Positions 1 through 64,000 of a stretch of DNA of 64,000 nt are shown here, piece by piece. The notes beneath the pieces were generated by a model. It worked only from the letters and a program-made list of their open reading frames with translations. It ran no database searches and was not told where the DNA came from. The position numbers were made by a program, and so were the translations under genes. This DNA is from Escherichia phage vB-Eco-KMB40. Each line of letters opens with the position of its first letter. Positions within the stretch are counted from its first letter, which is position 1. Where the stretch lies: the sequence record OR539220.1, one strand, 5' to 3'.

Positions 1-6
1 TCCTTA

Positions 7-2184
7 TTAGGCCGCAAGGGCCTTCATAGTTTTGGCGATTTGGGAAACTTCATCATCACTTAAAGAGTTGCGATATCCGATGAAGTCGGAAACAATACGG
101 AATTTCTTGGTAAACTCAGCAACCATTTTATCACTGTTTTTTGAAGCATTATTTGATAATACATCAAAAAGATTAGTTACTGTCCAGATGTCATGACCGA
201 TGGTATCTTTTCCACCATTAAAATATACACCACGCAATGAACTAACTATATTAGCGAGTCGTGTATATTCTTCAGAAACTTCATCTGTACTGAAGTACTT
301 CATCATAAAATCTAGTTCAGGATACTTGATAATTTTATCAATATATCGTTGAGCTGAACTTGAATAACCTACGTACTTATCATAATCTACATCATCAAAA
401 GCATCTACATATAAATCACGCAAAGCTTCAAAAATACATTGGCACTGACCGAGTTCTTTTACCTTTTTCTGTAAAAGCGGACGAATAACATAAAATTCAT
501 TAATGCCAATAAGATTAGCCATACGAATCAAAATATTCATAGATGGATGACAGAGAGATGTAGTACCATCCATAGAGAAAATATCAGAACGATGCATATA
601 CGCTACATAACCAGTAATTTCATCTGCTTCTGACGTAAGTGTAAATAGTTCCTCTTTTTCCCAGCGCCCATCTTTAATTTCAAACTTAAATGCTGTAGCA
701 GCTTTAGGACGAGGAGCTTTACTTTTAACTATCTTTGGAATATAGCTTTTAACTAAAGCTTCAATTTCTGACAAATAATGAATGTTAACTTCATCACTTT
801 CAAACATCGCCATAATATCAGGAAGCAAATCAATCTGCGATTCTACTTCTGGATTAATAAACAGAAGACGCTCATTGTGATGAATATTCAAAGTGTTATT
901 AAATTCACTATCATCTAACGCATGTGCTAATCCACGGACAATATTAACACGATTTTTAATATTATCAATAACGATATTAATTTTTGTTGTATTGATACCA
1001 AACAGACGATAACTTGATGCAACGGCTGAAGTTTCATGACTTTGCTTAATGCGTTTCAGTCGAGGGTCAAGATTTACTTCATACACAACTCCTGCATTAC
1101 ATAACTTACTATCAGGTTCAAACATGCTCTGCATCTTTTTATATGACAGATTTTTAGTCGTGAATTTGACTGAATTACTAATCATATAATCTCGAGCAGA
1201 ATACCCCATCTTCATTAATTCGCGATATGTATGACGAGGAGATGTAGATTCTTTAAATCGTTTTACATCTTCATTAAATGCTTTCTCACTGAGTTCTTTA
1301 ACTCGTTCAATGATATTTTTACGAGTGCGATCATCTAGTGAAAGAGCCTCGCGAGATGGAGCAATATCAAGTGAACCCATTGGAAACTTAATGTAATTCA
1401 CTTCATTGCGAATGCTTAGCCAGTTACGGTCTCTAATAACACCATCGATAGGATAAACAATACCGCCATAGATAGCATATAATCCACCACGATCAGGCCA
1501 GTATCTTTCTGGATTTACACCATAATAATCATCAAAATCAGGAAAATAATCAATTTCGCGGTCAAGACCATTAATGATAGCCAAATCTTTGAACGGTCGC
1601 ATAATATAAGAAACTTCATAAGCAAAGTTTCTAAAGTCTTTTTCTTCAACTGGAACTACGATTTCAATACCAGTTTTATCATCTGGACCCATTTCTTTTA
1701 CGAATGTAGGTTTAATTTGTGGACCATCGCCATCCATGTAAGCTACATAACCACGAATTTCACCTTTATGATACGAAGTAATACTAAACGTATCAGTATA
1801 ACTAAACGGAGATTTAGAACCTAAACCAAATCCGCCAATAAAGTCATTAGATTCAGCCTTAGATGAACTGAAGTATGAATTATACAACCCAGGAGAATTA
1901 TCATCACCTTGAATATCAAAATCACTCATACCCGGACCAAAATCTCGACAAACAAATCGTGGGTCTAATCGTCCTGGAACTTGTATGATAAATTTTTCAG
2001 GATTTCCATTGAGAGCATGGGCATCAATCATGTTAGTAATTAATTCACGGACTACTGCGCGAATCTTGTTTGTATACAAATCAGATGACAGAATTTTAAA
2101 TACTTTAGGAGATGCTGTGATGCTAAATGCTTTTGATTTAGAACCATTACCAAGAATTGTTTCTTTTTCAGTGGTGATAATCAT
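7..2184 (-). CDS. rIIA: rIIA protein (725 aa)
   Basis: 725-aa ORF, same length as T4 rIIA, N-terminal ATPase-like region; followed by rIIA.1 and gene 39 as in T4. Confidence 0.9.
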
Positions 2185-2194
2185 AATTTCCTCA

Positions 2195-2398
2195 TTAATT
2201 CATATTACGCTTAATAACTTCAGCAACTTCTAGTAGTTCATCTTTAGTTGCAGTGTCGGATTGAATTTTATCTCTAATATCTTTAAAGCGGTTTTTAAAT
2301 TCTTCGGCTTCTCCCATATCGAAAAAGCGTTGAATGATTCTATATTCTCGATGAACTGCTTTATCAAAAAGTTCTAAATTTACTTTATATGATTTCAT
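2195..2398 (-). CDS. rIIA.1: rIIA.1-like small protein (67 aa)
   Basis: 67-aa ORF directly upstream of rIIA, same position and size as T4 rIIA.1. Confidence 0.7.
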
Positions 2399-2423
2399 TT
2401 CAATATCCTCATTTGCCCAATTA

Positions 2424-2453
2424 ATTATACCACATCCTTGTGGTAAAGTAAAC
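2424..2453 (-). promoter_or_regulatory. early sigma70-type promoter (GTTTAC -35, TATAAT -10)
   Basis: minus strand GTTTAC at 2448-2453 and TATAAT at 2424-2429, 18 nt apart; upstream of rIIA.1/rIIA; 32 nt identical to promoter at 46641. Confidence 0.6.
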
Positions 2454-4270
2454 TACTGACTCATCCATTCTTTACGAAGGTCAGCATTATCTCCCATGAG
2501 CATTTCAAAAAGCTCTTTCCAGTTCTCAGGAAGTTTAACAACATCATATACTGGATTTTGAATCATCTCACGATATTCAGATTTTTCCAAAGAGCCAAGT
2601 CCCTTAATATAACGGATGCTATGTTTAGGTAGAGCATCTTTGGCACTCTCATATTCAGCGACTGTATAAAACCATTCTTGTTTTTTACCGACCTGAGCGA
2701 TGATTACAGGAGTTTTGACAAAACGAATTCGTCCTTGCTCAAACAATTCTGGCCAATTACTAAAAAATCCGAGCAAAGAAGGATAAATGCTTCCTAGACC
2801 ATCATGGTCAGCATCAGTCATAATAGCAATATTATGATAATTCAAGTTTTCAGCTTTTTCACCGAGAACTAATCCAGTGATTGCGCAAATATCAAATAGT
2901 TCTTTGTTTTTAAGCATATCTGCATAAGACATACCCCAACTGTTGAGAACTTTACCGCGCAATGGATAACCACCGTGAAGTTCTTTATCGCGAACATCAA
3001 TAAGATATCCGATAGCAGAATCACCCTCAGTCAAGAAAAGAGTAGTGTCAGCATCTTTACCACAAAGATTCGCTTTGATATGTTTATGAACCTTAGCTTT
3101 AGAAGCCTTTTTAGCTGCTTTAGTTTCTGCTGCTTTTTCTGCTGCCAATTTACGAGCCAAAGCAGCTTCAATAATTGGCATCAAAATTGCTTCATTATTT
3201 AGAATAGCACGTGAAATCTTTTTAGCATCAAGCTGAATATGACTACGGATTTCACCAAATGGAGAAGTCAAACGCTCTTTAGTTTGAGAATCAAATCGCA
3301 TGTTTTTCATATCACGAACAAACATAACGATAGTCAAACATTCTTTGACACGCGCTTTAGTTACATCAATTTTGAACTTACGTTTGATTTGTGGAATAAG
3401 GTCTTCACAAATATCATCCATAACACAGTCAATGTGATGGCCACCATTCTTAGTATGAATGTTATTGACGTATGTTAATTGACGAAATCCATCCGGTGAA
3501 CGACCAACCGCAATAGAACAATTTTCTTGTTCTTGAACAATAGCATGTTCATCATACTGTCGTGCATATTTCTTAAAATTGCCCTGAACCTTTTTACCAT
3601 TAAAGGTAAATTGAATATCAGGATAAACAACAGCAAGTGTCTGGAGACGATCTAATGTAATGTCAAGATAAACCTGAGATAGCTCATTAGTTTCAAATGA
3701 CATAAAATCAGGAATGAAAGTAACGCGAGTTCCTTTCCATTTTCCAGGAATATCTTCCCATGATTTATTTTCCATGCCATTTGAACAACGAACTACAATA
3801 TTATTTTGACCATCACCAGTTTCACCGACAAACATCACAGAAAAAATGTTTGTCAAACTAGAACCAACACCATTCATACCGCCGGTGACGCGTTCTTTAT
3901 CATCACCGAAGTTACCACCTGCTTTTGGAATAGTCCATGCAGCAACAGGACCAGGAATTTCTTCACCGGTAGGTGTTTTAACCATCGCTTGCGGAATACC
4001 ACGACCGTTATCTTCAACTGTTACTTGATTGTTTTTAATAGTAACATTAATTTTATTTGCGAATTTAAACTTAGTACGAATACCTTCATCTACTGAGTTA
4101 TCGATAATTTCATCAATAAGCTTAACAAGACCAGGTACATACTGAACACTTTCCCATTTACCAAACAGAAAGCGCTCATGCATTTCATTAGCAGAAGAGC
4201 CAATGTACATGCCACTACGCTTTTTGATATGTTCAATATCGCTCAGAATTTTAATTTCATTCTTAATCAT
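2453..4270 (-). CDS. 39: DNA topoisomerase II large subunit, unsplit (605 aa)
   Basis: GyrB-like ATPase motifs, N-terminus MIKNEIKILSDIEHIKKRSGMYIGS as T4 gp39; continuous ORF covers the part encoded separately by gene 60 in T4; track start at 4273 is GTG, ATG at 4270. Confidence 0.9.
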   Translation of the reverse strand: MIKNEIKILSDIEHIKKRSGMYIGSSANEMHERFLFGKWESVQYVPGLVKLIDEIIDNSVDEGIRTKFKFANKINVTIKNNQVTVEDNGRGIPQAMVKTPTGEEIPGPVAAWTIPKAGGNFGDDKERVTGGMNGVGSSLTNIFSVMFVGETGDGQNNIVVRCSNGMENKSWEDIPGKWKGTRVTFIPDFMSFETNELSQVYLDITLDRLQTLAVVYPDIQFTFNGKKVQGNFKKYARQYDEHAIVQEQENCSIAVGRSPDGFRQLTYVNNIHTKNGGHHIDCVMDDICEDLIPQIKRKFKIDVTKARVKECLTIVMFVRDMKNMRFDSQTKERLTSPFGEIRSHIQLDAKKISRAILNNEAILMPIIEAALARKLAAEKAAETKAAKKASKAKVHKHIKANLCGKDADTTLFLTEGDSAIGYLIDVRDKELHGGYPLRGKVLNSWGMSYADMLKNKELFDICAITGLVLGEKAENLNYHNIAIMTDADHDGLGSIYPSLLGFFSNWPELFEQGRIRFVKTPVIIAQVGKKQEWFYTVAEYESAKDALPKHSIRYIKGLGSLEKSEYREMIQNPVYDVVKLPENWKELFEMLMGDNADLRKEWMSQ

Positions 4271-4297
4271 CACTTATCCTCGTTTGGTTTCGGGAAT

Positions 4298-4322
4298 ATT
4301 ATACTCCGGTAATCATAAAGCT
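4298..4322 (-). promoter_or_regulatory. candidate middle promoter (MotA-box-like AGCTTTA, 12-nt spacer, TATAAT)
   Basis: minus strand AGCTTTA at 4316-4322, TATAAT at 4298-4303; upstream of gene 39 start. Confidence 0.4.
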
Positions 4323-4340
4323 AAAGGCCCGAAGGCCTTT
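4323..4340 (-). terminator. intrinsic terminator hairpin (UUCG loop)
   Basis: AAAGGCC-cgaa-GGCCTTT perfect 7-bp stem, U-rich flank; right after stop of 4340..4600 ORF. Confidence 0.6.
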
Positions 4341-4600
4341 TATTTAAAACGGATAGTCGAATCCTTAAAGAACAGCCCAGAACATACTGTTCCTTCTACT
4401 TTCTGCCCAGTAGGTCCAATAGCACGAAATCCAGTATGCTGGAAATCATTTTCAGAGCAACCGAACCAATTATATCCAGTGATTTCAATATTAGTAAAAC
4501 CACTTGAAGACAAAACTTTAGTTGCATTATCAGCATCAGTACATCCTACTAAAGACACTACTAATACTAATGCTGCAATAGAACGATTAATATATTTCAT
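4340..4600 (-). CDS. predicted lipoprotein (86 aa)
   Basis: signal peptide with lipobox LVGC; in 39-cef interval. Confidence 0.5.
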   Translation of the reverse strand: MKYINRSIAALVLVVSLVGCTDADNATKVLSSSGFTNIEITGYNWFGCSENDFQHTGFRAIGPTGQKVEGTVCSGLFFKDSTIRFK

Positions 4601-4602
4601 AA

Positions 4603-4779
4603 TTACCCTTTAAGCAAGTCGTAAAATCCGCCATTCACATGCTTAGGAGCGGAAACTAACCGAATAGCAATCCGATGACAATCAGGACATACATCAGTAT
4701 CTCTTTCAGAAATTTTCTTGATTTTTTCGTATTCTTTTGCACAGTCTTTGGATTGACATTTATAATCATAAAGCGGCAT
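4603..4779 (-). CDS. zinc-ribbon protein (58 aa), not in ORF track
   Basis: MPLYDYKCQSKDCAKEYEKIKKISERDTDVCPDCHRIAIRL..., Cys pairs CQSKDC and CPDC; SD AAGGA before ATG at 4779. Confidence 0.5.
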   Translation of the reverse strand: MPLYDYKCQSKDCAKEYEKIKKISERDTDVCPDCHRIAIRLVSAPKHVNGGFYDLLKG

Positions 4780-4781
4780 AA

Positions 4782-5195
4782 TTATTCCTTAAAGTGAGCT
4801 TTCAACATCTGATACAAGGACCATGCCTGTTCATTATTTTCAATAGTAACTTTCATTACAGGGAATTTAGATGGATCAGTTATCGGTGCAGATTCTTCCT
4901 GCTCTTCAGCTGCCTGGTATGGATTTTCAACTTCATTAAAGAACTCAGCTTCGCTCGTTGAAAGCCAAATAAAGTCTTCATCCAAAATATCTTTACCAGA
5001 AGATAGTACTAAATTTCCAGTAGATGTCACAATTTTAGTAGGACGCCCGTAATAGTCAACATCTAAAATTTTAAAAGGTTCCATACCTAAACGGCGCGCA
5101 TAGATTCCGTTATCAGTATGGTCTTTAATAAAATTTTCTTGAGCTTGTTTATTTTTAAATTGATACCATTTATTAACTTCAAATTTAATAGCCAT
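4782..5195 (-). CDS. hypothetical protein (137 aa)
   Basis: ORF in 39-cef interval; no recognised motif. Confidence 0.5.
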
Positions 5196-5410
5196 TAATA
5201 AATTTCCTTCCAGTAAGTTGTGCCATCTTCAGTAATTTCACGAAATACACCATAAATTGGCTGTTTATCGCCGACTTTCTCATACACATAAACCGAAGTC
5301 AAGTGAGTAAACTTGATGGTGTGTTCCTTTTGAACTACTACCAAATCTGGATCAAATAATACATCTTCAAATTCATCATTAGTGCAGTTCTGAACAATTT
5401 TACGTTTCAT
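5195..5410 (-). CDS. hypothetical protein (71 aa), at position and size of T4 cef
   Basis: 71-aa ORF with SD GAGGAAA; assignment by position and length only. Confidence 0.4.
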
Positions 5411-5508
5411 TATAATTTCCTCATTAATTGAACAGTGGAGCGATGCGTTTCAAAAGAGTAGCAGCACCTTTAGCGAATTTTCATTTTATTCTCCAAGTTG
5501 TTTTCTGT

Positions 5509-5551
5509 ATCAGTAGTTGATATTGATATAGTACCATAATCAACTACTGAT
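5509..5551. repeat. 13-bp perfect inverted repeat around a promoter -10-like element
   Basis: ATCAGTAGTTGAT at 5509-5521 and ATCAACTACTGAT at 5539-5551, 17-nt spacer attgatatagtaccata. Confidence 0.7.
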
Positions 5552-5579
5552 GTATATAGTTTTATGAAAAATTTAAACT

Positions 5580-6068
5580 TTATGCATAGAGAGCATTGCT
5601 ATAGTGTTTAATCCAGCTTTCAGGAATGACTTTGTATGTTCCTAAAAATACCACATTGTACAGCTTAACACCATCTTCTACCCATTGATCAGTAATGTAT
5701 GCACACATAGCGCGAGTATAACAAGCCTTTCCATCATCTTTGATAAATTTAAATTCACAAGGAGCAATGAACTTGATAGCCTGACCGAGTTTCCACTTAA
5801 AGTCTACACCTACATGCGAAGTATCAATCGTTTCAATTCCTTTAGCGGGAACAGCTTTCAAAAACGCAGGCTCAAGAAATTTCGCACGAACATAGCCAAA
5901 CTGAGGTTTAGACTTTCCATCCTTAGGAATAATACGCACTTTTACTTCAGAATCTTCATCTTTAACGCCATGTTTAAGCTGAATGCTTACAATTTCAACC
6001 AATTTTCCTGCTGCTTTAGAACGGGATTTATCAGATACACGAGCAATTTCACCAATATTAATAATCAT
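5580..6068 (-). CDS. motB: MotB-like protein (162 aa)
   Basis: 162 aa as T4 MotB; position between cef-like ORF and dexA. Confidence 0.6.
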   Translation of the reverse strand: MIINIGEIARVSDKSRSKAAGKLVEIVSIQLKHGVKDEDSEVKVRIIPKDGKSKPQFGYVRAKFLEPAFLKAVPAKGIETIDTSHVGVDFKWKLGQAIKFIAPCEFKFIKDDGKACYTRAMCAYITDQWVEDGVKLYNVVFLGTYKVIPESWIKHYSNALYA

Positions 6069-6112
6069 AGTTATCTCTCACTTGTTAAAAAGATTTTATA
6101 CTCCACAGGACC

Positions 6113-6142
6113 ATTATACTCTGGTCCCAAGAGTTTGTAAAC
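6113..6142 (-). promoter_or_regulatory. early sigma70-type promoter
   Basis: GTTTAC at 6137-6142, TATAAT at 6113-6118; upstream of motB. Confidence 0.55.
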
Positions 6143-6144
6143 TA

Positions 6145-6687
6145 TTACTTCAAAATAGCTACCACCGCACTACGAGGTACTACACTAAAATCACCTGCAT
6201 GAACAACGTTCAGAAGTTCAACACCATCTTCAATCCACTGGTCTGTTACCCAACCACAGACCGAAATAAATGGAGTCTTGATAGCTACAGCACGAGTTAG
6301 AAGGTCGGTAGGGTCTTGTTCTTCAACTTCTTGGAACAGGATGAACTCATCTTCATAAACCAGGTTTTTCTTTATTTTGTTATTATCTAACCGGCGACCG
6401 TGGATGACGTAAGATTTGTCAAACCACTCACTTTTGGCAAATTCTTCAACAATAAATTCGCCTTCGCCAAAAACATCAGTCAGAGTTTTATGACCGGAAA
6501 TCAAGGCATTAGTTTTAATTTTAGGTTCAACCAGTTTGTAGGTTTTGCCGATTTCAATAGTGGTAGTCATAGTAGGTTCCTTAATTTCCAGTGGTTTAAC
6601 AGGGCATACATAAGTGCTTACAACATCAAAATCAATCAGTTTAGCTACCGGATTCGATATGTATTCAGGATTATAATTAAATTTCAT
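6145..6687 (-). CDS. MotB paralogue (180 aa)
   Basis: C-terminus VTDQWIEDGVELLNVVHAGDFSVVP resembles motB ITDQWVEDGVKLYNVVFLGTYKVIP. Confidence 0.5.
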   Translation of the reverse strand: MKFNYNPEYISNPVAKLIDFDVVSTYVCPVKPLEIKEPTMTTTIEIGKTYKLVEPKIKTNALISGHKTLTDVFGEGEFIVEEFAKSEWFDKSYVIHGRRLDNNKIKKNLVYEDEFILFQEVEEQDPTDLLTRAVAIKTPFISVCGWVTDQWIEDGVELLNVVHAGDFSVVPRSAVVAILK

Positions 6688-6689
6688 AA

Positions 6690-7190
6690 TTATCTCATTT
6701 CAATAAAATCTACAAGTTCAGCATGGGATTTACGGAACATTACCTGGCGTCCGCCAATGATAACTTCATCTTCAGGAACTTCATATACGGCGAGATAAAA
6801 TCCTTTAGAAGATAATTCTTCCCGCTCTTCTCGTGTGAACCATCTCATCATATCATATTCACTAGCGAAAGCAAAATGATAAAGAGCTATAAACCATCCT
6901 GGAATATGATATTCTACTCCAACATAATCTTTCTTGAACTTAGTATTAATTACTATATTAGCGTTTTTAACTAATAGTTTATCTTCGTGTGGTAAAGGAA
7001 TTCTTTTATTATCATCGCTATGATGCATAAAATTAGGTCTGTCATAACCTACGTGTAATAGCCACTCTTCGCTCCATGAATCTATTATACTCCTGTACGG
7101 CGTTATTTGAACACAAAGATTTCGACGTATTGTTATAGCATCTTCATAATCAAGAATACTAAACGATGATTCAACACGATAAATTTTCAT
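6690..7190 (-). CDS. hypothetical protein (166 aa)
   Basis: track ORF 6690..7229 trimmed to ATG at 7190 with SD GAGGA, because promoter -10 lies at 7218-7223. Confidence 0.45.
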   Translation of the reverse strand: MKIYRVESSFSILDYEDAITIRRNLCVQITPYRSIIDSWSEEWLLHVGYDRPNFMHHSDDNKRIPLPHEDKLLVKNANIVINTKFKKDYVGVEYHIPGWFIALYHFAFASEYDMMRWFTREEREELSSKGFYLAVYEVPEDEVIIGGRQVMFRKSHAELVDFIEMR

Positions 7191-7217
7191 TTTATTATCC
7201 TCAGTAGCTATGGTGTT

Positions 7218-7247
7218 ATAGTACCACAACTAACCGAGGAAGTAAAC
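7218..7247 (-). promoter_or_regulatory. early sigma70-type promoter
   Basis: GTTTAC at 7242-7247, TACTAT at 7218-7223. Confidence 0.5.
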
Positions 7248-7254
7248 AATTTTT

Positions 7255-7938
7255 TTATCGTTTTGTTGGAAGAGACAGAGGATCGCATTCTTCCTCTGAT
7301 GGAGCATCTTCAAGACCCATAGCATATCGCAAAGCATACTTCATCATCAAGATGTCTTTCGCACAGTCATGAATAGAATCATGCGCAACGAATCCATCTA
7401 AAGTTCCTTTTGGAAGAGGACACGTGGTCATATCACGAACAAGCAGAAGTGCTTCAATTCTGGTACGAATATCACGCTGATTCCAGAATTTACATGGTTC
7501 TAACTTAAATGTGTCAAGCTCATTCTCAGAAACACCATTAAGACGTTGAATATCACGAATTAGATCGACTAAAATTGGAAAATCAAACGACATTCCACGG
7601 CACCAGCCTTGAGATTTCCAAGGATCGATATTATGCGCATTGATGTAATCATTAAATTTTGCAATACCATCGATGGTGCTTACATCTTCATCTGATGGTG
7701 CAATATTTTTTCTAGCTTCAGGTGATTGATTTTTCCACCATTCAATAGTGCTTTTAGTAAAAAGACGATGTCCTTTTTGGCTTTTTAAATCAAATTTGAT
7801 TTTAATGCCGCGTGAAACTAATTCATCAAATGTTTCAACTACTTCTGGGTTAGGGTCAAAAGCAATTACAGCTAAATCAATAACAGCTGCTTTTTCACCA
7901 CTTCCCATTGTTTCAAAATCTATAATAAAATCAAACAT
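7255..7938 (-). CDS. dexA: exonuclease A, DnaQ-like 3'-5' exonuclease (227 aa)
   Basis: 227 aa as T4 DexA; N-terminal FIIDFETMG exonuclease motif. Confidence 0.85.
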   Translation of the reverse strand: MFDFIIDFETMGSGEKAAVIDLAVIAFDPNPEVVETFDELVSRGIKIKFDLKSQKGHRLFTKSTIEWWKNQSPEARKNIAPSDEDVSTIDGIAKFNDYINAHNIDPWKSQGWCRGMSFDFPILVDLIRDIQRLNGVSENELDTFKLEPCKFWNQRDIRTRIEALLLVRDMTTCPLPKGTLDGFVAHDSIHDCAKDILMMKYALRYAMGLEDAPSEEECDPLSLPTKR

Positions 7939-8180
7939 TAAATTTTCCTTGCTAAATCGCGAATTTGACCTACAGTATAGTCTTGAATATAAACTTTATT
8001 AATAGGTTCATCAATAAATTTTGCCATAGATTCAATATCTTTTTGTATCTCTTCAAGACTGTATACTATCTTTGAAGCTTTTTCGCGAATAGTAATATTT
8101 TCAGGACCCGGATTTTCTTCAATGACAGCTTTAACGTTTGTCATAAGAGATTTAAACTGGTACCAACTCAATTCAATCAT
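7938..8180 (-). CDS. hypothetical small protein (80 aa)
   Basis: track ORF trimmed to ATG at 8180, which overlaps upstream stop. Confidence 0.4.
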   Translation of the reverse strand: MIELSWYQFKSLMTNVKAVIEENPGPENITIREKASKIVYSLEEIQKDIESMAKFIDEPINKVYIQDYTVGQIRDLARKI

Positions 8181-8433
8181 TAATAACCGCCTTATAAAGA
8201 TGGCTAATTTCACCTAAAATGTAATCACTGATTGTAACAGTTTTTACTTCACCACAAAAGAATTCTAACGCAATCAAATCTCGTTCAATTTCTTCCAATT
8301 GAAGCATTAACTTGCCTGATTCAGTTTTCACATTTTTGCGATTTTTGCTATAAGCTATTTCATAAATTTCGCTTACTTTATCTTGAAGAAGATAAAACTG
8401 ATCTTTAGTTATTTCCACGAATAGCTTCCTCAA
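8173..8433 (-). CDS. hypothetical small protein (86 aa)
   Basis: ORF between dexA and dda. Confidence 0.45.
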   Translation of the reverse strand: MRKLFVEITKDQFYLLQDKVSEIYEIAYSKNRKNVKTESGKLMLQLEEIERDLIALEFFCGEVKTVTISDYILGEISHLYKAVIND

Positions 8434-8439
8434 ATTTAA

Positions 8440-9759
8440 TCATACATAAAATACATCATAACGACCACGGGTAACACCAACATAAAGAAGTTGTTGGGCC
8501 AATTCAGCATCTGCATAATGAATACAAGGCGTATAAATGAAAGCACGGTCTACAGACATACCTTGCGCTTTATGGAATGTTGATGCAGGAAGTGCTTTCA
8601 CTTTACTGAACTGTGATTTAGCATCCCAAAAATCACTCCACGGAGCTTTTCCGCCTTTGTTCCAATTTTTATAAGTTTCTGCCGTTTTACCTAAAAATAA
8701 ATTAAACTTATATAGCTCTTCATCAGATGAAATTATTTTAATCTTTTCACGATAATATTCATCATCGCCATAAGTTTCTACTGTTAAATCCCAATGACGA
8801 ATTAAGTATTCTCCAGGAACACCACGAGCTTTAACAAATGTTGATGTATATTCTGCTTCTATAATACGAACTAATTGTCCGTTATTAAAAATAATTTCTG
8901 AAACAGGCTTTCCATCAATTTTATATGTTTTAATTAATGGTTCCTGCATTACAATAATTTCACCGACAATAAAATCTTTATCAGTTTCAAAAATCTTTTT
9001 ACGAATAATGCTATTTAACTTATCAACAGATTTATTCGTAAATGCCATTACGCGGTTTTCAAACAAATCATCTAGAGATTTGACGATTGAAAAATAATTT
9101 ACCATAAAATCGCGTAAAGCGGTATCACCTGTAAATCCACGTACTCCATGCCCGTCAACAATTTTATCATAAATCCACTTACCGTTACGAACGTCAGTAG
9201 CTACATCAATAATAGGAGCATTACTGCGTTTAACTTCAGTGAGTTCGCACTGATAAAAATCTTTATGCGTAAAGAATGGACTGATATAAGCAGTGTTTTC
9301 TCCTGGGTCAACAGGTCTAATTTGCTTATTATCACCTATTCCAATTATAGTACACCACGGCGGGATAGTTGAAAGCAGAATTTTAAATAGCTTTCTATCA
9401 TACATTGACACTTCATCGCAGATTAATACCCTGCATTTAGCTAAATCTGGTACTTCTTTTTGTTCAAAAAGAACATTTTCTTCATATGTTACTGGGTTAA
9501 TTTTAAGAATACTATGAATAGTACTCGCTTCTTTCCCTGATAGTTTTGAAAGAATCTTTTTAGCTGCATGAGTAGGAGCTGCTAAAATAATACCAGTTTC
9601 ACCCGTAGATATTAAAGCTTCAATGATGAACTTGGTAAGAGTAGTCTTACCAGTACCAGCAGGTCCATTAATAGTTACATGATGTTTCTTTTCTTTAATA
9701 GCCTTCATAACAATGTTAAAGGCATTTTTCTGGCCTTCGGTCAAATCATCAAATGTCAT
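8440..9759 (-). CDS. dda: Dda DNA helicase, SF1 (439 aa)
   Basis: Walker A GPAGTGKT, 439 aa as T4 Dda. Confidence 0.9.
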   Translation of the reverse strand: MTFDDLTEGQKNAFNIVMKAIKEKKHHVTINGPAGTGKTTLTKFIIEALISTGETGIILAAPTHAAKKILSKLSGKEASTIHSILKINPVTYEENVLFEQKEVPDLAKCRVLICDEVSMYDRKLFKILLSTIPPWCTIIGIGDNKQIRPVDPGENTAYISPFFTHKDFYQCELTEVKRSNAPIIDVATDVRNGKWIYDKIVDGHGVRGFTGDTALRDFMVNYFSIVKSLDDLFENRVMAFTNKSVDKLNSIIRKKIFETDKDFIVGEIIVMQEPLIKTYKIDGKPVSEIIFNNGQLVRIIEAEYTSTFVKARGVPGEYLIRHWDLTVETYGDDEYYREKIKIISSDEELYKFNLFLGKTAETYKNWNKGGKAPWSDFWDAKSQFSKVKALPASTFHKAQGMSVDRAFIYTPCIHYADAELAQQLLYVGVTRGRYDVFYV

Positions 9760-10067
9760 CGTAAATTCCCTGCAATTGGTATACTAACAATACGCCCAGT
9801 ATCTAAAATTCGCTGATATAATCTTTGTGTGTCTACGTCAGGCTTAACATGTTTAACTTCTATTTTATTAAACCAAAATTTACGTGGAGTCTCAACTAAT
9901 CTTGGAATTCCCTTACCTAAAGCTAGTTGATACTGCTCTTTAAGAGTGGTAAATACTTTATCAGCAATCTTCCATTCAAAAAATACAGCAGGACGATGCT
10001 CATCAAGCGGAACTGGCGCCGTAAATCCGTCTTTGTCTCGGTAAACTATCGCATATACATAAACCAT
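9756..10067 (-). CDS. hypothetical protein (103 aa)
   Basis: ORF overlapping dda start by 4 nt. Confidence 0.5.
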   Translation of the reverse strand: MVYVYAIVYRDKDGFTAPVPLDEHRPAVFFEWKIADKVFTTLKEQYQLALGKGIPRLVETPRKFWFNKIEVKHVKPDVDTQRLYQRILDTGRIVSIPIAGNLR

Positions 10068-10068
10068 A

Positions 10069-10815
10069 TTATCCTCGGATAAGTTTAAAAATTGAACAAT
10101 TTAGCGGATATCCTCTTTTCAGTTTAAGTTTATCAATAAAAGACAAGTTTTGATACCGCTCTACACCTTGAATAATTTTATCACACATATCATATTGCAT
10201 TTCTGCTTCTGACAACTTTTTCACAATTTTCCAATCCGAGCCTTTAAGAAGAACGTTCAATTTAACAACTTCAGCGCCTTCTGCTATGCGAGAACCATCA
10301 ATACGAGCTTTAAGTGCTATAATCCTCAGCTTAATGTCAGAGGTCTGTTTTGATTTAGAAAGCTGAGAAATGTGTTCAATTCGGTTTTCACGTTTTTTCT
10401 GTATAGCTTTAATTTGATTATAAGTCTTTTTGATTTTAGCCCATTTCTTTTCATCTAAATTTAGTTTATGAACTTTTTTCGCAGATGAACGACCAATTCG
10501 CAAAGCAAATAAATCACGCTTTTCAATCAACTCTTCTAAAGTATAATCAGAACGAAATGTATTATACTTTTTCTTTACTGCAATAACATTCCCTTTAATG
10601 TATCCAACGTTATTATCAAAACGTTCTAATGATAATTTCTCTCCTTCAATACGATTATCAAAAGGTTCTCCCGAGTAAGCGCAAACTTTCTGATCTAAAA
10701 TGTTCTTAATGTAATTGAAGTCTAAGTTAAAATCTTTAGAACGTCTTTTTGCAGATGCCTGAGTATGCTCTAGACGACGTTTAATTTTACGAATTTGATT
10801 ATTAGACAGCTTCAT
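10069..10815 (-). CDS. srd: Srd-position protein (248 aa)
   Basis: basic 248-aa ORF between dda.1 and modA; assignment by position and size. Confidence 0.45.
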   Translation of the reverse strand: MKLSNNQIRKIKRRLEHTQASAKRRSKDFNLDFNYIKNILDQKVCAYSGEPFDNRIEGEKLSLERFDNNVGYIKGNVIAVKKKYNTFRSDYTLEELIEKRDLFALRIGRSSAKKVHKLNLDEKKWAKIKKTYNQIKAIQKKRENRIEHISQLSKSKQTSDIKLRIIALKARIDGSRIAEGAEVVKLNVLLKGSDWKIVKKLSEAEMQYDMCDKIIQGVERYQNLSFIDKLKLKRGYPLNCSIFKLIRG

Positions 10816-10851
10816 ATTTTTCTCACATCTTACGGACGGTTAATTACTTAT

Positions 10852-10881
10852 ACTATAACATTTTTACTTTAACTTGTAAAC
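10852..10881 (-). promoter_or_regulatory. early sigma70-type promoter
   Basis: GTTTAC at 10876-10881, TATAGT at 10852-10857; upstream of srd-like ORF. Confidence 0.5.
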
Positions 10882-10894
10882 AACTTTATGTAAA

Positions 10895-10921
10895 AATGCT
10901 TTAAAACTTTCATGGTATAAT
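10895..10921 (+). promoter_or_regulatory. candidate plus-strand middle-type promoter (antisense to modA)
   Basis: plus strand TGCTTTA at 10897-10903, 12-nt spacer, TATAAT at 10916-10921 preceded by TGG. Confidence 0.3.
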
Positions 10922-10938
10922 GAATCTAAGTCCTTCCA

Positions 10939-11541
10939 TTATAGATTAAATCCTTCAAAATCAAGAGTATAGATATTGTATGTTGAACACTTTTTGTACT
11001 CATATCTATCTGCAATTCTAAATACACTTCCAGCTGGTATCATTACTTCTTGTTCATCTGAAACTAATTCCATATTACGATAACGATGACTATCCGGAAA
11101 CTTAAAGTTTGGATTGTATTCTTTACAGCGTAGAGCTTTTATAGCATACTCCTGGAAATTGAATACCATAGGAGCTTTGAATTCAAAAATAACTTGTGTG
11201 TTATACTCTAAACCGGAAGCAAAATGTAGAGCTATATTTTTATCATATGAAGCTGATACTACTTTATCAAATTTAATAATATCAATTCCTTGATTTAATA
11301 CTTGTTTAGTCTCAGCTGGAACACCTCTCCAAAGAGGTTTATCGTTTGGAACCAAACGAGATTTGATTATTTCATTTAACCAAGTATGGTCATCTGGTTT
11401 GTTGGTAATACAATGAATTAAAAGTTCAATTTCAGATAAATTAAACCCTTCAGAAAGTAATTCTTCACGAATAGAAGCACGCACCGATGCATCCATTGAT
11501 TTTATTTTAAAATCTTTTAGTTGCATTACTGAGTATTTCAT
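10939..11541 (-). CDS. modA: ADP-ribosyltransferase ModA (200 aa)
   Basis: 200 aa as T4 ModA; adjacent paralogue; position after srd. Confidence 0.7.
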   Translation of the reverse strand: MKYSVMQLKDFKIKSMDASVRASIREELLSEGFNLSEIELLIHCITNKPDDHTWLNEIIKSRLVPNDKPLWRGVPAETKQVLNQGIDIIKFDKVVSASYDKNIALHFASGLEYNTQVIFEFKAPMVFNFQEYAIKALRCKEYNPNFKFPDSHRYRNMELVSDEQEVMIPAGSVFRIADRYEYKKCSTYNIYTLDFEGFNL

Positions 11542-12161
11542 TCAACTACCTCAATATCATAAACTTTAAATGTTCCAAATGAATCGTGTAATTTTTCTTT
11601 TGAAATAGAAGTTATTCTATACTTTCCAATTGGAATCATCCATTCTTGTTCACGCACAATCATCATTAAGTTATCAGTACGCTCTGAATCTAATCCATCA
11701 GTATCTTCATATGTATACTTAAACTCAGTATTAGGAGAAGAAAGTATAATATCGCTGATATGGTCAGAATAATTAAAAGCTTTATCAGTTTTTAAACGAA
11801 GTATTATTTTAGTAAAATATTCAGCATAAGAAAAAGAACATGCTGTGAGCAAACTAGTAGTAAATGAATCTACTCTGTTCGTTGAAAACACTTCTCCAAC
11901 TTGTAAATCTTTAATAAGTTCTTTTGTCGATTTTGATATACCACGATATAACTGATATGGTGATTTAGTTAAATGCTTTTTAACGATTTTATTCAACTGC
12001 CGATGAAGAGCTTCATTCTTTTTGGCTTCCATACATTGCCAAAGAACAGATTGCTCAAAGTCAGTAAATTTTTCACAGACCTTTTTATACATATCATATT
12101 GAAAATCAACGCTTTCAGCTTTTATAGATAACTGTTCAACATCTGCAAGATTAATAATCAT
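11538..12161 (-). CDS. modB: ADP-ribosyltransferase ModB (207 aa)
   Basis: 207 aa as T4 ModB; SD GGAGG. Confidence 0.7.
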   Translation of the reverse strand: MIINLADVEQLSIKAESVDFQYDMYKKVCEKFTDFEQSVLWQCMEAKKNEALHRQLNKIVKKHLTKSPYQLYRGISKSTKELIKDLQVGEVFSTNRVDSFTTSLLTACSFSYAEYFTKIILRLKTDKAFNYSDHISDIILSSPNTEFKYTYEDTDGLDSERTDNLMMIVREQEWMIPIGKYRITSISKEKLHDSFGTFKVYDIEVVE

Positions 12162-12187
12162 GATAGCCTCCGTATACTTCAGAAGCT

Positions 12188-12217
12188 ATCATATCATCGT
12201 TAGAAAGGAAAGTAAAC
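12188..12217 (-). promoter_or_regulatory. early sigma70-type promoter
   Basis: GTTTAC at 12212-12217, TATGAT at 12188-12193; upstream of modB. Confidence 0.5.
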
Positions 12218-12228
12218 AACTTTTTGAA

Positions 12229-12411
12229 TTATTTTGCCCAGGGAGCCCAGGGCGGAGGGTCAAGATGGTATGAAGCTAGTTCTTCTAGAAGAGCATCTGG
12301 GGCTTCAATTCCATAATTCTGTAATACTATACGGTACTCTTTCTTATAATCACTAGAATCATTCTGGTTATTCGTAGAATGATTATCTTCTAACATCTCA
12401 AATAAATCCAT
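12229..12411 (-). CDS. hypothetical acidic small protein (60 aa)
   Basis: ORF in modB-soc small-gene cluster. Confidence 0.4.
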   Translation of the reverse strand: MDLFEMLEDNHSTNNQNDSSDYKKEYRIVLQNYGIEAPDALLEELASYHLDPPPWAPWAK

Positions 12412-12419
12412 ATTAATTC

Positions 12420-12890
12420 CTAGCGATAAAAACCAAATTGACGATTAGCTTCAGCAATCTTTCTTTCTTCTTCGGACATTCTCCAGCGTAGTCCAACATC
12501 AAAATGAGCCCAGACCATCTTAACAAATGCATTTATATCTTTAATATCTTCAATAATGAATGTTTTACTTTTAAAAGGCTGACTCGCTAATTTAACTTTA
12601 TCATCTTCAAACAGGTCAAAAAGACCATATTCATGAGCTCTTTTATAGCCTTTAATAGTTAAAGCTTCAGAAGAAGAAAACGGTGAATCAGTATTCTGCA
12701 AAATATCTTCAGTATGCTTTATAATTAGAATAACATTTTCTGGATATTTTCTTTCTTTTATATCTTTAATTAAAAAATCCGGATTTTCTGCTAAAGGAAT
12801 AATCAATGAGCAATTTTTATCAAGCGTATTTACTGATTTACCTTCTTTGGACATAAATTCTATTGAATAGTGTTTTGCTACTTCAATCAT
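12420..12890 (-). CDS. hypothetical protein (156 aa)
   Basis: ORF in modB-soc cluster. Confidence 0.5.
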
Positions 12891-13047
12891 GTGATTTCCT
12901 TTTGCCTACTAATGGACCGTCGGGAATTTTGTTTTCCTGGATATACTTCTCATTTTCTTCCATCATTTTACTACCAATTTTAAGAAGCAAATCCATTGCT
13001 TCATTTGCTTTAGCTTTAGCCTCTTCTAACGTCATATCTTTGTTCAT
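12883..13047 (-). CDS. hypothetical small protein (54 aa), not in ORF track
   Basis: [21 protein letters not shown]...; start and stop overlap both neighbours. Confidence 0.4.
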
Positions 13048-13247
13048 GATTTATCACCATAGATGTCTCTCATCAATTTAAGCGCTGAGCGTTCTAATTT
13101 CTTTTCTTTCTCAGCACTAATCATTGATTTCATCCATTCTTCCGATTCATTCTGCATTTCTTTATTTGCTTGTTCAACCCAACCATCATCAATATACATT
13201 GAGTTTGGTCTACTGAACCATTCAAGCATCTTCTTCAGAACTTTCAT
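13044..13247 (-). CDS. hypothetical small protein (67 aa)
   Basis: ORF in modB-soc cluster. Confidence 0.4.
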
Positions 13248-13719
13248 TTGTTTTACCTAAAACAATAGTAGGAGCATCGTCAAATTCATGAATTTTGAGT
13301 AAATTTGGATTTAAATTATTCCATACATAATAAATAAAGTATGATAAAGCATCTTCACTCGCAATTATAAATTTATTTCCTTTATCTATTTTCCAGTCAT
13401 ATACTGAATCGTACGAATAAAAAGATAAAGGGTTATCATTATATTGTTCTGCGCTAACATTAATGTATTCGGATTTAGTAAATGCTTCAATTGCTCTAAA
13501 CGGACTATTTGACACAGTTTCAATAATTCCGATCTTTTTAAGTTTTATTTCAGCATCTTCTGGAACTGGCATTGAAACGAAATTTTCTACGAGATACATA
13601 GGGTTACGATAACCCTTATCAATCATTACGGCTACAGTAATTGGAACATCTTTAGCAAACGACATACTATTGCTGCTAATATACATTTCAAACAAAATCG
13701 CTTCCATAATTTTCCTCAA
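13222..13719 (-). CDS. hypothetical protein (165 aa)
   Basis: ORF in modB-soc cluster. Confidence 0.5.
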
Positions 13720-14057
13720 TCACAAGATGTAGATGAACAACTAGAATCACAAGAACTTCCACATGAATCGCCCGTCCATACATGAACAGGAACATTAGTA
13801 TCATATGAATCAGAACTAGACTGTGTATTCTGTGTATTAGATGATGTAGTAGGTGTTGACCAGCGCCAAGGATTTTTATAATATTCTTGGGCTTCTTCAT
13901 AAGTCATAGTAACTGCTTCTACTGTTCCATCTTCCATATAAACATACTCAACTACAGTTAAAGGAAGGTAGTCATTTGAAATAGGAACTACACCTTCCCC
14001 AGGAGTCGTAGAGAAAAAATCCGTAAAGAAACTTTTAAACCAATTAAAGATAAACAT
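13716..14057 (-). CDS. hypothetical protein with Cys-rich C-terminus (113 aa)
   Basis: C-terminus [18 protein letters not shown]. Confidence 0.5.
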
Positions 14058-14263
14058 TACAAAAAGCCTCTTTTGAATTCAACTTGCTTCTCACCATAAT
14101 CATATCGAATCTCTGCATTAAATTCGACAGAGCCATCTGCGTACATCATAAATGAATGCACAACAACTTCTGTAGACCATGGTTGTAGTTCATATTTCTT
14201 CATTACATGTCGTGAAATGATAATATCTAAATCTTCATTTGGTTTAATCCAACGATTTAACAT
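14057..14263 (-). CDS. hypothetical small protein (68 aa)
   Basis: ORF immediately upstream of soc. Confidence 0.45.
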   Translation of the reverse strand: MLNRWIKPNEDLDIIISRHVMKKYELQPWSTEVVVHSFMMYADGSVEFNAEIRYDYGEKQVEFKRGFL

Positions 14264-14289
14264 AGTGCTCTCCTCTATAAGATAATTCT

Positions 14290-14319
14290 ATTATACCATA
14301 CTCATTTTGGAAAGTAAAC
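14290..14319 (-). promoter_or_regulatory. early sigma70-type promoter
   Basis: GTTTAC at 14314-14319, TATAAT at 14290-14295. Confidence 0.55.
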
Positions 14320-14334
14320 CATTTAAATGAAAAA

Positions 14335-14354
14335 AGGACTCCCGAAGGAGTCCT
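14335..14354 (-). terminator. intrinsic terminator hairpin (UUCG loop) after soc
   Basis: AGGACTCC-cgaa-GGAGTCCT, 8-bp stem, followed by U5 on transcript. Confidence 0.65.
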
Positions 14355-14361
14355 TGAATTA

Positions 14362-14598
14362 TTAACCACCTATTTCTGTGGGCGTAAACATTGCAGCATT
14401 CTTAGTTTTCCAGTCAGCTGCATCAGAAACTACAGTAGAATATGCCGCCTTTTCAGAAGGAAAGGTCTGATAATGAGAATCTGCAATACGATGCTCGTTA
14501 GAATAGATTTCAAATGGAACAGAAACTTCCATACCTTTAACTTCTTTGCCTTCACCTGCTGGATGAGTAAAGGTCTTGATGTTAACGAAACCACCCAT
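14362..14598 (-). CDS. soc: small outer capsid protein Soc (78 aa)
   Basis: size and sequence consistent with T4 Soc; late promoter and SD AAGGAG upstream. Confidence 0.8.
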   Translation of the reverse strand: MGGFVNIKTFTHPAGEGKEVKGMEVSVPFEIYSNEHRIADSHYQTFPSEKAAYSTVVSDAADWKTKNAAMFTPTEIGG

Positions 14599-14629
14599 AA
14601 TAAACTCCTTTATTGTTTAATTACAGGTG

Positions 14630-14637
14630 TATTTATA
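14630..14637 (-). promoter_or_regulatory. late promoter TATAAATA for soc
   Basis: exact TATAAATA on minus strand about 32 nt upstream of soc ATG. Confidence 0.65.
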
Positions 14638-14639
14638 AC

Positions 14640-14780
14640 TTACAATTTAGCGGCTTTCCAGAGTTGTTCAATAATCTCTTGGTCTATTTCTTTAGTTATT
14701 TCATTACGTAATAAAGCAGTAAGGGCTTTCGCCCTTTTCTTATTCAACTTTTTGAGTTGACGTTTATTTAAACGAGACAT
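14640..14780 (-). CDS. hypothetical basic small protein (46 aa), not in ORF track
   Basis: MSRLNKRQLKKLNKKRAKALTALLRNEI...; ATG overlaps gene 56 stop; occupies soc-56 interval where T4 has segF. Confidence 0.4.
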   Translation of the reverse strand: MSRLNKRQLKKLNKKRAKALTALLRNEITKEIDQEIIEQLWKAAKL

Positions 14781-15298
14781 TAATAACCTCGGTCCTGACG
14801 AGCAAAGTTCTCGGCATTTTTCAGGTAATACAGTTTAAAGATTTCTTCTGCTGTAAGACCAAGACCTTGGAACATGTTCAGAACGAAATGGAGAATATCA
14901 ATCATTTCAAATTTAATTTCCAATTGGTCTTGTGGAGACAAATCAGTAATCAGAGTTTCACGGCGTTCACCATGCTGCGACTTCCAAGGTTTCCATACAG
15001 CAGATGCATCTTTTTCGCCGTTGCTCATACCACCAAGAGAAGTCAAAAGTTCGCGGAATTCATCATCAATATAATCTTTCTGATTGCGCAGCCAATCAAC
15101 AACTTCACCTGCAGTAGCCAAATCATCAGGATGACGGTTATATTCAGGTTTATCTTTAGCTAAACGAACCTGCAAAGATTTCTGCATATCAAGCATAACT
15201 TGCAGCGGGTCTTTTTCATCACCGAGAATATCCCAGTATTCATTTTGAGCTTTATCAGCGCCTTCGATCAGTTGTGAACATTCATTAAAGTATGCCAT
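14780..15298 (-). CDS. 56: dCTP pyrophosphatase (172 aa)
   Basis: N-terminus MAYFNECSQLIEG and length as T4 gp56; track ORF extends further upstream in frame. Confidence 0.8.
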   Translation of the reverse strand: MAYFNECSQLIEGADKAQNEYWDILGDEKDPLQVMLDMQKSLQVRLAKDKPEYNRHPDDLATAGEVVDWLRNQKDYIDDEFRELLTSLGGMSNGEKDASAVWKPWKSQHGERRETLITDLSPQDQLEIKFEMIDILHFVLNMFQGLGLTAEEIFKLYYLKNAENFARQDRGY

Positions 15299-15332
15299 TA
15301 TTTTTCCTTTCAATTCATGGATTAGTAGATTA

Positions 15333-15356
15333 ATTATACAATAAATATATAAAGCA
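15333..15356 (-). promoter_or_regulatory. candidate middle promoter (MotA box TGCTTTA, 11-nt spacer, TATAAT)
   Basis: minus strand TGCTTTA at 15350-15356, TATAAT at 15333-15338; upstream of gene 56. Confidence 0.45.
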
Positions 15357-15369
15357 ATAAGGAGGACAT

Positions 15370-15570
15370 ATGGTACAAAAATTAATGGCACTTATTAATG
15401 CCATAAAAGGTAATAAAAAGCGTATAGCTTTTACTATTTCTGCTATGGTAGGAATTTTACTCTGGAACTTTATTTTATCACCTGTTGCAATTGCGCATGG
15501 TATTAATATTCCAGTAGTTACTCTTGATACATTCGTAGATTTAGCATTTGCTTTAGTTGGGTTAATTTAA
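15370..15570 (+). CDS. small hydrophobic protein (66 aa), only convincing plus-strand gene here
   Basis: strong SD AAGGAGG 4 nt before ATG; two hydrophobic segments; fills the 56-61 intergenic gap; stop overlaps primase stop. Confidence 0.5.
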   Translation: MVQKLMALINAIKGNKKRIAFTISAMVGILLWNFILSPVAIAHGINIPVVTLDTFVDLAFALVGLI

Positions 15571-16595
15571 ATCTTAGCATATTTAGATAACCGCATTTTA
15601 GCCATCAACCCCTGGGCAATATTATTTTTCATATATTCCATAATTTGTTCAGGGGTTGCACCTTCCTTTCTAATCATATCATTAACATCTTTTGATTTCC
15701 AGGGAGATTTATCCCAAAACATAACCCTTTCTCCTGCATCAACTAATTTAGTCATTCGCTTAATAGTGTCAGGATGACGAGGTTCATTATCTAAAACCCA
15801 CACACGTCTATCTTTAAATGGAACAACTTCTAGGTCTAATTGACCACCCGTAATAGCTATACCATTTTCAATAAAAAGTGAATCTATAGGTCCTTCTAGA
15901 ACATATACATCGCCATCTTTAACTCGTTCGACTCCATATATTTTTGTTGCCTCAGGATAAGCCTTAATGGTGATATATTTTTGAGGAGCATCTTTCTTTA
16001 ATGCACGTCCTTGAAAAGACTCAGCTTTTCCATTAGCATTATAAATTGGAATAACAAGACGAGGCTCAGAAATTTCCTTTTTGTATGTTCCCGGTGCTAT
16101 GCTATTAACTAATTTAGGCCATTCGGTTGTAAACCAAAGATATTTCCATTTATCCTTTGGAATACAACGAGCTTTTACATATTTTATAATTGGATGGTCT
16201 TCCGCCAGTTTATCTAATCTAACGCATGACGGAAGAGATTTAATTATTTTCTTCTCAGGTTGTTTAGGAAGTTCTTTAGGTTTTTCTACTGGACGACTTT
16301 TACCTTTTTCTTTTCTTATTTCAAAGATATACTCACGATATAAATCAGGTTCAAACTCCTTTAAATATATTCCGATTGGCGCATGATAGTTACAGTTATA
16401 ACAATGAATATTTCCTTCATTATTATCACCATAATACCATCCACGAGCTTTATTCTGGTCGGTTTTTGAATCTCCACAAACAGGACATCTAAACCGCAAT
16501 TTAAAAGTTGAACTATTATTTACTTGTGTGAATTTAGGTAAATGAGCTAATGCACGGTATGCAAACTCATTATCAATCCAAGGTATTGATGACAT
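15567..16595 (-). CDS. 61: DNA primase (342 aa)
   Basis: zinc ribbon CPVCGDS...CYNC, 342 aa as T4 gp61. Confidence 0.9.
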   Translation of the reverse strand: MSSIPWIDNEFAYRALAHLPKFTQVNNSSTFKLRFRCPVCGDSKTDQNKARGWYYGDNNEGNIHCYNCNYHAPIGIYLKEFEPDLYREYIFEIRKEKGKSRPVEKPKELPKQPEKKIIKSLPSCVRLDKLAEDHPIIKYVKARCIPKDKWKYLWFTTEWPKLVNSIAPGTYKKEISEPRLVIPIYNANGKAESFQGRALKKDAPQKYITIKAYPEATKIYGVERVKDGDVYVLEGPIDSLFIENGIAITGGQLDLEVVPFKDRRVWVLDNEPRHPDTIKRMTKLVDAGERVMFWDKSPWKSKDVNDMIRKEGATPEQIMEYMKNNIAQGLMAKMRLSKYAKI

Positions 16596-16761
16596 TTTTA
16601 CTCTTCTTTTTCTTTAGATTCCTCTTTTTCTTTTTAGGAATCTGTTCAGGGCCTTTATTTACTACAGCGCCTGACGTTGTTCCAGTAGAGATATTTTCAG
16701 GATTACCACCTGAATCTCCAGCGACCATATCTTCTTTGATAAATTCTTTATATGTTTTCAT
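16573..16761 (-). CDS. 61.1-position protein with capsid-targeting-like N-terminus (62 aa)
   Basis: N-terminus MKTYKEFIKE resembles internal-protein targeting sequence MKTYQEFIAE; SD GAGG. Confidence 0.5.
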   Translation of the reverse strand: MKTYKEFIKEDMVAGDSGGNPENISTGTTSGAVVNKGPEQIPKKKKRNLKKKKSKNVINTLD

Positions 16762-16762
16762 A

Positions 16763-17389
16763 TTAACCTCTATTCATAAAAGCATTAAAAATTTGGTCAT
16801 CAATAGAAACATTTACGTTAGACTGTTTTTCAGATGGCAATTCATATCCACATATTACAATTTTATGATCAATATCAAAATACACAGAAGCAATATGATT
16901 AATGATATTTTCAGTGAAGTCTAAATCGACATCAATATCTTTTTGACCACAGCCCAAAGGATAAATAATGCGAGTAATTCGATTATCTTTAACAAATATT
17001 CCACCGACATACTCTGTACTGCGTTTAAAGTCTACACGCCGACGAAATGAAAAATATTCAGGCTCTTTATGAGCTCGGCTCATAGGACACAACGAATAAC
17101 TAGAATAAGAGATGTCAAATCCTACGCCTTCGATATGAGCCAAAGTGTCATGATTAAACCAATTATAATCGTACGCCAAATCCATTAGATTATAATATGT
17201 AAAAGGCACCGGATTAACATCATTAGTCACAAGCATGTAATTAGCAACTGCTATAATTTCATTGTTTTTAACGAATACAAACCGTGATTGATGCGAATGA
17301 CCTGGACCCGCGTTTTCACGATTAATGATATAACACTGGGCACCTTTATATTTGTATGTATCTTTGCACTTGTGCATTTGATAGAGCAT
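16763..17389 (-). CDS. 61.2-position protein (208 aa); possible AdfA homologue
   Basis: 208-aa ORF downstream of primase; name by position and recollection only. Confidence 0.35.
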   Translation of the reverse strand: MLYQMHKCKDTYKYKGAQCYIINRENAGPGHSHQSRFVFVKNNEIIAVANYMLVTNDVNPVPFTYYNLMDLAYDYNWFNHDTLAHIEGVGFDISYSSYSLCPMSRAHKEPEYFSFRRRVDFKRSTEYVGGIFVKDNRITRIIYPLGCGQKDIDVDLDFTENIINHIASVYFDIDHKIVICGYELPSEKQSNVNVSIDDQIFNAFMNRG

Positions 17390-17682
17390 TATTCACCTAC
17401 CACTTCAGCGATGATATTTTTGTTATTAAAGTTTTTATCGCAATACAGAACATAATTATACTGCATTACACCACCAGACTTAAGCTGTTTTTGCACTTCA
17501 GCTTTCATTTCAGGACGATCGCGCTCAACAATATTCATAATATCCGCTTCAATTTGAGTTTCAACCTCAGTCTGATCAGCAGTCATAGACCATTCGCACA
17601 AATCTTTATCATAACCTGCCATAGCAGGCTGAGCAGCACAAGAAGCTAAAGCAAAAATTGTAGCAAAGATAAATTTTTTCAT
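17389..17682 (-). CDS. predicted lipoprotein (97 aa)
   Basis: signal peptide with lipobox LASC. Confidence 0.5.
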   Translation of the reverse strand: MKKFIFATIFALASCAAQPAMAGYDKDLCEWSMTADQTEVETQIEADIMNIVERDRPEMKAEVQKQLKSGGVMQYNYVLYCDKNFNNKNIIAEVVGE

Positions 17683-17710
17683 GATAATCTCCTCAGTAGT
17701 TTATGTTTAT

Positions 17711-17740
17711 ATAGTATCTCAATTTCCAACAAAAGTAAAC
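17711..17740 (-). promoter_or_regulatory. early sigma70-type promoter
   Basis: GTTTAC at 17735-17740, TACTAT at 17711-17716. Confidence 0.5.
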
Positions 17741-17742
17741 AG

Positions 17743-18000
17743 TTATTTTAAAACTTCTGTGTAATCACATGTTACAAACTGTTTCTCTAGCTTGACGATT
17801 TTACGAAAGTATCTTTTACATTGACGAATCTGTCGCTTAGTAGGGCGCACAGCAAACTTAATAAATTCCACTCGACCAAATGGAGGGCTTTCTTCTGATG
17901 GAATATCTAACACCAATTCCCACGTATCCGCAATAAGTGCTTTGAATTGAGTATTTTTCCTGACGTTATACGGAGTAGGTTTAAATAAAACAATATGCAT
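17743..18000 (-). CDS. tifA: 61.4-position basic protein (85 aa); possible TifA
   Basis: ATG at 18000 with SD GAGGA overlapping dmd stop gives 85 aa; immediately downstream of dmd; name from recollection. Confidence 0.4.
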   Translation of the reverse strand: MHIVLFKPTPYNVRKNTQFKALIADTWELVLDIPSEESPPFGRVEFIKFAVRPTKRQIRQCKRYFRKIVKLEKQFVTCDYTEVLK

Positions 18001-18001
18001 A

Positions 18002-18184
18002 TTATCCTCGGCAATCCACTTCGCACACTTTCTTGTCATCAATGAAAGCTTTAACTAATGCTTTATTAACTTCAGCATATTGAGTAGTAGCCCATTGAAC
18101 GTCATCTTTCATCATTGTGATTTCTTTAGTAAACATGCTTTCATTCTTAAACCACCCCATAAAAACTACCTTTACCAATTCCAT
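18002..18184 (-). CDS. dmd: Dmd, anti-RnlA/LsoA antitoxin mimic (60 aa)
   Basis: 60-aa ORF between 61.4 and 41, size and position of T4 dmd. Confidence 0.7.
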   Translation of the reverse strand: MELVKVVFMGWFKNESMFTKEITMMKDDVQWATTQYAEVNKALVKAFIDDKKVCEVDCRG

Positions 18185-18213
18185 AACAATCTCCTCATTT
18201 AACCAACAAGACT

Positions 18214-18243
18214 ACTATACCATAGTCTTGTCAGTTTGTAAAC
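18214..18243 (-). promoter_or_regulatory. early sigma70-type promoter for dmd
   Basis: GTTTAC at 18238-18243, TATAGT at 18214-18219, SD AGGAG downstream. Confidence 0.55.
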
Positions 18244-19670
18244 TAAAATTTTAATTCATTTGCCAAAGCATCTAACTGAGCTCGAGTGGATTCATTTCTT
18301 TGATAGCGATTCTGTTCAGCCTGAATCTGTTGTGAACCTGCTACTTCACTCACTTCGGTTGGAGTAGAATCTTGTTCAATTTCTACCCATTTTTGATTTC
18401 CTTTTTGAACACCCATCAAAAACTTATTCCACTTATTCTTATCACCATATCGTGATTTGATTTGCTTAATAAGTTGTTGTTCAGCAGCTGCCAACTCCTC
18501 GGTTTCAATGACCGCAAGCATAAAATCGGCTGTCGCTGGAAGACCAGCAGATTCTGCGATATCACTCATGTTAACATCAGAAGAATCCCAAGCTTGTTTA
18601 CCAACCTGTGCTGCAGTCCAAAGAACAGTTTCGGTTTCAACAGCCAGAGCACGCAATTCCTCTGCGATAGCTTTAACAGTTGTGTAACTATTTTCTGAAT
18701 AAACTCTAATGCGGCAAGATTTACAAATACCTAGATAGTCGACAATAATGATTGTTGGAACAAAATTCTTCTTGAGCTTTAATTCATTTAAAAGTGATCG
18801 AAATGTATTAGCGTCTGCTCCACCAGTAGGATATTGTTTAACGATTAAACGACCGAGAGTAGATTTCTCACGCCATTTTTCCATTTTTCCTTTATACTCA
18901 GCGTAAGAAATATGCCCATCATCAATGTCATCAAGAGAAACATCGAGCATATTAGCGTCAATACGTTTAGCACAGACTTCTTCTGCCATTTCCATGGAGA
19001 TATAAAGAACGTTATGACCAAGCTGCAAATAATCTGCTGCTAATGAACAAAGTCCTAATGATTTACCAACGTTAACGCCAGCCATTAAAACGTTCAGTGT
19101 TCCTGTTTCAGCTCCGCCTTTAGTAATTTTATTCAAAATACGAAGTTTAAATGGAACTTTACGAGCTTTATTCATATAAGATAGCCAACGTGCTTCGTAG
19201 TCATCCATCCAATCATGACCAACGTAGCTATCAAATGAAATTGATAATGCTTGGCGCATGATGTCAGGAATAGCACCAACATCCGGCATTTTCTTATTTC
19301 GTTTTTCCGGAGGAAGTTCAGCATTAGTTTGAATTTCGATTATTTTAGACGTAGCATTAAACATCGCCCTTTGCTGAACATATTTTTCTGTTTCTTTTAC
19401 TAACCAGCTGTGGTCTTCTGGAGAATCGGCTAGTTTTGAAATAAGTGTTTTTACACCAGAATATTCCGTTTCAGTAAATGAACTATTTTCTAATGCAACA
19501 TTTAACGCATTAATAGATGGAACGCTATGATACTCATTAACATGAGATTTAATTAATTTGAACGTATTTTTAGCTGGACCACTTTCAAAATATTCTGAAT
19601 CCATATATGGCCAAACTTTTGAAAAATAAGCTTGATCAAATATGAGATGAGAAAGAATAATTTCTACCAC
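18243..19670 (-). CDS. 41: replicative DNA helicase, DnaB-like (475 aa)
   Basis: 475 aa as T4 gp41; Walker A GVNVGKS. Confidence 0.9.
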   Translation of the reverse strand: MVEIILSHLIFDQAYFSKVWPYMDSEYFESGPAKNTFKLIKSHVNEYHSVPSINALNVALENSSFTETEYSGVKTLISKLADSPEDHSWLVKETEKYVQQRAMFNATSKIIEIQTNAELPPEKRNKKMPDVGAIPDIMRQALSISFDSYVGHDWMDDYEARWLSYMNKARKVPFKLRILNKITKGGAETGTLNVLMAGVNVGKSLGLCSLAADYLQLGHNVLYISMEMAEEVCAKRIDANMLDVSLDDIDDGHISYAEYKGKMEKWREKSTLGRLIVKQYPTGGADANTFRSLLNELKLKKNFVPTIIIVDYLGICKSCRIRVYSENSYTTVKAIAEELRALAVETETVLWTAAQVGKQAWDSSDVNMSDIAESAGLPATADFMLAVIETEELAAAEQQLIKQIKSRYGDKNKWNKFLMGVQKGNQKWVEIEQDSTPTEVSEVAGSQQIQAEQNRYQRNESTRAQLDALANELKF

Positions 19671-19679
19671 ACTTACTCC

Positions 19680-20024
19680 TTAAAAGAATTTAAACTTTTT
19701 CTTTGACCTTTTATTAAATGCATCTTGTAGTTGCATTGTAATACATTTTTCTACATGAGGAGCTAACTCAGCTTTTCTTTCTTGGTCAAGAACAGCAAAG
19801 TCCATTACAACCTTTCCATTAACCCAATCTAATTTTGTCACATACACAATGTGTGTAGAACCATCTTCTAGTTTAATGACAATCTCCTGGATAACATTTT
19901 CCATGGCAGATTTAATTATCTTAAGAGATTCATTAAAAAGACGTTCTTTTCTTTCTTCTTCCCCCTCCGAAGAGGGGGATTCATCGATAATTTCTAGATC
20001 TAAATCTAAATCATCTTTATTCAT
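19680..20024 (-). CDS. 40: gene 40-position protein (114 aa)
   Basis: position between 41 and uvsX; ATG at 20024, track start is GTG. Confidence 0.5.
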   Translation of the reverse strand: MNKDDLDLDLEIIDESPSSEGEEERKERLFNESLKIIKSAMENVIQEIVIKLEDGSTHIVYVTKLDWVNGKVVMDFAVLDQERKAELAPHVEKCITMQLQDAFNKRSKKKFKFF

Positions 20025-21198
20025 TAAATTCTTCCATATCACTTAACTGCTCGAGGTCAGTTTCTAAATCAGCAGCTGATTTACTTTTACTTTCTGGAGA
20101 TTTAAATTTTTCAACCTTTGAGTTAATCAATTCATCAACTTCAGCTTCAACAATTTCATTACTATCAATAGCACCTAACTGATAAGCACGCTTAATAGCA
20201 TCACGGAATGGTTGATGCTTAAATAAAGGACCCCAGAATGTAGTGCAGTTGGTATCTTTTGCACGCCAAGATTTTTCTTCGCGAATCATCTCGCCGGTTT
20301 CTTCATCAAGAAATTCACGAGCATACCAACCATTTTTAGGTTTTACCACGAATCCTAATTCTAGAGCCATATCTAACAATCCAGAATAAGGATCGATACC
20401 GCCGTCAAATTTAACATCAATAAAGAATTTACTTTTTTCTTTAACGGTACGAGATTTTTCTACATTTAGAACAAATTGATACCCTTGAAGATCAGAACCA
20501 TCTTTAATCTGACGTTTACCGATAATGAATACGGTATCAGCCGAATACATTACGCCTGTACCACCTGTCATCACGGTTTTACTAAACATTTCAATTGTTT
20601 CAATTGTATGGTTAACCGCAACACATGGAATATTTTTAATGCTAAAGTAAGGAGTAACAATACGGAATAATGACTTCAGTGATTTAGCACGAGTCATATC
20701 TGCCACAGATTTTTCATTCAAGGCATCTTCCGTTTCTTTCTTAGAAGCCATATTACCGATTGAGTCGATGAATACAATAACTTTTTCACCACGCTCAATA
20801 GCTTCAAGCTGATTCACCATATCAATTTTCAGCTGTTCAACTGACTGAATCGGCGTATGAATTACTCGTTCCGGGTCAACTCCCATGGATCGCAAATAAG
20901 CTGGAGTAATACCAAATTCACTATCATAGAATAGACAAACCGCGTCAGGATATTTGTTCAAATATGCCGCAACCATAGTCAAAGACATATTTGATTTAAA
21001 GTGTTTAGAAGGCCCTGCGAAAATAGTTAAACCAGACTGCATGCCGCCATCAATCGCACCAGAAATAGCAATATTAAGCATTGGGATTTTTGTACGGATT
21101 ACATCCTTTTCATTAAAGAATTTAGATGTAGTCAGTTCAGCAGTCATTTTAGAAGTGGAAGCTTTAATCAAACGGGATTTTAAATCTGCAATAGACAT
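20017..21198 (-). CDS. uvsX: UvsX recombinase, RecA-like (393 aa)
   Basis: N-terminus and Walker A GPSKHFKS match T4 UvsX. Confidence 0.9.
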   Translation of the reverse strand: MSIADLKSRLIKASTSKMTAELTTSKFFNEKDVIRTKIPMLNIAISGAIDGGMQSGLTIFAGPSKHFKSNMSLTMVAAYLNKYPDAVCLFYDSEFGITPAYLRSMGVDPERVIHTPIQSVEQLKIDMVNQLEAIERGEKVIVFIDSIGNMASKKETEDALNEKSVADMTRAKSLKSLFRIVTPYFSIKNIPCVAVNHTIETIEMFSKTVMTGGTGVMYSADTVFIIGKRQIKDGSDLQGYQFVLNVEKSRTVKEKSKFFIDVKFDGGIDPYSGLLDMALELGFVVKPKNGWYAREFLDEETGEMIREEKSWRAKDTNCTTFWGPLFKHQPFRDAIKRAYQLGAIDSNEIVEAEVDELINSKVEKFKSPESKSKSAADLETDLEQLSDMEEFNE

Positions 21199-21252
21199 TC
21201 ATTTTTTCCATAGGCATCATTATATTTTCCTCACTGGTTAAAGATAGAGTAA

Positions 21253-22119
21253 TTATAACACAATAAATTTAGGCATAACTGCTATCGGATGAATAGCATT
21301 AAACTTATGAAATGCTTCTGATTTTTCTTTGCGCGAAACACACATGCGAAGAACCTTTAATGGCTCGTCTTCTTCACCCAACGATTTTCGTTTTTCGATA
21401 TTAGAAGTTTTCCAACGAGCTTGCTCTGGAAACTCTCTATTGATTTGCTCAAGCGCTCTATTATGTTTAGAATTACTACGAATTGAACTGCACCCGCCAG
21501 GAGCTTGTGCTTTTCCAGATACAACCAGATATTTGAACAAGGCCAAATGCGGATAACCTTGATTAATTAAATTGAGAAATGCATACATATCTTCGCATAA
21601 ATCAATTTTTCCATACCCAATTTGTTCTGTCGTAAGTTTTCCGAGGTCATACCATGTATTCGTGAATCCATATGAATTTTCACGATAATTACCCCAAGAT
21701 GAAGTAATTTTAAAAATAGGTAGACGAGCATGGCCATGATAATACCCGCAATCCATGGCATCTTCGACGTATTGAATCAATTCATAGAACTGTTCACGGG
21801 TTAATTGATTGACTTTATCTACACAACGACGGTCATCTCTTTTTCGCATTGAACTCATACGAATAGTAGTATCATCGTCAATCATCCAGATTCGTTGACC
21901 TGCATACATATCAGTAATTGCTTTACGAGTACCGGCAATTCCGTTTACATCATCAGGAATAGTTATAATTTTAGCTCTAGACCCATAGGCATCATAATAA
22001 GCTTTTTCTTCATGTTCACGCACTACAATATGGGGTTCATAATCAGTCGGAAACATATCAAGGGCAGAAACTGCCCCGACACGCTGATAACTTGGAATTA
22101 CGAATTGAATCATTTCCAC
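21253..22119 (-). CDS. GT-A-type glycosyltransferase at beta-gt locus (288 aa); possibly beta-alpha-glucosyltransferase
   Basis: between uvsX and 42 where T4 has beta-gt, but sequence unlike T4 beta-gt as recalled; DxD-like IDDDTT motif. Confidence 0.5.
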   Translation of the reverse strand: MEMIQFVIPSYQRVGAVSALDMFPTDYEPHIVVREHEEKAYYDAYGSRAKIITIPDDVNGIAGTRKAITDMYAGQRIWMIDDDTTIRMSSMRKRDDRRCVDKVNQLTREQFYELIQYVEDAMDCGYYHGHARLPIFKITSSWGNYRENSYGFTNTWYDLGKLTTEQIGYGKIDLCEDMYAFLNLINQGYPHLALFKYLVVSGKAQAPGGCSSIRSNSKHNRALEQINREFPEQARWKTSNIEKRKSLGEEDEPLKVLRMCVSRKEKSEAFHKFNAIHPIAVMPKFIVL

Positions 22120-22850
22120 TCACCTTTATAGTCTTTTTTCACAATATGAGTTTCGCCAGTATTCCACCAATGATCAACCAAGTAAAAATGACGAGAATAT
22201 ACATGAAGACTTCCAACATTCCATATAATAGAACCTGCTTTATACTGACGAGTTGAATCGCCTGCATTCAAATCAGATACTAATTTATCTAATACGTATT
22301 TTTGCCATGCATAATCATTACGGAATCCGAAGACCACGTCATTTGAGCGCATGCTTACTACTGCATTGACTTTCTTATCACGAATCAGGTACTGTACTGT
22401 ATTAGTACACATGAAATCTGACATACCATCTTTATTGTAGTCAAATTGCATGGATGGACGAGTATAAATCATGATACCACGTCGAGAATCAGGATTTTGA
22501 CCAAGTTCAGCTAAACACATATCATACTGGGCATAGTTATCTTCTGACCAGATAGCCCAGCCATAATTCGAGTTAATTTCACCTTTAGAAGATGCTACTT
22601 GTTGCCAAATCTTCGGTGTTTCACCCGGAATATCTTTAACGAACAAGCTCTTAGATTTATACCATTCAAGTTCACGCTGAATGTATTCATCATTAAGAGC
22701 GCCAAAAATAAACGGTTCATCTGCTATAAATGATGCGCCAATAATTTCAATAGTTTTAACGCCAGTTTTATCAACTACGAAATCTTTTTCTTTTAATGCA
22801 AGCCCCAAATGAAGACGGATTTCTTCAACTGTCATAGAGTCACTAATCAT
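22110..22850 (-). CDS. 42: dCMP hydroxymethylase (246 aa)
   Basis: 246 aa, thymidylate-synthase-like; matches T4 gp42. Confidence 0.9.
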   Translation of the reverse strand: MISDSMTVEEIRLHLGLALKEKDFVVDKTGVKTIEIIGASFIADEPFIFGALNDEYIQRELEWYKSKSLFVKDIPGETPKIWQQVASSKGEINSNYGWAIWSEDNYAQYDMCLAELGQNPDSRRGIMIYTRPSMQFDYNKDGMSDFMCTNTVQYLIRDKKVNAVVSMRSNDVVFGFRNDYAWQKYVLDKLVSDLNAGDSTRQYKAGSIIWNVGSLHVYSRHFYLVDHWWNTGETHIVKKDYKGEWK

Positions 22851-22857
22851 TTAAACC

Positions 22858-23007
22858 TCAATTGATACATTCATATTTAACTTGTAACAGTAATAAACCC
22901 CAGCCTAAAATAATAGTTGGAATCATAAGAGGAACCGTTACACTATAGTATATACTTATTATAATCATCAAGATTAAAAGCAACACTGCTATAATTTTGC
23001 TTTTCAT
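22858..23007 (-). CDS. small membrane peptide (49 aa), not in ORF track
   Basis: MKSKIIAVLLLILMIIISIYYSVTVPLMIPTIILGWGLLLLQVKYECIN; ATG overlaps imm stop. Confidence 0.4.
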   Translation of the reverse strand: MKSKIIAVLLLILMIIISIYYSVTVPLMIPTIILGWGLLLLQVKYECIN

Positions 23008-23255
23008 TCCTTCTCTCTGATGATAATTACCTGATTTGGTTGTGCAGACTTTTTAGTTTCACCCGCAATTGACCAAATAAATGTAATAAACCAACCAATA
23101 ATTGACCAGTTAAACAGTAAAGATGTGAAAAAGATTCCTACTGTCGATTTTGACCCACGCATCAAGGCGATAAACCATGGAAGCATGTATATAATAATAG
23201 CCAACACACCTGAAACTAAAACCATAAAAATTGAACCTGCTACTAAAGTTTCCAT
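23004..23255 (-). CDS. imm: Imm superinfection immunity membrane protein (83 aa)
   Basis: 83 aa, two TM segments, position after gene 42. Confidence 0.8.
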   Translation of the reverse strand: METLVAGSIFMVLVSGVLAIIIYMLPWFIALMRGSKSTVGIFFTSLLFNWSIIGWFITFIWSIAGETKKSAQPNQVIIIREKE

Positions 23256-23262
23256 GTTTTCC

Positions 23263-23643
23263 TCACTTAGTCAAATTTTTTACACATGAATTATAAGAAT
23301 TCACTACATACTCCATCGGAGCATTTTTACCGGTACGCCATTGGTAATTATTAGCCCAATTAGCCCAAATTTCGGCGCAGTAGTTTTCAATTTTTTCTTC
23401 GCGTGTAATTACATCAGAATTACGATATGCTTGAGCAGATTCATCTGGACGAATAGCTTCGTCAAAATTCGCCTGCATTTGTTCTACTGTCTGTTTTGGA
23501 GCTTCTTTATAACACTTGACATTAGGATTATAAAATTTGCTTGAACAATTTACAATTTTTCCTACATCAGACTGATTTACTACCGGTCCTTGAGCTACAC
23601 AACCAGTAAGACCTAATGCAATAACCAAAATAGCGATTTTCAT
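23263..23643 (-). CDS. predicted lipoprotein (126 aa)
   Basis: signal peptide with lipobox LTGC. Confidence 0.5.
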   Translation of the reverse strand: MKIAILVIALGLTGCVAQGPVVNQSDVGKIVNCSSKFYNPNVKCYKEAPKQTVEQMQANFDEAIRPDESAQAYRNSDVITREEKIENYCAEIWANWANNYQWRTGKNAPMEYVVNSYNSCVKNLTK

Positions 23644-23653
23644 AATAATTTCC

Positions 23654-23902
23654 TCAAATGCAAGTAGTAATTACTCCAGTAGTGCTTATGCAGGTATTAC
23701 CCATTTGCACACCTAAAGATCCATTTGTATTCACATGAAGATTATCATCAATTTTAACTGATATTTTACCATTAGTGTGAATAACGGTGCTAGATTCAAT
23801 CACAGGTTGAGTATCATTTTCAACACTAACAAATGGAACTGCTGCTAATGCAACTAAACAAACTGCTAAGCATCCCATAATAATTTTCATTTTATTCTCC
23901 AA
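23654..23902 (-). CDS. secreted/membrane small protein (82 aa)
   Basis: N-terminal hydrophobic signal; SD GGAG. Confidence 0.5.
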   Translation of the reverse strand: MENKMKIIMGCLAVCLVALAAVPFVSVENDTQPVIESSTVIHTNGKISVKIDDNLHVNTNGSLGVQMGNTCISTTGVITTCI

Positions 23903-23924
23903 ATCCGTATTAGTTGATAGTTGT

Positions 23925-23954
23925 ATAGTACCATGGAAGAACAGTCTTGTAAAC
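23925..23954 (-). promoter_or_regulatory. early sigma70-type promoter
   Basis: GTTTAC at 23949-23954, TACTAT at 23925-23930; conserved TGGTACTATACAACTATCAAC block shared with promoters at 49613 and 51052. Confidence 0.55.
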
Positions 23955-24040
23955 AGTTTTGTGAAAATTTTTTAGGGAATTCTAAAGGTCCAGAATCATC
24001 TGTTTTTCATAAGTATAGATTTATATTACTTGTATGAAAA

Positions 24041-24058
24041 AGGGACCCGGAGGTCCCT
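24041..24058 (-). terminator. intrinsic terminator hairpin after gene 43
   Basis: AGGGACC-cgga-GGTCCCT, followed by U5 on transcript. Confidence 0.6.
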
Positions 24059-24070
24059 AGATTTATTCTA

Positions 24071-26767
24071 TCAGCCAAACAGGAAGTCTAACGAAGCTTT
24101 TTCTTCATAGTCCATGCCAGCCGATTCACACATACCCGCAAGCGGTTTAACAAACGATTTTTGGAACAAAGTTGAGTAGTCAATCCAAGACAGTACGTCA
24201 GAACGAATTTCTTTTGGAAGTTCTGTACCCGACGGCCAAGCAATGCATTTGTCACCAAATGGATTTCCTTCACGCAATGGAAGAACCATTACTTTATTTC
24301 CATCCAAAATTGGAGCTACACCTAAACCGCTAACAGCTCGACGATAAGTTAGCACACCACGAATATGGAACGGACATTTAAATCCTGGCCAACCTTTATC
24401 ATCATATTTCGCTATATCGTTCGCAGTTTTTACTTCAGCAATAACTTTATAGTCAAGTTGACGATATTCTTTCTCGAAGTTCTTGTAATATTCTTGGACA
24501 GACTCTTCACCTTCCTGAAGAATACGACGAATACTTTCTTCGAGAGCTTCTTGGACCGCTTTAGGCGTTGAACTCTGCTGAGTTTCCATACCCATGATTT
24601 TTAGATGTGGTTCAGCAAAACGCTTATCTTCCATATCATAAACGTTCAGAGCATAACGCTTTTTCGCTTTCCAAAATCCACCAACGCCCTTTGAACCAAG
24701 TGGAGGGCAAGAAATAGCTTCACGGTCCATATGCATCAGATGCTCGCGGTTATTCATATAATCACATAACTCACGATATGCAACATCAATCATAGGTTCC
24801 ATCTTTTTCTTACCGAACTGATTCATGAATTCAACTAAATCGTTCTGCTCTTTGAATCGGTCAAGACCAACTTTTTCAATAACTTTATCTACACAAACAT
24901 ATACCGAATCAGTATCACCTGCTGCAATGAAATCTTCGCCATTAGTTCCGCATACTTTATTCAGATATTCATTAATTTTACGAGCAATCCACTGAATACC
25001 AACTTGGCCGAAAATTGTGATAGCAGTAGCATTTCGCAAATCATAGTAACGGAAATGAATATTACCAAGAGCACCATAAAGACTGTTAATAAGAATTTTA
25101 CGGTTCAGCTGATTTGTGTTAGCAAGTGTAGCTGCTTTTTCACATTCTTCGATCAGACTATTAAGAACAGATTCAGTGTAATTCGATAATTCATTTAAGA
25201 AATCATCACTGAACTTAACATATCGTTCAACTTCAGGTTTAGTTGAACAAGACCCTGCGCCTTTCATAATAATCTTTTTAATAGCTTCGGCATTCATTTC
25301 TTCAGCGAACATTTTCTTTTTCCAATCTTTACGCTGGAAAAATACTTTAGCGATTTCCTTTGGAATGATACCTTCTTGATGCTTATCATACATCCATCCA
25401 TTCGGAGAACAAGAATATTCATCACTTGGTTTAGGAGCTGTTCCTGCGATATATTCATGAATTGGATGAACTTTAAACTGACCACGAATAGTTTCAGGAC
25501 TAATGTTAACCTGACGAATAATGCTCGGATACAGAGACGTCAAGTCAAAACTCATAATGTATCGACGAGCAATTGGTTTAGGTTCAAACACAAATGCACC
25601 CGGAAAACTTTGTTTAACATGCGAACCTTGTTGAGGAATAACCTTATGTTCACCTTTCAATGAGTTAAAAATAATGGCATCCCAGGTTTTAATAGGACTC
25701 ATTACACCGGAAAAAGGCATTTTAGCATAATAAGACATACTTAAAACTAGATCGATAAACCCGCGAATTTTATCAATTGCTTGAACTGATTCTACGTCAA
25801 TGATGTTATAACTAATGTATCGTTGATGATTAGTCTCACGAAGTTTATTAATAGGACCATCATACGGTAATTTACCTTTTTTGGTTTCATGTTGAGCAAC
25901 TGATTCCAAAGAGAATGACGGCAAATTAGTAAAAGCGAATTTCTTGTACAAATCTAAATAATCAAGAATAGATACGCCATCAATAGAATAAATTTCTTTG
26001 CTACCGTACATATTTTGAATTAGTTTAGATTTTACTCGACCGATTGGAGAGAAGCGTTTCATACTACGTTCACCGAGAACCATTTTAACACGATTCATGA
26101 TATACGGAACGTCAAATCCCTCAATATTCCAACCGGTAAAAATAGCAGGTCGTTTCTGTTCCCAGAGATTAATATATTCCATGAGCATATCACGCTCATT
26201 ATCAAATGGCATATAAATTACTCGGTCAAGAATTTCTTGAGGAACTTCATCACCACCTTCACAGTCAAGCTTAGCAGCTAACTTTGCATCCCATTTTGAT
26301 ACTGAACCGTACATTGAATTCAAAAGGTCGAAAACATAAAAACGATCATCAATTGAATCGTAATGAGTGATAGCATCAATTTCATATTCAGCTTTCATTG
26401 GGTCAGGAAATTTATCACCAGTAACCTCAATGTCACAGTTAGCTACACGAACAAATTTTCGGTCATAAACAATTTCTGAACCATACGTATCACTGATATA
26501 AGCGAGTTTAAAATCGTTCATACCGAGAGCTTCGAGACCGATGTCTTCCATTCGCTTCATCCAATCTCGAGCATCTTTCATTGATGGAAATTTTTGAGGA
26601 GCGCAATTTTTACCATAGATGTCTTTGTACTTTGACTCTTCCTTACAATGTCTAAACATAGTTGGAAGATATTCTACTTCGCGAGTACGTTCCTTTCCAT
26701 TTTCATCAATATAACGTTCAACAATGTTATTTCCGACTGTTTCGATAGAGATATAAAATTCTTTCAT
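24071..26767 (-). CDS. 43: DNA polymerase, family B (898 aa)
   Basis: 898 aa, exonuclease and polymerase motifs, matches T4 gp43. Confidence 0.95.
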   Translation of the reverse strand: MKEFYISIETVGNNIVERYIDENGKERTREVEYLPTMFRHCKEESKYKDIYGKNCAPQKFPSMKDARDWMKRMEDIGLEALGMNDFKLAYISDTYGSEIVYDRKFVRVANCDIEVTGDKFPDPMKAEYEIDAITHYDSIDDRFYVFDLLNSMYGSVSKWDAKLAAKLDCEGGDEVPQEILDRVIYMPFDNERDMLMEYINLWEQKRPAIFTGWNIEGFDVPYIMNRVKMVLGERSMKRFSPIGRVKSKLIQNMYGSKEIYSIDGVSILDYLDLYKKFAFTNLPSFSLESVAQHETKKGKLPYDGPINKLRETNHQRYISYNIIDVESVQAIDKIRGFIDLVLSMSYYAKMPFSGVMSPIKTWDAIIFNSLKGEHKVIPQQGSHVKQSFPGAFVFEPKPIARRYIMSFDLTSLYPSIIRQVNISPETIRGQFKVHPIHEYIAGTAPKPSDEYSCSPNGWMYDKHQEGIIPKEIAKVFFQRKDWKKKMFAEEMNAEAIKKIIMKGAGSCSTKPEVERYVKFSDDFLNELSNYTESVLNSLIEECEKAATLANTNQLNRKILINSLYGALGNIHFRYYDLRNATAITIFGQVGIQWIARKINEYLNKVCGTNGEDFIAAGDTDSVYVCVDKVIEKVGLDRFKEQNDLVEFMNQFGKKKMEPMIDVAYRELCDYMNNREHLMHMDREAISCPPLGSKGVGGFWKAKKRYALNVYDMEDKRFAEPHLKIMGMETQQSSTPKAVQEALEESIRRILQEGEESVQEYYKNFEKEYRQLDYKVIAEVKTANDIAKYDDKGWPGFKCPFHIRGVLTYRRAVSGLGVAPILDGNKVMVLPLREGNPFGDKCIAWPSGTELPKEIRSDVLSWIDYSTLFQKSFVKPLAGMCESAGMDYEEKASLDFLFG

Positions 26768-26825
26768 AGATATTCCTTAGTTTATAGCCCGAGTTATTAG
26801 GCTCTTGATATATTATACTCCAAAT

Positions 26826-26843
26826 AAGGGGCCGAAGCCCCTT
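26826..26843 (-). terminator. intrinsic terminator hairpin after regA
   Basis: AAGGGGC-cgaa-GCCCCTT perfect 7-bp stem. Confidence 0.55.
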
Positions 26844-26845
26844 GC

Positions 26846-27214
26846 TTAATTACCAATCGTATATTTAGGAACGAGTTTCCATTCATGTTTTTGTTTAAAA
26901 GAAATAACTCGGAAGTTATTAGTTAAATCTTTCATAAAAGTTCTTTGTCCAGGAACGATTTCAATCAGTCCCCAATCTTCTAACAGCCATGCAATCGAAT
27001 CACGACGAACTTCATCTTCTTCTGTCATTTCAACTTGACGGCCATCCATACGAAGCATTTCTTTAAAATGAACGATATAGTATAGTCCTTTTTTCTGAAG
27101 AATATGACAGGACTGATACAGAACTTTATCTTTATTATTAGCAATTCCCATACGAGTCAAAGTTTCTTTTACTTTCAGAAAATCTTCAGGTTTTTTAAGA
27201 GTAATTTCAATCAT
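26846..27214 (-). CDS. regA: RegA translational repressor (122 aa)
   Basis: 122 aa, position between 62 and 43. Confidence 0.85.
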   Translation of the reverse strand: MIEITLKKPEDFLKVKETLTRMGIANNKDKVLYQSCHILQKKGLYYIVHFKEMLRMDGRQVEMTEEDEVRRDSIAWLLEDWGLIEIVPGQRTFMKDLTNNFRVISFKQKHEWKLVPKYTIGN

Positions 27215-27215
27215 T

Positions 27216-27779
27216 TTACCATTCCAATGCTAGTTTTTTGAGTTGTTTCTGTTCTTTTACGTTCTTAGTCACTTCTTTCAAAAAATCATCCGTGACTAAT
27301 CCTTTAAGTTCTTTTAATACTAAAGGTAGTTTTCCATTTTTAGTAAGAATTGATTTATAGTTAATTGCATCATTTGTATTAACTTGATACTGTTTAGCAA
27401 GTAACTTAATAATCAATACTTCGGTAGAATCTTCAACCAGTTTTGCCCATTTACCATATCTTTTACCACGAGGAACTGCAGCCATTAGATAATTAAAATG
27501 GGCTTCATCACTTAAGCCTGATCCAATTAAATTCATAGCATATACAGCTGGCATGCACTCTGGAAATTGTGATAATGCATTTTCAACCATGAATTTTGAA
27601 TAATCTTTTTGAGCAATAGAGCATTTAGTTTTATTATTAATAGCTCCAATTATTTCAAAAAACTCATTTTCAGCTTTTTCTTTAAAAGAATCAGCAGCGG
27701 ATTGGACAGCTGTCCAATCTTTTGAATACCAAGCAACTTGATGCTCGTTTAATTGAATATCATCTTCAAATAAGCTCAT
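27216..27779 (-). CDS. 62: clamp loader small subunit (187 aa)
   Basis: [22 protein letters not shown] as T4 gp62; ATG at 27779 overlaps gene 44 stop. Confidence 0.85.
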
Positions 27780-27780
27780 A

Positions 27781-28740
27781 TCACTTCCACTGCATTTCAC
27801 ATGCTAATTGAATGAAAAGATAAGCTAAATGCAATTCAGTATTAGCTGCAATACCATGATACTGATTATTTTCGCCGACAATTTCGTACATACGAATAAT
27901 ACTTTGCGGAGTTACGCGTGTATAGATTTCTTCGGCAAGTTTACCTACGAACCACGAATAATCAGCTGCATATTTTGGTGCTAAAGCTCTGAGCTGTTTA
28001 ACATCTTTATTTTTGAGAGACTCAAGAACATCATCAATAGCACCACGATCGTTAGTAACCAGTGATAAAATACCAGCATCCAAAACACCTTTAGATGAAT
28101 AACTATCGAGCTCGCCAATAGTTTTACGAAAATCAGGAAAATTCTTTTTAACCAAAGCTGCTACAACTTTCATATCAGCTATAGCAATTCCTTCACGCTT
28201 GCAGATTTCAGTCAATCGACGAATCATCTGCTTCATCATTTCAATTTTATCTTCATCGGTCGGTTGACCGAACGTAATAACTCGGCAGCGTGACTGAAGT
28301 GGTTTAATAATACCATCAATATTATTAGCAGTAATAATAATACTACAGTTTGAACTATAAGCTTCCATAAAGGAACGAAGATGTCGCTGAGACTCTGCTA
28401 ATCCTGAGCGGTCAAATTCATCAATAACGATTACTTTTTGACGACCATCAAATGAAGCGGCGCTGGCAAAATTAGTCAAAGGACCGCGAACGAAATCAAT
28501 TTTACAATCTGATCCATTCACAAACATCATATCAGCATTTACATCATGACACAATGCTTTTGCTACAGTTGTTTTACCTGTTCCTGGAGAAGGAGAATGA
28601 AGAATAATATGTGGAATCTTACCTTTACTTGTAATAGATTTAAAGGTTTCTTTATCAAAGGCGGGAAGAATACATTCATCGATAGTAGATGGACGATATT
28701 TCTGTTCAAGAATGTGTTCTTTTTCATTTACGGTAATCAT
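27781..28740 (-). CDS. 44: clamp loader large subunit, AAA+ (319 aa)
   Basis: [17 protein letters not shown], Walker A GTGKTT; ATG at 28740 with SD GAGGAAA. Confidence 0.9.
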
Positions 28741-28774
28741 AATTTCCTCATTCAAGTTTTAGTGTAAATTATAA

Positions 28775-28788
28775 AGGGCCGAAGCCCT
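28775..28788 (-). terminator. short terminator-like hairpin after gene 45
   Basis: AGGGC-cgaa-GCCCT 5-bp stem. Confidence 0.4.
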
Positions 28789-28791
28789 CTA

Positions 28792-29478
28792 TTAAAAATC
28801 GTGGGTAGAATCAGCTTCAAGAGCTACTACATAATTCGCATGTTCACCTTCAAATTTAGCAGCACCTTGTTTACCTTTTGCCCAGAGCAGAAGTTTATAA
28901 TTTCCTGGTTGCATTTTCATATTTGCCATATTGATAATGAAATTAAATGTATTTTCACCATCATAATCACCAAGAGTCAAAGAATATTTAACACGGGTCA
29001 GAGCAGAATCTTCTACTTTATTAAAACCGTTAATTACGATTTTACCTTCTTTTACCGTGATAGCAATTGTATCAATTTGCAGACCACGAGATACACGCAA
29101 CAGTTGTTGAAGGTCTTCAGCTTTAATTTCAGTAACAACAGATGCTACCGGGAATGGAATTGGTTTATTAGGAGCAACTACTGTACTCGGATCGGCTGCT
29201 GGCCAAAAAATTGTTGAGCGGGCATCAGCAATTTTAATATTTCCATCTTCTGACTGGGAAATTTCTGCATCATCATTAACTAGAGACAGAATACCGAGAA
29301 AACCGTTCAAATCGTAAATTGCTACATCAAAATCAATAACGTCAGAAATATTTGCTTCCGCATAAGTTGTACCATTAACTGCGCGAGTCATAATAAATTG
29401 ACCGGATTTAAGCATAATACCAGAGTTAATAGTAGCGAAATTTTTAAGCAGAGCAGTAGTATCTTTAGACAGTTTCAT
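28792..29478 (-). CDS. 45: sliding clamp (228 aa)
   Basis: 228 aa, matches T4 gp45. Confidence 0.9.
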   Translation of the reverse strand: MKLSKDTTALLKNFATINSGIMLKSGQFIMTRAVNGTTYAEANISDVIDFDVAIYDLNGFLGILSLVNDDAEISQSEDGNIKIADARSTIFWPAADPSTVVAPNKPIPFPVASVVTEIKAEDLQQLLRVSRGLQIDTIAITVKEGKIVINGFNKVEDSALTRVKYSLTLGDYDGENTFNFIINMANMKMQPGNYKLLLWAKGKQGAAKFEGEHANYVVALEADSTHDF

Positions 29479-29507
29479 GTAATTTCCTTCAATTCAAATG
29501 AGATTTA

Positions 29508-29532
29508 ATTTTATAACTAATTTAATAAAGCA
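29508..29532 (-). promoter_or_regulatory. candidate middle promoter (MotA box TGCTTTA, 12-nt spacer, TAAAAT)
   Basis: minus strand TGCTTTA at 29526-29532, TAAAAT at 29508-29513; upstream of gene 45. Confidence 0.4.
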
Positions 29533-29533
29533 A

Positions 29534-29923
29534 TTAACGATTAAAATCAGCTGCGATTGTTTCGGCAACAATTTGAGCGGCAACAATCAGACGTTCATCT
29601 GCATTGCCACAATATTCATCTTCAAGGCGTTCACCACATGAAGTCATAATAAATTTAGCACCAGCGTTTAGGGATTCTGTAGTATGTTTGCGCATTAGTT
29701 CAATCCATTTATTACTTACTTCACGATCGATAGCTTCATAATACGCATGACGAGCAGGTGCAGATTTAATTTTGTTCTGAATAACTTCCATTGCGTTATC
29801 AGAAAGAGACAAAACCCATGCTCGACGAATTTTATTTTGGTTTTGTGGATTTGATTCAGAACGCACGTGTTTTGGCTGAATATCTTTTACATCAACAGTA
29901 TAATTCACAGTAATTTTAGTCAT
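29534..29923 (-). CDS. rpbA: RNA polymerase binding protein RpbA (129 aa)
   Basis: 129 aa, position between 45 and 46. Confidence 0.75.
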
Positions 29924-29932
29924 AATACACCT

Positions 29933-30121
29933 TTAGTCATAATAATCAGTAACAGTCCAAGCTTCATTTCTATTGGACATTATTTTTGTATATTCTGCTT
30001 TAAATGCATTCCTAAGCATAGATTCAGTAACTATATGCTCTTCATTAGAAAAATTATTTCTCAGAATATATCGTTTTATTTCAGGAAAAGTTAATAAATG
30101 CTGTCCAGTTGAATATTCCAT
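29933..30121 (-). CDS. hypothetical small protein (62 aa)
   Basis: ORF between rpbA and 46. Confidence 0.4.
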   Translation of the reverse strand: MEYSTGQHLLTFPEIKRYILRNNFSNEEHIVTESMLRNAFKAEYTKIMSNRNEAWTVTDYYD

Positions 30122-30176
30122 GTTTTTCCTCCATAGAGATTATACTCTAATAAATTAAAGCATAATCTCTTATAAA

Positions 30177-31859
30177 TTAAACCATTACAGTAAATCGACC
30201 AACTTTCTTCATTTGAAGATGCTGACCATATTCTTGCGGGTCATGGTCTTTATGCGAAATTATAAAAACATTAGTGTTTTTCATTGAATTTATAATATTA
30301 GCTACACCTTTAATACCTTCGGCGTCAAATGACCCATCAAACACTTCATCGAGTATTAATGTACTAATACTAACACCAGATACAATAGAAGCAATATCAC
30401 GCCAAGTAAATAAAAGAGCAATATCAATTCTTGCCTTTTCACCTTCACTAAATGAAGCATAACTAAAATCTTCACGACCACGGGATTTAATTGTCTCATT
30501 AAATTCTTCATCTAATGTAAACACATAATCCGCTTCCATTATTTTAAGATAATGGTTAATCTGCTTATTAAATAATGGAATGTACTTTTTAATAATAGCA
30601 CCTTTAATACCAGAATCTTTGAGCATATCAGTCAAAATTCCTCGGTGATATTTTTCCATTACTAAATTAGTTTTTGTCTTAACAATTTTATCAAGTTCTT
30701 CTTGAAGCAGTGCTATTTCATCAGCATGGTCAATAAACTCAGAAGATGCTTTTTCTATAGCTGCTTTAACTTTTTTAGCTTTATCTACCGTCGTGATTAG
30801 AGATTGCTTTTTATTGCGAATATCATTTGCCAACGACTGCTGGGTTTTAATATTATCTCGGTATTCATCAACAAGAACTTTTAAATTATCACGATGTGTT
30901 GAAAGCTGTTCAAACGAATGCGTACATTCAGAAACTTTATCTTTAATTTTAGAAACAACTTTATCACCGGAACTTAATTGTGACAAACAGGTTGGACATA
31001 ATCCACCTTCGTGATACATATTAATGACTTTATTATACGAGTCAATTTTTGATTTAATTAAAACTGCTTCTTGACCGATTTTATTAAATGCATCAGTCGG
31101 GTCTTCGTCTAAAACAATATTAACTAATCTTTCATTAGCTTCTTCTATTTCTGATTTTAGCGTTCTAGCTTCTTTTGCCAAATCATCATACATATTTTGA
31201 AGACGAGTAAGGTTGTCACCAGTTAATTTTTTCTGGCGTTCAACGTTATCATTATATATTTTAATTTGTTGGATAATACTATCTTTTTTGACATCAAGCA
31301 CTTGGTTCTGCGAATTTAATTCACGTATTAGTGCTTTATTAAGCTTATCCATTTCAGCTAATGTTCCTACCTCAAGCAAGTCTTCCACAAGCTTTCTTCG
31401 CGCAGGGGTCGACAAACCCATGAAAGGGGTATACCCTGCTGTACCAAGGACAACAATCTGCTTGAAACTGGCATATGACATTCCGATAAGCTGTTCAAAT
31501 TCTGCTTGGAAATCTTTACTGCTGGCAGATTCATTAAGACGTGTACCGTTAACGGTGATTTCGAAAACGTTTGGTTTTTGTCCTCTTTTGATATAGTACT
31601 TTTTCTCATCATATTCCATCCACAGTTCAACTAAAAGTTCTTTCTTATTTGTGCTGTTTATTAATTGGCCTTTCTTTACATCGCGAAATGGCTTGCCAAA
31701 AAGCCCAAATGTGATGGCTTCTAGCATAGTAGACTTACCACCGCCATTTCGTCCAGTAATAAGAGTTTTTTGAACCTTATCTAATTGAATGTCAACTCCA
31801 TTTTGACCAACTGACATTATATTTTTATATTTTACTCTATTAAGTTTAAATGATTTCAT
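30177..31859 (-). CDS. 46: recombination nuclease subunit, Rad50/SbcC-like (560 aa)
   Basis: 560 aa, Walker A GRNGGGKST, coiled coil with CPTC hook; matches T4 gp46. Confidence 0.9.
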   Translation of the reverse strand: MKSFKLNRVKYKNIMSVGQNGVDIQLDKVQKTLITGRNGGGKSTMLEAITFGLFGKPFRDVKKGQLINSTNKKELLVELWMEYDEKKYYIKRGQKPNVFEITVNGTRLNESASSKDFQAEFEQLIGMSYASFKQIVVLGTAGYTPFMGLSTPARRKLVEDLLEVGTLAEMDKLNKALIRELNSQNQVLDVKKDSIIQQIKIYNDNVERQKKLTGDNLTRLQNMYDDLAKEARTLKSEIEEANERLVNIVLDEDPTDAFNKIGQEAVLIKSKIDSYNKVINMYHEGGLCPTCLSQLSSGDKVVSKIKDKVSECTHSFEQLSTHRDNLKVLVDEYRDNIKTQQSLANDIRNKKQSLITTVDKAKKVKAAIEKASSEFIDHADEIALLQEELDKIVKTKTNLVMEKYHRGILTDMLKDSGIKGAIIKKYIPLFNKQINHYLKIMEADYVFTLDEEFNETIKSRGREDFSYASFSEGEKARIDIALLFTWRDIASIVSGVSISTLILDEVFDGSFDAEGIKGVANIINSMKNTNVFIISHKDHDPQEYGQHLQMKKVGRFTVMV

Positions 31860-31874
31860 TTTGTATCCAATTGT

Positions 31875-32729
31875 TCACAATGAAGAAAATTCTTTAACTA
31901 AAGCCTGTAATGAAGCCTCTATTGGATATCCATTCTTAACTAACATTTTCCTAAACATCACATGTTTAGGACGATTATATGATATCCACAATTCATACAA
32001 TTTATCTTTATTATCCCAATGATAGCCTTTTCGTCGAGATGCTATATGAGCTTTTCTAATCTCCGGATTTTTCCAACTAGCAGCTACTGAATTTGATATA
32101 GCTATTTTATATTCAGGTTTTGATAAAGCAGCACGAACAGCCTTTTGGTGTTTAATTTTATTTTCTTCGTTATTAAACCATTCCCTTGAAGCCATTGAAA
32201 TTTTTTGTTTTGTTTTAAAATTATTTAATCTTTCTTTGTTATCTTTCCTATTTTTTGCTACTGAAAAATATTTTAATGCCCTTTCTCTAGCAGCATTTCT
32301 ATTTTGCGGATTTGAATAATACTGTTGAAGTCTTTTTGATATTGTGTCACTTACATCTTGTTTTATAAAACTATACTCAGCAGCTATTAAATCAACTTCG
32401 GCTAAAGATAAATTTTTATATGTTTTTCCTGACATCATTCTATTTAAAGCATTTAGCATTTTTCCATTTTTACCTTTTGCTAATAAGAAATGTGCTTTAA
32501 AATGATTAAAATGACTTAAATTAACTAAATTCCATGTAGATTTTAAATATTCAGGAAATATTGATTTAGGAAGCACGTGGTGTGCTTCCGTTTTACCTGG
32601 AGTTTTAACAGTTGAATTCATAGAAATAAAATTAATGTAAGACTTGGCGTCTTCTTCACTCAACGCTAATTTTTCAACTAATTCCTTTATTAAAAATTCA
32701 TCATTAATGTCAAGTTTAAAATTCTTCAC
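31875..32729 (-). CDS. free-standing HNH homing endonuclease (284 aa)
   Basis: HNH motif EAHHVLP...NLVNLSHFNHFKAH; lies between 46 and 46.1; starts with GTG overlapping 46.1 stop (GTGA). Confidence 0.7.
   Translation of the reverse strand: MKNFKLDINDEFLIKELVEKLALSEEDAKSYINFISMNSTVKTPGKTEAHHVLPKSIFPEYLKSTWNLVNLSHFNHFKAHFLLAKGKNGKMLNALNRMMSGKTYKNLSLAEVDLIAAEYSFIKQDVSDTISKRLQQYYSNPQNRNAARERALKYFSVAKNRKDNKERLNNFKTKQKISMASREWFNNEENKIKHQKAVRAALSKPEYKIAISNSVAASWKNPEIRKAHIASRRKGYHWDNKDKLYELWISYNRPKHVMFRKMLVKNGYPIEASLQALVKEFSSL
32695..32713. repeat. 19-bp direct repeat copy A (aattcatcattaatgtcaa) at 5' end of HNH gene
   Basis: identical to 32898-32916; both encode FDINDEF-type N-terminal codons. 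Confidence 0.8.
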
Positions 32730-32941
32730 AAAAGATTCCTTTTAATGTATCTTTTAGACCATTCTATCATATCATCATAATCTAAAAAGTATTCATCAAA
32801 TTCAGCCATGCAAACAACACCTTGTGCTGCTTTTGATGTGATATAAATTATTCCAACATATCTAGAATCTTCTTCGGTATAATCAATATTTGCTATGAAT
32901 TCATCATTAATGTCAAATGTCGAAAACTTCACAGTATGCAT
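32726..32941 (-). CDS. 46.1-position small protein (71 aa)
   Basis: ATG at 32941; N-terminus MHTVKFSTFDINDEF shares DINDEF with HNH ORF start. Confidence 0.45.
   Translation of the reverse strand: MHTVKFSTFDINDEFIANIDYTEEDSRYVGIIYITSKAAQGVVCMAEFDEYFLDYDDMIEWSKRYIKRNLL
32898..32916. repeat. 19-bp direct repeat copy B at 5' end of 46.1
   Basis: identical to 32695-32713. Confidence 0.8.
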
Positions 32942-33176
32942 CCTTAATACAAGATACAGCCATATCTCGTAATGATTTAGGTGTGTCATTATCTAAAATG
33001 TTGAAGTTAAAAGATACAGCCCAGTCAGTGCAGACTGTAACCTTTTTAATACAATTATCTTCAACCTCTAACGGTTCAAACCAATATTCAATAATTTCTT
33101 TATGCCCAATATCATCTTTTACTTCACATTCAAAATGCTGACTCATCATAACATTTTTAAATTCATCAAAAGTCAT
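32913..33176 (-). CDS. 46.2-position small protein (87 aa)
   Basis: ORF between 47 and 46.1. Confidence 0.45.
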   Translation of the reverse strand: MTFDEFKNVMMSQHFECEVKDDIGHKEIIEYWFEPLEVEDNCIKKVTVCTDWAVSFNFNILDNDTPKSLRDMAVSCIKDAYCEVFDI

Positions 33177-34192
33177 TGTGTTGCCTCTACATATAGCTGA
33201 TTTGCATATTGAATAAGTGCTTCGCGATCAGAATCAGTGATGTCTGGAATTGCATTAATGTATTCTTCCATCAACGTCTGAAGAGATTGAACTTCAACTT
33301 CTTCACTGTCATCTGACTCGACAGAGTTATCAATCTTTGACACAACTCGTAATGAATGCACAACTTTCTCTAGTTCAGATTCGAACTTCGTCAGATTTTT
33401 GTCTACTTCAGTTACTATAACACGTACTGATAGATTTGTAAAATCTTTATAGTCAATTTTTCCTTTAAATGGATAATGAATTCTACGATGCCAGGTAGTG
33501 TTGTTTGGAATAAATTCCATTCGTTCTGTTTCTGTATCAAACATCCAGAACCCACGAGGGTCATTCTCGTCACCGGCAGTTAGTGTCCATGGTGTCCCAA
33601 TATATCTGACGTTAGCAGCCTCAGAGATAGTATGGAAGTGACCAGACCACACCTCTTTATAAGTCTTAAGGAAATCAGGTTCAAGACCGTGAGATTTCAT
33701 TCCTTTATAAAAATAAAATCCATTCAGTTCCCAGTGACCAACACAAAAAGAAGCAGATGAAGTTTTGATGTGCTCAAGAATTTCACCAGTATTTTCTTCA
33801 CACATCCAAGGAATTAAATCAATTAAACATCCGTCAAAATCTACTGTAGTAGGCTTATCATATACTTTAACATTAGGATATTTAGCCAAAAGCTCAGTAG
33901 AGGCATTTGGAGTTAAAGTATTTTTAAAGTGCATATCATGGTTTCCTACAACAGTATGTAGGGTAATACCAGCATCATCAAGCATTTGAACTATTTCACG
34001 AGCGAACTCCATAGTTTTATGCGTGATTGCTTTTCGCACATCAAAAATATCGCCGTATTGAATCCATGTAGTAATTCCATTTTTCTTAGAATATTCTATT
34101 GCTTGTTTAATTCCATCCAACTGAATGGATTGAACCCACTCATCATCGGCTTTAACGCCTAAATGCCAATCACCTAAATTTAAAATTTTCAT
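33173..34192 (-). CDS. 47: recombination nuclease subunit, Mre11/SbcD-like (339 aa)
   Basis: phosphoesterase motifs DWHLG, GNHD; 339 aa as T4 gp47. Confidence 0.9.
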   Translation of the reverse strand: MKILNLGDWHLGVKADDEWVQSIQLDGIKQAIEYSKKNGITTWIQYGDIFDVRKAITHKTMEFAREIVQMLDDAGITLHTVVGNHDMHFKNTLTPNASTELLAKYPNVKVYDKPTTVDFDGCLIDLIPWMCEENTGEILEHIKTSSASFCVGHWELNGFYFYKGMKSHGLEPDFLKTYKEVWSGHFHTISEAANVRYIGTPWTLTAGDENDPRGFWMFDTETERMEFIPNNTTWHRRIHYPFKGKIDYKDFTNLSVRVIVTEVDKNLTKFESELEKVVHSLRVVSKIDNSVESDDSEEVEVQSLQTLMEEYINAIPDITDSDREALIQYANQLYVEATQ

Positions 34193-34329
34193 ATATCAAG
34201 AACCGTCATTGAAATGCAAAATAAAATTATTGAAATAAATCCATCTGGAGTGCTAAAGAACCCAATCCAACATGCTCTAGTGAATAGATAAAATGCGAGA
34301 AAAAGTATCACATATCCAAGAAATATCAT
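34189..34329 (-). CDS. small membrane peptide (46 aa), not in ORF track
   Basis: MIFLGYVILFLAFYLFTRACWIGFFSTPDGFISIILFCISMTVLDI; stop overlaps gene 47 ATG; SD GGAG. Confidence 0.4.
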   Translation of the reverse strand: MIFLGYVILFLAFYLFTRACWIGFFSTPDGFISIILFCISMTVLDI

Positions 34330-34352
34330 TATATCAAACTCCGTATAAAGCT

Positions 34353-34370
34353 AAAGGGCCGAAGCCCTTT
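34353..34370 (-). terminator. intrinsic terminator hairpin after a-gt, possibly bidirectional
   Basis: AAAGGGC-cgaa-GCCCTTT perfect 7-bp stem with U-rich flanks on both strands. Confidence 0.6.
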
Positions 34371-35571
34371 ATTTTGTAATAATGTCAAACTGTTCTTTAA
34401 AGCAGAAGCTTGAATCTTGATGCTGATACAAAAATTCATAAGCTTTTTCGCGTTCGCGGTCATAAAGAGTTCGGTCAGATGACAGTTCTTTAATACGTTC
34501 AAATGTTGATTCCATGTCATTTTCATCAAACCAAATGATACCGCTATCATGCGAGGTCAAAGGAGTATTATCAACACGGAATTTTAAATTTTCGCCAGTA
34601 GATTTCCAAAATACCGGAATTGTTCCACATGCACCAAGCTCGAGATGAGTATATTCTAAAGAACGTTGTAGATATTTTTTATCCAACTTACTCAACTGAT
34701 AACCAAAACCGGATTTACTCATACGTTCAAGCATTTCGCTATTTACATAACGGTCAAGAATTTGCGTTGGCAAATTAGGAGCAATTTTAATTTGGTCTAC
34801 TTGATGAAGACGATAATACTCGTATGGAATTCCTTTTTCTTTAATAGGAATGAACGCTGGAGAACGTTCCAGACCTTCCATAATAGTACTTAGTCCTGCA
34901 GGTTTAAGATGTTTTTCATGAAAATCAAACATCTGATAAAAACCTTTCCATGTGGTCGTACGACCAATCCAACGGTTGATATTCATGTTAATTTCAGAAA
35001 CATCTTTCCAGTAGGTTGACCGAACCTTCGCAATATCCATAGGAGGCTGAAAGTTATATACTGTCGGTGCTTCTTCAATATCATCAAACAGAGAAACTGT
35101 TTCAGGATACCATTCTTTCATCAGAACTTTATTAAAATCACCATTATCAGAATGGCTAAAAATAACATCAGCTCGACGAACAGTTTCTTCTAATCCCAAA
35201 TTTCGACGCAAAGAAAGAGAAGAATGGTCATGTTGATAAACTACAACACGAACAGAAGGTTTAATGTTATCAATAATTTTTTTATAGTTATTAATAGTGT
35301 CTTCTTCAACCGAAGTAGCAGGAACTGAATTGATAATTAGAATATCACAATCATTTACCAGCTTAAGTGTTTTATCATATTCTTTTGCCAATAAAACCGG
35401 AATTGAAAATGATTTATAATCATGCGCGCAATTACGAGTAAATGATTTATCTTTAGCATAAACCAAAGTTACTTCATGACCATTCTTAATAAACCAATCA
35501 CGTTGCTCAAGAGAAAATTTAGTTACACCACAACCTTCAAGACCTCGAGCCATAAAAATACATACTTTCAT
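34369..35571 (-). CDS. a-gt: alpha-glucosyltransferase (400 aa)
   Basis: N-terminus ICIFMARGLEGCGVTKFSLEQRDWFIKNGHEV and 400 aa as T4 alpha-gt. Confidence 0.9.
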   Translation of the reverse strand: MKVCIFMARGLEGCGVTKFSLEQRDWFIKNGHEVTLVYAKDKSFTRNCAHDYKSFSIPVLLAKEYDKTLKLVNDCDILIINSVPATSVEEDTINNYKKIIDNIKPSVRVVVYQHDHSSLSLRRNLGLEETVRRADVIFSHSDNGDFNKVLMKEWYPETVSLFDDIEEAPTVYNFQPPMDIAKVRSTYWKDVSEINMNINRWIGRTTTWKGFYQMFDFHEKHLKPAGLSTIMEGLERSPAFIPIKEKGIPYEYYRLHQVDQIKIAPNLPTQILDRYVNSEMLERMSKSGFGYQLSKLDKKYLQRSLEYTHLELGACGTIPVFWKSTGENLKFRVDNTPLTSHDSGIIWFDENDMESTFERIKELSSDRTLYDREREKAYEFLYQHQDSSFCFKEQFDIITK

Positions 35572-35595
35572 TTAATATCCTCTTTGTTTTGGTTT

Positions 35596-35619
35596 ATTTT
35601 ACCAAAAATTTATAAAGCA
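35596..35619 (-). promoter_or_regulatory. candidate middle promoter (MotA box TGCTTTA, 11-nt spacer, TAAAAT)
   Basis: minus strand TGCTTTA at 35613-35619, TAAAAT at 35596-35601; upstream of a-gt. Confidence 0.35.
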
Positions 35620-35622
35620 ATA

Positions 35623-35640
35623 TAGGAGCCGAAGCTCCTA
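35623..35640 (-). terminator. intrinsic terminator hairpin
   Basis: TAGGAGC-cgaa-GCTCCTA perfect 7-bp stem. Confidence 0.5.
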
Positions 35641-35829
35641 TCCACATAATACGCCATACAGAGGCTCGTTAGAACTTTTAAATTTTATGCGCTTATATTT
35701 TATAGTTCCTTCTGCTTTAGCTTTATCATGAGACTCTTTAAAGCGTCTCATCATTTCCTCTTGAGAGGAACGAATTTTATTATAATCTATTTCAGAAGTC
35801 TGGTGTTCATCTTTCATAACTGCCACCAT
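35638..35829 (-). CDS. hypothetical small protein (63 aa)
   Basis: ORF in a-gt to 55 cluster. Confidence 0.4.
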   Translation of the reverse strand: MVAVMKDEHQTSEIDYNKIRSSQEEMMRRFKESHDKAKAEGTIKYKRIKFKSSNEPLYGVLCG

Positions 35830-36020
35830 TTTTTGACTTGATAAGAATCAACCCACACTTTCATATTGGGGTCTGCTCTTACAATAGGAGGATTAACTTC
35901 TTTAATTGAACTATCATGGTATTCTTTTTCAGAAATTTTCACACAAAGATGACCATTCAAAGATTCAGTAAATCCTGCATTAATTTTAAGACGCTTGAAT
36001 TTTACGTGTGTAAGCATCAA
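35814..36020 (-). CDS. hypothetical small protein (68 aa)
   Basis: ORF in a-gt to 55 cluster. Confidence 0.4.
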   Translation of the reverse strand: MMLTHVKFKRLKINAGFTESLNGHLCVKISEKEYHDSSIKEVNPPIVRADPNMKVWVDSYQVKKWWQL

Positions 36021-36303
36021 TCATATCCTCAATCTGCGATCTAGTAGTCTTCCAAAGAATACTGATGAGTTCATCGTTATATGGCTGTTTCAGAATATCC
36101 CGACTTTTCTTGATAGCATATTCGTATTGAGCAAAATTATTATTTTCAGCTGCAATCTGAGCGTGCTTATAAAGACGATTCAGTTCGCGTTTGTTTTTAG
36201 ACAATAACTTATTTGCTTTTCTTTCTGCTTCAAGACGGTTCTTTTCTTCAATAGAAGAAATAAGCTTTTCCACTTCATCATTAATTTCGGGTTTATCAGT
36301 CAT
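35986..36303 (-). CDS. hypothetical protein (105 aa)
   Basis: ORF in a-gt to 55 cluster. Confidence 0.45.
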   Translation of the reverse strand: MTDKPEINDEVEKLISSIEEKNRLEAERKANKLLSKNKRELNRLYKHAQIAAENNNFAQYEYAIKKSRDILKQPYNDELISILWKTTRSQIEDMIDAYTRKIQAS

Positions 36304-36304
36304 A

Positions 36305-36523
36305 TTATTTCTCTAATATAAAATAAAAATCATCATCTGTTAAATGATACCGATAGTTTAATTCTACACCATTAGATTTAAAAGCGGTATCATACGGATT
36401 TTCTGGATCAATATCAATGTCAAGAGCTAAAACTTCCCTGAGATACATTTTAAGTAAATAGGGAATAGCTTCAACTTCAGGTATTTCTTCCAAGAATCCG
36501 GAGAGGTTAATCGTTAGCCTCAT
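36305..36523 (-). CDS. hypothetical small protein (72 aa)
   Basis: ORF directly downstream of gene 55. Confidence 0.45.
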
Positions 36524-37064
36524 ATAAAAAATCCAAACTAGGAGAATCGTCTACAACACTTTTCTTTTCAGCCCCCGGTGTTCTATAGGTTGATTCTTCG
36601 TAATGCGTCATTTTATCGTAGATGTCTTGAATAAAAGTTTCATCTACTAACGCAACCATATCGTCGTCACGACTGTCATAGACATTGTGAACGAAGTAAC
36701 TATATTTCTTTGCAACTTCCTTACGTTCTTTTTTAATACGTTGGACGAATGCATTAAAACAAGCTTGAGTTATATACGCATGTGGGTTTTTATATTTCGT
36801 TTCATCAAAATTATGAAGCCCCTTAATAGAAGCTTCTATACCATCTGCAATCATTTCTTGTTTCCAAGACTGGGTGTATCCTGAAAAGTTGAAACGTTTA
36901 GATAAGCCTTCTGCAATAAGCATAATGGCTAATCCGATAGTATCATTCTGACGAACTACTTTATTTGGGTCTTTATTATTTGCTAATTCTGTTTTCCAAT
37001 CAATAATAGCCTGTAAAAGCTCTTTATTGTTTACGTAATTATATTTAGGCTTAGTTTCTGACAT
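36507..37064 (-). CDS. 55: late-transcription sigma factor gp55 (185 aa)
   Basis: [23 protein letters not shown] as T4 gp55; ATG at 37064 with SD AGAGGTG, track start is GTG. Confidence 0.85.
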
Positions 37065-37144
37065 TTTCACCTCTTAGCTCAATTCATAGATCTATTATAT
37101 CATAATATTTGAAGATCTATCTTAAAGCATAGAGGATGAATCAG

Positions 37145-37414
37145 TTATCTAAGTAAACAGTATGCTTGGAACACTTTCTCCATCATCTTTTTAAATTCAT
37201 GAATATCTATATAATGACTAGTTAAATCAGCATGATATAAAAAGTCTAAAAACTTTTCATGTGTGCTAACATATTCACTTTCATTTAATTCAGAAACATG
37301 ACTTTCCCAATATCCAACACCAGTCTTATTTGGGAAAAATGAAATTTTCATATATTGGTCAACATAGAAAATGCCATAATTTTCAATAGTAATAGAAATA
37401 TTAATAAATTTCAT
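37145..37414 (-). CDS. hypothetical protein (89 aa)
   Basis: ORF in 55-nrdH cluster. Confidence 0.4.
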   Translation of the reverse strand: MKFINISITIENYGIFYVDQYMKISFFPNKTGVGYWESHVSELNESEYVSTHEKFLDFLYHADLTSHYIDIHEFKKMMEKVFQAYCLLR

Positions 37415-37632
37415 ACATTCATCAACTTAGCCGCTTCGAGAGCTGCATCTATTGAATCAAATTGGTCAACATATTCAATCAATTCGCCGTAATTAGCATA
37501 TAACCACCATTGGCTAAATTCATACTCAAGGATGAATCCGTTTCCTTCAATTTGAGTTAAACCAATGCCATTTGTATTTACTTCATACCCAGCAAGACGC
37601 AAATCGTTAATAAGAGCTTCGTTCATATTCAT
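37411..37632 (-). CDS. hypothetical protein (73 aa)
   Basis: ORF in 55-nrdH cluster. Confidence 0.4.
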   Translation of the reverse strand: MNMNEALINDLRLAGYEVNTNGIGLTQIEGNGFILEYEFSQWWLYANYGELIEYVDQFDSIDAALEAAKLMNV

Positions 37633-37955
37633 ACCTTAGTAATTTTCAGGTCTGCAAATTTTTTCTTGCGTTGATTTTTCATGCGACGAATAGTCTTATC
37701 GGAAATTTCACGCTTTTGATAAGCTTTAGATTCTACACCGAAAGCTTTAACATCAAATTCTGACAAGATATATTGAACCAACAATTCACGGACAGTATTG
37801 CGTCCAATCTTCTGATCATTCTGTTTCATCGTCTGATGAAGCTCTTTTTCCCATTTATCCAAAATTTGAGGAGTTACAATATCGCCTTTTTCTAACAAAG
37901 AAACTACTTTATCATATGCGTAAGAATTGATGGCGTTTTTAATTTGAATAGTCAT
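37629..37955 (-). CDS. hypothetical protein (108 aa)
   Basis: ORF in 55-nrdH cluster. Confidence 0.45.
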   Translation of the reverse strand: MTIQIKNAINSYAYDKVVSLLEKGDIVTPQILDKWEKELHQTMKQNDQKIGRNTVRELLVQYILSEFDVKAFGVESKAYQKREISDKTIRRMKNQRKKKFADLKITKV

Positions 37956-37993
37956 ACATTATCCTCAATTACGTTAAAATTTTATTATCCAAA

Positions 37994-38009
37994 AAGGGCC
38001 GAAGCCCTT
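37994..38009 (-). terminator. intrinsic terminator hairpin
   Basis: AAGGGC-cgaa-GCCCTT followed by U5 on transcript. Confidence 0.6.
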
Positions 38010-38208
38010 AGCTAAACTTTTTGGCACCCTTCCAGCCTTCGTACATCATTGCGACTGACAATGACAAAGCTCCTTCACATGCTGCATACTTATTATTCCA
38101 GAACCAATTTAGAAAAACTTCATCCTCAATACCATTGTGTTTCATGTTCTGGAAAAATTTGGCGCGTTCTTCAGCAATTCGCTGTGATAATTTAGATTCA
38201 GGATTCAT
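38008..38208 (-). CDS. hypothetical protein (66 aa)
   Basis: ORF in 55-nrdH cluster. Confidence 0.4.
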   Translation of the reverse strand: MNPESKLSQRIAEERAKFFQNMKHNGIEDEVFLNWFWNNKYAACEGALSLSVAMMYEGWKGAKKFS

Positions 38209-38341
38209 TTAAATTTTTCCAGTTACCGTTTTCATCAATAAATTTAATCCAGTCATTTACTGACCACTTGGTCGTATCGCCTTTTGGAGTAACATTTAAA
38301 GTGTATAACCCTTGTTTAAAAAGCATTCGTTTGATATTCAT
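38198..38341 (-). CDS. hypothetical small protein (47 aa)
   Basis: track ORF 38198..38425 trimmed to ATG at 38341 with SD GAGGAAA. Confidence 0.35.
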   Translation of the reverse strand: MNIKRMLFKQGLYTLNVTPKGDTTKWSVNDWIKFIDENGNWKNLNES

Positions 38342-38348
38342 ATTTTCC

Positions 38349-38642
38349 TCAGCTGTAACGATAACACTCGTTTGATTTACGTTTAGCAACTCGTTGAGAA
38401 ATATTATAATCAAAATCATCATCAATGTAAACAGATTTTTTCAACTTTCTTACTTCGCCGCGTAATTGACGATTTAACTCATCTTTAACTTCTGAATCAA
38501 TACCTTTCATTCTACGCCATTTATCTGAGCGAAAAATGTTTTCAACCATATCTTTATGACTTACACCATCAGGAGCTTTACGCTTTCCGAAATAGTCATA
38601 ATCACGCACTTTTAAGTCTTTACGACGATACGTTTTACCCAT
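38349..38642 (-). CDS. hypothetical basic protein (97 aa)
   Basis: track ORF starts with GTG at 38687; first ATG at 38642 overlaps upstream stop. Confidence 0.4.
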   Translation of the reverse strand: MGKTYRRKDLKVRDYDYFGKRKAPDGVSHKDMVENIFRSDKWRRMKGIDSEVKDELNRQLRGEVRKLKKSVYIDDDFDYNISQRVAKRKSNECYRYS

Positions 38643-38817
38643 GGAGTTTAATTTCCTTAGCAACTGAACTAAATACAGCACGATCACAAATCATACGTTT
38701 ATGTAATTTGATTATAAGATAGTAAACATCAAAACCATTTACATAAGTAACACGAACAACATTACCATTAATAAGATAATACTGTCCCTTTTTAATTTCT
38801 TTATCAACCACAACCAT
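38635..38817 (-). CDS. hypothetical small protein (60 aa)
   Basis: first ORF downstream of promoter at 38848. Confidence 0.4.
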   Translation of the reverse strand: MVVVDKEIKKGQYYLINGNVVRVTYVNGFDVYYLIIKLHKRMICDRAVFSSVAKEIKLHG

Positions 38818-38847
38818 ATCAATTCCTCAAAGGTAATTCATATGTTA

Positions 38848-38877
38848 ATAATACCATGGTTTGAACTTGTTGTAAAC
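38848..38877 (-). promoter_or_regulatory. early sigma70-type promoter
   Basis: GTTTAC at 38872-38877, TATTAT at 38848-38853. Confidence 0.5.
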
Positions 38878-38958
38878 AACTTTGTGAAAAATATTTTAGG
38901 GAATGATAAGAAAGGAACGATAGCTTAGAATGGTAATATACAGAATGTGAGAAAGAAA

Positions 38959-38971
38959 GGCCCAGAGGGCC
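38959..38971 (-). terminator. terminator-like hairpin after nrdH
   Basis: GGCCC-aga-GGGCC with U-rich downstream on transcript. Confidence 0.4.
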
Positions 38972-38975
38972 CGTC

Positions 38976-39284
38976 TTAATCTTCTATGATATCTCTATCA
39001 TATCCAAGTGAAATGAGAGTTTCTTTGAAGTGTTTAATGTTCTTTTGTCTAGAATCATTAATGAAAATGACCGGATAACGAATGTTAAGAGATGTGAATC
39101 CAGCGCGTTTAGCAAGAGATACAATCAGCGGACGATCATACTCAATCTTACCATTATTTGTAAGAACTTTATAGAAAGTAAAAGGAGCATTGAGCTCCTT
39201 TAGAAGTTTTGTAACTGATTGACATCCAGGACAACGACCTACTTCATCTGGAATTCCATAGACTTCAATCTTATTTTGTTTCAC
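38976..39284 (-). CDS. nrdH: glutaredoxin-like NrdH (102 aa)
   Basis: CPGC redox motif, size, position next to nrdG/nrdD. Confidence 0.8.
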   Translation of the reverse strand: MKQNKIEVYGIPDEVGRCPGCQSVTKLLKELNAPFTFYKVLTNNGKIEYDRPLIVSLAKRAGFTSLNIRYPVIFINDSRQKNIKHFKETLISLGYDRDIIED

Positions 39285-39286
39285 AA

Positions 39287-39499
39287 CTATTCCTTACTAA
39301 GAGCAGCATTCAGCTTGTTAGTAATTTTATCCAGACGCTCATTAAACTCACTAGAAGATAAGCCCTTTTCTGGAGAAATTAAACTAATCACGAAAAATAT
39401 AGCAATAAAAGGAATAAGGAAAATAGCTCCAACTGCCATAAACAGAAAGAACGTTACAGTTGTAAGAAAATCAGCTAAACCTTTACGAAATTTATACAT
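39287..39499 (-). CDS. small membrane protein (70 aa)
   Basis: hydrophobic core; ORF between nrdG and nrdH. Confidence 0.45.
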   Translation of the reverse strand: MYKFRKGLADFLTTVTFFLFMAVGAIFLIPFIAIFFVISLISPEKGLSSSEFNERLDKITNKLNAALSKE

Positions 39500-39614
39500 A
39501 TTTTACCCTTAATTGATTAACCAAGCATTGATAAGCACTAAACTATATTGCGAATAAAATTCTGGACCAAAATGAAAAATCATATCATTTATAGTATCCA
39601 TAATGTAATTCAAT

Positions 39615-40085
39615 TTAATCATGTGTCCACACCCCATCGGTATTTGACCAAAGTCGCTGATTATCTGATCCTCGCCACAGCTTTTTAGTCGGAAGATTTT
39701 TCTCATACTTCCCATCAATAATAACATCAACATATTTAAGCATTTCTAGTTGTTTAATATCTTCAAACTTATATCCTGTCCACAACCAAATGCTTTTATT
39801 GGGATAAAGATTTTTAATAGTTTGAACCACAGAGTGAATCACGTCTCTGTTATCAGGATAAAGAGGGTCACCTCCGGTTATAGTCAATCCTTCTATATAA
39901 TCATTATTCAAACATTCAATTAATTGTTCTAGTGTTTCACCAGTGAATGGAACACCATTTCTAGCATTCCATGTTGATTTATTATAACACCCTTCACATT
40001 TATGCAAACACCCCGTAACGAAAAGAACGACCCTGCAACCAGGGCCATTCACAAAATCGCAAGGATAAAATCTATCATAATTCAT
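39615..40085 (-). CDS. nrdG: anaerobic RNR activase, radical SAM (156 aa)
   Basis: CxxxCxxC-type cluster CLHKCEGC; 156 aa as T4 NrdG. Confidence 0.85.
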   Translation of the reverse strand: MNYDRFYPCDFVNGPGCRVVLFVTGCLHKCEGCYNKSTWNARNGVPFTGETLEQLIECLNNDYIEGLTITGGDPLYPDNRDVIHSVVQTIKNLYPNKSIWLWTGYKFEDIKQLEMLKYVDVIIDGKYEKNLPTKKLWRGSDNQRLWSNTDGVWTHD

Positions 40086-41899
40086 TGGTGTTTAACCCTA
40101 TGCATGATTTCTTTATTTTTACCGAGATTAAATCCACGTTCGTTCGGATTTCCCAAATAACCACATGTTCTTCTTATTGTGTTCATCTTTTTAGGGTCAG
40201 TTTCTCCACAAATAGAACAAACAAATCCGTTTTCAGTAGGAGTCATTTCATGGGTACTTCCGCATGTAAAACATTTATCTACCGGCATATTAACACCAAA
40301 ATAATCTAAATGTTGTGCAGCATAATCCCAGACAGCCTCAAGACCCTTTAAATTGTTTTTCATATCTGGAAGTTCAACATAAGAAATGTGACCGCCTGTC
40401 GCAATGAAATGATAAGGCGCTTCACGAGAAATCTTTTCAAACGGAGTAATATTTTCTTCTACTGAAACGTGGAAACTGTTAGTGTACCAGCCTTTATCGG
40501 TAACATCTTTTACACTTCCATATTTTTCTGTATCAAGTTTACAGAAGCGATAACAAAGGTTTTCAGCAGGAGTCGAATATAAACTAAAAGCAAATCCGGT
40601 TCTTTCAGTCCACTGCTTAAGACGAGCATTCATTTTAGTTAAAATTTCTTGTCCAATATCACGACCGACAAGAATATTCAATTCATGAATACCAATGTAT
40701 CCTAAAGACACTGAACTTCTACCGCTTTTAAATAACTCAATTATATCATCATCAGGTTTAAGACGAACCCCGAATGCACCTTCTTGGTAAAGAATAGGAG
40801 CAACAGTCGCTTTAACTCCTTTTAAAGAACTAATTCTACACATCAAAGCTTCAAAACATAAATCCATTCGCTCATTGAACAATTCGATAAATTTCTGTTC
40901 ATTGAACTGTGTTCCAATATAAGAATCTAATGCGATACGAGGAAGATTCAGTGTTACAACACCGAGATTATTACGTCCATCAAGAATTTCATTACCAGTC
41001 GAATCTTTCCATACACCCAAGAAACTACGGCAACCCATTGGAGAAACAGGAATAGATGAACCTGTGATAGCTTTATTGTTCTTAGCCGAAATGATGTCAG
41101 GATACATTCTTTTGCTTGCACACTCTAGAGCAAGCTGCTTAATATCATAGTTCGGGTCGTCTTTATAAAGATTAACACCTTCTTCAACGAACATAACAAG
41201 CTTAGGGAAAATAGGAGTTATCCCATCACGACCAAGACCTTTAATACGATTTTTCAGAATTGCTTTCTGAATCATTCGTTCAGTCCAGTCAGTTCCCGTA
41301 CCAAATGTAATTGTTACAAAAGGAGTCTGTCCGTTTGAACTAAAGAGAGTATTTACTTCATATTCATAAGCTTGGAATGCATCGTATACATCTTTTTCTG
41401 TTTTAGATTGAGCATAATTCAACGCGTCAGTGATTTGCCATTTTTCTGCGTCCTCAATATGTTTTGCATAGGTGCGTTTAACATAAGGAGAAAGTACTTT
41501 ATCTACATTTGCAAAAGTCGTTCCGCCATATTGATGGGAAGCAACCTGTGCAGTAATTTGTGCCATAATTGCAGTAGCAACACCGATTGATTTAGGAGTT
41601 TCAATCTGTGCATTACCGAGCTTAAATCCGTTTTCAAGCATTCCTTTTAAATCTACTAAACAACAATTAGTAAATGGAAGAGCAGGGGAATAATCAATAT
41701 CGTGGAAATGGATAATTCCGCTTTCATGCGCTTTCATAATAAAAGACGGGACCATATTTTTGGCAATGTGTTTAGACACAATACCAGCCATAAGGTCCCG
41801 TTGAGTTGGAAAAACACGAGAATCTTTATTAGCATTCTCGTTTAAAAGGTCTTTATTAGTTTTATGAATCAATCCTTCAATTTCTTTTTCAATTGTCAT
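40082..41899 (-). CDS. nrdD: anaerobic ribonucleoside-triphosphate reductase, uninterrupted (605 aa)
   Basis: 605-aa continuous ORF, C-terminal Cys cluster; no intron interruption. Confidence 0.9.
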   Translation of the reverse strand: MTIEKEIEGLIHKTNKDLLNENANKDSRVFPTQRDLMAGIVSKHIAKNMVPSFIMKAHESGIIHFHDIDYSPALPFTNCCLVDLKGMLENGFKLGNAQIETPKSIGVATAIMAQITAQVASHQYGGTTFANVDKVLSPYVKRTYAKHIEDAEKWQITDALNYAQSKTEKDVYDAFQAYEYEVNTLFSSNGQTPFVTITFGTGTDWTERMIQKAILKNRIKGLGRDGITPIFPKLVMFVEEGVNLYKDDPNYDIKQLALECASKRMYPDIISAKNNKAITGSSIPVSPMGCRSFLGVWKDSTGNEILDGRNNLGVVTLNLPRIALDSYIGTQFNEQKFIELFNERMDLCFEALMCRISSLKGVKATVAPILYQEGAFGVRLKPDDDIIELFKSGRSSVSLGYIGIHELNILVGRDIGQEILTKMNARLKQWTERTGFAFSLYSTPAENLCYRFCKLDTEKYGSVKDVTDKGWYTNSFHVSVEENITPFEKISREAPYHFIATGGHISYVELPDMKNNLKGLEAVWDYAAQHLDYFGVNMPVDKCFTCGSTHEMTPTENGFVCSICGETDPKKMNTIRRTCGYLGNPNERGFNLGKNKEIMHRVKHQ

Positions 41900-42369
41900 T
41901 TTAAACTCTTTCTAAGCTGCTTCTTGAATGAAGCTATTAATTGTGTTTTGGTGTCAGATTCATTATATTCAAATCCTCTTTGAAGCATCTCAGCCATCAT
42001 TTCCTCTTTTCCTAAACGAGAAAATTCCTTTGATTTATCTCCAACGAAGTTAGGGTGAATATTATTTTGGGTGTAATCGGATTTTAAATAAGTAAGTAAA
42101 TTTTCTAACCATTCAAGATAATCAACCCCTTGTCCCTTTAAGCCAGAACGATTAAATTTATGCTTCATTTGACCTTCTGCGGCATTGCAGAGATTACAAA
42201 GCAATCCACGTACCTTTCCTGCTTTTGGTCCATTTAATTCATGGTCATGGTCGAGGTGATTAGCTTGAACATCAGGATTTAGTTCTCGTTGGCAAATTAA
42301 GCATTTACCGTTTTGTGCATCATAAAATTTCTGTTTTTCTTCTTTATATAATTTGCCAGTCAATAACAT
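41896..42369 (-). CDS. 49: endonuclease VII, Holliday junction resolvase (157 aa)
   Basis: matches T4 gp49 as recalled; 157 aa. Confidence 0.9.
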   Translation of the reverse strand: MLLTGKLYKEEKQKFYDAQNGKCLICQRELNPDVQANHLDHDHELNGPKAGKVRGLLCNLCNAAEGQMKHKFNRSGLKGQGVDYLEWLENLLTYLKSDYTQNNIHPNFVGDKSKEFSRLGKEEMMAEMLQRGFEYNESDTKTQLIASFKKQLRKSLK

Positions 42370-42411
42370 AATAAAACCCTTACCTTAAATAGATAAGGGT
42401 ATTTATTATTT

Positions 42412-42897
42412 TCAAGTATTGTAAAACATTTGATTCAATCGCTTATATTGCCGAATCTTTTGGTCAGAAAAAGAAATTTGGGTTTCAAGCCATTCAATAT
42501 ATTCTGCCGCAGCTTGCATCAAATTTCCTTCATAGCCATCGTTATTTTCTTGTGCAGCTAATTTAGCTAATGCGTATGAAATACGTTCACCTTGAAAATC
42601 AGCTTTAGGCTTCTGAACAACTTGATTAGTTCGCTCTACAACTTCTTCAATTTCGCCATTTTCAACGGATTCAGTATTCCATAAGCACCAATACGTAATT
42701 GGCTTATCATAGATATTAATAATCTTTCCGTCGGAAAGTTCAATTTCAATAATTCCAGTATCAGGCTCTATATCATCTTCACATTCTTTTGCAAGTTCAC
42801 GAACTTTAAAGACAGCACCTGCGCTAAGTTCCGGCCAGTAATTACACAGCCCTGTATCAGCACGATTAATTCTAAACCACTTATCTACTGTAATCAT
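42412..42897 (-). CDS. pin: PinA, Lon protease inhibitor (161 aa)
   Basis: 161 aa from ATG at 42897 with SD GGAG; position after gene 49; track start is TTG. Confidence 0.6.
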   Translation of the reverse strand: MITVDKWFRINRADTGLCNYWPELSAGAVFKVRELAKECEDDIEPDTGIIEIELSDGKIINIYDKPITYWCLWNTESVENGEIEEVVERTNQVVQKPKADFQGERISYALAKLAAQENNDGYEGNLMQAAAEYIEWLETQISFSDQKIRQYKRLNQMFYNT

Positions 42898-42937
42898 GTC
42901 CCATCTCCATATCAATTAAGTCATTTATCGTTGGTTC

Positions 42938-42967
42938 ATTATATACTGTTTCTTCATCAGTGTAAAC
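42938..42967 (-). promoter_or_regulatory. early sigma70-type promoter
   Basis: GTTTAC at 42962-42967, TATAAT at 42938-42943; upstream of pin. Confidence 0.5.
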
Positions 42968-43020
42968 CGGTTCTTCCGGCTCTGGCTCTACAGTTTCCCA
43001 TCTAGCCGCCCACCAAGGTT

Positions 43021-43341
43021 TTATAGCGTAATCCATTCTCGTACTGTCTGAGTTACTACACGTTCATGGGGCTCTACTAGTTCAACAGTCGGAACTGCAT
43101 AATACCAGTCAGAATGATAAGAACCTGACCGAGATTCATTTACAGCCACATGTACATTATGTTTTGGACTAAAGTAAACACACTGACGATATTGACATTT
43201 ACCATCTTGCACCCAGTCTTCTATTTCGACAGGTTTAAGATAATCGGAAAAATCGAAATCATAGTTTTCCGAAAATGCATCATGGTCTTCAATGATTTCG
43301 CTCAGAACTGCATCAACATCTAATTTATTTTCAATAGTCAT
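43021..43341 (-). CDS. hypothetical acidic protein (106 aa)
   Basis: ORF between nrdC and pin. Confidence 0.45.
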   Translation of the reverse strand: MTIENKLDVDAVLSEIIEDHDAFSENYDFDFSDYLKPVEIEDWVQDGKCQYRQCVYFSPKHNVHVAVNESRSGSYHSDWYYAVPTVELVEPHERVVTQTVREWITL

Positions 43342-43351
43342 TTTTCACCAA

Positions 43352-43561
43352 TTAATTTCGCAATTTATTAAGTTCTTCATCATCAATCCAGGATTCTAGT
43401 CCTGATGGCAGGTCACATTCAATTTCCCAAAGAAGTTCTTCAATTTTCTGAAGACGATCTAGTTCTTCAGCAGGAATAGTAACCATCGACGGAGCTCTTG
43501 CTACATTAATATCGTAAATCATATTTACCCCAGTTTGACCATACAATCGCCGTATTTCCAC
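43352..43561 (-). CDS. hypothetical small protein (69 aa)
   Basis: ORF between nrdC and pin. Confidence 0.4.
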   Translation of the reverse strand: MEIRRLYGQTGVNMIYDINVARAPSMVTIPAEELDRLQKIEELLWEIECDLPSGLESWIDDEELNKLRN

Positions 43562-43740
43562 TTAGAAATAGACTTTTCACCGTTAGAATAATAAACTTCA
43601 AGTTTAGCACGATTATTTTTAATTTGAATAACCTTTGCCGTCATCAAAGTTCCATACCCATAATAAACTGCAACTTCATCACCTACATATACCGCGCTTC
43701 CGCGGTAATCATGGATATAATCAGTTCCTTCGAGCATCAT
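43525..43740 (-). CDS. hypothetical small protein (71 aa)
   Basis: ORF directly downstream of nrdC. Confidence 0.4.
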   Translation of the reverse strand: MMLEGTDYIHDYRGSAVYVGDEVAVYYGYGTLMTAKVIQIKNNRAKLEVYYSNGEKSISKWKYGDCMVKLG

Positions 43741-44000
43741 TTAAAATATTCTCGCAGTTGGTCAAATCCACCAATATGACTTCCATCAGGAGCAAATACC
43801 TGAGGCATTGTCAAGCCGATTTGAGTATCACGACCTAGTTTAGTCAGAAGCTCAGCGATTTTCTCATCATCAAAAACACCTTTTTCCGGCATAATGTTGA
43901 TAAATTCAAACGGCTGTTTCTTCACGGTCAAAAGACGTTTTGCATTATCGCAATACACACATTTATGAATGTTGCTATCATAACCATATACTTTAAACAT
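43737..44000 (-). CDS. nrdC: thioredoxin/glutaredoxin NrdC (87 aa)
   Basis: CVYC active site, 87 aa as T4 thioredoxin. Confidence 0.85.
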   Translation of the reverse strand: MFKVYGYDSNIHKCVYCDNAKRLLTVKKQPFEFINIMPEKGVFDDEKIAELLTKLGRDTQIGLTMPQVFAPDGSHIGGFDQLREYFK

Positions 44001-44001
44001 A

Positions 44002-44244
44002 TTATTCCTTAATTCCTAGTACTTGTTTAAAAGTCTCGTCGTAATCAAGACTTTGACCCGTTTGTTCTTTATGTTTGTATATAATATCACTTACTTCTGA
44101 TAGCATATTTTTATATGAACGAGTTAAAGCAGATTTAAGCACGCTGTATCTATAAGGAAATTTACCATGTTCATTATAATAAGCTATTGCTAATTCACGG
44201 ACTGCCTTTTCAGCAGCCTCCATATATTCTTTACGCTTGGTCAT
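44002..44244 (-). CDS. hypothetical protein (80 aa)
   Basis: ORF in nrdC-rI cluster. Confidence 0.45.
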
Positions 44245-44246
44245 TT

Positions 44247-44636
44247 TTAATCCAAAATATTATTAGGCATTGGTTGAACACTCACAAGTTCTTTAAAGAA
44301 CTCAGTAGAGTCAGGCAATTTAACCATTTCCGGAGCATGCTTACTGAATTTATGTTTACATTGACGGCATTTATATTCAAGCTCTGGTTTACGCCAGTTA
44401 ATCAATTGAACTTGTTCAGTACCGCATTCAGGGCAATTAGGAACGTTTTTAGAAGCTCTTTCACGTCGTTCAACCATAGCCATAATAGCATCCCATGCTG
44501 GAGGTTTAAAATCTAAATCGTCGCAGCCGTGAATCTTTCCACGCATTTCCATATCATCTTCCTCACCAGCCATAATAATTTTAATTAGACTAGAATTACT
44601 TGAAGCTGCAATGTCTTCTAATAAACGCTTTTTCAT
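44247..44636 (-). CDS. zinc-ribbon protein (129 aa)
   Basis: CPEC...CRQC Cys pairs. Confidence 0.45.
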
Positions 44637-45562
44637 TTCAATACCTCAATAGCATTACGTAAACCATTTGCTTTGGCGGTTAAAGCCTTAAGAACTTTAG
44701 TATGCTCTTCAATTTGTTTTTCAACTTCAGCCAAACGGGCATTGAGATATTCACGTTCTTCACTCAGATTATCAACCTTTTCTACTTTAGGCTCTTTTAC
44801 AACTGTCTTATATGTATTAGGGTTCTTCAGTTTAATTAGAATGCGTGAACTGTATAACATTGAACCATTATCTTCGGTTTCGTCATACATTTCCACTACG
44901 TCCATAATTTTTAACATCATGCGGAGTTTATAAGACAACGAACGAATAGTTTTGTTGTGCTTATTAATTTCTTTAGCTGTCATGGCGCCAAGATTACGTG
45001 AGTAATAATAAGGAACCTGGATATTAATTAATACTGATGAACCACCTGGCTTGTGTGTTACTTCATCAGCAATAACCCAGTCCTTAACATGAACTGTATT
45101 TGTACGGTCATCGCCTGCAGTAAACAGCTTGCGAGCATGCTTAAAAAGCATATTCACTTGGTCATTGAATTGACAAGCAAATTTATCAGCAAATTTAGTT
45201 TCAGGAATGGTAGATAACCAATCAGCCAAATGGGTCTTTTTAACATCGTTAACAATAGTAAATTCAACCAAATCAGTTATAGATGTCGCAGATTTAATGA
45301 AGCTCGGCTTCATAAAGTTTTTAATGTTATCACGAGCTACAGTAGAAGATAACATACGAGAACGTTTAAACCATTCAAGCAAATTGCCTAACGAATGAGA
45401 ATAAGCGTTTTGAGTATCTTTACAGATATGATTTTCCTGACCAACATATTGAAGGAAATCACGAAGAATATTATTGATTACTGCTCTGTGCCCGATCTGA
45501 TAATTACGGTGTTTAGTAATAAGACTGTCAAAATAATCAATATAATGTTTACGAGTTTTCAT
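44633..45562 (-). CDS. hypothetical protein with C-terminal coiled coil (309 aa)
   Basis: heptad-like C-terminus ...EEREYLNARLAEVEKQIEEHTKVLKAL. Confidence 0.5.
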   Translation of the reverse strand: MKTRKHYIDYFDSLITKHRNYQIGHRAVINNILRDFLQYVGQENHICKDTQNAYSHSLGNLLEWFKRSRMLSSTVARDNIKNFMKPSFIKSATSITDLVEFTIVNDVKKTHLADWLSTIPETKFADKFACQFNDQVNMLFKHARKLFTAGDDRTNTVHVKDWVIADEVTHKPGGSSVLINIQVPYYYSRNLGAMTAKEINKHNKTIRSLSYKLRMMLKIMDVVEMYDETEDNGSMLYSSRILIKLKNPNTYKTVVKEPKVEKVDNLSEEREYLNARLAEVEKQIEEHTKVLKALTAKANGLRNAIEVLK

Positions 45563-45614
45563 GTTCTTCTCACTTGGTTAATGATTTATACTCCGAGCCA
45601 TCCTTGGCTTTAAA

Positions 45615-46613
45615 TTACTTAATTAACTGTAAAGCTTGTTCCAGACGATCCAAGCGATTGACAGATTCTTCCCAAATCTTTTTAGCCTGCTCATATTCTT
45701 TCTGCGCTTTATTAGAAATTTCTAGAACTTCTTTATAAGCTTTTTCTAGTGCAATAACTTCTGGACGAATTTCTACCGGTTCAGGTGAATCATCAAGATT
45801 ATCCATTAGTTCCTCAAGGGTAGTTTCTTCTTTAGGAGTATTCACAATTTCATCACATTTTTGTTGATAAATTTCTTTATCAGTAGGTGAGTACGCGCAC
45901 TTTACTTCACGAAGACTAATTACAATTTTATATCCTTCCCATCCGCATATATTCTTAAAAGGATATGTATGAATATTTTCTACTGTTTCCATACAAAGTA
46001 ATGCAGTCTCTAACTGACGAGTTATAGTGCTAGCAATTGAGAAAAATTTATTAATATTCTTTTGGTTAGCGTTTGGTGTAAAAAATCCATAATTCACAAA
46101 AATAGCTACTTTATTTTCATCAAGCTCATATTCTTTTACGATAATCATATCAGAAGCCAAAGGATGAATTTGACGATAATCGCCATAACATAATTTAGAA
46201 GCTGATTTTAGAATTTGTCCTTTGAAAAGTCTGAAATTACTAATCCAACGACGAGTAAAAATATTCTCAGGGTCTTCTTTATTAAGATGATAAGAATTAA
46301 CATCACCAAACCAATTATATCCTACTACATCTTTAGTTCGTTTAATTTCTTTCCCAAATTTACTAAGAATATCTCTGTTGACTAAGTATGAAAGAAGACG
46401 AGACCCTTTAAAGGTTTTCTTAATGTCATCTTTATCTGTACGACTAGAAATTTCACGAACTTCATGAATAAATTTACTGGAAGAAACAATACTTGCATCA
46501 ATACTGCTGAGCCATTGATTGATAATAGAAAGAACAGCGTTCTGACTAGACATGGGTTTAACTTTATCATCAATAACGCTATTGAATGATTTGATATATT
46601 CGTTACGAGTCAT
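45615..46613 (-). CDS. hypothetical protein with C-terminal coiled coil (332 aa)
   Basis: track ORF trimmed to ATG at 46613, because promoter -10 lies at 46641-46646. Confidence 0.5.
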   Translation of the reverse strand: MTRNEYIKSFNSVIDDKVKPMSSQNAVLSIINQWLSSIDASIVSSSKFIHEVREISSRTDKDDIKKTFKGSRLLSYLVNRDILSKFGKEIKRTKDVVGYNWFGDVNSYHLNKEDPENIFTRRWISNFRLFKGQILKSASKLCYGDYRQIHPLASDMIIVKEYELDENKVAIFVNYGFFTPNANQKNINKFFSIASTITRQLETALLCMETVENIHTYPFKNICGWEGYKIVISLREVKCAYSPTDKEIYQQKCDEIVNTPKEETTLEELMDNLDDSPEPVEIRPEVIALEKAYKEVLEISNKAQKEYEQAKKIWEESVNRLDRLEQALQLIK

Positions 46614-46640
46614 ATTAATCTCCTCAGTAGAAAGTAAGAA

Positions 46641-46670
46641 CATTATACCACATCCTTGTGGTAAAGTAAA
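46641..46670 (-). promoter_or_regulatory. early sigma70-type promoter; 32-nt exact copy of promoter at 2424
   Basis: GTTTAC at 46665-46670, TATAAT at 46641-46646; attataccacatccttgtggtaaagtaaacta identical to 2424-2455. Confidence 0.6.
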
Positions 46671-47690
46671 CTAGTTTAGTGCGTTTAGTGCGTTGTTCAG
46701 TTTAGAACGTTGCTTCGTGAGATTTTTGACTTTTTCTTGTGCTTTTTCTAGCATCTTTTCAGCTTCTAACACTTCATTGGTCGCTTTAACGAGTTCATCA
46801 TCTACTGCCTTAAGGGACTTCTCAATCGCATCCGCGTGCCATTTTTCAACAGGTTTAAGACTCGGATTTTCAGTAGGAAGAAAATTCACTTTATTAAATT
46901 TCCATGCATCTTTATTACCTGAGCTATACATCCAAAATTTAGGATCGTTTGATGAGCAATTAGATAAATTTAAGTTATCTTGCACTTCCTGCTTTTTCTC
47001 TTGTATAACTTCGTCCTTTCTCAAAAAATCGTATTTAAATGAAACGATCATATCAAGTTCATACGTTGTTGTGTCTAATTTAAATCGTTCAAAACGAGGT
47101 AAAATCTTAGATTGAACAGCGGCAACAACATCCATATACTTAAATGCTTCTGTCAACTGTGATTTAAGGCATTCACAAATTGAAAGAGAATTTTTTGTAT
47201 TAGGTTTAAAGCTAATTCGTGCAGTTCTATTATTTTCTTTTAATGGTCTTACTTCCATCTGAAGAGTATAACCATCAAATTTCAGGTTCTTTAAGTTAAT
47301 GTCAGAACCTTTTAATCGACTAGCTGTCGACAAAATTTGCTTTAATTGTTTACGGAATAGAGCAATAAATCTCCATTCAAGACGGTAATGATTTGGATTA
47401 AAAAATCCTGTTGATAAATCAACCTTACTCTGACCAACGCCTTGAACAAATAGAGGATTTTTATAATCAATAGTTTTACAGAAATCGGTGAGCTGTTCAC
47501 GAGCAGTCATTTGCGTAATATATCCAGCTTTATCAAAATGTCGCAACCATTCACTGCTATTCATATACTTAAAGTGAATGGAACTATTAACTCTATCAGG
47601 GTCTAAATTATTTTGGCACAAAAATGTCATAACATTACGGGTATAGCTGGCATTACGAACCATATCTTCAATTTGAGAACGAGTTTTCAT
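46671..47690 (-). CDS. hypothetical protein with C-terminal coiled coil (339 aa)
   Basis: C-terminus ...EVLEAEKMLEKAQEKVKNLTKQRSKLNNALNALN. Confidence 0.5.
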   Translation of the reverse strand: MKTRSQIEDMVRNASYTRNVMTFLCQNNLDPDRVNSSIHFKYMNSSEWLRHFDKAGYITQMTAREQLTDFCKTIDYKNPLFVQGVGQSKVDLSTGFFNPNHYRLEWRFIALFRKQLKQILSTASRLKGSDINLKNLKFDGYTLQMEVRPLKENNRTARISFKPNTKNSLSICECLKSQLTEAFKYMDVVAAVQSKILPRFERFKLDTTTYELDMIVSFKYDFLRKDEVIQEKKQEVQDNLNLSNCSSNDPKFWMYSSGNKDAWKFNKVNFLPTENPSLKPVEKWHADAIEKSLKAVDDELVKATNEVLEAEKMLEKAQEKVKNLTKQRSKLNNALNALN

Positions 47691-47698
47691 GGTATTCC

Positions 47699-48622
47699 TT
47701 AAGATTTAAGTAAATCAACAATTTTAATTAACTTTTCACGCTCAGATTTAGCTTTACTACTCAATCCAGATAGTCTAAAGATTTCATCGTCATATTGTTG
47801 AATAGAAATATTCAGCTCTTCAATTTGCTTATTAAAATAATCAATTTGCTCAGAATGTTTTTCGTTACTACGAACTGGTACAGGTTTTGTAGGCAATTTA
47901 GTTGAACTGGATTCATCCGGGCGATAAATTAAAATACAACTTGAACCAATTGGACATTTTGCACCAGATGAATATTCTAATGTTCCAGATTCTTTTAAAA
48001 CTTCAAAAGCTAAACAGAGATGATGACCCATATTGACATAATCAGTAGAGCGAGCTCTGATGTAATAATCATCTCCACGAGTACTAAATTTAAAGCATTT
48101 AAGGTCTTCTGTATTATTGGTCTTAAAAATCATTTGTTTATCTAGACCTTTAGCTAATCGAGCGCCTAATGCTAATAATCGTCGTTGATTTTCCCACAAA
48201 TATGCAATCATTTGGTCAAATGATAATTTTGGCATTAGTCGACCATAAAGGTCATATCCTTTATTATAATTACGAAGAATTTCACTCGCATTAATACGAG
48301 ACAATGCTCCAATTTTATTAAGGGCTTTCATGATGCGATTAGATAAACTCATTCCAGATCCGTTTGTTCGCTGTAAATGTTTTTCTAATCCAAATCCAAT
48401 ATCAACTTTAAATTTATCTAAAATTTCAGCATGAACATCTCTGTCAATAACATTCAAATCCAAAGTTGGGTTAAATCTATGAAAAAATTTATCTGGCTCT
48501 CCACGACGAAGTACAGTCCATTCATTCAATTTTTTATTAACTAAAGATTTAATTACTGTATTGACATTATTAATTACTACTGACATATTTTCCTCACTCA
48601 ATTTCAATTTTACTAAATACAC
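47699..48622 (-). CDS. hypothetical protein with C-terminal coiled coil (307 aa)
   Basis: C-terminus ...IEELNISIQQYDDEIFRLSGL. Confidence 0.5.
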   Translation of the reverse strand: MYLVKLKLSEENMSVVINNVNTVIKSLVNKKLNEWTVLRRGEPDKFFHRFNPTLDLNVIDRDVHAEILDKFKVDIGFGLEKHLQRTNGSGMSLSNRIMKALNKIGALSRINASEILRNYNKGYDLYGRLMPKLSFDQMIAYLWENQRRLLALGARLAKGLDKQMIFKTNNTEDLKCFKFSTRGDDYYIRARSTDYVNMGHHLCLAFEVLKESGTLEYSSGAKCPIGSSCILIYRPDESSSTKLPTKPVPVRSNEKHSEQIDYFNKQIEELNISIQQYDDEIFRLSGLSSKAKSEREKLIKIVDLLKS

Positions 48623-49001
48623 AGAATATGATGGAAAAGACTATATAAGCACCGCATACAGATTGAACTAATACCATTCCAAAGAACCAAACGATATTAT
48701 CAAACAATGTCTGTTTTACGTCGAAAGGACGTAAACTTACAGTAATATTATCACCTTTTTCTATTGAAGAATACATCTCTGGGGAAATATATTCACTAAA
48801 TCTATAACCGTCTTTGAGTTCATATACGGCAATAAACGATAAACTAGACCCCTTTCCTTGAGTTCCTGTAAGGGTATTAACTACAGTAACATCATAATCT
48901 TTATAATGCATATAATCATTAATAGCATAATAACCATATGCAACTACTATACATAAACAACATATCAATAAATTCAATCTTTTAATTATCAACTGTTTCA
49001 T
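48594..49001 (-). CDS. membrane protein (135 aa)
   Basis: two hydrophobic segments. Confidence 0.45.
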   Translation of the reverse strand: MKQLIIKRLNLLICCLCIVVAYGYYAINDYMHYKDYDVTVVNTLTGTQGKGSSLSFIAVYELKDGYRFSEYISPEMYSSIEKGDNITVSLRPFDVKQTLFDNIVWFFGMVLVQSVCGAYIVFSIIFCVFSKIEIE

Positions 49002-49030
49002 AATAATCTCAATTAAAAGGGCTTAGAACC

Positions 49031-49055
49031 ATTATACCATCCTTGGTATAAAGCG
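49031..49055 (-). promoter_or_regulatory. candidate middle promoter (MotA-box-like CGCTTTA, 12-nt spacer, TGGTATAAT)
   Basis: minus strand GCTTTA at 49049-49054, TATAAT at 49031-49036 preceded by TGG. Confidence 0.4.
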
Positions 49056-49056
49056 G

Positions 49057-49584
49057 TTATGCGAGTACCGTCTTTAACCGTTCTTCAAACTTCCGAAGAG
49101 TATTTTGGCGTTCAGCTCTTTGCTTTTTGTAAGTTTCAATACGCTCTGAAATGAGAGTGTATCGTTCATTTACTGATTCTTTCATAAAATCAGGAATTTC
49201 ACGAGAAGCTTTAATCTCATCAAATTTATCAATAACAGCTTGCTCTTCAGCAATTAAGTTATCATACATTAAAATATCTTTCTTGATGAACTCAATATCT
49301 TCTTGAGTTACACGAGATAATTTAGATGCTTTATCCTTTTTGTACTGTTCGTTAGTATCACGAGACCAGTGTAATGTACGATTTTTATTCGTATTTTTGT
49401 AAATTTCTACAATACCAATTTCATCAATAATAACGATCCAATTCCAACGGGATTTGTAAATTTGTCCTCCATCAACAGTGATTTCACCTCCGATTGAGAT
49501 GTCATTAAAGAACTTGCTTTGTGCTTCAGATTTAAATTTACCATCGTTGTAATTTACCAGGTTGAAAATATCTTTAGCATTCAT
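49057..49584 (-). CDS. hypothetical protein with C-terminal coiled coil (175 aa)
   Basis: track ORF trimmed to ATG at 49584 with SD GGAGG, because promoter -10 lies at 49613. Confidence 0.45.
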   Translation of the reverse strand: MNAKDIFNLVNYNDGKFKSEAQSKFFNDISIGGEITVDGGQIYKSRWNWIVIIDEIGIVEIYKNTNKNRTLHWSRDTNEQYKKDKASKLSRVTQEDIEFIKKDILMYDNLIAEEQAVIDKFDEIKASREIPDFMKESVNERYTLISERIETYKKQRAERQNTLRKFEERLKTVLA

Positions 49585-49612
49585 TTTGTGTTCCTCCGTA
49601 GTTGATAGTTGT

Positions 49613-49642
49613 ATAGTACCACAGAGGAACAGTCTTGTAAAC
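49613..49642 (-). promoter_or_regulatory. early sigma70-type promoter
   Basis: GTTTAC at 49637-49642, TACTAT at 49613-49618. Confidence 0.55.
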
Positions 49643-49644
49643 AA

Positions 49645-49959
49645 CTAAAAGAAACTTCTTTCACAATTTTTTCCACTAAACCATGCGCTGACCGCTTTCT
49701 TAGTCTCAGGAGCAGTGTTATCCATAAACCATTCAAAGGCAGCCTTTTTATGATTCTGGAGGGCTTCTCGGGCTTTAATCTGCTCACGGTCTATTAACAC
49801 TAACATATGAGCCTTTCTTGTCACCAAGGGCTTCTTATGATTTTTTGAATACTCCCAATCATTTGTCCATCGCATCGTTGTTGCGAACTGAAATACTGCT
49901 TCTTTAATTTTAGTTTCGTAAATTTCACGAGCCTTTGAGTATAACATCATTACCTCCAT
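49645..49959 (-). CDS. hypothetical protein (104 aa; start may be ATG at 49947)
   Basis: SD GGAGG best placed for ATG at 49947. Confidence 0.45.
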   Translation of the reverse strand: MEVMMLYSKAREIYETKIKEAVFQFATTMRWTNDWEYSKNHKKPLVTRKAHMLVLIDREQIKAREALQNHKKAAFEWFMDNTAPETKKAVSAWFSGKNCERSFF

Positions 49960-50048
49960 TTACCAGTTTAATTCTAGTCATCTTTTTAATGGCAGTCCAT
50001 ATAATCTATTTCTGAACTGCCTTTTTGTCATAGAAGGCCTCTTATGAA

Positions 50049-51017
50049 TTATTTCAGAAGAGTAACCTCAGCAATTTCTTCCCAACCGTTTTTGTCGGTC
50101 ATAATAAAGTCAGCAAGATAAAGTGCAGTACGCAGTGAAACATTGCGTAAACGATTAACATTGACTTTCATCCATGATAATGCTTTATAAGTTTCTTCAT
50201 CAGAAAGACCGCGTTTTTGCATCATGTCAGTTGAAAGAATAACATCTTCAACCCTGACCATAATTTCTTCATTAGTGTGAACACCCAAATCCAAATAAAC
50301 TGAGCGGGAAACTAATGCTTGTAAATGTGGAGCAAGTTTAGTACCACGGTCTAATTCGCGGTCAATGTCAACGTTTGTGATAAAAACAATCGTTCCTTTA
50401 AATTCAAACTCACGCTCAATGCCTTTTTCTTCTAAGTAAGAAGATGCGGTGCTCCAGCAGACTTTACGGGTCTCTCCGGTGTCCAGAGCAGCTTTCAGAA
50501 GATTAAGAATGTCCATATCAGAGAAAACATCCACATCATCAATCAAAAGGACAGAATTCTCTTCACGATTATTCCAAAGCTGTTCATAAAGACCGATACC
50601 AGAGATTTTACCATTAATGCTTTTATATTCGATGTATCCAATATCATTTGCTTTATTTAAAGCTTTATCTAAAGAATACGTTTTACCAATACCTGCTGCT
50701 CCAGAGATAATTAATGAACGAATGTTTCCGTTAATAATACCATTCGTCATCATTCCCATAACATTAAATCTTTTATTAATGCGGGTTTTCATATCTTCAT
50801 ACGATTCTTTAACTTCTTCAACTTTTACACCATCATATGAAATGTCTGATTTGTAAACCCAAACACCGCGACGCTTACCGTCAATTTCAACAAAAACTTT
50901 ACCATCTCCTTGTGCATCTACCGGAGCATTATCTGGGAACCATTCACCTAAGAGCTCAAAAGTTCCAGAGATTTCTTTACCGAAGTAGATACCCTTATTG
51001 ATAGTTACAGTTTTCAT
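50049..51017 (-). CDS. P-loop ATPase, AAA-like (322 aa)
   Basis: Walker A GAAGIGKT, Walker B-like VLLIDDVD; ATG at 51017 with SD GGAGAA; track ORF extends through the promoter. Confidence 0.55.
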   Translation of the reverse strand: MKTVTINKGIYFGKEISGTFELLGEWFPDNAPVDAQGDGKVFVEIDGKRRGVWVYKSDISYDGVKVEEVKESYEDMKTRINKRFNVMGMMTNGIINGNIRSLIISGAAGIGKTYSLDKALNKANDIGYIEYKSINGKISGIGLYEQLWNNREENSVLLIDDVDVFSDMDILNLLKAALDTGETRKVCWSTASSYLEEKGIEREFEFKGTIVFITNVDIDRELDRGTKLAPHLQALVSRSVYLDLGVHTNEEIMVRVEDVILSTDMMQKRGLSDEETYKALSWMKVNVNRLRNVSLRTALYLADFIMTDKNGWEEIAEVTLLK

Positions 51018-51051
51018 TTTATTCTCCAAATCCGTATCAGTTGATAGTTGT

Positions 51052-51081
51052 ATAGTACCATAAAGCTTTATGCTTGTAAAC
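51052..51081 (-). promoter_or_regulatory. early sigma70-type promoter
   Basis: GTTTAC at 51076-51081, TACTAT at 51052-51057. Confidence 0.55.
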
Positions 51082-51110
51082 CGTTTTGTGAAAAATTTTT
51101 GAAATAAAAA

Positions 51111-51128
51111 GGGAGCCCGAAGGCTCCC
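51111..51128 (-). terminator. intrinsic terminator hairpin
   Basis: GGGAGCC-cgaa-GGCTCCC followed by U-rich tract on transcript. Confidence 0.6.
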
Positions 51129-51130
51129 TA

Positions 51131-52144
51131 TCATTTATAATAACTTCGGTGGTTTTCAAGATAGACCTTCTCAAGGAAGTCATCCCAGAAACTCATGTCT
51201 ACTTTTTGCTGCATACCGTTCTTAGAAGCTTCAGTAGATGCTGCTTCTACTTGATCGACCACATCTTCCAAAAACTCTTGAACTGTTTTAAATGGATGTT
51301 TACCCAACTTCACGTCGAGAATAAATGGAGCATCTTGGAGTGGATAAACCAAGTCACCAGTTTTGTAAATTTCCAATAGTTGGAGTCCACCACGACAAGC
51401 ATGACTCAGAGCTTTCCAGTCAATGCCTTCATTAGCTTCGGCTTTACGAGCACGTTCACCATATTCAGCATCTAATTTATTCAGTGACTGCTTAAGCTCA
51501 ATAAGAGAAAGTGTTGTCTGATATTTACGACCCAACACAGTGTAGAACGTTTGCGGGCCTGTTTTCTCGTGATTATGGAACACCCATTCACAGAATTCGT
51601 TTTCTGGAAGACGATGCTTAATATCTTCAACTTTAGTGCGACGCTGCTTAATAGAACCATCTTCTTGGTAATCAACCCATTGCTCGGGGATTTGATTAAC
51701 TACTTTCAATACATCACGTAATGCAGCCAAACGAGAACCCTTGACACCGTATTTAGAAGCTTGCTTGCGAACATATCCTAAATAGGATTTCATGTTAGTT
51801 GTATAAAAACGAGAACGGTTGTCTTGAATAAACTTCCACACATCAGGCAAATCAGATTTAACCACTAGTTCAGGTGGAGTGTGAAGCATATCCAATGCTA
51901 CAGTTTCACCATCTGCTGCTAATTTAAAGAAATATTTAAGACTGTATAGTTCATGGTCAATATCATCTTTAGTGTTTTTAGATGATGTGTTGTTAGTGTT
52001 TTTACTCATGTGCTCTTTGACATTTCCGATAAGAATATCACGAGCAGGAGGAACAAAAATTTCTTTAAAATCTACATCAGATTCTGGGGTAGAAGTTCCA
52101 TAAAGATGACTACCAAAATAGCTTTTCATTACTGTTTTCATCAT
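51131..52144 (-). CDS. Pol-beta-superfamily nucleotidyltransferase-like protein (337 aa)
   Basis: GS-x10-DVD signature in FGSHLYGTSTPESDVDF. Confidence 0.45.
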   Translation of the reverse strand: MMKTVMKSYFGSHLYGTSTPESDVDFKEIFVPPARDILIGNVKEHMSKNTNNTSSKNTKDDIDHELYSLKYFFKLAADGETVALDMLHTPPELVVKSDLPDVWKFIQDNRSRFYTTNMKSYLGYVRKQASKYGVKGSRLAALRDVLKVVNQIPEQWVDYQEDGSIKQRRTKVEDIKHRLPENEFCEWVFHNHEKTGPQTFYTVLGRKYQTTLSLIELKQSLNKLDAEYGERARKAEANEGIDWKALSHACRGGLQLLEIYKTGDLVYPLQDAPFILDVKLGKHPFKTVQEFLEDVVDQVEAASTEASKNGMQQKVDMSFWDDFLEKVYLENHRSYYK

Positions 52145-52614
52145 TCAGCCTTATATTCAATAACAGGACATACTTTAGCTTTACGAGCTTTTAAAAATTC
52201 AACGATAATCGATTTCTTGGGTTGAATAGGAGGTAAACCTTTATACGCCCTATCAATATTTTCTATGTGTAAAGCATAATCCTTTTTCCATTTATAATCT
52301 TTATATTTTTCATGCAAATGCGCAGGAATAACAAATGAACCGATAATAAGTAAAACAACCAAAAGCGCAAGTATAAATGCTGATGGAAGAAGAGTCCATA
52401 AACTACCGAAAATAAGCCAACGTTGTAGGCTTTCTGCACAAATAATTGTTAGACCTGCGAGTATAGTACATCCGAAAAAAGAAACGAAAAATGTAGGGAT
52501 AACAATAGACCAAAAGTATGCACACAGTGTCTTAGGTCGTTTCCATTCGTCGTTAAACAGTTTGAATAATTTATAGTGCCAAGAGTTTTCATTAATAATC
52601 ATAATTATAATCAT
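52141..52614 (-). CDS. membrane protein (157 aa)
   Basis: three hydrophobic segments. Confidence 0.5.
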   Translation of the reverse strand: MIIIMIINENSWHYKLFKLFNDEWKRPKTLCAYFWSIVIPTFFVSFFGCTILAGLTIICAESLQRWLIFGSLWTLLPSAFILALLVVLLIIGSFVIPAHLHEKYKDYKWKKDYALHIENIDRAYKGLPPIQPKKSIIVEFLKARKAKVCPVIEYKAE

Positions 52615-53132
52615 CCTTTCATTGAAGGTGTAACAGTTGTTAAATACTTAATCATAGCCTCAGCTTCTGATTTTGATAATGAAATTTCTCCATTGTTTTG
52701 ACGAATAGAAATAAAATCCGGATGACGGTCACCACCAGCTTTTAAAACACACATATAAGTATCAGTTTCATCTTCAATATTTGAAATGATTGAAGCAGTT
52801 CCACATGAATGCGGTTTTTGATAAATCAATACAGCTTTTCTTCCGCCATTTGACTGTTCATAAACTTTTAATACATCAAACAAATCACTTCTTTTATCAA
52901 TAGCTAAAATGTTATTTTCATCTTCAACGTTAAATCCTTCGGATACTTCATAAAGTGTTACCCATAAATCGCCAATATCAATAACAGCGTTCACTTTTCC
53001 ATGACTTTCAAGAGCATGACAAATTTTCTTGATTTCGTCATAACTCATTTTAATAATATCATCTCCTTGAATAAGAAAGATGTCATTTTTAAATTCAACA
53101 CGAATTAAACCACTTCCACTTGAAATAAACAT
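52611..53132 (-). CDS. hypothetical protein (173 aa), paralogue of the disrupted gene downstream
   Basis: C-terminus EAEAMIKYLTTVTPSMKG resembles EAIALKNYLDSVIPTMISK of 53139..53540. Confidence 0.5.
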   Translation of the reverse strand: MFISSGSGLIRVEFKNDIFLIQGDDIIKMSYDEIKKICHALESHGKVNAVIDIGDLWVTLYEVSEGFNVEDENNILAIDKRSDLFDVLKVYEQSNGGRKAVLIYQKPHSCGTASIISNIEDETDTYMCVLKAGGDRHPDFISIRQNNGEISLSKSEAEAMIKYLTTVTPSMKG

Positions 53133-53138
53133 ATTTCC

Positions 53139-53748
53139 TCACTTTGAAATCATAGTTGGAATGACAGAATCAAGATAATTCTTTAGCGCAATAGCTTCGT
53201 CTTTGGTAAATGTGACAATATGTGCTCGAGAATCATCATTTTGGCGAACAAGTACGACATCGCCATCTTCATAAGAAGTCTTGACATCCAAAGTCGTAGT
53301 ATAGTTTGCAGCTACTGGATTAATAATGCTAGCACCGCGATCTTTAGCCCATTGAAGTTTAACCTTTTCGGGTGTTTCGACTGTTTCAGATTCCAAGAAT
53401 TCTTTCACCTTGGCAACGAATGTTGCCCAATTGTTGATAGAAAGACACATAAATTCAGTTTCAATAGGCAACGAATGTTGCCCAATTGTTGATAGAAAGA
53501 CACATAAATTCAGTTTCAATATTACCGCCGTAAAGGCCACGATAAAAACGAACTTGGAGGTCGCCTGTAATATTAGTTACACCGGTAACTCCTGAGGGAG
53601 CATAAGATAAAATCGCAGCCAGTTCCATAGGAAGAATAGTAATACTATCGTCTTCCTGCGTCAGAACGTATACATTATCACGTTTTTCGATAACCAGGTC
53701 ACCGAACAAATCAGTTGTTTCAATTACAGCTTTCATATTATTTACCAA
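53139..53748 (-). pseudogene. gene split by 55-bp tandem duplication frameshift (tracks 53461..53748 and 53139..53540)
   Basis: both ORFs encode IETEFMCLSINNWATFVA from the two repeat copies; removing one copy gives a single ORF of about 185 aa. Confidence 0.7.
53412..53521. repeat. perfect 55-bp tandem direct duplication (53412-53466 and 53467-53521)
   Basis: ggcaacgaatgttgcccaattgttgatagaaagacacataaattcagtttcaata present twice head to tail with no mismatch. Confidence 0.9.
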
Positions 53749-53923
53749 TTAAAGTTTCAATATAAGAATCAAGATTTACTTTAGCTTCTTCCATAAGAAT
53801 TTTGTATTTAATCTTGTTAGCATGTCCGGAGAAAGCTGATTCATCAATAATTGTTGATGTATGAACAGCTCTACTATACGTCTCAATTAATTCTCTTAAT
53901 TTAAAAGCCTGCTCACTTGTCAT
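53738..53923 (-). CDS. hypothetical small protein (61 aa)
   Basis: ORF overlapping start of disrupted gene. Confidence 0.4.
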   Translation of the reverse strand: MTSEQAFKLRELIETYSRAVHTSTIIDESAFSGHANKIKYKILMEEAKVNLDSYIETLIGK

Positions 53924-54027
53924 TACATACTCCTTTGAACCATATCAATAATGTTATTCACCAGATTATAAGTAAACATTGGGTAATTATATTGAATCAT
54001 CACATACACAACAAACAAAACTTTCAT
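53923..54027 (-). CDS. possible hydrophobic leader peptide (34 aa), not in ORF track
   Basis: MKVLFVVYVMIQYNYPMFTYNLVNNIIDMVQRSM; SD AAGGAG; first ORF after promoter at 54056. Confidence 0.3.
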   Translation of the reverse strand: MKVLFVVYVMIQYNYPMFTYNLVNNIIDMVQRSM

Positions 54028-54055
54028 TCTCTTCTCCTTGGCAGTTGACAAGATT

Positions 54056-54085
54056 ACTATACCATAACCTTGCCAACTTGTAAAC
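54056..54085 (-). promoter_or_regulatory. early sigma70-type promoter
   Basis: GTTTAC at 54080-54085, TATAGT at 54056-54061. Confidence 0.5.
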
Positions 54086-54087
54086 CA

Positions 54088-54261
54088 TTAAATGGCGTTT
54101 TCAATAAAATTCTGAAGCTTTGTGTGAGCATCAACCATGATTTTCATTTCTTCTTTGGCGAAAGCTGTACCTCTTTCCCGAGAAGAACATTCATAGTCAG
54201 AAACTGCATTAGCATATTCTTCAATTAGTTTCATTAAAAACATCTGCTTTTCAGTTTTCAT
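54088..54261 (-). CDS. hypothetical small protein (57 aa), not in ORF track
   Basis: MKTEKQMFLMKLIEEYANAVSDYECSS...; SD AGGTGG. Confidence 0.4.
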   Translation of the reverse strand: MKTEKQMFLMKLIEEYANAVSDYECSSRERGTAFAKEEMKIMVDAHTKLQNFIENAI

Positions 54262-54445
54262 TATTCCACCTAATCATTTCAAGATATTGAACTAACTTAG
54301 CTTTAGATTTATCCAAATCCTTTTTAGCTGTTTCTATACCGTCGTATGAATATCCTTCACAATGCTCAACTGCTAATTGATATGAATCTATTTCAATATC
54401 ACGTGCTAATTTAATGATTTTTTCAAACTGTTCATGTGTTAGCAT
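54251..54445 (-). CDS. hypothetical small protein (64 aa)
   Basis: ORF in pre-rI cluster. Confidence 0.4.
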   Translation of the reverse strand: MLTHEQFEKIIKLARDIEIDSYQLAVEHCEGYSYDGIETAKKDLDKSKAKLVQYLEMIRWNNEN

Positions 54446-54447
54446 AC

Positions 54448-54687
54448 TTAAACTCTCGTATTATGATCGATAATTTCATCAAGAAACATATCTAACGCTT
54501 CTAAAGCATTATCAACTTTAGTTTCAAAGTCTTTAATGCCTTTATTCGAAATACCCGATGAATACCAAGCAAAGTCAATCAGCTCTTCATCTGCTTTACG
54601 AATTGAAGCCACTAATTCCTTGATTTTATCTGCTTGCTCTATACTAATCATTATTCCACCACATATGACAGAGAGAATATTGCACAC
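54448..54687 (-). CDS. hypothetical small protein (79 aa)
   Basis: ORF in pre-rI cluster. Confidence 0.4.
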
Positions 54688-54839
54688 GCCATGTGAGTTG
54701 CAACTTCATCACACATATTATAACGTTTCTTAAGAAGTTCTACAAGTTCTTCACTAGTAACTTCATCCATGTCGACGAAAAAATCACCATTAATGATGAC
54801 GTAGATATTTCCTTCTTGATTAAGTGCTTCAATTTTCAT
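54651..54839 (-). CDS. hypothetical small protein (62 aa)
   Basis: track ORF trimmed to ATG at 54839 with SD GAGGAG, below promoter at 54868. Confidence 0.4.
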
Positions 54840-54867
54840 GATGTTCTCCTCTTTATCCGATAGTTGT

Positions 54868-54897
54868 ATAGTATCACAGCTCAAACGGAAAGTAAAC
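54868..54897 (-). promoter_or_regulatory. early sigma70-type promoter
   Basis: GTTTAC at 54892-54897, TACTAT at 54868-54873. Confidence 0.5.
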
Positions 54898-54912
54898 CGG
54901 TAAAATGAAAAA

Positions 54913-54930
54913 AGTCTCCCGAAGGAGACT
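54913..54930 (-). terminator. intrinsic terminator hairpin
   Basis: AGTCTCC-cgaa-GGAGACT followed by U5 on transcript. Confidence 0.6.
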
Positions 54931-54934
54931 AATG

Positions 54935-55321
54935 TTATTCGAGGGAAAGAAGATACTTACTCTGGTAAAACATTCCAGTAATATCATCTATCGTGCTTTG
55001 AATGGCTGGAGGCATTTCTTTATAAATGCTGTTAGATTGGTCTAGTATGCGATCAATCATTTTAATTGTGTCGGTAGGAAGTTTACTGGCATCTGGAATT
55101 GAAGGCGTGTATTTTCTACCAGAATACCCCAAATATTGCTCACCAAATTTATCAATCAAATCTGGCAATTCGGAGAAAATAAAATCGTATGCTTTGTGTC
55201 TAGCATAACTTTTAGTTTCAAAATGCGCAGAATGAAAATAAGCTTGTGCAGCCATTAATAAACCTAAGTATTCATCTGCCTTTGAAGGTTTTCCACTTTG
55301 TGAAAAGTCGCTGAATTTCAT
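54935..55321 (-). CDS. rI.-1-position protein (128 aa)
   Basis: ORF immediately downstream of rI. Confidence 0.5.
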
Positions 55322-55611
55322 TCAGTCTCCAATTTAATGTTCATAATTCTAGCGTATGATTGTGCCATCTCCGCGCCTCGTTCTATACATTCAAAATCAG
55401 AAGAGCACGGGTCATTTTTATAGGTCGTTCTCATAAAACTATAGAACTGTTCAGATGATTCTACGCTTTTATTTTCAAAAAGCATATAAACATGTCTAAT
55501 ACCAGATTCCATAAATTTATCAAAATGAGGATCGACATTCGCTTCAATTGGTGGAGATAAAGCAAATGACAATCCTAGCATGGCAAATAGTGCCGTTGCT
55601 TTTAAGGCCAT
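55318..55611 (-). CDS. rI: lysis inhibition regulator RI (97 aa)
   Basis: signal-anchor MALKATALFAMLGLSFALSP; 97 aa as T4 RI. Confidence 0.85.
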   Translation of the reverse strand: MALKATALFAMLGLSFALSPPIEANVDPHFDKFMESGIRHVYMLFENKSVESSEQFYSFMRTTYKNDPCSSDFECIERGAEMAQSYARIMNIKLETE

Positions 55612-55623
55612 AAAGGCCTCCTA

Positions 55624-55836
55624 TCATTTTTGTCCTGTATTTACTTTATGCCGATGCACGGCCTTAACTTTATCAAGGTATTTTTCAAAATTTCGCAATC
55701 TAGTATAGTCTGCCGGAGATTGGTTGAGTGATACTTCTCGACGCAAAGCTGAAATAACATTTCCAACTTCCCTACGAATTTCATCTAATTGAAGAACAGT
55801 AAGATTGCGAAGTTGCTTTTCAGTTAATTGTAGCAT
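55624..55836 (-). CDS. rI.1-position small protein (70 aa)
   Basis: ORF between tk and rI. Confidence 0.45.
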
Positions 55837-55861
55837 ATATACCCCTTTAGTTAGATAAACC

Positions 55862-55869
55862 TATTTATA
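55862..55869 (-). promoter_or_regulatory. late promoter TATAAATA upstream of rI.1/rI
   Basis: exact TATAAATA on minus strand between tk stop and rI.1 start. Confidence 0.55.
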
Positions 55870-55878
55870 ACTTTTGCA

Positions 55879-56460
55879 CTAACCGAGCTTTTTAGTTAAT
55901 TCATTCCAGTGTTTTCTACACAAAGAAACATAAATTTCATCACCAATACAGATTTGATTACCTTCTTTAACTGGTGTTCCATCTTCCATTAATCGAGCTG
56001 TCATAATCGCTTTTTTACCACAATGACAAACTGCCTTTAGTTCAATAAGTTTATCTGCAATCGCCAAAAGTTCTTTAGAACCTTCAAACAATTTTCCAGC
56101 GAAATCAGTCCTTAATCCATAAGCCATAACAGGAACATTATATGTATCAACAATTCGACTTAATTGATGCACCTGTTCAGTTTTTAAAAACTGAGCTTCA
56201 TCTACAAATACGCAATGAATATCTTTTTGTGCTTCAGCCCATTTATAGAACTCGAAAATATCCATATCATCTGTAATAATATTCGCTTCCTGTTTAATTC
56301 CAATGCGAGAAACAACTTCACAGACAGAATCGCGAGTATCAATAGCAGGCTTAAGAACTAATACACTCATTCCACGTTCTTTATAATTATGTGCAGCAGT
56401 CAAAAGAGAAGCAGATTTTCCAGCATTCATTGCTGCATAAGTAAAAATTAAACTCGCCAT
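55879..56460 (-). CDS. tk: thymidine kinase (193 aa)
   Basis: P-loop AAMNAGKS, zinc-binding Cys pairs; 193 aa as T4 Tk. Confidence 0.9.
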   Translation of the reverse strand: MASLIFTYAAMNAGKSASLLTAAHNYKERGMSVLVLKPAIDTRDSVCEVVSRIGIKQEANIITDDMDIFEFYKWAEAQKDIHCVFVDEAQFLKTEQVHQLSRIVDTYNVPVMAYGLRTDFAGKLFEGSKELLAIADKLIELKAVCHCGKKAIMTARLMEDGTPVKEGNQICIGDEIYVSLCRKHWNELTKKLG

Positions 56461-56469
56461 ATCACCTTC

Positions 56470-56655
56470 TTAAAGCGTATTCACATAAGCTATTAATTCA
56501 TTTTCTTTCTTATCAAACCGATCAGCAAATTCTTCCTGCTGTTCGGGAGATAGCGGGCCGTATTCATCATAAAAGGTGTTTGCTTCTGTATGCTCATCTA
56601 GAAGTTCATGGATAAGCCCAAACAATTTATCTTTTTGTTCTTTACTCAGACTCAT
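56470..56655 (-). CDS. hypothetical acidic small protein (61 aa)
   Basis: ORF upstream of tk. Confidence 0.4.
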   Translation of the reverse strand: MSLSKEQKDKLFGLIHELLDEHTEANTFYDEYGPLSPEQQEEFADRFDKKENELIAYVNTL

Positions 56656-56825
56656 ATATTAATTTCCAGGAGTTTTAAAATAATTCGCTTTTGCTTAAAT
56701 ATTTCCATAGTTAAATGACCAGTATCTTTTTGACCGATTCCAATGGCAAAACCTTTATTAACAGCGAGTTCAATTAAATTATCAAGCTCACGTAACACTT
56801 CGTATTGTAACTCAAAACTATTCAT
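56652..56825 (-). CDS. hypothetical small protein (57 aa), not in ORF track
   Basis: MNSFELQYEVLRELDNLIELAVNKGFAIGIGQKD...; ATGA overlaps at both ends. Confidence 0.4.
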   Translation of the reverse strand: MNSFELQYEVLRELDNLIELAVNKGFAIGIGQKDTGHLTMEIFKQKRIILKLLEINI

Positions 56826-57034
56826 TTTGGTTTACCTTCTTTAACGAAATCTGGATAAGGATAAAATCCCGAATAAAATCCTTCACCTTTATGATTGATG
56901 CATCCTTTATTAGAACAATAGCACCAATAATCAAAATCACAAGCCATTTCATCGTTGCATAAAGCAAAAACAACCGGCCATTTACACTTTTCACAATGAG
57001 CATTTTTAAGAATACTAGTTTGGCTCATAACCAT
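56822..57034 (-). CDS. Cys-rich small protein (70 aa)
   Basis: multiple Cys/His (CEKCKW...CYCSNKGCINHKGEGF). Confidence 0.4.
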   Translation of the reverse strand: MVMSQTSILKNAHCEKCKWPVVFALCNDEMACDFDYWCYCSNKGCINHKGEGFYSGFYPYPDFVKEGKPK

Positions 57035-57237
57035 GTAACCTTTAAGCAGTATTCTTCTACATGTTGTTTACGACCTTTCTTATCAATAAAGGTATATTCA
57101 ACGAATGTTCCAATGTAGTCTTTATCTACATCATGTGGACTATTAATTGGACATTTAGTACGGCAAATGCGTTCCCATTGACGAATAATTTCCACTTTGT
57201 TTTTAGGATCAAACGGATGTGGGTAATGTACTTTCAT
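57025..57237 (-). CDS. hypothetical small protein (70 aa)
   Basis: ORF in tk-regB cluster. Confidence 0.4.
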   Translation of the reverse strand: MKVHYPHPFDPKNKVEIIRQWERICRTKCPINSPHDVDKDYIGTFVEYTFIDKKGRKQHVEEYCLKVTWL

Positions 57238-57688
57238 AATCCACCACTATTAAATCAATATCAGGAGTAAACATGTCGATTAATTTAGAAACCTTATCCC
57301 AATCGCCGCCAGCAATACCACAACCTATGCGTGGAATGTAAATTACTGGTTTAAACAAAAGGGTTTCTGCCTGTAGATTTAATTCTATCATGCAGTTTAC
57401 TAAAGCACCATAATCAAGATTAGGACCTGGTTCGTATTGCGTATACAGGTTATAGCATACACCAAAACCATTAGGTTTATGTTTAAAAACAATAGACATA
57501 TCGCCTAATTTATCACGAGAACCGTACTCAGTAGTGGTTTTATCTATTTCTAAAATTTTGGGATAGGCTCTTGCTAATTGACCAGCTACACCTGAACCCA
57601 TAGTATGAAAACAATTGCACCCGTGCGCAATAATATTACCTTGAAGAAATAGGGCGACAATATCGCCCTTGATATATTTTACAATCAT
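57209..57688 (-). CDS. possible macro-domain (ADP-ribose binding/hydrolase) protein (159 aa)
   Basis: motif HGCNCFHTMGSGVAGQLARAYP; assignment tentative. Confidence 0.35.
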   Translation of the reverse strand: MIVKYIKGDIVALFLQGNIIAHGCNCFHTMGSGVAGQLARAYPKILEIDKTTTEYGSRDKLGDMSIVFKHKPNGFGVCYNLYTQYEPGPNLDYGALVNCMIELNLQAETLLFKPVIYIPRIGCGIAGGDWDKVSKLIDMFTPDIDLIVVDYESTLPTSV

Positions 57689-58026
57689 CTAGTACTCAAT
57701 CCTCGATTATAAGAATCTACCAAACGGTCAACCATTGAATGACAAGCGGCTTTATCTTTCTCCTCCGCAACTGAACATTCTAAGGTATTCCACTTTTTAG
57801 CATATCGTTTTAACAATGTATCATTTTTGTATCTGCTTGATTTATCTCTTTCTCCGTCTTTATATGCATATATTAATTTCTGTGCAAATTCAGCTTGGCA
57901 TGCTTTATTTTTCCCGCAATAATCCGCTGCAGTACGGTTTACATACTCTCTAATTTCAGTATATGATGTATCTGCTAACGCAGAAAATGAAATTAATCCT
58001 ATACATAAAACCAAAATTTTAGTCAT
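57685..58026 (-). CDS. secreted protein (113 aa), at position of vs
   Basis: signal peptide MTKILVLCIGLISFSALA. Confidence 0.4.
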   Translation of the reverse strand: MTKILVLCIGLISFSALADTSYTEIREYVNRTAADYCGKNKACQAEFAQKLIYAYKDGERDKSSRYKNDTLLKRYAKKWNTLECSVAEEKDKAACHSMVDRLVDSYNRGLSTR

Positions 58027-58564
58027 TTACTATTTCCAAAAGTTTATTATTTTTAAGGTAATTAGCCTTTTCTAGGACTTCAGAAGCATATTTAGAACCT
58101 GCTTTAACATTCCATCCCGAATTATAAGAGGATATTGCTTTTCTTATATCGCCCTTATGTATATTTAACCAATAAGAAAGTTCAATGTACGCCCAGGAAG
58201 CTGAATTGGACCGTTTATTCAACATTCTTTTTATTTCAGCATCGGTCATATTATAACCAAGTTCCTTAACTCTCGCTCGCATAGTAGGCAAATAATTTTG
58301 GAACATTCCATAAGCGTGATGCTTTGGTTTAGATTTTAAATTAACTCCGCCAGAGCTTTCTTGCCATAAAATGGCTGCCATTATATGACCTAATCCGCTC
58401 TTGTGGATATTTTTATGTGTTTTATATTTTCCATCCTTAGAAAATTGTTCCCCGAATTGATACGCGTAACGCATGTTATCGAGTTGGACATTACTGAAAG
58501 TATGCTCGGAGCTATGTGCCATCATTGAAATGGCCAATAGACCAGCGAGTAGTGCTTTTCTCAT
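58019..58564 (-). CDS. secreted lytic-transglycosylase-like protein (181 aa)
   Basis: signal peptide; SLT-like motif AAILWQESSGG. Confidence 0.5.
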   Translation of the reverse strand: MRKALLAGLLAISMMAHSSEHTFSNVQLDNMRYAYQFGEQFSKDGKYKTHKNIHKSGLGHIMAAILWQESSGGVNLKSKPKHHAYGMFQNYLPTMRARVKELGYNMTDAEIKRMLNKRSNSASWAYIELSYWLNIHKGDIRKAISSYNSGWNVKAGSKYASEVLEKANYLKNNKLLEIVND

Positions 58565-58571
58565 GCTTACC

Positions 58572-59033
58572 TCATTGAGTTTTAATTACTGCTTTAGAAG
58601 CCTTTCCTGGTAAACGACGACTGTTGATAATTGCCATCCTACATTGAAGTGACGGGTCTTTGAACTTCTCATTAGGTTTACAAACTGTAAATCCAAGCCA
58701 AAGATTTCCATCTGTAATTTCTAAACGTCCAGGACGATATTCAACTCCATCAATAAAATCCTCATCAATGTCAGGACGCGGAGGCATACTCAGGAATTCA
58801 TTAACTTCTAAAACATGGTCTTTTATTTTATGGAATAATTCAAAAACATATGTCTCATCAATCTCCCGTTGAATTGCACGATCAAGAAGATGTTGAGAAT
58901 ATTTTAGATGAAACGATGAGACCCCTGCTGCTTTTGATGCCTCACGAATCTCATTGTTAATTTGACGAAACTCCGACTCAAAGTGACGACGAAGCTTATT
59001 TCGACGGATAAAAACTTCTGTATTGATAGTCAT
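58572..59033 (-). CDS. regB: RegB endoribonuclease (153 aa)
   Basis: 153 aa as T4 RegB; promoter and SD upstream. Confidence 0.8.
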   Translation of the reverse strand: MTINTEVFIRRNKLRRHFESEFRQINNEIREASKAAGVSSFHLKYSQHLLDRAIQREIDETYVFELFHKIKDHVLEVNEFLSMPPRPDIDEDFIDGVEYRPGRLEITDGNLWLGFTVCKPNEKFKDPSLQCRMAIINSRRLPGKASKAVIKTQ

Positions 59034-59059
59034 GTTATTCTCCTCTTAACTGATAGAAA

Positions 59060-59089
59060 AATTATACCACAGTCAAGAGGAAAAGTAAA
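59060..59089 (-). promoter_or_regulatory. early sigma70-type promoter for regB
   Basis: GTTTAC at 59084-59089, TATAAT at 59060-59065. Confidence 0.55.
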
Positions 59090-59092
59090 CAG

Positions 59093-59371
59093 TTATTCTT
59101 TAAATCTAATCAATTTATTCATAGACTTTGAAACTTCTGCACGAACCTCATGTAAGTTTTTAAGCTGTTCAAGACGCTGCGTATAGTAAGCAATTTCATC
59201 TTCTTCGAGACAGTCCTGTGAATCTTCTTTAAGATAACGTGCATAGTCCTGGAAAGCTTTACGGACTACTTCCTGGAAGTCATCAAGACTTTGAATTTTC
59301 TTAGGAGCGACAGATACACGACGAGGTGCAGTATAATACTCATAACCAAACCCTGCGCTTAATTGAGCCAT
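59093..59371 (-). CDS. vs.3-position protein (92 aa)
   Basis: ATG at 59371 overlaps upstream stop (TAATG); track ORF starts further upstream. Confidence 0.4.
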
Positions 59372-59637
59372 TAGTATTTTTCCTCTGGTTGGAACACTGC
59401 GCGACAAGCCCACATACTGGCTTCTTTGAGTTTCGTTTTAGCAATAGTTAACTGATCGAGGCTTTCGGCGTAATTCTTCGCGAGTTCATCATCTTCACAG
59501 CTATCAAATGCTTCCCAAAATTCATCGTATAAAGCATCAAAGATAAGTCCTAAACGAACTTCAGCGTCTTTAATAGCATTTACTTTACCGATTTTTTCGT
59601 CGGTATGTGGCTTATAACCTTTAATATCTTCAATCAT
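59371..59637 (-). CDS. acb2: vs.4-position protein, possible Acb2 cyclic-oligonucleotide sponge (88 aa)
   Basis: ATG at 59637 with SD GAGGAAG; second ORF upstream of regB; identification from recollection of T4 Vs.4. Confidence 0.4.
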
Positions 59638-59851
59638 ATTTGACTTCCTCACCAGTACATAAATCGTATTCAACTAAACGAATAGGTTCATGAATGCCAT
59701 ATCCCTGAACAGAAATTTCTGTAGTAGGATAAATTCCATTAATATCACCCATGTTCCATGCTTCGTTAAATTGCTGTTCGCCTGAATTACTAAACCATTC
59801 GGCGAAAGCATTTAGCACATCTTCAGAACCTTCAATAATTATCTTTGCCAT
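59630..59851 (-). CDS. hypothetical small protein (73 aa)
   Basis: ORF in vs cluster. Confidence 0.4.
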   Translation of the reverse strand: MAKIIIEGSEDVLNAFAEWFSNSGEQQFNEAWNMGDINGIYPTTEISVQGYGIHEPIRLVEYDLCTGEEVKYD

Positions 59852-60213
59852 TACAAACTCTCGGTAAAGGTACGAGCGATAACGTCGCGCTGCTGTTCCG
59901 GAGTCAGAGAGTTAAAGCGAACTGCATAACCGGATACACGGATGGTCAGCTGCGGATATTTTTCCGGATGCTTAACTGCATCTTCCAGAGTTTCACGACG
60001 CAGAACGTTAACGTTCAGGTGTTGACCACCTTCAATTTTAACTGTAGGTTGTGGCTCAATTTCAATTTCACGGGCATGCAAACCATAGAAAATTTCTGGG
60101 TCTACAAAAGAGTCCTCTTTAAAGGTTTTAGAGACAATAATTCGTGCTTGAATACCATCTTCAAAATAAATAGTACCTTTATGTGTGCCTTCAAGAATTT
60201 GATATGCTTTCAT
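59851..60213 (-). CDS. autonomous glycyl-radical cofactor, GrcA/YfiD-like (120 aa)
   Basis: glycyl radical signature RVSGYAVRF and GQHLNVNVL...[15 protein letters not shown]. Confidence 0.7.
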
Positions 60214-60220
60214 ATAAACC

Positions 60221-60547
60221 TCAATTAGAAAATAAATTTATCCAAGATTGTTCTTTAATTAAAAATGGCTCAGAATCATATGCCATTAAACTTTGGGTGA
60301 TTAGTCCTTTAAAAGGTCCATCAATAAATTCCATGGTAAAATATGGAATTTTATTCATTAACTGTGCGTTAGGAGCAGTGCACAAAACTCTGCATCCTTT
60401 GAATACGCCTTTTTGTAATTTGTATTGCTTGGGATAAAATTCGCTTAAAATGTTGTTATTTGCCAAAATTTCAAAATGATTTACCAATTTATTTTTAATA
60501 GTTTTTGGCGAAAAATAGAGATATTCGAAAAGCTGTGTGTCTGTCAT
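60221..60547 (-). CDS. hypothetical protein (108 aa)
   Basis: track ORF trimmed to ATG at 60547 (TAATG overlap with upstream stop). Confidence 0.4.
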
Positions 60548-61137
60548 TATTGCATTCCGATTACGAAAAACTGTGGACGAGTAATACCACCAATGCAACA
60601 TTTACTATTACAGCAGTAGTGTACAGTGTCAATATGGACGCTATAAATCTTATCCATATCAGGAGATTTGACAGGCTCATCAATTATATACAAAATTCGC
60701 GAAAGCGATAAACCTCTGAACTTGCTTCCTTTATTACCAATAAAACTGCGTACAGAATCAGTAAATAAACGAAAACGTATATCATCATTAGAATAACGCG
60801 AAAATTCCTTTTTAATGTTATTTGCAGAAATTTTAGCGTAAGCTGAAGTATTAGAAAGAACAATAACTGTTCCGCCATCATACAGCCAATTAGCAGCAAA
60901 GTTAGTCACAGCAATTGATTTACCGGATTGACGTCCACCATCTATACGAAGTGTGCAGTACTGTTTGAGCACATCTTCCATTGGTGGAAGATAATCATTC
61001 TTACAAAGTTCTTCTACTCTAGCATCAGAATGGTGTGTAAAAGCATTCATCAGGGATAGATAAGGTCCGGTTAAAAATGTTCTCATGTTATTTCTCTTAA
61101 GGTTTTTGGGCCATTCCGTGGCGCATGAATTGTCCAT
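60547..61137 (-). CDS. P-loop protein (196 aa; alternative ATG at 61086)
   Basis: Walker A-like DGGRQSGKS. Confidence 0.4.
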   Translation of the reverse strand: MDNSCATEWPKNLKRNNMRTFLTGPYLSLMNAFTHHSDARVEELCKNDYLPPMEDVLKQYCTLRIDGGRQSGKSIAVTNFAANWLYDGGTVIVLSNTSAYAKISANNIKKEFSRYSNDDIRFRLFTDSVRSFIGNKGSKFRGLSLSRILYIIDEPVKSPDMDKIYSVHIDTVHYCCNSKCCIGGITRPQFFVIGMQ

Positions 61138-61230
61138 TTCTGTATTTACCCATTACCGCACTCAGGCTCGACCTTATTACAGGTTGGCGGGAATCCCTCA
61201 TAGAATCATGAGGTCCAGGCTGTTCCCATA

Positions 61231-61704
61231 TTATTTGAACGATTTAACGTACTGAATAGAACCTTTACTATTTACAAAGGCAATTTTACCATTTTTATTA
61301 TACATGGTAGCAGTACGTTGATAACCATAAGTTTGTTTACCAGATTGATAACCAACTAATGCGAAATTATCTTCGCCCATTTTATTCTGTTTAGCGCGAA
61401 TGCGTTCATGACCATGTGCCATAAGAACCTTAGCATCACCGGTTGCAATGGATCGACGAGTTTTTTCATCTTCAACTGTATTAACAAAGTCGTCAAATGA
61501 ATCAAATTTAGCATGTGATTTATTATACAGTTTTCCATCTACTGCATAATTATATCCCTGTACATCCATCTCAACTTCTGTACCATCATCCAATACAGCA
61601 GTGATTTTTTGACCTTTTTTAAATTTCAAAAGATCAGTAAAAGATTCAGCAATAATTTGAGAATTAATAGCTGCTTCAGTGATAAATTCTTGATATGTTT
61701 TCAT
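61231..61704 (-). CDS. internal-protein-like protein with capsid targeting sequence (157 aa)
   Basis: N-terminus MKTYQEFITEA matches T4 IP targeting sequence MKTYQEFIAEA; adjacent to denV. Confidence 0.6.
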   Translation of the reverse strand: MKTYQEFITEAAINSQIIAESFTDLLKFKKGQKITAVLDDGTEVEMDVQGYNYAVDGKLYNKSHAKFDSFDDFVNTVEDEKTRRSIATGDAKVLMAHGHERIRAKQNKMGEDNFALVGYQSGKQTYGYQRTATMYNKNGKIAFVNSKGSIQYVKSFK

Positions 61705-61713
61705 ATGTTTCCT

Positions 61714-62130
61714 TTAAATGTAAATATTTTTACCGTAATACTTATACCAATGTGGTTTCATTAAAATTTTTTCATCAAGTCGTTGTTGACTCAATTTAAT
61801 AGCTGATTTGCATGGATTATAATCATTTTTCCATTCTACTGGAATATCGCTGATGTCAGGAACTTCAGTATCTTTTATACTGAACCCTCGTTTTAAGCAT
61901 TCCGTTATAATGTCTAATTGACGCTTTCGCAAAAATTCTAACTTATCGTAAAAGAACGTAACATGACCAGAACCTAAAATAAACTCGGAAGATATTTTAA
62001 AATCTTTAACGCGCTTACCGTTTGCCACATGCTTACGAACTATACCAAAAACACGTGGCAATTCACGATATTCTGCAATTAAATGCTGATCAGTAAGTTC
62101 AGATACTAAAGTCAAATTAATACGAGTCAT
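61714..62130 (-). CDS. denV: endonuclease V, pyrimidine-dimer DNA glycosylase (138 aa)
   Basis: [12 protein letters not shown]...[10 protein letters not shown]...WYKYYGK; 138 aa as T4 DenV, visibly diverged. Confidence 0.85.
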
Positions 62131-62155
62131 TTTATCCCTCCAAGTAACTGTGAAT

Positions 62156-62185
62156 ATACTATCACAATTCTAGGAGAAAGTAAAC
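62156..62185 (-). promoter_or_regulatory. early sigma70-type promoter for denV
   Basis: GTTTAC at 62180-62185, TAGTAT at 62156-62161, SD GGAGGG. Confidence 0.5.
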
Positions 62186-62189
62186 AACT

Positions 62190-62720
<531 letters not shown>

Positions 62721-63176
62721 TTAAAAGAGGCTGTTCATTATTCGGTAAAGTGAAGGACCCATCACATATTGCCACTGAGTACGAGGAATAAGAGCAAAAG
62801 CATCCATCTCTGGAATCATAACGCCATCTTTATTTTCAAAATAAGACTCGCAATGGCAATTTCTGAACATCTCATGCTCTACTGGAATCGTATAATAAAA
62901 TAACTGTAAGTCTTTATTACTAGAATATTTAAATACACCTAGGTCTTCTAGAAGGTCTGGATTATAATTGCTAAAACCAGTCTCTTCTAAACATTCTCTT
63001 CGTGCTGCATCTAATGCGCTTAAATCGAAATTTTCTACACGGCCCTTTGGAATATCCCAGCGATGTGCCATCATTCCAGGCTTACGAGAACCAGTAACCC
63101 GACCCATAAATAAATCTTTATCTTCTGTCATAAAGATAATACCAGCTGATAGTGTTTTCATTTTAATTTCCTGCAT
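62721..63176 (-). CDS. nudE: Nudix hydrolase (151 aa)
   Basis: Nudix box GRVENFDLSALDAARRECLEETG; position next to e. Confidence 0.8.
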   Translation of the reverse strand: MQEIKMKTLSAGIIFMTEDKDLFMGRVTGSRKPGMMAHRWDIPKGRVENFDLSALDAARRECLEETGFSNYNPDLLEDLGVFKYSSNKDLQLFYYTIPVEHEMFRNCHCESYFENKDGVMIPEMDAFALIPRTQWQYVMGPSLYRIMNSLF

Positions 63177-63646
63177 TCAGTGATAAAGTTATTTAAATTT
63201 TGAGTATATTTCTTTTCATCAAAAATCTTTTGCTGTCTGCGTAAACGCCATGGCATTTCAATGAACACGCACCATATTCCTGATAATATTGCTGCTGTCA
63301 AAATATTAACAATCATAATTAAAAGAATCCAATCTCCTGTTCTGCCTATTGGACTTTCACCAAAGAAGCAAAATACAAATGATGACACAGGAAGACTAAT
63401 GATATACCACAGAATCATAATCTTATTTGTAAACCAATCAGCGTTCGTTAGCTTAGCGCGACCATTATGAATACACACAAATTTATCATCTGTTATAATA
63501 GATGGCTTAGCTGCTTGATATCCCATTCTAAACTCCCTAATCAACAAATTTTTCATATCTTCGGAACAACCATTCCAGTCAACTCTATTAACTGAAATGC
63601 CATCATCCCCATCATCTAAATCATACCAGCGAGTTTTTAAAATCAT
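63158..63646 (-). CDS. membrane protein (162 aa)
   Basis: several hydrophobic segments. Confidence 0.45.
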   Translation of the reverse strand: MILKTRWYDLDDGDDGISVNRVDWNGCSEDMKNLLIREFRMGYQAAKPSIITDDKFVCIHNGRAKLTNADWFTNKIMILWYIISLPVSSFVFCFFGESPIGRTGDWILLIMIVNILTAAILSGIWCVFIEMPWRLRRQQKIFDEKKYTQNLNNFITECRKLK

Positions 63647-63942
63647 TTAATTTTCCTGCAATCACTCACAAACTCTTCCATTGATTCTTTTTCAATATAA
63701 GACATGTAGTTGTTATATTCCTTTAATTGTATTTTGTAATCCTTTTTTCTTTGCCAATTTATTTTAAAATTATCATAATGAAAATATAACATGGTACCAA
63801 AGAATGAAAATAATGAAATAATTTTAGTATAGTGAAGTTCACTCCAAACTTCTATTATATTTACTGTGCCGTCAATGTTTAAAATAATACAGTCAATTAA
63901 CAATCCAAAAAGACTACCCGCAAGAGCTGCAGCCAACGCCAC
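63643..63942 (-). CDS. membrane protein (99 aa)
   Basis: hydrophobic N-terminal half. Confidence 0.45.
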   Translation of the reverse strand: MALAAALAGSLFGLLIDCIILNIDGTVNIIEVWSELHYTKIISLFSFFGTMLYFHYDNFKINWQRKKDYKIQLKEYNNYMSYIEKESMEEFVSDCRKIK

Positions 63943-64000
63943 AGCAAAAATTAAAAATGACTCAGGAAGAGAATATTTGACTTTATTTAGTTTTGGCTTT

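Follow-up and report, generated by a model that had tools for sequence, protein, structure and literature searches.

The DNA analyzed here is a 64,000-nucleotide stretch of the genome of Escherichia phage vB-Eco-KMB40 (OR539220.1), hereafter the window. All of its long open-reading frames (ORF) lie on the minus strand, the first of them being rIIA (7-2184). Gene 39 is present as one unsplit ORF, nrdD is uninterrupted, and the single endonuclease gene of the window is an ORF located between 46.1 and 46, at a site where T4 has a clean junction and no such gene. The coordinates of these features, and of the other sites at which the window departs from T4, are collected in Table 1.

Table 1. Features of the window that bear on the comparison with T4 (window positions; ".", no strand assigned)
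Feature	Position	Strand	Evidence and remarks
Gene 39, DNA topoisomerase II large subunit, unsplit, 605 aa	2453..4270	-	ORF list, tblastn, Pfam
65-bp stretch of gene 39, unoccupied MobA insertion/target region	2788..2852	-	Junction alignment to T4
soc-56 interval without segF	14599..14782	-	Holds just a 46-aa ORF, 14640-14780
Gene 56 (dCTPase), T6-type allele	14780..15298	-	73% aa and 76.8% nt identity to T4; 74.6% nt to T2
56-61 intergenic region, dam (T4 16846-17625) absent, as in T6	15299..15566	.	Alignment; T6 annotation
uvsX/glucosyltransferase intergenic region, 54 bp, segA (T4 23570-24235) absent	21199..21252	.	Alignment; SegA tblastn not significant
T2/T6-type glycosyltransferase gene instead of T4 beta-gt	21253..22119	-	No T4 match; Pfam TAGT 1.2e-09; contiguous with T2 and T6
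870-bp insert relative to T4 34966|34967, between 46.1 and 46	31842..32711	-	Junction alignment
284-aa Mob-family HNH homing-endonuclease-like ORF	31875..32729	-	PHROGs, tblastn, motif alignment
a-gt/a-gt.2 junction, mobB (T4 37885-38679) absent	35572..35586	.	Alignment
nrdG/nrdD junction, mobC absent (622 bp in T4)	40074..40075	.	Junction alignment
nrdD, continuous 605-aa ORF without intron	40082..41899	-	Pfam NRDD 8e-171, residues 21-604; junction alignment; Rfam
Intron-insertion/I-TevII site region	41342..41371	-	7 differences in 30 nt relative to the T4 spliced junction
Two non-endonuclease ORFs instead of T4 mobD, as in T6	52141..53132	-	Alignment, Pfam, PHROGs

Results

Relationship of the window to T4, T2 and T6

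Alignment with blastn against bases 1-76000 of the T4 genome (NC_000866) revealed that the whole window is colinear with T4 bases 6-68314, spanning the early-gene region from rIIA to e.3. The colinear blocks are interrupted by discrete differences, with 11 segments replaced or missing, and nucleotide identity to T4 ranges from 92 to 98% in most blocks, falling to 76.8% in gene 56 and 77.9% in denV. Since the window is colinear with T4 and yet only 92-98% identical to it, it can be assigned to Tequatrovirus, but not to T4. In agreement with this, megablast searches returned Tequatrovirus records, the top ones approximately 96-97% identical over 25 kb and none above approximately 97%, and identity to T2 and T6 is close to 95% over roughly 60 kb. 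Taken as sequence evidence, these comparisons support the classification of the window as a Tequatrovirus of the T2/T6 type. The original prediction of a T4 relative distinct from T4 itself is upheld by the whole-window alignments to T4, T2 and T6, in which the intervals that it named differ from T4.

T4 gene order is kept throughout the window, as would be expected if it came from T4 or from a laboratory derivative of T4 with its mobile elements deleted. Such an origin has, however, a negligible probability given the extent of divergence in most blocks and in gene 56 and denV, the ceiling of database identity at about 97% over 25 kb, the unrelated sequence that stands in place of beta-gt, ipII/ipIII, motB.1, 49.3 and tk.1/tk.2, and the loss of dam, and it is refuted by the whole-window alignment to T4.

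The T6 genome (AP018814) likewise encodes an unsplit gene 39 (605 aa) and an intronless nrdD (605 aa), and it has in common with the window the dam-less 56|61 junction, the gene 56 allele, the glucosyltransferase gene replacing beta-gt, the two ORFs at the mobD locus and an intact 284-aa HNH gene between 46.1 and 46, which differs from that of the window by one residue. Unlike the window, T6 carries an 844-bp insert with a different endonuclease gene between nrdG and nrdD and extra ORFs near 39.1 and soc, and it lacks approximately 3 kb that are present in the window around 59-62 kb. T2 (AP018813) also has an unsplit gene 39 and an intronless nrdD, and is devoid of segF, segA, mobB, mobC and mobD; in contrast to the window, it possesses dam, its gene 56 is only 74.6% identical at the nucleotide level, and its 46.1/46 HNH gene contains a 2-bp deletion.

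No match to Dam was found in the window with tblastn. The dam-less 56|61 junction is spanned in one place by 319 of 536 records, and in at least two of the sampled dam-junction records the span is obtained only when the two flanks are joined across an insert of approximately 650 bp, annotated in one case as a homing endonuclease. The idea that the absence of dam might be unusual was rejected, as T6 and around 60% of the matching records also lack this gene. The list of differences from T4 in the original prediction had omitted the absences of segA, mobC and dam, as well as the replacement of beta-gt and ipII/ipIII.

Gene 39

The gene 39 ORF extends over 606 codons from a GTG (2453..4273, minus strand), with an ATG located one codon downstream, at 4270, yielding a product of 605 aa that opens with MIKNEIKIL, as does T4 gp39. 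In tblastn searches, residues 1-473 of T4 gp39 map to window positions 4270-2852 with 98.5% identity and residues 27-160 of T4 gp60 map to 2857-2456 with 95.5% identity, head to tail with the gp39 part. Pfam analysis of the product identifies HATPase_c, DNA_gyraseB and TOPRIM_C above their cut-offs and a weak Toprim match below cut-off, all in one polypeptide. The length and position of gene 39 in the window are the same as in T2 and T6, and the unsplit junction, probed with a 301-bp sequence, is contiguous in 455 of 499 records, T4 strains belonging to the split minority. Gene 39 being unsplit, the whole large subunit of topoisomerase II is made as a single polypeptide.

At the junction between the gp39 and gp60 parts, T4 bases 2793-3910 (1118 bp, comprising the 50-nt bypass segment, 60.1, the mobA remnant and the element-encoded extensions) are matched by just 65 bp in the window, so that the T4 cassette of approximately 1.05 kb formed by the bypass segment, 60.1 and the mobA remnant is absent from gene 39. 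Neither gp60.1 nor MobA has a tblastn match at the gene 39 locus. Both the prediction of gene 39 as one 605-aa ORF and that of a missing gene 60 bypass and mobA were therefore correct, given the ORF list, the homology to gp39 and gp60 in one frame, the junction lengths and the negative tblastn result.

According to published work, the MobA element lengthens gp39 at its C terminus by some 43 aa beyond residue 472 and deletes about 64 nt, its insertion removes 55-75 nt of the gene, and T2 is the phage in which MobA nicking and insertion were shown (bioRxiv 10.1101/2022.08.31.505936). The junction observed here, with 473 aligned residues and a 65-bp stretch, matches this element anatomy. The MobA/gene 60 cassette was described by Bonocora et al. 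2011, according to the accounts given in bioRxiv 10.1101/2022.08.31.505936 and PMC2988022. Relative to that cassette the window has the exact recipient configuration: the ORF is continuous, the replaced segment of about 64 nt is intact, and the endonuclease, the terminal extensions and the 50-nt coding gap are all missing. Over the 101 nt around the MobA site, the window differs from T2 at two positions.

nrdD

The window junction 41361|41362 corresponds to T4 44814|45848, indicating that precisely the 1033-bp T4 intron with I-TevII is missing. Searches of the whole window with Rfam at gathering thresholds detected no group I intron, while the positive control, Intron_gpI in T4 nrdD, was recovered with 105 bits. 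In the absence of an intron, splicing is not needed. An uninterrupted match across the intronless junction is found in 619 of 691 records. That nrdD would be a continuous 605-aa ORF with no intron is thus confirmed by the exact junction, by an NRDD match running from end to end and by the Rfam result with its control.

The spliced nrdD junction of T4 is what we take to be the I-TevII recognition sequence, as in REBASE. The seven differences from T4 in the corresponding region of the window are all synonymous and form the densest cluster in nrdD, which has 81 mismatches over 1818 nt in the whole gene; the resulting allele is identical in the window, T2 and T6. Seven changes in 30 nt might reduce cleavage by I-TevII.

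Other T4 homing-endonuclease loci

All seven homing-endonuclease loci that T4 has in this interval (mobA, segF, segA, mobB, mobC, I-TevII and mobD) are empty in the window, and comparison of the alignment with the T4 annotation established that the seven T4-specific segments match the annotated endonuclease genes exactly. When the T4 seg, mob and intron endonucleases were used as tblastn queries against the window, the sole homologue retrieved was the 46.1/46 ORF. No significant homologue of the GIY-YIG enzymes SegA, SegB, SegF and I-TevII was obtained in the window, the best match having E=0.006 over 32 aa. The positions of insertion are consistent with those tabulated by Edgell et al. 2010 (Table 1; PMC2988022).

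The individual loci conform to this pattern. Between soc (14362-14598) and gene 56 (14783-15298), T4 bases 15610-16307 are unaligned (segF being T4 15606-16280) and SegF has no tblastn match in the window, bearing out the expectation that no segF-like ORF would lie between soc and 56. The absence of mob ORFs between a-gt and 55 and before rI, also anticipated from the sequence, is seen at the former in the lack of mobB, where window positions 35562-35587 bridge T4 37817-38679, and at the latter in the replacement of mobD with ORFs of 157 aa (PHROG 944, "membrane protein") and 173 aa (y05I-like).

Segments of the window that do not align to T4 were also inspected for endonuclease remnants (6257-6702, 14637-14817, 23643-23883, 37146-37400, 43348-43736, 52145-53114, 53273-53912, 56460-57024 and 61231-61841). 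Within them nothing resembling a remnant was found by ORF listing, with the larger ORFs compared to Pfam and PHROGs and the small ones assessed by eye.

A Mob-family HNH ORF between 46.1 and 46

The 284-aa ORF matches PHROG 655 ("homing endonuclease", 8e-45) and PHROG 12434 ("HNH endonuclease", 4e-15). Its tblastn alignment to T4 MobD covers 243 aa with 30% identity (E=6e-16); MobB (2e-06) and MobC (4e-06) are hit less strongly, and genes annotated as mobD and mobE in other phages are recovered as well. Multiple alignment with MobB, MobC and MobD reveals invariant positions following the pattern E-HH-P...NLV-L...H-AH-LL-K, with an atypical HH-N loop, and among PDB chains a profile built from the five-protein family picks up HNH domains in McrA (6ghc) and, at 5.8e-05, in a group II intron maturase (6me0). 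Analyzed alone, the ORF yielded nothing with Pfam at E<=0.01 and just noise at E<=10, reaching no HNH model, and phmmer against PDB sequences likewise returned only noise; the HNH assignment hence rests on the homology to Mob proteins, on PHROGs and on the family profile. The Pfam result carries little weight, because T4 MobD itself misses the HNH cut-off (18.1 versus 21.4 bits). As a statement on family homology and motif the HNH label holds, the protein being a candidate endonuclease. Of the original prediction of an HNH gene at 46/46.1 not present in T4, the insert and the Mob-family homology are real and the motif residues align, whereas the Pfam HNH model was not reached.

The T4 proteins MobB, MobC and MobD are similarly encoded by free-standing genes located between conserved genes, and have an N-terminal HH...N...H arrangement followed by a long C-terminal region. 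The 284-aa ORF differs from them in its insertion site, in some 20 extra N-terminal residues, in the substitution of FPEYLKSTW for the GG-DD loop between HH and N, and in having no detected NUMOD or HNH Pfam domain.

The ORF starts at the original GTG of gene 46, which is the T4 start, and the first six codons (VKNFKL) are common to both. The displaced gene 46 has acquired a new start, ATG AAA TCA TTT AAA CTT, in which ATG AAA TCA stands against GTG AAG AAT. Providing a replacement 5' end is the usual route by which free-standing endonuclease cassettes preserve the downstream gene.

The same 870-bp insert is present in 71 of 518 flank-matching records (about 14%), including RB51, RB68 and PP01, and also in T6 and T2. 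A protein at least 95% identical is encoded in approximately 70 records, and in 52 of the records searched with tblastn the aa identity is >=99%. Among close relatives, this locus is thus only sporadically occupied. A search of the literature turned up no relevant account of an endonuclease at 46.1/46.

Several of these features would also fit an inactive or domesticated relic, no longer working as a homing endonuclease: the absence of a Pfam HNH match even at E<=10, the replaced GG-DD loop, the restriction to merely 14% or so of relatives, and the interruption of some copies, namely that of T2, frameshifted by the 2-bp deletion, and apparently those of RB51 and G2133. Against this, the window and T6, like most of the 70 or so carriers, have a full-length ORF, the protein is nearly invariant in the 52 records mentioned above, it shares the catalytic HH, N and H positions with MobB, MobC and MobD, and the failure to reach the Pfam cut-off extends to MobD itself. 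We consider relic status a possibility of some weight, though clearly short of an even chance. It is also conceivable, with a likelihood only somewhat below even, that the protein is an active, uncharacterized homing endonuclease that would nick the 46.1/46 junction of phages lacking it, such as T4, that phages of the T6 type would thereby gain a local marker-exclusion advantage over T4 at the recombination-nuclease genes 46/47, and that the recoded start of gene 46 would provide self-immunity.

Discussion

The window almost certainly derives from a T2/T6-type Tequatrovirus that has an unoccupied allele at each site where T4 harbors a mobile element, plus one Mob-family HNH gene, with several of the empty sites being predicted targets of the T4 enzymes. 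No observation runs against this description. The prediction of a backbone lacking several T4 mobile elements is accurate for every element that it named, and segA and mobC are missing besides.

An unoccupied site may reflect a locus that was never invaded or the secondary, precise loss of an element once carried. Homing endonuclease genes are known to pass repeatedly through phases of invasion, decay and disappearance, T4 mobA is itself a remnant, and T2 has a frameshifted copy of the 46.1/46 HNH gene, all of which lend some credit to loss. The junctions, however, weigh against it. The 65 bp of gene 39 deleted by the MobA insertion are present here and nearly identical to T2, and simple excision could not restore them, because they are removed when MobA inserts. 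Moreover, the nrdD, mobB and mobC junctions are clean and common to hundreds of relatives, and neither the blastn alignment to T4 nor tblastn identified element remnants at the junctions. The same sequence would arise if an element were lost and the site then repaired from an unoccupied relative, so the two histories are not fully separable from the window; still, we regard secondary loss as improbable.

In a mixed infection with T4, several of the unoccupied sites would be targets of T4 endonucleases, as published T2 x T4 crosses suggest. Repair of the cut or nicked site by recombination with the T4 copy would then bring in the element together with flanking T4 markers, resulting in marker exclusion. 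The exclusion of T2 markers has been attributed to T4 endonucleases (Edgell et al. 2010, PMC2988022). Given that the recipient sequence at the gene 39 and nrdD sites is T2-like, the window phage is a plausible recipient, while cleavage by SegF is uncertain because its gene 56 has diverged strongly from the T4 and T2 alleles. Transfer could also proceed in the reverse direction: the Mob-family HNH gene, which sits behind the sixth codon of gene 46 and supplies a replacement 5' end for it, could home into phages that lack it, such as T4, at the 46.1/46 junction.

That T-even phages are polymorphic for the presence of homing endonuclease genes is already known and well documented, and the unusual homing-element load of T4 within its genus has been described since the 1990s. 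The importance of these observations lies mainly in annotation and classification. The apt annotation for this phage uses gene models of the T2/T6 type, in which gene 39 is a single gene, gene 60, dam and the nrdD intron are missing, and the glucosyltransferase is likewise of the T2/T6 type. Its empty sites make it a natural recipient for T4 homing experiments, for which hundreds of sequenced relatives would be equally suitable. The empty state is the commonest among Tequatrovirus at both gene 39 and nrdD, and T4 is therefore the exception; as the window illustrates, it is T4 that is the unusual member of the genus in its load of homing elements.

Intervals at nrdD, gene 56 and gene 46

The densest cluster of mismatches between the intronless nrdD of vB-Eco-KMB40 and its T4 counterpart lies at the intron insertion / I-TevII site, where 30 nt hold 7 differences, all of them synonymous, and where both T2 and T6 carry an allele identical to that of the window. 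This cluster could have arisen through co-conversion in T4 or through resistance in intronless phages. The neighboring nrdG/nrdD interval differs among these genomes, with mobC in T4, an endonuclease gene in T6 (positions 40432-41166 of the T6 sequence, L004) and nothing in the window; the T6 gene is probably the segH of Sandegren et al.

Features of the vB-Eco-KMB40 window and the evidence attached to them
Feature	Position	Strand	Remarks
179-aa ORF adjoining the 180-aa MotB-like ORF	within 6145-7229	-	PHROG 1106, function unknown
180-aa ORF, C-terminus MotB-like	within 6145-7229	-	Pfam motB 3.6e-08; PHROG 2333
Gene 56 (dCTPase)	14780-15298	-
56/61 interval lacking dam	15299-15566		genes 56 and 61 adjacent, as in T6
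288-aa glycosyltransferase	21253-22119	-	Pfam TAGT 1.2e-09
240-bp insert relative to T4	23654-23902	-	imm.1/gene 43
Near-duplicate (18 nt) of the gene 46 5′ end	31842-31859 and 32712-32729	-
Identical 19-nt stretch, two copies	32695-32713 and 32898-32916	-
Intron insertion / I-TevII site stretch in nrdD	41342-41371	-
157-aa DUF7412 protein	61231-61704	-
Similar short intergenic sequences	5471-5574, 23881-23984, 49595-49643, 51011-51104		whole-window alignment to T4

Gene 56 is the target of SegF in T2 x T4 crosses. Its divergence in vB-Eco-KMB40 is far above that of its surroundings, with a nucleotide identity of 76.8% to T4 and 74.6% to T2; in T6, by contrast, the gene lies inside a contiguous block with 95.4% identity to the window. 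The adjoining interval, as aligned to T4, is missing the DNA adenine methyltransferase gene dam, which is present in T4 and T2, and a tblastn search with Dam as the query detected no homologue across the whole window. The resulting adjacency of genes 56 and 61 is identical in T6, and the junction is spanned in one place by 319 of the 536 matching records, although in at least two of the sampled records this holds only once two pieces flanking a roughly 650-bp insert are joined; the absence of dam is therefore common.

Two short repeats mark the Mob-like ORF, the 284-aa Mob-family HNH gene between 46.1 and 46. The 19-nt stretch TTGACATTAATGATGAATT, which codes for DINDEF, occurs once in this ORF and once in gene 46.1, equally offset from the two start codons, and the alignment score of the N-terminal peptides of the two genes was matched by 1 of 2000 shuffles. 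The repeat may be a trace of cassette assembly or insertion. The second repeat is an 18-nt near-duplicate, of which the upstream copy, GTG AAG AAT TTT AAA CTT, forms the present start of the endonuclease ORF and the downstream copy, recoded as ATG AAA TCA TTT AAA CTT, the start of gene 46. In T2, a 2-bp deletion breaks the copy of the Mob-like gene (32898-33750 of the T2 sequence, L003) into two separate ORFs.

Small insertions and intergenic repeats

The imm.1/gene 43 insert carries an ORF of 82 aa whose N-terminus is hydrophobic; an ORF occupies this position in T2 too, but not in T6 or T4. T2, T6 and most close relatives hold about 370 bp of extra sequence with one ORF between 39.1 and 39.2 (window ~4598-4604), a segment that both T4 and vB-Eco-KMB40 lack. 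Separately, four intergenic sequences of roughly 50-100 bp each resemble one another and also several T4 intergenic regions at about 27000-27100, 55314-55403 and 70613-70737; presumably they resemble the repeated early-promoter/stem-loop cassettes of T4-type phages.

Gene replacements relative to T4

The motB.1/motB.2 region of T4 is replaced in part, and ipII and ipIII give way to the DUF7412 protein. The N-terminus of this protein matches the opening residues common to IpII and IpIII (MKTYQEFIAEA...), which makes it a probable internal head protein of another kind that carries their capsid-targeting leader. Alignment to T4 and the Pfam match likewise reveal an unrelated glycosyltransferase in place of the T4 beta-glucosyltransferase. 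Its gene aligns contiguously with T2 and T6, which suggests a hydroxymethylcytosine sugar modification of the T2/T6 type in this phage.

Follow-up and report, generated by a model that had tools for sequence, protein, structure and literature searches.

Seven small minus-strand ORFs hidden by a 60-aa threshold in the early-gene region of a T4-like Escherichia phage

Proteomics often fails to detect proteins that are very small or hydrophobic. In phage T4, the transcripts of genes 39.2, modA.4, 47.1 and mobD.2a are all classed as early; the proteins ModA.4, gp55.4 and gp49.1 were detected, and gp39.2, gp47.1 and MobD.2a were undetected in the T4 time course (PMC9697503 Table S2). For phage T2, a passage in PMC5931544, citing Belle et al., reports soc.1 and soc.2 in the slot between gene 56 and soc. 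Our literature search with these gene names gave one T4 transcriptome/proteome study and the brief mention of soc.1 and soc.2, and otherwise nothing relevant. Ribosome-profiling or small-protein studies of T-even phages were not found in this search.

The DNA analyzed here (the window) is a stretch of 64,000 nucleotides from Escherichia phage vB-Eco-KMB40 (OR539220.1). It represents about 64 kb of a Tequatrovirus (T4-like) genome from rIIA onwards, and the 5-kb and 25-kb segments that we compared are about 96-97% identical to hundreds of Tequatrovirus genomes, none of which was an exact match. The T4 gene order is kept from rIIA, which opens the window, to past gene e. Nearly all genes lie on the minus strand, where 116 large ORFs together occupy 93.5% of the window.

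Several differences from T4 were observed in this background. Gene 39 is one fused ORF, and the T4-specific 39/60 split is missing. The mobA remnant, 60.1 and the translational bypass region of gene 60 are likewise missing from the window at gene 39. The ORF at 31875 is flanked by gene 46 and the 46.1 homologue, at a place where T4 has no gene, and its positional match in phage CM8 is a CDS annotated as a homing endonuclease. Together with the missing segF, this ORF suggests a mobile endonuclease gene set unlike that of T4. Furthermore, T4 vs.5 (58 aa) aligns to the window at 59630..59851 in two frames, one for residues 1-17 and the other for residues 17-58. The ORF at this place starts from the same ATG as vs.5, and the two differ by a frameshift.

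Seven ORFs below the threshold and their junctions

The first-pass annotation had listed seven minus-strand ORFs as missing from the ORF track. Their coordinates and lengths (58, 54, 46, 49, 46, 57 and 57 aa) proved to be exact, and all seven start with ATG (Table 1). Under the default cutoff of 60 aa these ORFs are missing from the track, and at a cutoff of 40 aa all seven appear. Thus, their absence is purely due to the 60-aa threshold. In a census of the gaps between large ORFs, each of the seven was the largest same-strand ORF of its gap and nearly filled it. The list was correct in these seven entries and incomplete beyond them: at least two more T4-annotated genes shorter than 60 aa are present in the window and had been left off, namely 49.1, which is 100% identical to T4 49.1, and mobD.2, which is 91% identical to T4 mobD.2 over all 34 residues.

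Table 1. Small ORFs of the window and the features around them. Unnamed ORFs are called in the text by their first position (for example, ORF 14640).
Feature	Position	Strand	Length (aa)	Context and junctions
rIIA	7..2184	minus		opens the window
gene 39	2453..4273		606	one fused ORF
39.1 homologue	4340..4600	minus	86	
39.2 homologue	4603..4779	minus	58	between goF and 39.1; overlaps nothing; 2-nt spacers (TAA-tt-ATG) on either side
goF	4782..5195			
modA.3	12420..12890			
modA.4	12883..13047	minus	54	ATGA with srh; 8-nt overlap with modA.3
srh	13044..13247			
ORF 14640	14640..14780	minus	46	basic protein; gene 56-soc hypervariable slot; TAATG with gene 56 stop
hairpin	14721..14736	minus		inside ORF 14640
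gene 42	22110..22850			
ORF 22858	22858..23007	minus	49	two hydrophobic segments; ATGA with imm stop; upstream of gene 42
imm	23004..23255			
ORF 31875	31875..32729		284	between gene 46 and 46.1 homologue
gene 47	33173..34192			
47.1	34189..34329	minus	46	predicted membrane protein; ATGA at gene 47 start
49.1	42881..43036	minus	51	off the earlier list
mobD.2	53923..54027	minus	34	off the earlier list
mobD.2a	54088..54261	minus	57	full length; DUF7438; 11-nt overlap with mobD.3
mobD.3	54251..54445			DUF7438
DUF7438 ORFs (five)	53738..53923, 54088..54261, 54251..54445, 54448..54651, 56470..56655			including mobD.2a, mobD.3, mobD.4 and tk.2 homologues
ORF 56652	56652..56825	minus	57	ATGA at both ends; neighbours 56822..57034 and 56470..56655
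ORF 56822	56822..57034		70	beside the tk.3 homologue
tk.3 homologue	57025..57237			
ORF 59630	59630..59851		73	same ATG as T4 vs.5

Start signals had been ascribed to all of these ORFs, and they were found. In six of the seven, a Shine-Dalgarno-like motif (AAGGA, GGTGA, GAGGT, GGAG, AGGTGG or GAAGG) is located 4-9 nt upstream of the start codon, and in ORF 22858 an AAGGA abuts the ATG. Each ORF had also been described as starting or ending in an ATGA or TAATG overlap with a neighbour. As shown in Table 1, five of the seven ORFs have such an overlap with a real neighbour; 39.2 and mobD.2a are the two exceptions. The only partner in the TAATG of mobD.2a is an unsupported 33-aa ORF, and the upstream TAATG partner of 47.1 (34329..34550) lies inside a-gt as a spurious frame. 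The stop and start codons are arranged as would be expected for coupled pairs, with five 1- or 4-nt overlaps, one 11-nt overlap and one case of 2-nt spacers.

These small genes are packed into strings of genes on the same strand, and they would probably be translated from polycistronic early or middle transcripts. Initiation could occur at their own Shine-Dalgarno sites or through termination-reinitiation at the overlapping stop and start codons. The five ORFs with 1- or 4-nt overlaps might also be reached by ribosomes that terminate on the upstream gene.

Conservation and selection across the set

The seven ORFs exist, are conserved, are under purifying selection and belong to protein families. 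The biochemical roles that can be assigned to them are putative. The first-pass annotation had pointed to the T4 annotation and to reading-frame conservation across T-even genomes as checks, and both came out in favour of the ORFs. Four of them correspond to the T4 genes 39.2, modA.4, 47.1 and mobD.2a. ORF 22858 is 96% identical to an ORF that is unannotated in the T4 reference (NC_000866) but has a protein entry in UniProt. The two others are annotated in other T-even phages: ORF 14640 in wV7 and ORF 56652 in RB14 and RB32.

For the frame comparison, DNA of relatives was taken from T4, CM8, wV7 and IMG/VR contigs. Among the IMG/VR loci, the goF anchor gave 7, and the gene 42, gene 47 and tk anchors gave more. 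The frames were intact in every relative examined. The most divergent intact copies had identities of 79% (39.2), 64% (47.1), 49% (mobD.2a) and 57% (ORF 56652); modA.4 and ORF 22858 were sampled to about 92% identity only in this set. At the protein level, all seven ORFs match PHROG families, with E values from 2e-11 to 2e-37. The matches to phrog_14392, phrog_3452, phrog_2681 and phrog_6693 are full length and cover nearly the whole profile. Two of the seven, 39.2 and mobD.2a, pass Pfam gathering cutoffs. Translated searches covered 50,697 phage records, and for the five ORFs searched (39.2, ORF 14640, ORF 22858, mobD.2a and ORF 56652) most of the matches were full length, and most were annotated as a CDS in their records.

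The pN/pS and codon-position tests use a DNA sample drawn from the roughly 400-900 database copies per ORF. In pairwise comparison of the window with close relatives (at least 90% identical), pN/pS was about 0-0.35 for six of the seven ORFs. For ORF 14640 there were too few variants for this calculation; its only same-length relative in this sample is from wV7. When variable sites were pooled by codon position, the first, second and third positions had 21, 20 and 73 sites, respectively, a third-position excess with P = 2e-11. The same-length homologues used in the codon-position test contained no indels. In addition, we shuffled each gap 5000 times, and an ATG-ORF of the claimed length appeared in 4 to 97 of the shuffles (0.08-1.9%).

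Individual loci compared with T4 and its relatives

The modA.4 and 47.1 genes are the simplest cases. T4 modA.4 is 100% identical to the window protein over 54 aa and has the same position between srh and modA.3 with the same overlaps. T4 47.1 is 100% identical over 46 aa, in the same place between a-gt and gene 47. In the nucleotide sequences, both differ from T4 by a few synonymous changes only. ModA.4 is a soluble 54-aa protein; it falls in phrog_2681 (E = 2e-37), its pN/pS is 0-0.17 and its variable sites by codon position are 4/4/21. The 47.1 protein falls in phrog_6693 (E = 2e-31), and its 47-aa homologues at 64-82% identity give pN/pS of 0.21-0.31.

The product of the 39.2 homologue had been called a zinc ribbon. 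This descriptor holds, because the protein has four cysteines and scores 42.4 bits with Pfam PF09723 (Zn_ribbon_8, FmdB; E = 7e-11), above the cutoff of 34.4. The match aligns residues 1-36 to profile positions 1-34 of 41, and the protein belongs to phrog_1076. The cysteines C8, C13, C31 and C34 have the arrangement CX4C...CX2C, that is, two pairs that could together hold one zinc ion. The C31-C34 pair does not vary in the alignment, and every full-length member retains C8 and C13. Matches were obtained in 875 phage records, 861 of them near full length, and the exact 58-aa sequence is present on 404 contigs, where it is named zinc-ribbon or FmdB-family protein. The pN/pS is 0-0.21, and the variable sites by codon position are 9/5/28.

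We also predicted the structure of 39.2 with AF2. The alignment was shallow, with only 10 proteins from the word-indexed homologue search; the best model had a pLDDT of 72.8, and the other four had values of 41-44. The best model has four short strands (residues 2-8, 16-20, 28-30 and 37-40), and these predicted strands are consistent with a zinc ribbon. A PDB sequence search with 39.2 gave no match, and a Foldseek search of the model against the PDB gave nothing significant (best E = 0.24). The top Foldseek entries were the small zinc-ribbon-like modules RbpA, YdjO and MCM. Because the best fold E value is 0.24, the likeness to the sigma-binding RbpA and YdjO is a lead and not a result. The label 'FmdB-like transcriptional regulator' carried by this protein is annotation, not evidence. 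Our best guess, with low confidence, is that 39.2 may be a small binding module, stabilised by zinc, whose target is a macromolecule of the host or the phage in early infection.

T4 39.2 has the same position between goF and 39.1 and is 91% identical to the window ORF over 44 aa. However, in the T4 reference (NC_000866) it is 45 aa long and is ended early by a 1-nt insertion, compared with 58 aa in the window. Similarly, mobD.2a of the T4 reference has 38 aa after a 1-nt deletion, compared with 57 aa in the window. The T4 copies are located at L001, 5665..5839 (39.2) and L002, 21996..22165 (mobD.2a). In both genes the T4 codons past the lesion stay conserved in the shifted frame; for example, the last 14 aa of the window 39.2 align to the shifted T4 frame. 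Moreover, a T4-labelled UniProt entry holds the 58-aa 39.2 protein, and the T4 record KJ477686 has an intact, unannotated 58-aa frame. The truncations are either lesions of a laboratory strain or errors of the reference sequence. Because the T4 reference tolerates truncated 39.2 and mobD.2a, both are therefore dispensable in the laboratory.

The neighbouring 39.1 also differs from the T4 reference. The window homologue has an N-terminal signal peptide and the lipobox LVGC, and it is therefore predicted to be a lipoprotein. The 39.1 copy of the T4 reference has another codon in place of the Cys codon, and a 1-nt insertion breaks its frame. Therefore, the annotated T4 39.1 (65 aa) begins at an ATG further inside the gene and does not include the signal.

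In the mobD-tk region, mobD.2a matches Pfam PF24219 (DUF7438) with 56.2 bits (cutoff 25), and its residues 1-55 align to positions 1-56 of the 57 in the profile. It is a member of phrog_2758, RB51 has the identical sequence under the name mobD.2a, and 640 of its 642 matching phage records are near full length. Its homologues at 49% identity give pN/pS of 0.51-0.58, with synonymous sites saturated. The locus is shared with T4 mobD.2a, which closely follows mobD.3 in the direction of the coding strand. The window contains five DUF7438 paralogues of about 60 aa (54-66 bits), and T4 tk.1 and tk.2 match the family too. This set is a tandemly amplified small-protein family.

ORF 56652 is a small protein common in T-even phages and absent from T4. 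It falls in phrog_3452 (E = 1.6e-33), and it matched 438 phage records, all 438 at full length; the exact sequence is on 418 contigs, and pN/pS is 0-0.36. Loci of RB32 and RB14 are 91-95% identical to it, over the RB32ORF110c/111c/tk.2 annotations. Proteins of the RB32ORF110c/111c type are placed between the tk.2 homologue and a Phage_zn_bind protein, as in the window. A tblastn search with ORF 56652 gave no match in T4, and no Pfam family, DUF7438 included, matched it. By position the ORF could be taken for tk.2, and this was rejected because T4 tk.2 aligns instead to 56470..56655 at 54%. The ORF is likewise not homologous to T4 tk.1. The adjacent ORF 56822 matches Pfam Phage_zn_bind (PF23895) with 101 bits, and ORF 56822 and ORF 56652 together are an insertion relative to T4.

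ORF 22858 and 47.1 had been described as membrane peptides. The hydrophobicity stands (GRAVY 1.6-1.7, with two hydrophobic stretches in each), and the membrane location is predicted. Most simply, both would be small inner-membrane peptides. The T4 counterpart of ORF 22858 is located at NC_000866 26230..26376, between gene 42 and imm. It lacks a CDS annotation, and UniProt names it 'Uncharacterized 5.6 kDa protein in Gp42-imm intergenic region'. ORF 22858 falls in phrog_3610 (E = 5.7e-26) and matches 744 phage records, 484 of them near full length. It is annotated as hypothetical in AR1, RB3, RB27 and RB55; its homologue lacks a CDS in the RefSeq records of T4 and T6 and in PP01, CM8, Lv5cm, HY03, SG1 and VR25.

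The reading frame of ORF 22858 has exactly 49 codons in 11 of 11 distinct DNA variants. Across these 11 variants the ORF, taken alone, has no third-position excess. By codon position its variable sites number 11/3/8, a depletion at the second position (P = 0.035). The replacements are exchanges among I, L, V, F, A and T, and the first-position changes are among I, L, V and F. This codon pattern is that expected where hydrophobicity is constrained, as would suit a sequence with these hydrophobic segments. The ATGA overlap with imm is found in the window and in five Tequatrovirus contigs. Gaprivervirus VR25 (locus L154, about 350..490) has an unannotated 46-aa homologue with a 7-nt overlap with the imm stop. 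The motif VTVPxMIPTLIL.W..L.LQ.K(Y/F)EC(I/F)N is kept in VR25, and the cross-genus match covers residues 20-49 only, at about 63% identity. The VR25 homologue overlaps imm though its downstream gene is not gene 42; therefore, the ORF travels with imm.

From linkage and conservation only, ORF 22858 might be proposed to function in the membrane as a partner or modulator of Imm, the superinfection-immunity protein. We consider this proposal unlikely, because in at least one T4-like contig (L017) there is no such ORF between imm and gene 42, and imm abuts gene 42. If ORF 22858 were nevertheless an Imm partner, its omission from the T4 reference annotation may be why it was overlooked.

Alternative explanations and comparison with existing annotation

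Very probably, the seven ORFs are true protein genes from the early region of a T4-like phage, and they were dropped by the 60-aa threshold. We compared this explanation with two others that concern the whole set. The ORFs are short, and some or all of them could be chance open frames in spacers that are not translated; however, each ORF length is reached in less than 2% of the gap shuffles. Three of the T4 homologues were undetected as protein (PMC9697503 Table S2), and ORF 22858 and 47.1 are unannotated in many genome records, whereas no relative examined, in sets of up to hundreds of records, has a broken frame, and two ORFs lie above Pfam cutoffs. ORF 14640, with 33 near-identical copies only, and ORF 22858, without a third-position excess, would also suit chance frames. 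Against this stand pN/pS values well below 1 among close relatives, the pooled third-position bias (P = 2e-11) and the protein motif of ORF 22858 kept across genera. Chance frames are thus an extremely improbable explanation. Alternatively, the small ORFs could be mere spacers that hand ribosomes to the downstream gene, with functionless peptides. This idea draws on the 1- or 4-nt stop/start overlaps with neighbours in five ORFs and on the truncated 39.2 and mobD.2a tolerated by T4. Purifying selection at the amino-acid level, with pN/pS of about 0-0.35 in close relatives, would not be expected of pure coupling spacers. Nor would Pfam-grade families, conserved zinc-ligand cysteines in 39.2 or a cross-genus motif in ORF 22858, and we regard the spacer explanation as very unlikely.

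A further alternative concerns ORF 14640, which is the weakest coding case of the seven. It might be a decaying remnant of a mobile element at a homing-endonuclease site, or mainly an RNA element. The 56-soc slot is hypervariable: T4 has segF, a homing endonuclease, where the window has the 46-aa ORF; T2 has soc.1 and soc.2 according to the passage in PMC5931544; and in CM8 the slot is empty. A tblastn search against NC_000866 found no T4 homologue of ORF 14640. A 66-aa protein of another T-even contig resembles it in the N-terminal region only, with 49% identity over 43 aa. Its coding sequence contains a hairpin (AAGGGC-GAAA-GCCCTT, a perfect 6-bp stem with a GAAA tetraloop) that could be an RNA stability or processing element. 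These features, and a variation too small to gauge selection, would fit a remnant or an RNA element. On the other hand, ORF 14640 has a GAGGT Shine-Dalgarno motif 5 nt upstream and the TAATG with gene 56, its length occurs in about 1% of the gap shuffles, and it falls in phrog_14392 (E = 5e-25). The 43-44 aa relatives of the CLB_P2 type, at 83-85% identity, keep the frame; when these two proteins are aligned, a gap of one residue distinguishes them. In wV7 the protein AEM00692.1, in the same slot, is 98% identical with one non-synonymous difference. Matches were found in 33 phage records, in a search where the filter masked residues 1-26, and the word-indexed homologue search gave 3 proteins. 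The earlier description as basic is right (pI 10.5, 13 K+R). Taking both sides together, we consider the remnant or RNA-element explanation rather improbable, and a coding gene is preferred for ORF 14640 as for the others.

With the ORF threshold at 60 aa, at least nine real genes of the 64-kb window stay hidden, and therefore the 'intergenic' gaps of the window should be treated as coding. The seven ORFs themselves are already known: all are in public protein databases and PHROGs, and four have T4 names. Because every one is already recorded there and nothing is a new kind of element, we rate the set as already known. The main value of this analysis is quality control, and the current understanding of T4 biology is unchanged. 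Two points concern annotators. The imm-coupled peptide is inconsistently annotated across T-even genomes, and 39.2 and mobD.2a of the T4 reference are truncated by frameshifts compared with nearly all relatives.

Follow-up and report, generated by a model that had tools for sequence, protein, structure and literature searches.

T4 is a reference for the takeover of host transcription by a phage, yet it is incompletely understood how its early promoters are shut off and what becomes of its read-through early RNA. Promoters combined with RNA stem-loops have been described in this phage group. The promoter-early stem-loops (PeSLs) of T4-type phages are composite promoter/terminator cassettes (Arbiol et al. 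2010, PMC2839356; Comeau et al. 2014, PMC4122927). In the case of the T4 genes e, soc, 49 and I-TevI, hairpins with a promoter embedded in them sequester the ribosome-binding site (reviewed in PMC3014915). The elements at the internal-protein loci of T-even phages, as the work of Repoila et al. (1994) is described in PMC2839356, are built on T4 early promoters and have A/T-rich stem-loops that vary in size. The element considered here is an inverted repeat in the 169-bp gap between the genes motB and cef in record OR539220.1; the window is the whole stretch of 64,000 nucleotides that was analysed, and it belongs to a T4-like phage of the genus Tequatrovirus. We lean towards reading the element as a composite promoter/hairpin module, in which an early-promoter cassette of the T4 type also specifies an RNA stem-loop.

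Positions 5100-6200 of the window match 557 phage records, with the highest identity (97.4%) to ECML-134. Both genes that border the gap are on the minus strand: motB (5580..6068) lies upstream and its transcripts run into the hairpin, and cef (5195..5410) is the first intact gene downstream of the cassette. T4 has the same gap, and window positions 5509-5551 correspond to T4 6582-6624. Other parts of the neighbourhood depart from T4. The gp39 topoisomerase subunit is a single 606-aa ORF (2453-4273, minus strand) where T4 has the separate genes 39 and 60, which means that the translational-bypass insertion of gene 60 is absent. Where T4 has the 119-aa motB.1, the window has a 180-aa ORF (6145-6687) that is called ‘MotB-like’ in the SA20RB record, in a stretch that is variable among relatives. 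A strong promoter-like site is found upstream of motB at 6141-6113.

On the plus strand, the element consists of a left arm at 5509-5521 (ATCAGTAGTTGAT), a spacer at 5522-5538 (ATTGATATAGTACCATA) and a right arm at 5539-5551 (ATCAACTACTGAT), the exact complement of the left. The original prediction of a 13-bp perfect inverted repeat with a 17-nt spacer proved exact on rechecking, in coordinates and in letters. Its second observation, that the -10-like block GGTACTATA is shared with the early promoters at 23924, 49612 and 51051, was confirmed as well, and a further copy was found at 7217. In the element this block lies on the minus, gene-sense strand (5535..5527); it occurs 5 times in the window against 0.24 copies expected, and none of 100 shuffles held 5 or more. 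The repeat is the longest perfect one in the window with a loop of up to 40 nt, and it extends inward imperfectly to give 20-nt arms that are 85% complementary around a 3-nt loop. Yet when the window was simulated 100 times with a first-order Markov model, a perfect repeat of at least 13 bp came up in 8 of the runs, so the repeat by itself is mildly improbable and is weak evidence. The element is judged to be above chance because of the z-scores of its fold, the near-invariance of the 43-mer and the clustering, in the 5' arm, of substitutions that create base pairs.

Read in the sense of the genes, the gap is laid out as an early promoter. From the motB stop codon, the minus strand runs through AGTTTAAATTTTTCATAAAACT, ATATAC/TATACA, a 17-bp spacer ending in TGG, TACTAT and ATCAAT, and then continues through ATCAACTACTGAT, ACAGAAAACAACTT, GGAG and AATAAA to ATG. 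The A/T-rich, UP-like tract AGTTTAAATTTTTCATAAAACT (5558..5579) stands directly 3' of the motB stop codon and is common to canonical early promoters; within the -40 to -60 interval, TTTAAATTTTTCATAAAAC aligns with the similarly A/T-rich AAAAATTTTTCACAAAAC of those promoters. The -10 hexamer TACTAT (5528..5533), with TGG ahead of it as an extended -10, belongs to a block that is shared with T4 P8.1 and other early promoters. Together, TGG TACTAT (5536-5528) has the T at -12, the A at -11 and the T at -7 that follow a TGn motif, and it is identical in three canonical promoters. The 5' arm of the repeat (ATCAGTAGTTGAT in gene sense, 5539..5551) covers promoter positions -30..-18 and with them most of the -35/-10 spacer. 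The 17-nt loop (TATGGTACTATATCAAT, 5522..5538) corresponds to -17..-1 and carries the TGn (5536-5534) and the -10 hexamer, and the 3' arm (ATCAACTACTGAT, 5509..5521) corresponds to the predicted +1..+13. The start was predicted at position 5521, where the 3' arm begins, from the usual distance of 7 nt between the -10 and +1. This arm is also the conserved initial transcribed sequence of the cassette family.

Three canonical early promoters, at 23930, 49618 and 51057, align with the cassette in all blocks and have GTTTAC as -35 at equal spacing, and the block TGGTACTATA also occurs at site 7223, identical to the experimentally studied T4 promoter P8.1. The cassette differs from them in its -35 region. 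The T4 early -35 GTTTAC is absent from -36..-31, where ATATAC stands instead (4/6), and the -35 can also be read as TATACA (5551..5556), which matches TTGACA at 4 of 6 positions and lies 17 bp from the -10. The -35 had been called degenerate; this is right insofar as it is weakened, but with TATACA at 17-bp spacing, a TGn and an UP-like tract it is not absent. A generic promoter/terminator scan called the site neither a promoter (8/12 hexamer matches) nor a terminator. Middle promoters with a MotA box and late promoters (TATAAATA) were considered too, and neither motif is properly positioned. The promoter reading of the original prediction gains from the -10 and TGn, which are those of the canonical early cassette family including the P8.1 orthologue, and the motB-cef cassette would be expected to act as a promoter. 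A literature search for T4 transcript ends, conducted without Sanson and Uzan 1992 and Miller et al. 2003, found no start-site map, and the papers on MotB, DksA and GoF do not discuss the motB-cef site; GenBank M89919 is the sequence of the region by Sanson and Uzan 1992.

The ribosome-binding region of the cassette lies beyond the repeat. The SD region GGAGAATAAAA (5484..5494, minus strand) is found 14 nt downstream of the hairpin and outside the stem: the SD GGAG is at +28..+31, the 3' arm ends at +13/+14 and the helix therefore excludes the SD. GGAGAATAAAA is a perfect match to the consensus of strong RegB sites, GG*AGRAYARAA. A RegB-type SD region of this sequence is also present in the cassettes at 23930 and 51057.

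As RNA, the sense strand of the element folds at -21.9 kcal/mol (z = -5.2) and as DNA at -11.5 kcal/mol (z = -4.5), and in both cases no shuffle folded equally well. In the fold, a 2x2 internal loop separates the 13-bp stem from an inner stem of 5 bp, which is capped by a 3-nt loop. An Rfam scan of 5000-6200 gave no match at E <=1. The transcript of the cassette's own promoter would not contain the hairpin, because it would begin with the 3' arm (predicted +1, 5521), and hairpin formation would accordingly be restricted to RNA that reads through from motB. This changes one of the original proposals, that an RNA hairpin modulates the promoter: an RNA hairpin is supported, but it would mark the read-through RNA, as the promoter's own transcript lacks the 5' arm. 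In the mechanism that we favour, E. coli RNA polymerase would start at the first base of the 3' arm and the resulting RNA, devoid of the 5' arm, would stay unstructured, while the motB read-through RNA would contain both arms and form a stable hairpin 28 nt past the stop codon. Since the hairpin leaves the SD uncovered, a translational block is unlikely and the role of the hairpin would be that of an intercistronic element. Its likeliest function would be that of either a decay barrier for the 3' end of the motB mRNA, for example after a RegB cut at the GGAG 14 nt downstream, or an attenuator of read-through. Older T4 literature, for instance on the internal-protein loci, may already describe hairpins that bracket the -10.

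The element is far better conserved than its surroundings. Of 498 phage records, 479 (96%), T4 included, carry the 43-mer without a single change, and 18 have 1-2 differences in it, whereas the window's sequence of the adjoining 43 nt is matched exactly by 16 of 487 records on the upstream side and by 3 of 385 on the downstream side. The comparison with T4 that had been suggested at the outset thus yielded an identical 43-nt element in the same gap, and the loss of the palindrome in relatives, which was to count against it, was not observed: the palindrome is retained in T4 and in almost all Tequatroviruses. An alignment of 18 distinct sequences has a near-invariant block from about -50 to +13, with polymorphism in the T-run, at +15, +22 and +25 and at the end of motB. 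No change in the 5' arm was found in these 18 sequences, and the sole arm variant seen is an A to G in Lv5cm that turns a U-A pair into U.G. The arms are otherwise invariant and contain no compensatory changes, and covariation evidence comes from other cassettes. In metagenomes, a scan with the 17-nt loop gave 83 loci, about 73 of which were unrelated chance matches; 10 of 10 T4-like contigs had perfect arms and the standard loop orientation. A pattern scan of IMG/VR in which the arms were left free returned 2 loci only. Taken as sequence comparison, this conservation indicates a constraint which covers the whole polymerase footprint and which is inseparable between hairpin and promoter.

Other early promoters can be searched for the same geometry. 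When 10-11 early-promoter sites of the window were folded, strong hairpins that enclose the -10 were found at four (59066, 49618, 7223 and 5533). An extended survey, at a cut-off of z <= -3, took in 15 sites of the window and 8 of T4 60-110 kb, 23 in all. Complementarity between the spacer and downstream sequence brackets the -10 in 9 of the 23, or in 8 of 22 if the regB promoter, which is in both sequences, is counted once. Inverted repeats of spacer and post--10 sequence were noted at window sites 59066, 49618, 7223, 62161, 54061 and 18219 and at T4 sites 65390, 62773 and 73915. For pairing between a promoter spacer and a 5'UTR, the mean is -11.5 kcal/mol when both belong to one promoter and -7.5 kcal/mol when they do not (permutation p = 0.00025). 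In 5 of the 9 hairpins, the 3' arm overlaps the SD, which suggests that an anti-SD sequence is built into the promoter spacer of these five; in 5533, 54061, 18219 and T4 ipI it does not, and the ipI promoter has a 9-bp repeat that brackets its -10.

One pair of cassettes consists of the paralogues at 54061 and 18219 (54030-54090 and 18188-18248, minus strand; ..TATGGTATAGTA..), in which 13 of 13 pairs are kept through 3 compensatory double changes and 4 wobble-compatible ones, while slid controls pair at 23-62%. A shuffle control, which for this comparison has two sequences only to draw on, was not significant (65 of 500 shuffles equal). The G.U pairs of 54061 and 18219 form on the sense strand, which favours selection on read-through RNA that arrives from upstream. 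Variation in the P8.1-type hairpin is too slight to inform, with one G.U to A-U and one G.U to U.U among 9 sequences. The gene denV is preceded by unlike cassettes in T4 (65390) and in the window (62161), each of which has its own hairpin over the SD. The window's denV cassette (62161) resembles the T4 ipIII promoter, implying that the ipII/ipIII-denV region has been rearranged. From this survey it can be proposed, tentatively and as a possibility that we do not consider the likelier outcome, that -10-bracketing hairpins are a selected, RNA-level design feature of T-even early-promoter cassettes, specific to the promoter's own 5'UTR and kept by compensatory and G.U changes. If this were true, RNA from a cassette's own promoter and read-through RNA would be treated differently in translation, RegB cleavage or decay, and the difference could contribute to the distinction between immediate-early and delayed-early expression. 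The motB-cef palindrome would then be a young member of the class, made by templating, whose pairing is with +1..+13 and not with the SD.

The motB-cef cassette behaves as a module and precedes unrelated ORFs in different phages. Downstream of it, an intact 89-aa ORF is present in Pu-Krd-SF5 and CrRp10 (pieces L004 and L005, 625-894), and the window retains a remnant mini-ORF, ATG AAA ATT CGC TAA (5470..5484, minus strand), after an internal deletion of about 210 bp in the 89-aa ORF. This ORF occurs in some Tequatroviruses; here and in T4 a remnant of 4-11 codons is left, the deletion having occurred between short AAAA repeats. In ES26 (MN508618, an unverified record; piece L011, about 401-520) the cassette is joined straight to the cef start. 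Its hybrid SD region there, GGAGAATGTAATG, appears to be a recombination of two ribosome-binding regions. CrRp10 and two metagenome contigs have another gene upstream and the same 5' boundary of the cassette.

The nearest paralogues are promoter cassettes upstream of e.8, in T4 (about 70.67 kb, with the promoter at about 70672), Mosigvirus and Dhakavirus. The T4 e.8 cassette has a near-identical 5'UTR and lies about 64 kb away on the same strand, and it is not palindromic. Cassettes of the e.8 type have the -35 GTTTAC and the spacer ATCC(C/T)TGTTCTTC, and drive an unrelated ORF. In Mosigvirus (piece L019), the e.8 cassette has the exact loop variant of the window and is identical to it from the TATGG of the loop to the ATG, except for one A. 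All 10 substitutions that separate the motB-cef cassette from the e.8 type fall within -35..-18, and 8 of the 10 hit the ten arm positions that were not yet complementary, each of the 8 making a pair. Quasipalindrome-templated mutation is classical in T4, where it was shown in rIIB, and resembles what is seen here, namely a palindrome made perfect by clustered substitutions. A single templated origin is most likely for the perfect arm: to judge from these alignments, the complement of +1..+13 would have been copied into the promoter spacer of a canonical e.8-like cassette by one quasipalindrome-type event and kept since. The two changes in the -35 are not accounted for by such a templated copy.

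Such an origin opens the way to a rival reading, in which the palindrome is a neutral by-product of one template-switch (quasipalindrome) mutation, serves no purpose whether the promoter is active or in decay, and persists by descent and by constraint on the promoter. The changes against the e.8-type cassette are confined to 20 nt, which fits a single event, and the arms are purely Watson-Crick, whereas the hairpins of other cassettes have wobble pairs. The cassette may also be decaying, given that the downstream ORF is deleted in T4 and the window; conservation spans the full promoter footprint and not the arms specifically, and 8% of the simulated windows contain such a repeat by chance. Against these points, promoter spacers normally vary freely, but none of the sequences examined has a change in the 13 nt of this spacer arm, and polymorphic sites are found close by. 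The occurrence of -10-bracketing hairpins in 9 of 23 promoters, with specificity for their own 5'UTR (p = 0.00025) and compensatory change, also speaks for a function. We regard a purely neutral palindrome as unlikely, although it deserves serious attention.

The hairpin could also be read as a factor-independent terminator of the motB transcription unit, as its stability and its position just beyond the motB stop codon might suggest. SA20RB (OL960581; piece L001, 901-951) carries a rho-independent terminator annotation, a WebGeSTer prediction, and the stem-loops of RB49 PeSLs are reported to terminate (PMC2839356). The structure of the motB-cef hairpin is a poor fit: there is no U-tract 3' of the stem, where the tail is ACAGAAAAC, the stem is A/U-rich (4 of 13 pairs are G-C), the apex is 17 nt or internally looped, and the scan mentioned above did not call it. 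Classical intrinsic termination is unlikely for a stem without a U-tract. The early genes cef and goF, moreover, would then have to rely on a promoter with a weakened -35. A terminator is therefore improbable, and the automatic label in SA20RB is probably a mis-annotation that may spread to other records.

A palindrome that is a perfect dyad centred on the -10, with half-site centres 30 bp apart, or about three helical turns, invites the idea in the original prediction of an operator for a dimeric regulator, whose half-sites at -30..-18 and +1..+13 would occlude the promoter; the mechanism by which T4 early promoters are shut off is, after all, not fully understood. The window as a whole lends this idea no support. 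With up to 2 mismatches, the arm motif has 7 matches against 2.9 expected, none of them palindromic, and only the one at 49594 is related as an initial transcribed sequence; in all 64 kb there is no second copy of the palindrome and no paired half-sites. The 3' half-site is the initial transcribed sequence shared by the cassette family and is unpartnered at other promoters. The sister hairpins change in sequence yet keep pairing, G.U included, and this tolerance of G.U in related hairpins is a sign of RNA rather than of DNA recognised by a protein. Nor is there a known protein that would be a candidate, and we consider an operator very improbable.

One natural variant bears on the repeat as DNA. 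In Pinarejo (PP925831; piece L009, 441-483), the 17-nt loop is exactly reverse-complemented and the arms are unchanged, an arrangement which may be a real micro-inversion or an assembly artefact. Hairpin-loop micro-inversions occur in chloroplast non-coding DNA, and Pinarejo is like them in having a loop inverted between intact arms. A junction-specific query for the flip found Pinarejo only among about 500 records and no case in 10 metagenome contigs, and in the flipped orientation no recognisable promoter is formed on the opposite strand. As a single case for which an artefact is possible, Pinarejo shows that the repeat is able to drive inversion or strand switching and that a phage without the sense-strand -10 is viable. 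That the element works as a DNA-level cruciform or hairpin, either an invertible mini-switch or a recombination hot spot that flips the -10 between strands, is very improbable, for although the Pinarejo loop and the predicted stable DNA hairpin would suit it, just 1 of about 500 records and 0 of 10 contigs carry the flip, which might be a rare accident or an artefact, the flipped loop makes no recognisable opposite-strand promoter, and no invertase is implicated.

The composite promoter/hairpin module remains our preferred reading. If hairpins that enclose the -10 act as RNA, each cassette would distinguish its own transcript from a passing one, and a principle known from a few late genes would be extended to an appreciable share of the early promoters. 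A clean test case is the motB-cef element, with perfect arms, a free SD, the non-palindromic e.8 cassette as a control and the loop-flip variant of Pinarejo.

The known systems can be ranged by what they share with this element. Quasipalindrome mutation and chloroplast micro-inversions are mutational mechanisms and explain origin rather than function. The e.8 cassettes of T4, Mosigvirus and Dhakavirus are identical or nearly so in the -10 block, initial transcribed sequence, 5'UTR, SD and ATG context, but they have the canonical GTTTAC -35, an ordinary spacer, no palindrome and an unrelated ORF. The elements of the internal-protein loci, so far as they are described at second hand, are likewise T4 early promoters with A/T-rich stem-loops, and in our survey ipI has its 9-bp repeat around the -10. 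With the hairpins of e, soc, 49 and I-TevI, the motB-cef element shares a promoter inside the 5'-strand/loop region, so that upstream RNA would fold and promoter RNA, given the predicted +1, would lack the 5' strand. Those are late promoters with the helix over the SD or AUG, whereas the motB-cef promoter is of the early type and its SD is outside the helix; five other early promoters in the survey do cover the SD. PeSLs are alike in their A/T-rich upstream tract, sigma-70-type early promoter and 3' SD and ATG, and also in being repeated in the genome, located beside variable small ORFs or indels and attached to unrelated ORFs in different phages. They differ in that their stem-loop lies just upstream of the promoter, while the motB-cef stem straddles the -10 and is A/T-rich. 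The motB-cef cassette has the sequence features of a PeSL except the position of the stem-loop, and with the predicted +1 it would have the geometry of the late-gene hairpins without the sequestration of the SD.

Follow-up and report, generated by a model that had tools for sequence, protein, structure and literature searches.

The region analysed belongs to the dda - dda.1 - srd - modA - modB block of a Tequatrovirus, in which all genes are placed on the minus strand. The window, by which we mean the whole stretch of 64,000 nucleotides (64 kb) that was analysed, encodes a ModA protein with 98.5% protein identity to T4 ModA (Tequatrovirus T4 record KJ477684.1), and the 401-nt query showed 98.5% identity to T4 and 99.5% to Shigella phage SHFML-26. 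An earlier reading made from the sequence alone had held that the nearby genes are all on the minus strand, and this is true for every ORF of real size (srd, modA and modB). In T4, every annotated coding gene between 1 and 50 kb lies on the strand opposite to the plus-strand element described here, hereafter the antisense element, and according to the T4 annotation there are no plus-strand genes for tens of kb. The genes and the early promoter that surround the element are the following:

10069-10815, minus strand: srd (ORF)
10852-10881, minus strand: early sigma-70 promoter for srd, with a GTTTAC/TTTACA -35 at 10881-10875 and a TGtTATAGT -10 ending at 10852 (promoter scan, TTTACA-17-TATAGT with TG)
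10939-11541, minus strand: modA, encoding the RNA polymerase alpha-subunit ADP-ribosyltransferase, the would-be antisense target (ORF; T4 annotation)
11538-12161, minus strand: modB, encoding an ADP-ribosyltransferase (ORF; T4 annotation)

The records of phages fPS-65 and DalCa annotate predicted minus-strand early promoters for srd at this site. The early promoter of srd and the putative antisense promoter stand back to back, the srd -35 being 13 bp from the MotA box in T4. No promoter features are present at the antisense element in the T4 records.

On the plus strand, just outside the modA stop codon, we found the parts of a putative middle promoter:

10894-10903, plus strand: predicted MotA box AAATGCTTTA, with its centre near -30 relative to the predicted start (scored with the box part of a matrix of 30 mapped T4 middle promoters)
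10904-10915, plus strand: spacer aaactttcatgg of 12 nt from the MotA box to the -10 hexamer, its last three bases being the TGG of the extended -10
10913-10921, plus strand: extended -10 TGGTATAAT, that is, TGn and a perfect sigma-70 TATAAT (read from the sequence)
10922-10930, plus strand: discriminator and start region GAATCTAAG, with the predicted start at A10928 +/-1

This is the plus-strand element that the sequence-only reading had described, with aaaTGCTTTA at 10894-10903 and TATAAT at 10916-10921, and its coordinates were right. The distance of 12 nt that it gave holds from TGCTTTA to TATAAT, which is the usual spacing in middle promoters, but not from TGCTTTA to TGGTATAAT, where it is 9 nt. 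As read from the sequence, AAATGCTTTA is a perfect fit to the MotA-box consensus (a/t)(a/t)(a/t)TGCTT(t/c)A (PMC2988021, PMC1524935). The TATAAT hexamer has TGG directly before it, so that the element shows both the TAnnnT 11-13 bp past the box that marks this class and the TGn that occurs in about half of the known middle promoters. No TTGACA-like hexamer was found 17 bp upstream of TATAAT, where the sequence is AAAATG, and the sigma-70 promoter scan listed no plus-strand promoter at the antisense element. The absence of a sigma-70 -35 hexamer is expected of a MotA-type promoter, as the MotA box takes its place. The mapped T4 middle promoters usually have 6 nt between the -10 and the start, which predicts a start at A10928 (T4 11,896-11,899), 11 nt beyond the modA stop codon. 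Judged by these features, the anatomy of the element is that of a textbook middle promoter, and the element is identical in T4 (AF158101 11866-11890).

The pattern TGCTTTA-N11-13-TATAAT was found three times in the 64-kb window against 0.04 expected, the antisense element being the sole plus-strand case, and the loose pattern TGCTTTA-N11-13-TANNNT ten times against 1.4 expected, with eight of the ten on the minus strand. A weight matrix that comprises the box, the spacer and the extended -10 was built from 30 T4 middle promoters, whose start sites were taken from Hinton 2010 (PMC2988021, Table 1) and whose sequences were taken from AF158101. With this matrix the antisense element scores 21.89 bits, which is the top score of either strand of the window and higher than that of each of the 30 promoters behind the matrix; these mapped T4 promoters score from -0.1 to 20.7 when included in it and from -6.3 to 19.8 when left out in turn. 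Among the top 23 matrix matches the remaining 22 are all on the minus strand, and the next plus-strand match reaches 14.27. The maximum in 2000 first-order Markov strands of 64 kb was 14.8 on average and 20.25 at the highest, and none of the 2000 reached 21.89. The other plus-strand matrix matches are noise and the antisense element is an outlier. As a positive control, the mapped T4 middle promoter Pdda.1, which lies inside srd (-10 at 10175-10183, minus strand), scored 15.4 bits in the window.

Two other matches in the window can be mentioned here. The second-best one, AACCGCTTTA-N12-TGGTATAAT (20.2 bits), is on the minus strand with its -10 at 49031-49039, beyond the T4 1-50 kb stretch that trained the matrix. 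The sole other plus-strand match to the loose pattern, at 2357-2380 (TGCTTTA-N11-TAAATT), falls outside the top 45 matrix matches and is consistent with chance.

The conservation of the element within the genus was examined in 26 Tequatrovirus relatives, including T4, T2, RB10, RB18, six IMG/VR contigs and those most divergent in the mod-srd spacer (to about 90% identity). It is kept in all of them, and 26 of the 27 Tequatrovirus sequences score at least 21.5 bits. TGGTATAAT is unchanged across the genus and so is TGCTT, save in RB18, in which a 1-nt insertion gives TGACTTTA (15.0 bits) with an ACTT core like that of the mapped promoter P46. Substitutions are confined to three spacer positions (10907, 10911 and 10912) and to the t/c position in the box, where 10902 T>C still fits the consensus. 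This conservation would by itself be weak evidence, because the whole 10875-10965 stretch varies little.

A ModA homologue is present in roughly 900 phage genomes. Outside Tequatrovirus almost all ModA homologues have less than 60% identity to the window ModA (25-37% in the sampled ones, and 25-35% in the other lineages that keep the element), and the mod-srd gene order is retained despite this divergence. In five phages the best antisense-strand matrix match of the 5.5-kb locus was found in the mod-srd spacer and in the same orientation, with scores of 18.8 in Dhakavirus AnYang, 15.9 in both Gaprivervirus SP18 and VR26, 14.4 in Kanagawavirus IME523 and 17.2 in Klebsiella phage Roth51. Similar scores were obtained for the orthologue of Pdda.1 inside srd (18.5 in Gaprivervirus, 14.8 in Dhakavirus and 14.7 in Kanagawavirus). 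The element is also present in the Mosigvirus phages ST0 (20.9 bits) and RB69, in lineages named by BLAST as Salmonella STML-198/Melville, Yersinia fHe-Yen9-01/TG1 and Klebsiella Kpn-BM7-like, and in a contig (L049) that we take to be Enterobacter phage CC31-like.

A scan of IMG/VR with ModA as the single query gave six close relatives, and a scan with an Srd alignment gave 43 loci. In 36 of these 43 the element is the top antisense-strand match of the whole 3.7-kb locus, with 14.4-21.9 bits, the best match elsewhere on that strand being mostly about 10 bits and never above 14.5. Six of the remaining seven have less than 13 bits upstream of srd; the seventh (L075), with no Mod gene upstream, has a 16.8-bit match 139 nt before srd, which was left uncounted. 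Altogether, the element is retained across at least nine related phage genera.

For a conservation profile, we took 17 sequences representing at least 10 lineages and anchored them on the -10. GCTTT is invariant in all 17, and TATAAT in every lineage that has the element. The information is concentrated in (T)GCTTT, in TATAAT and the two G-rich bases that precede it, and in a few bases of the start region (two or three), those common to the genera being the G directly after the -10, a T at +4 and a G at +9 after the -10. The spacer is free in sequence and always 12 or 13 nt long in these representatives, and the flanks are unconserved. This pattern is what the evolution of a bipartite promoter, and not that of an RNA hairpin, would be expected to leave.

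The distribution of the element was also compared with that of MotA. The genes motA and asiA lie outside the 64-kb window, and T4, with the identical element, has both. By an iterated pattern search, which may miss some, all complete-genome-sized contigs that bear the element proved to have MotA, three of Gaprivervirus excepted; the same search did not find it on a 102-kb partial contig (L050), where it may have been missed. The Krischvirus (RB49-like) loci keep the mod-srd synteny and the element is absent from them; RB49 has neither a motA gene nor a middle-promoter consensus (Nolan et al. 2006, PMC1524935). Three lineages encode MotA and keep the mod-srd synteny yet are without the element, namely Serratia PS2-like phages (L066), its relative L070 and Erwinia phage Cronus (L073). 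The element is common, not obligatory, among the MotA-encoding lineages. We observed that L066, L070 and L073 have a single Mod protein that is only distantly related to T4 ModA.

Across the loci the predicted start is placed 6-40 nt past the ADP-ribosyltransferase stop codon. The exception is L049, with 109 nt from the mod stop, which we attribute to an incomplete tblastn match. In the Kpn-BM7-like Klebsiella phages (L052, L053 and L064) a gene annotated as dmd (discriminator of mRNA degradation; about 1185-1500) is found between mod and srd, leaving a mod-srd gap of about 318 nt, and the element keeps its place 22 nt from the stop codon of mod. Between the box and the srd -35 there are 7 to 19 nt, depending on the lineage, and the early promoter between mod and srd is missing in the CC31-like, STML-198-like, Yen9-like and Roth51-like phages. 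As its position relative to the mod stop is kept and the srd promoter is variable in distance or absent, the element belongs with the 3' end of mod and not with srd.

If the promoter fires, its transcript is by geometry necessarily complementary to modA from the 3' UTR inward, and it can be set out as follows:

10928-12161, plus strand: predicted antisense RNA, non-coding, that would cover modA and perhaps also modB (from geometry; the end coordinate is simply the far end of modB)

It is possible that modB is a further target, if the antisense RNA exceeds about 600 nt. No conserved intrinsic terminator was found on the antisense strand within 1.4 kb; weak hairpins at 11323-11359 (one of them at 11342-11359) have no counterparts in other genera. 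Neither the 5' end of the antisense RNA nor the sense 3' region has a conserved or significant fold, no Rfam family matches the element or the transcript, and no ORF with a Shine-Dalgarno on the antisense transcript is shared across lineages. We have discarded an RNA element as the explanation, there being no Rfam match, no conserved fold and no shared terminator, and likewise a small protein, as no ORF with a ribosome-binding site is common to the lineages.

The 58 mapped T4 middle promoters (PMC2988021) include no plus-strand 5' end at the antisense element, and in the literature searched in full text neither a mapped plus-strand start nor a modA antisense RNA was found. The orthologous site is present in the supplementary material of Nolan et al. 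2006 (Virol J 3:30, Additional file 4) as RB69 'Pm:12081', on the plus strand between srd and modA (RB69 12081-12122), with the sequence aaaTGCTTTA-N13-TGTTATAAT. It is one line of an HMM table, with a score of 7.9 and the flag '1 bp ins' (PMC1524935), and as that scan of RB69 picked the site independently we count it as support for a promoter. In a term search of the same paper (PMC1524935) 'antisense' occurred 0 times and 'modA' once, and 'Pm:12081' was apparently left uncommented, with no tie to T4 or to other genera. A T4 dRNA-seq study reports 22 antisense start sites, and a T4 dRNA-seq data set is on GEO (GSE255091; 0, 4, 10 and 20 min).

That a middle-promoter-like element points antisense into modA, as had been proposed from the sequence, is strongly supported by its being the best match of the window and by its place and orientation being kept in distant T4-type phages. 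The statistics and the comparative evidence together strongly support reading it as a promoter, and we infer from them its firing, its dependence on MotA and the action of its RNA. On balance, we think that the element is probably a functional MotA/AsiA-dependent (sigma-appropriation) middle promoter, antisense in direction, that acts on mod. The turning down of modA and modB in the middle period, which had been put forward as its possible purpose, is a plausible regulatory role.

The following course of events could then be envisaged. AsiA and MotA would build up at about 1-2 min post-infection, and the host RNA polymerase would then bind the -30 MotA box and the extended -10. Starting near A10928, 11 nt beyond the stop codon of modA, it would transcribe back through modA and possibly modB to give a non-coding RNA. 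This transcription would probably serve to lower the expression of the ADP-ribosyltransferase gene once the early period is over, and it could do so either by head-on collision with polymerases coming from early promoters, including a promoter upstream of modB, or by pairing of the RNA with mod mRNA, leading to cleavage of the duplex or to a block of translation. Both ways would lessen early read-through from modA into srd, and dda.1 and dda would meanwhile keep their own middle promoter, Pdda.1. The TGn motif could permit some firing independent of MotA. More tentatively, and with rather less confidence, we suggest that most MotA-encoding T4-type phages may carry a dedicated, time-gated antisense RNA of this kind, fired by the activator of the middle genes from a promoter just past the toxic ADP-ribosyltransferase gene (modA, or the single mod gene), and that the convergent transcript would switch off this gene and block read-through into srd.

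Some caution comes from what is known of other sites. Stoskiene and co-workers are said to have found in 2007 that some good MotA-box matches yield no transcript. A site may match the consensus well and yet be silent in vivo, and inactive GATT-box sites have been described (Hinton 2010, PMC2988021). ModA is, moreover, non-essential and deletion of modA leaves early shut-off unchanged (PMC2988021), so any phenotype may be subtle.

The promoter might be real and its RNA a by-product, in which case MotA-bound polymerase or converging transcription would insulate srd and dda.1 from modB-modA read-through and RNA pairing would play no part. In T4 such an arrangement may also occlude the early srd promoter, which stands back to back with the element and whose -50 to -58 zone, counted from its start, is overlapped by the plus-strand MotA box. 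The element is located exactly between mod and srd in most lineages, the window has no intrinsic terminator between modA and srd, and in the CC31-like, STML-198-like, Yen9-like and Roth51-like phages, which have no early promoter between the genes, srd must be read through the element. However, in the Kpn-BM7-like phages the element stays by the mod stop though srd follows only after another gene, at a distance of about 318 nt. Occlusion is out as a general role, given the 7-19 nt between the box and the srd -35 and the several lineages that have no srd promoter. We regard insulation as an unlikely principal function, and note that sequence alone cannot separate it from antisense pairing.

It is quite improbable that a MotA-dependent promoter at this place serves a use other than regulation, such as replication priming through an R-loop or the binding of MotA and polymerase with no productive transcript. 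In T4, oriF and oriG consist of a middle promoter and a downstream unwinding element. A comparable use would agree with the fact that over tens of kb the plus strand has no gene to be expressed. Compared with origins of the oriF/oriG type, however, the promoter half alone is seen at the antisense element. What follows the start is ordinary modA coding sequence, and the T4 annotation has a single origin in this region, oriA at 16,763, nearly 5 kb off. That the element is so closely tied, across genera, to the stop codon of one gene family points instead to that gene as the target.

A further explanation is that the conserved sequence serves the minus strand, either as the UP-element region of srd or as a signal for the 3' end, processing or termination of the modB-modA mRNA. 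In T4 the box does occupy about -50 to -58 relative to the early promoter of srd, the zone in which A/T-rich UP elements work, and a NAD-cap study handles modA-modB as a discrete transcript. Yet lineages that have no early promoter next to the element, or in which srd is 318 nt off, retain it all the same, and its -10 half, upstream of -68 relative to the srd promoter, is too far out to be part of any UP element. An UP element of that promoter was rejected as a candidate because the fixed -40 to -60 position is not kept, the spacing being 7-19 nt and the promoter absent in several lineages. As to an mRNA signal, two conserved blocks joined by a spacer that is fixed in length and free in sequence are unlike the evolution of an RNA hairpin or terminator; there is no significant or conserved fold on either strand, no terminator-like site on the minus strand at this place and no Rfam family. 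Moreover, the bases that are conserved coincide exactly with those positions of the middle-promoter matrix that carry the most information. The comparative data have largely refuted a service to the minus strand, which we consider very improbable.

A functionless chance match in A/T-rich intergenic DNA, for which it may be said that about 1.4 loose TGCTTTA-N11-13-TANNNT patterns are expected per window and that a second, weak plus-strand match exists at 2357, is refuted for practical purposes by a score that 2000 random strands did not reach and by retention in many lineages whose flanks cannot be aligned.

Taken as an antisense middle promoter, the element can be compared with known systems. 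With the MotA/AsiA-dependent middle promoters of T4 (PuvsX, PmobB and Pdda.1) it shares the MotA box at about -30, the 12-nt spacer, the sigma-70 -10 with TGn and the lack of a -35 hexamer, and like Pdda.1 it is conserved in other genera. Unlike them, it opposes all annotated coding genes of T4 1-50 kb, has no gene to express and is not among the 58 mapped promoters. A precedent for self-antisense RNA in T4, at another locus, is the antisense transcription of gene 32 (Belin et al. 1987, as cited in PMC2988021 and PMC3014915).

The closest geometry is that of the OOP RNA of phage lambda, whose promoter is placed just past the stop of a regulatory gene and fires back into its 3' end. The OOP RNA is short and terminated, is made from a constitutive promoter of the host type, is antisense to the 3' end of cII and lowers expression through cleavage of the duplex. 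In contrast, the antisense element is predicted to be activator-dependent and time-gated, with no terminator evident. The apparent novelty lies in three things, namely that the element points antisense, that it is tied to the stop codon of mod and that its conservation extends across genera.

It is still an open question how T4 brings its early gene expression to an end. A MotA-driven promoter aimed back at a highly toxic early gene would, if true, be a simple mechanism for one locus and one concrete answer to that question. It would be the first antisense circuit within the T4 early-to-middle switch and would extend the uses of sigma appropriation to antisense control. Since the DNA that holds the element is non-coding, both the box and the -10 are mutable with no change of protein.

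Two minor features of the surrounding genes were observed as well. In the srd 5' UTR there is an 11-mer, CGTCCGTAAGA (about 10823-10833, minus strand), which was also seen in L028, L029, L030, L076, L077 and L032. It is kept in Tequatrovirus, Dhakavirus, Gaprivervirus, Mosigvirus and the Roth51-like Klebsiella phages despite the divergence of the remaining spacer, and in Roth51 it falls within the spacer of the putative antisense promoter.

The second concerns modB, whose Shine-Dalgarno and AUG are inside a strong minus-strand hairpin at 12198-12153 (-20.8 kcal/mol, z = -6.8). An early-type promoter is found here on the minus strand (GTTTAC at 12217-12212 and TATGAT at 12193-12188), and its start would fall in the 5' arm of the hairpin. 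With a start at that position only promoter-proximal transcripts would have an open modB ribosome-binding site, and read-through RNA from upstream would be closed. The T4 genes e, soc and 49 use the same logic.
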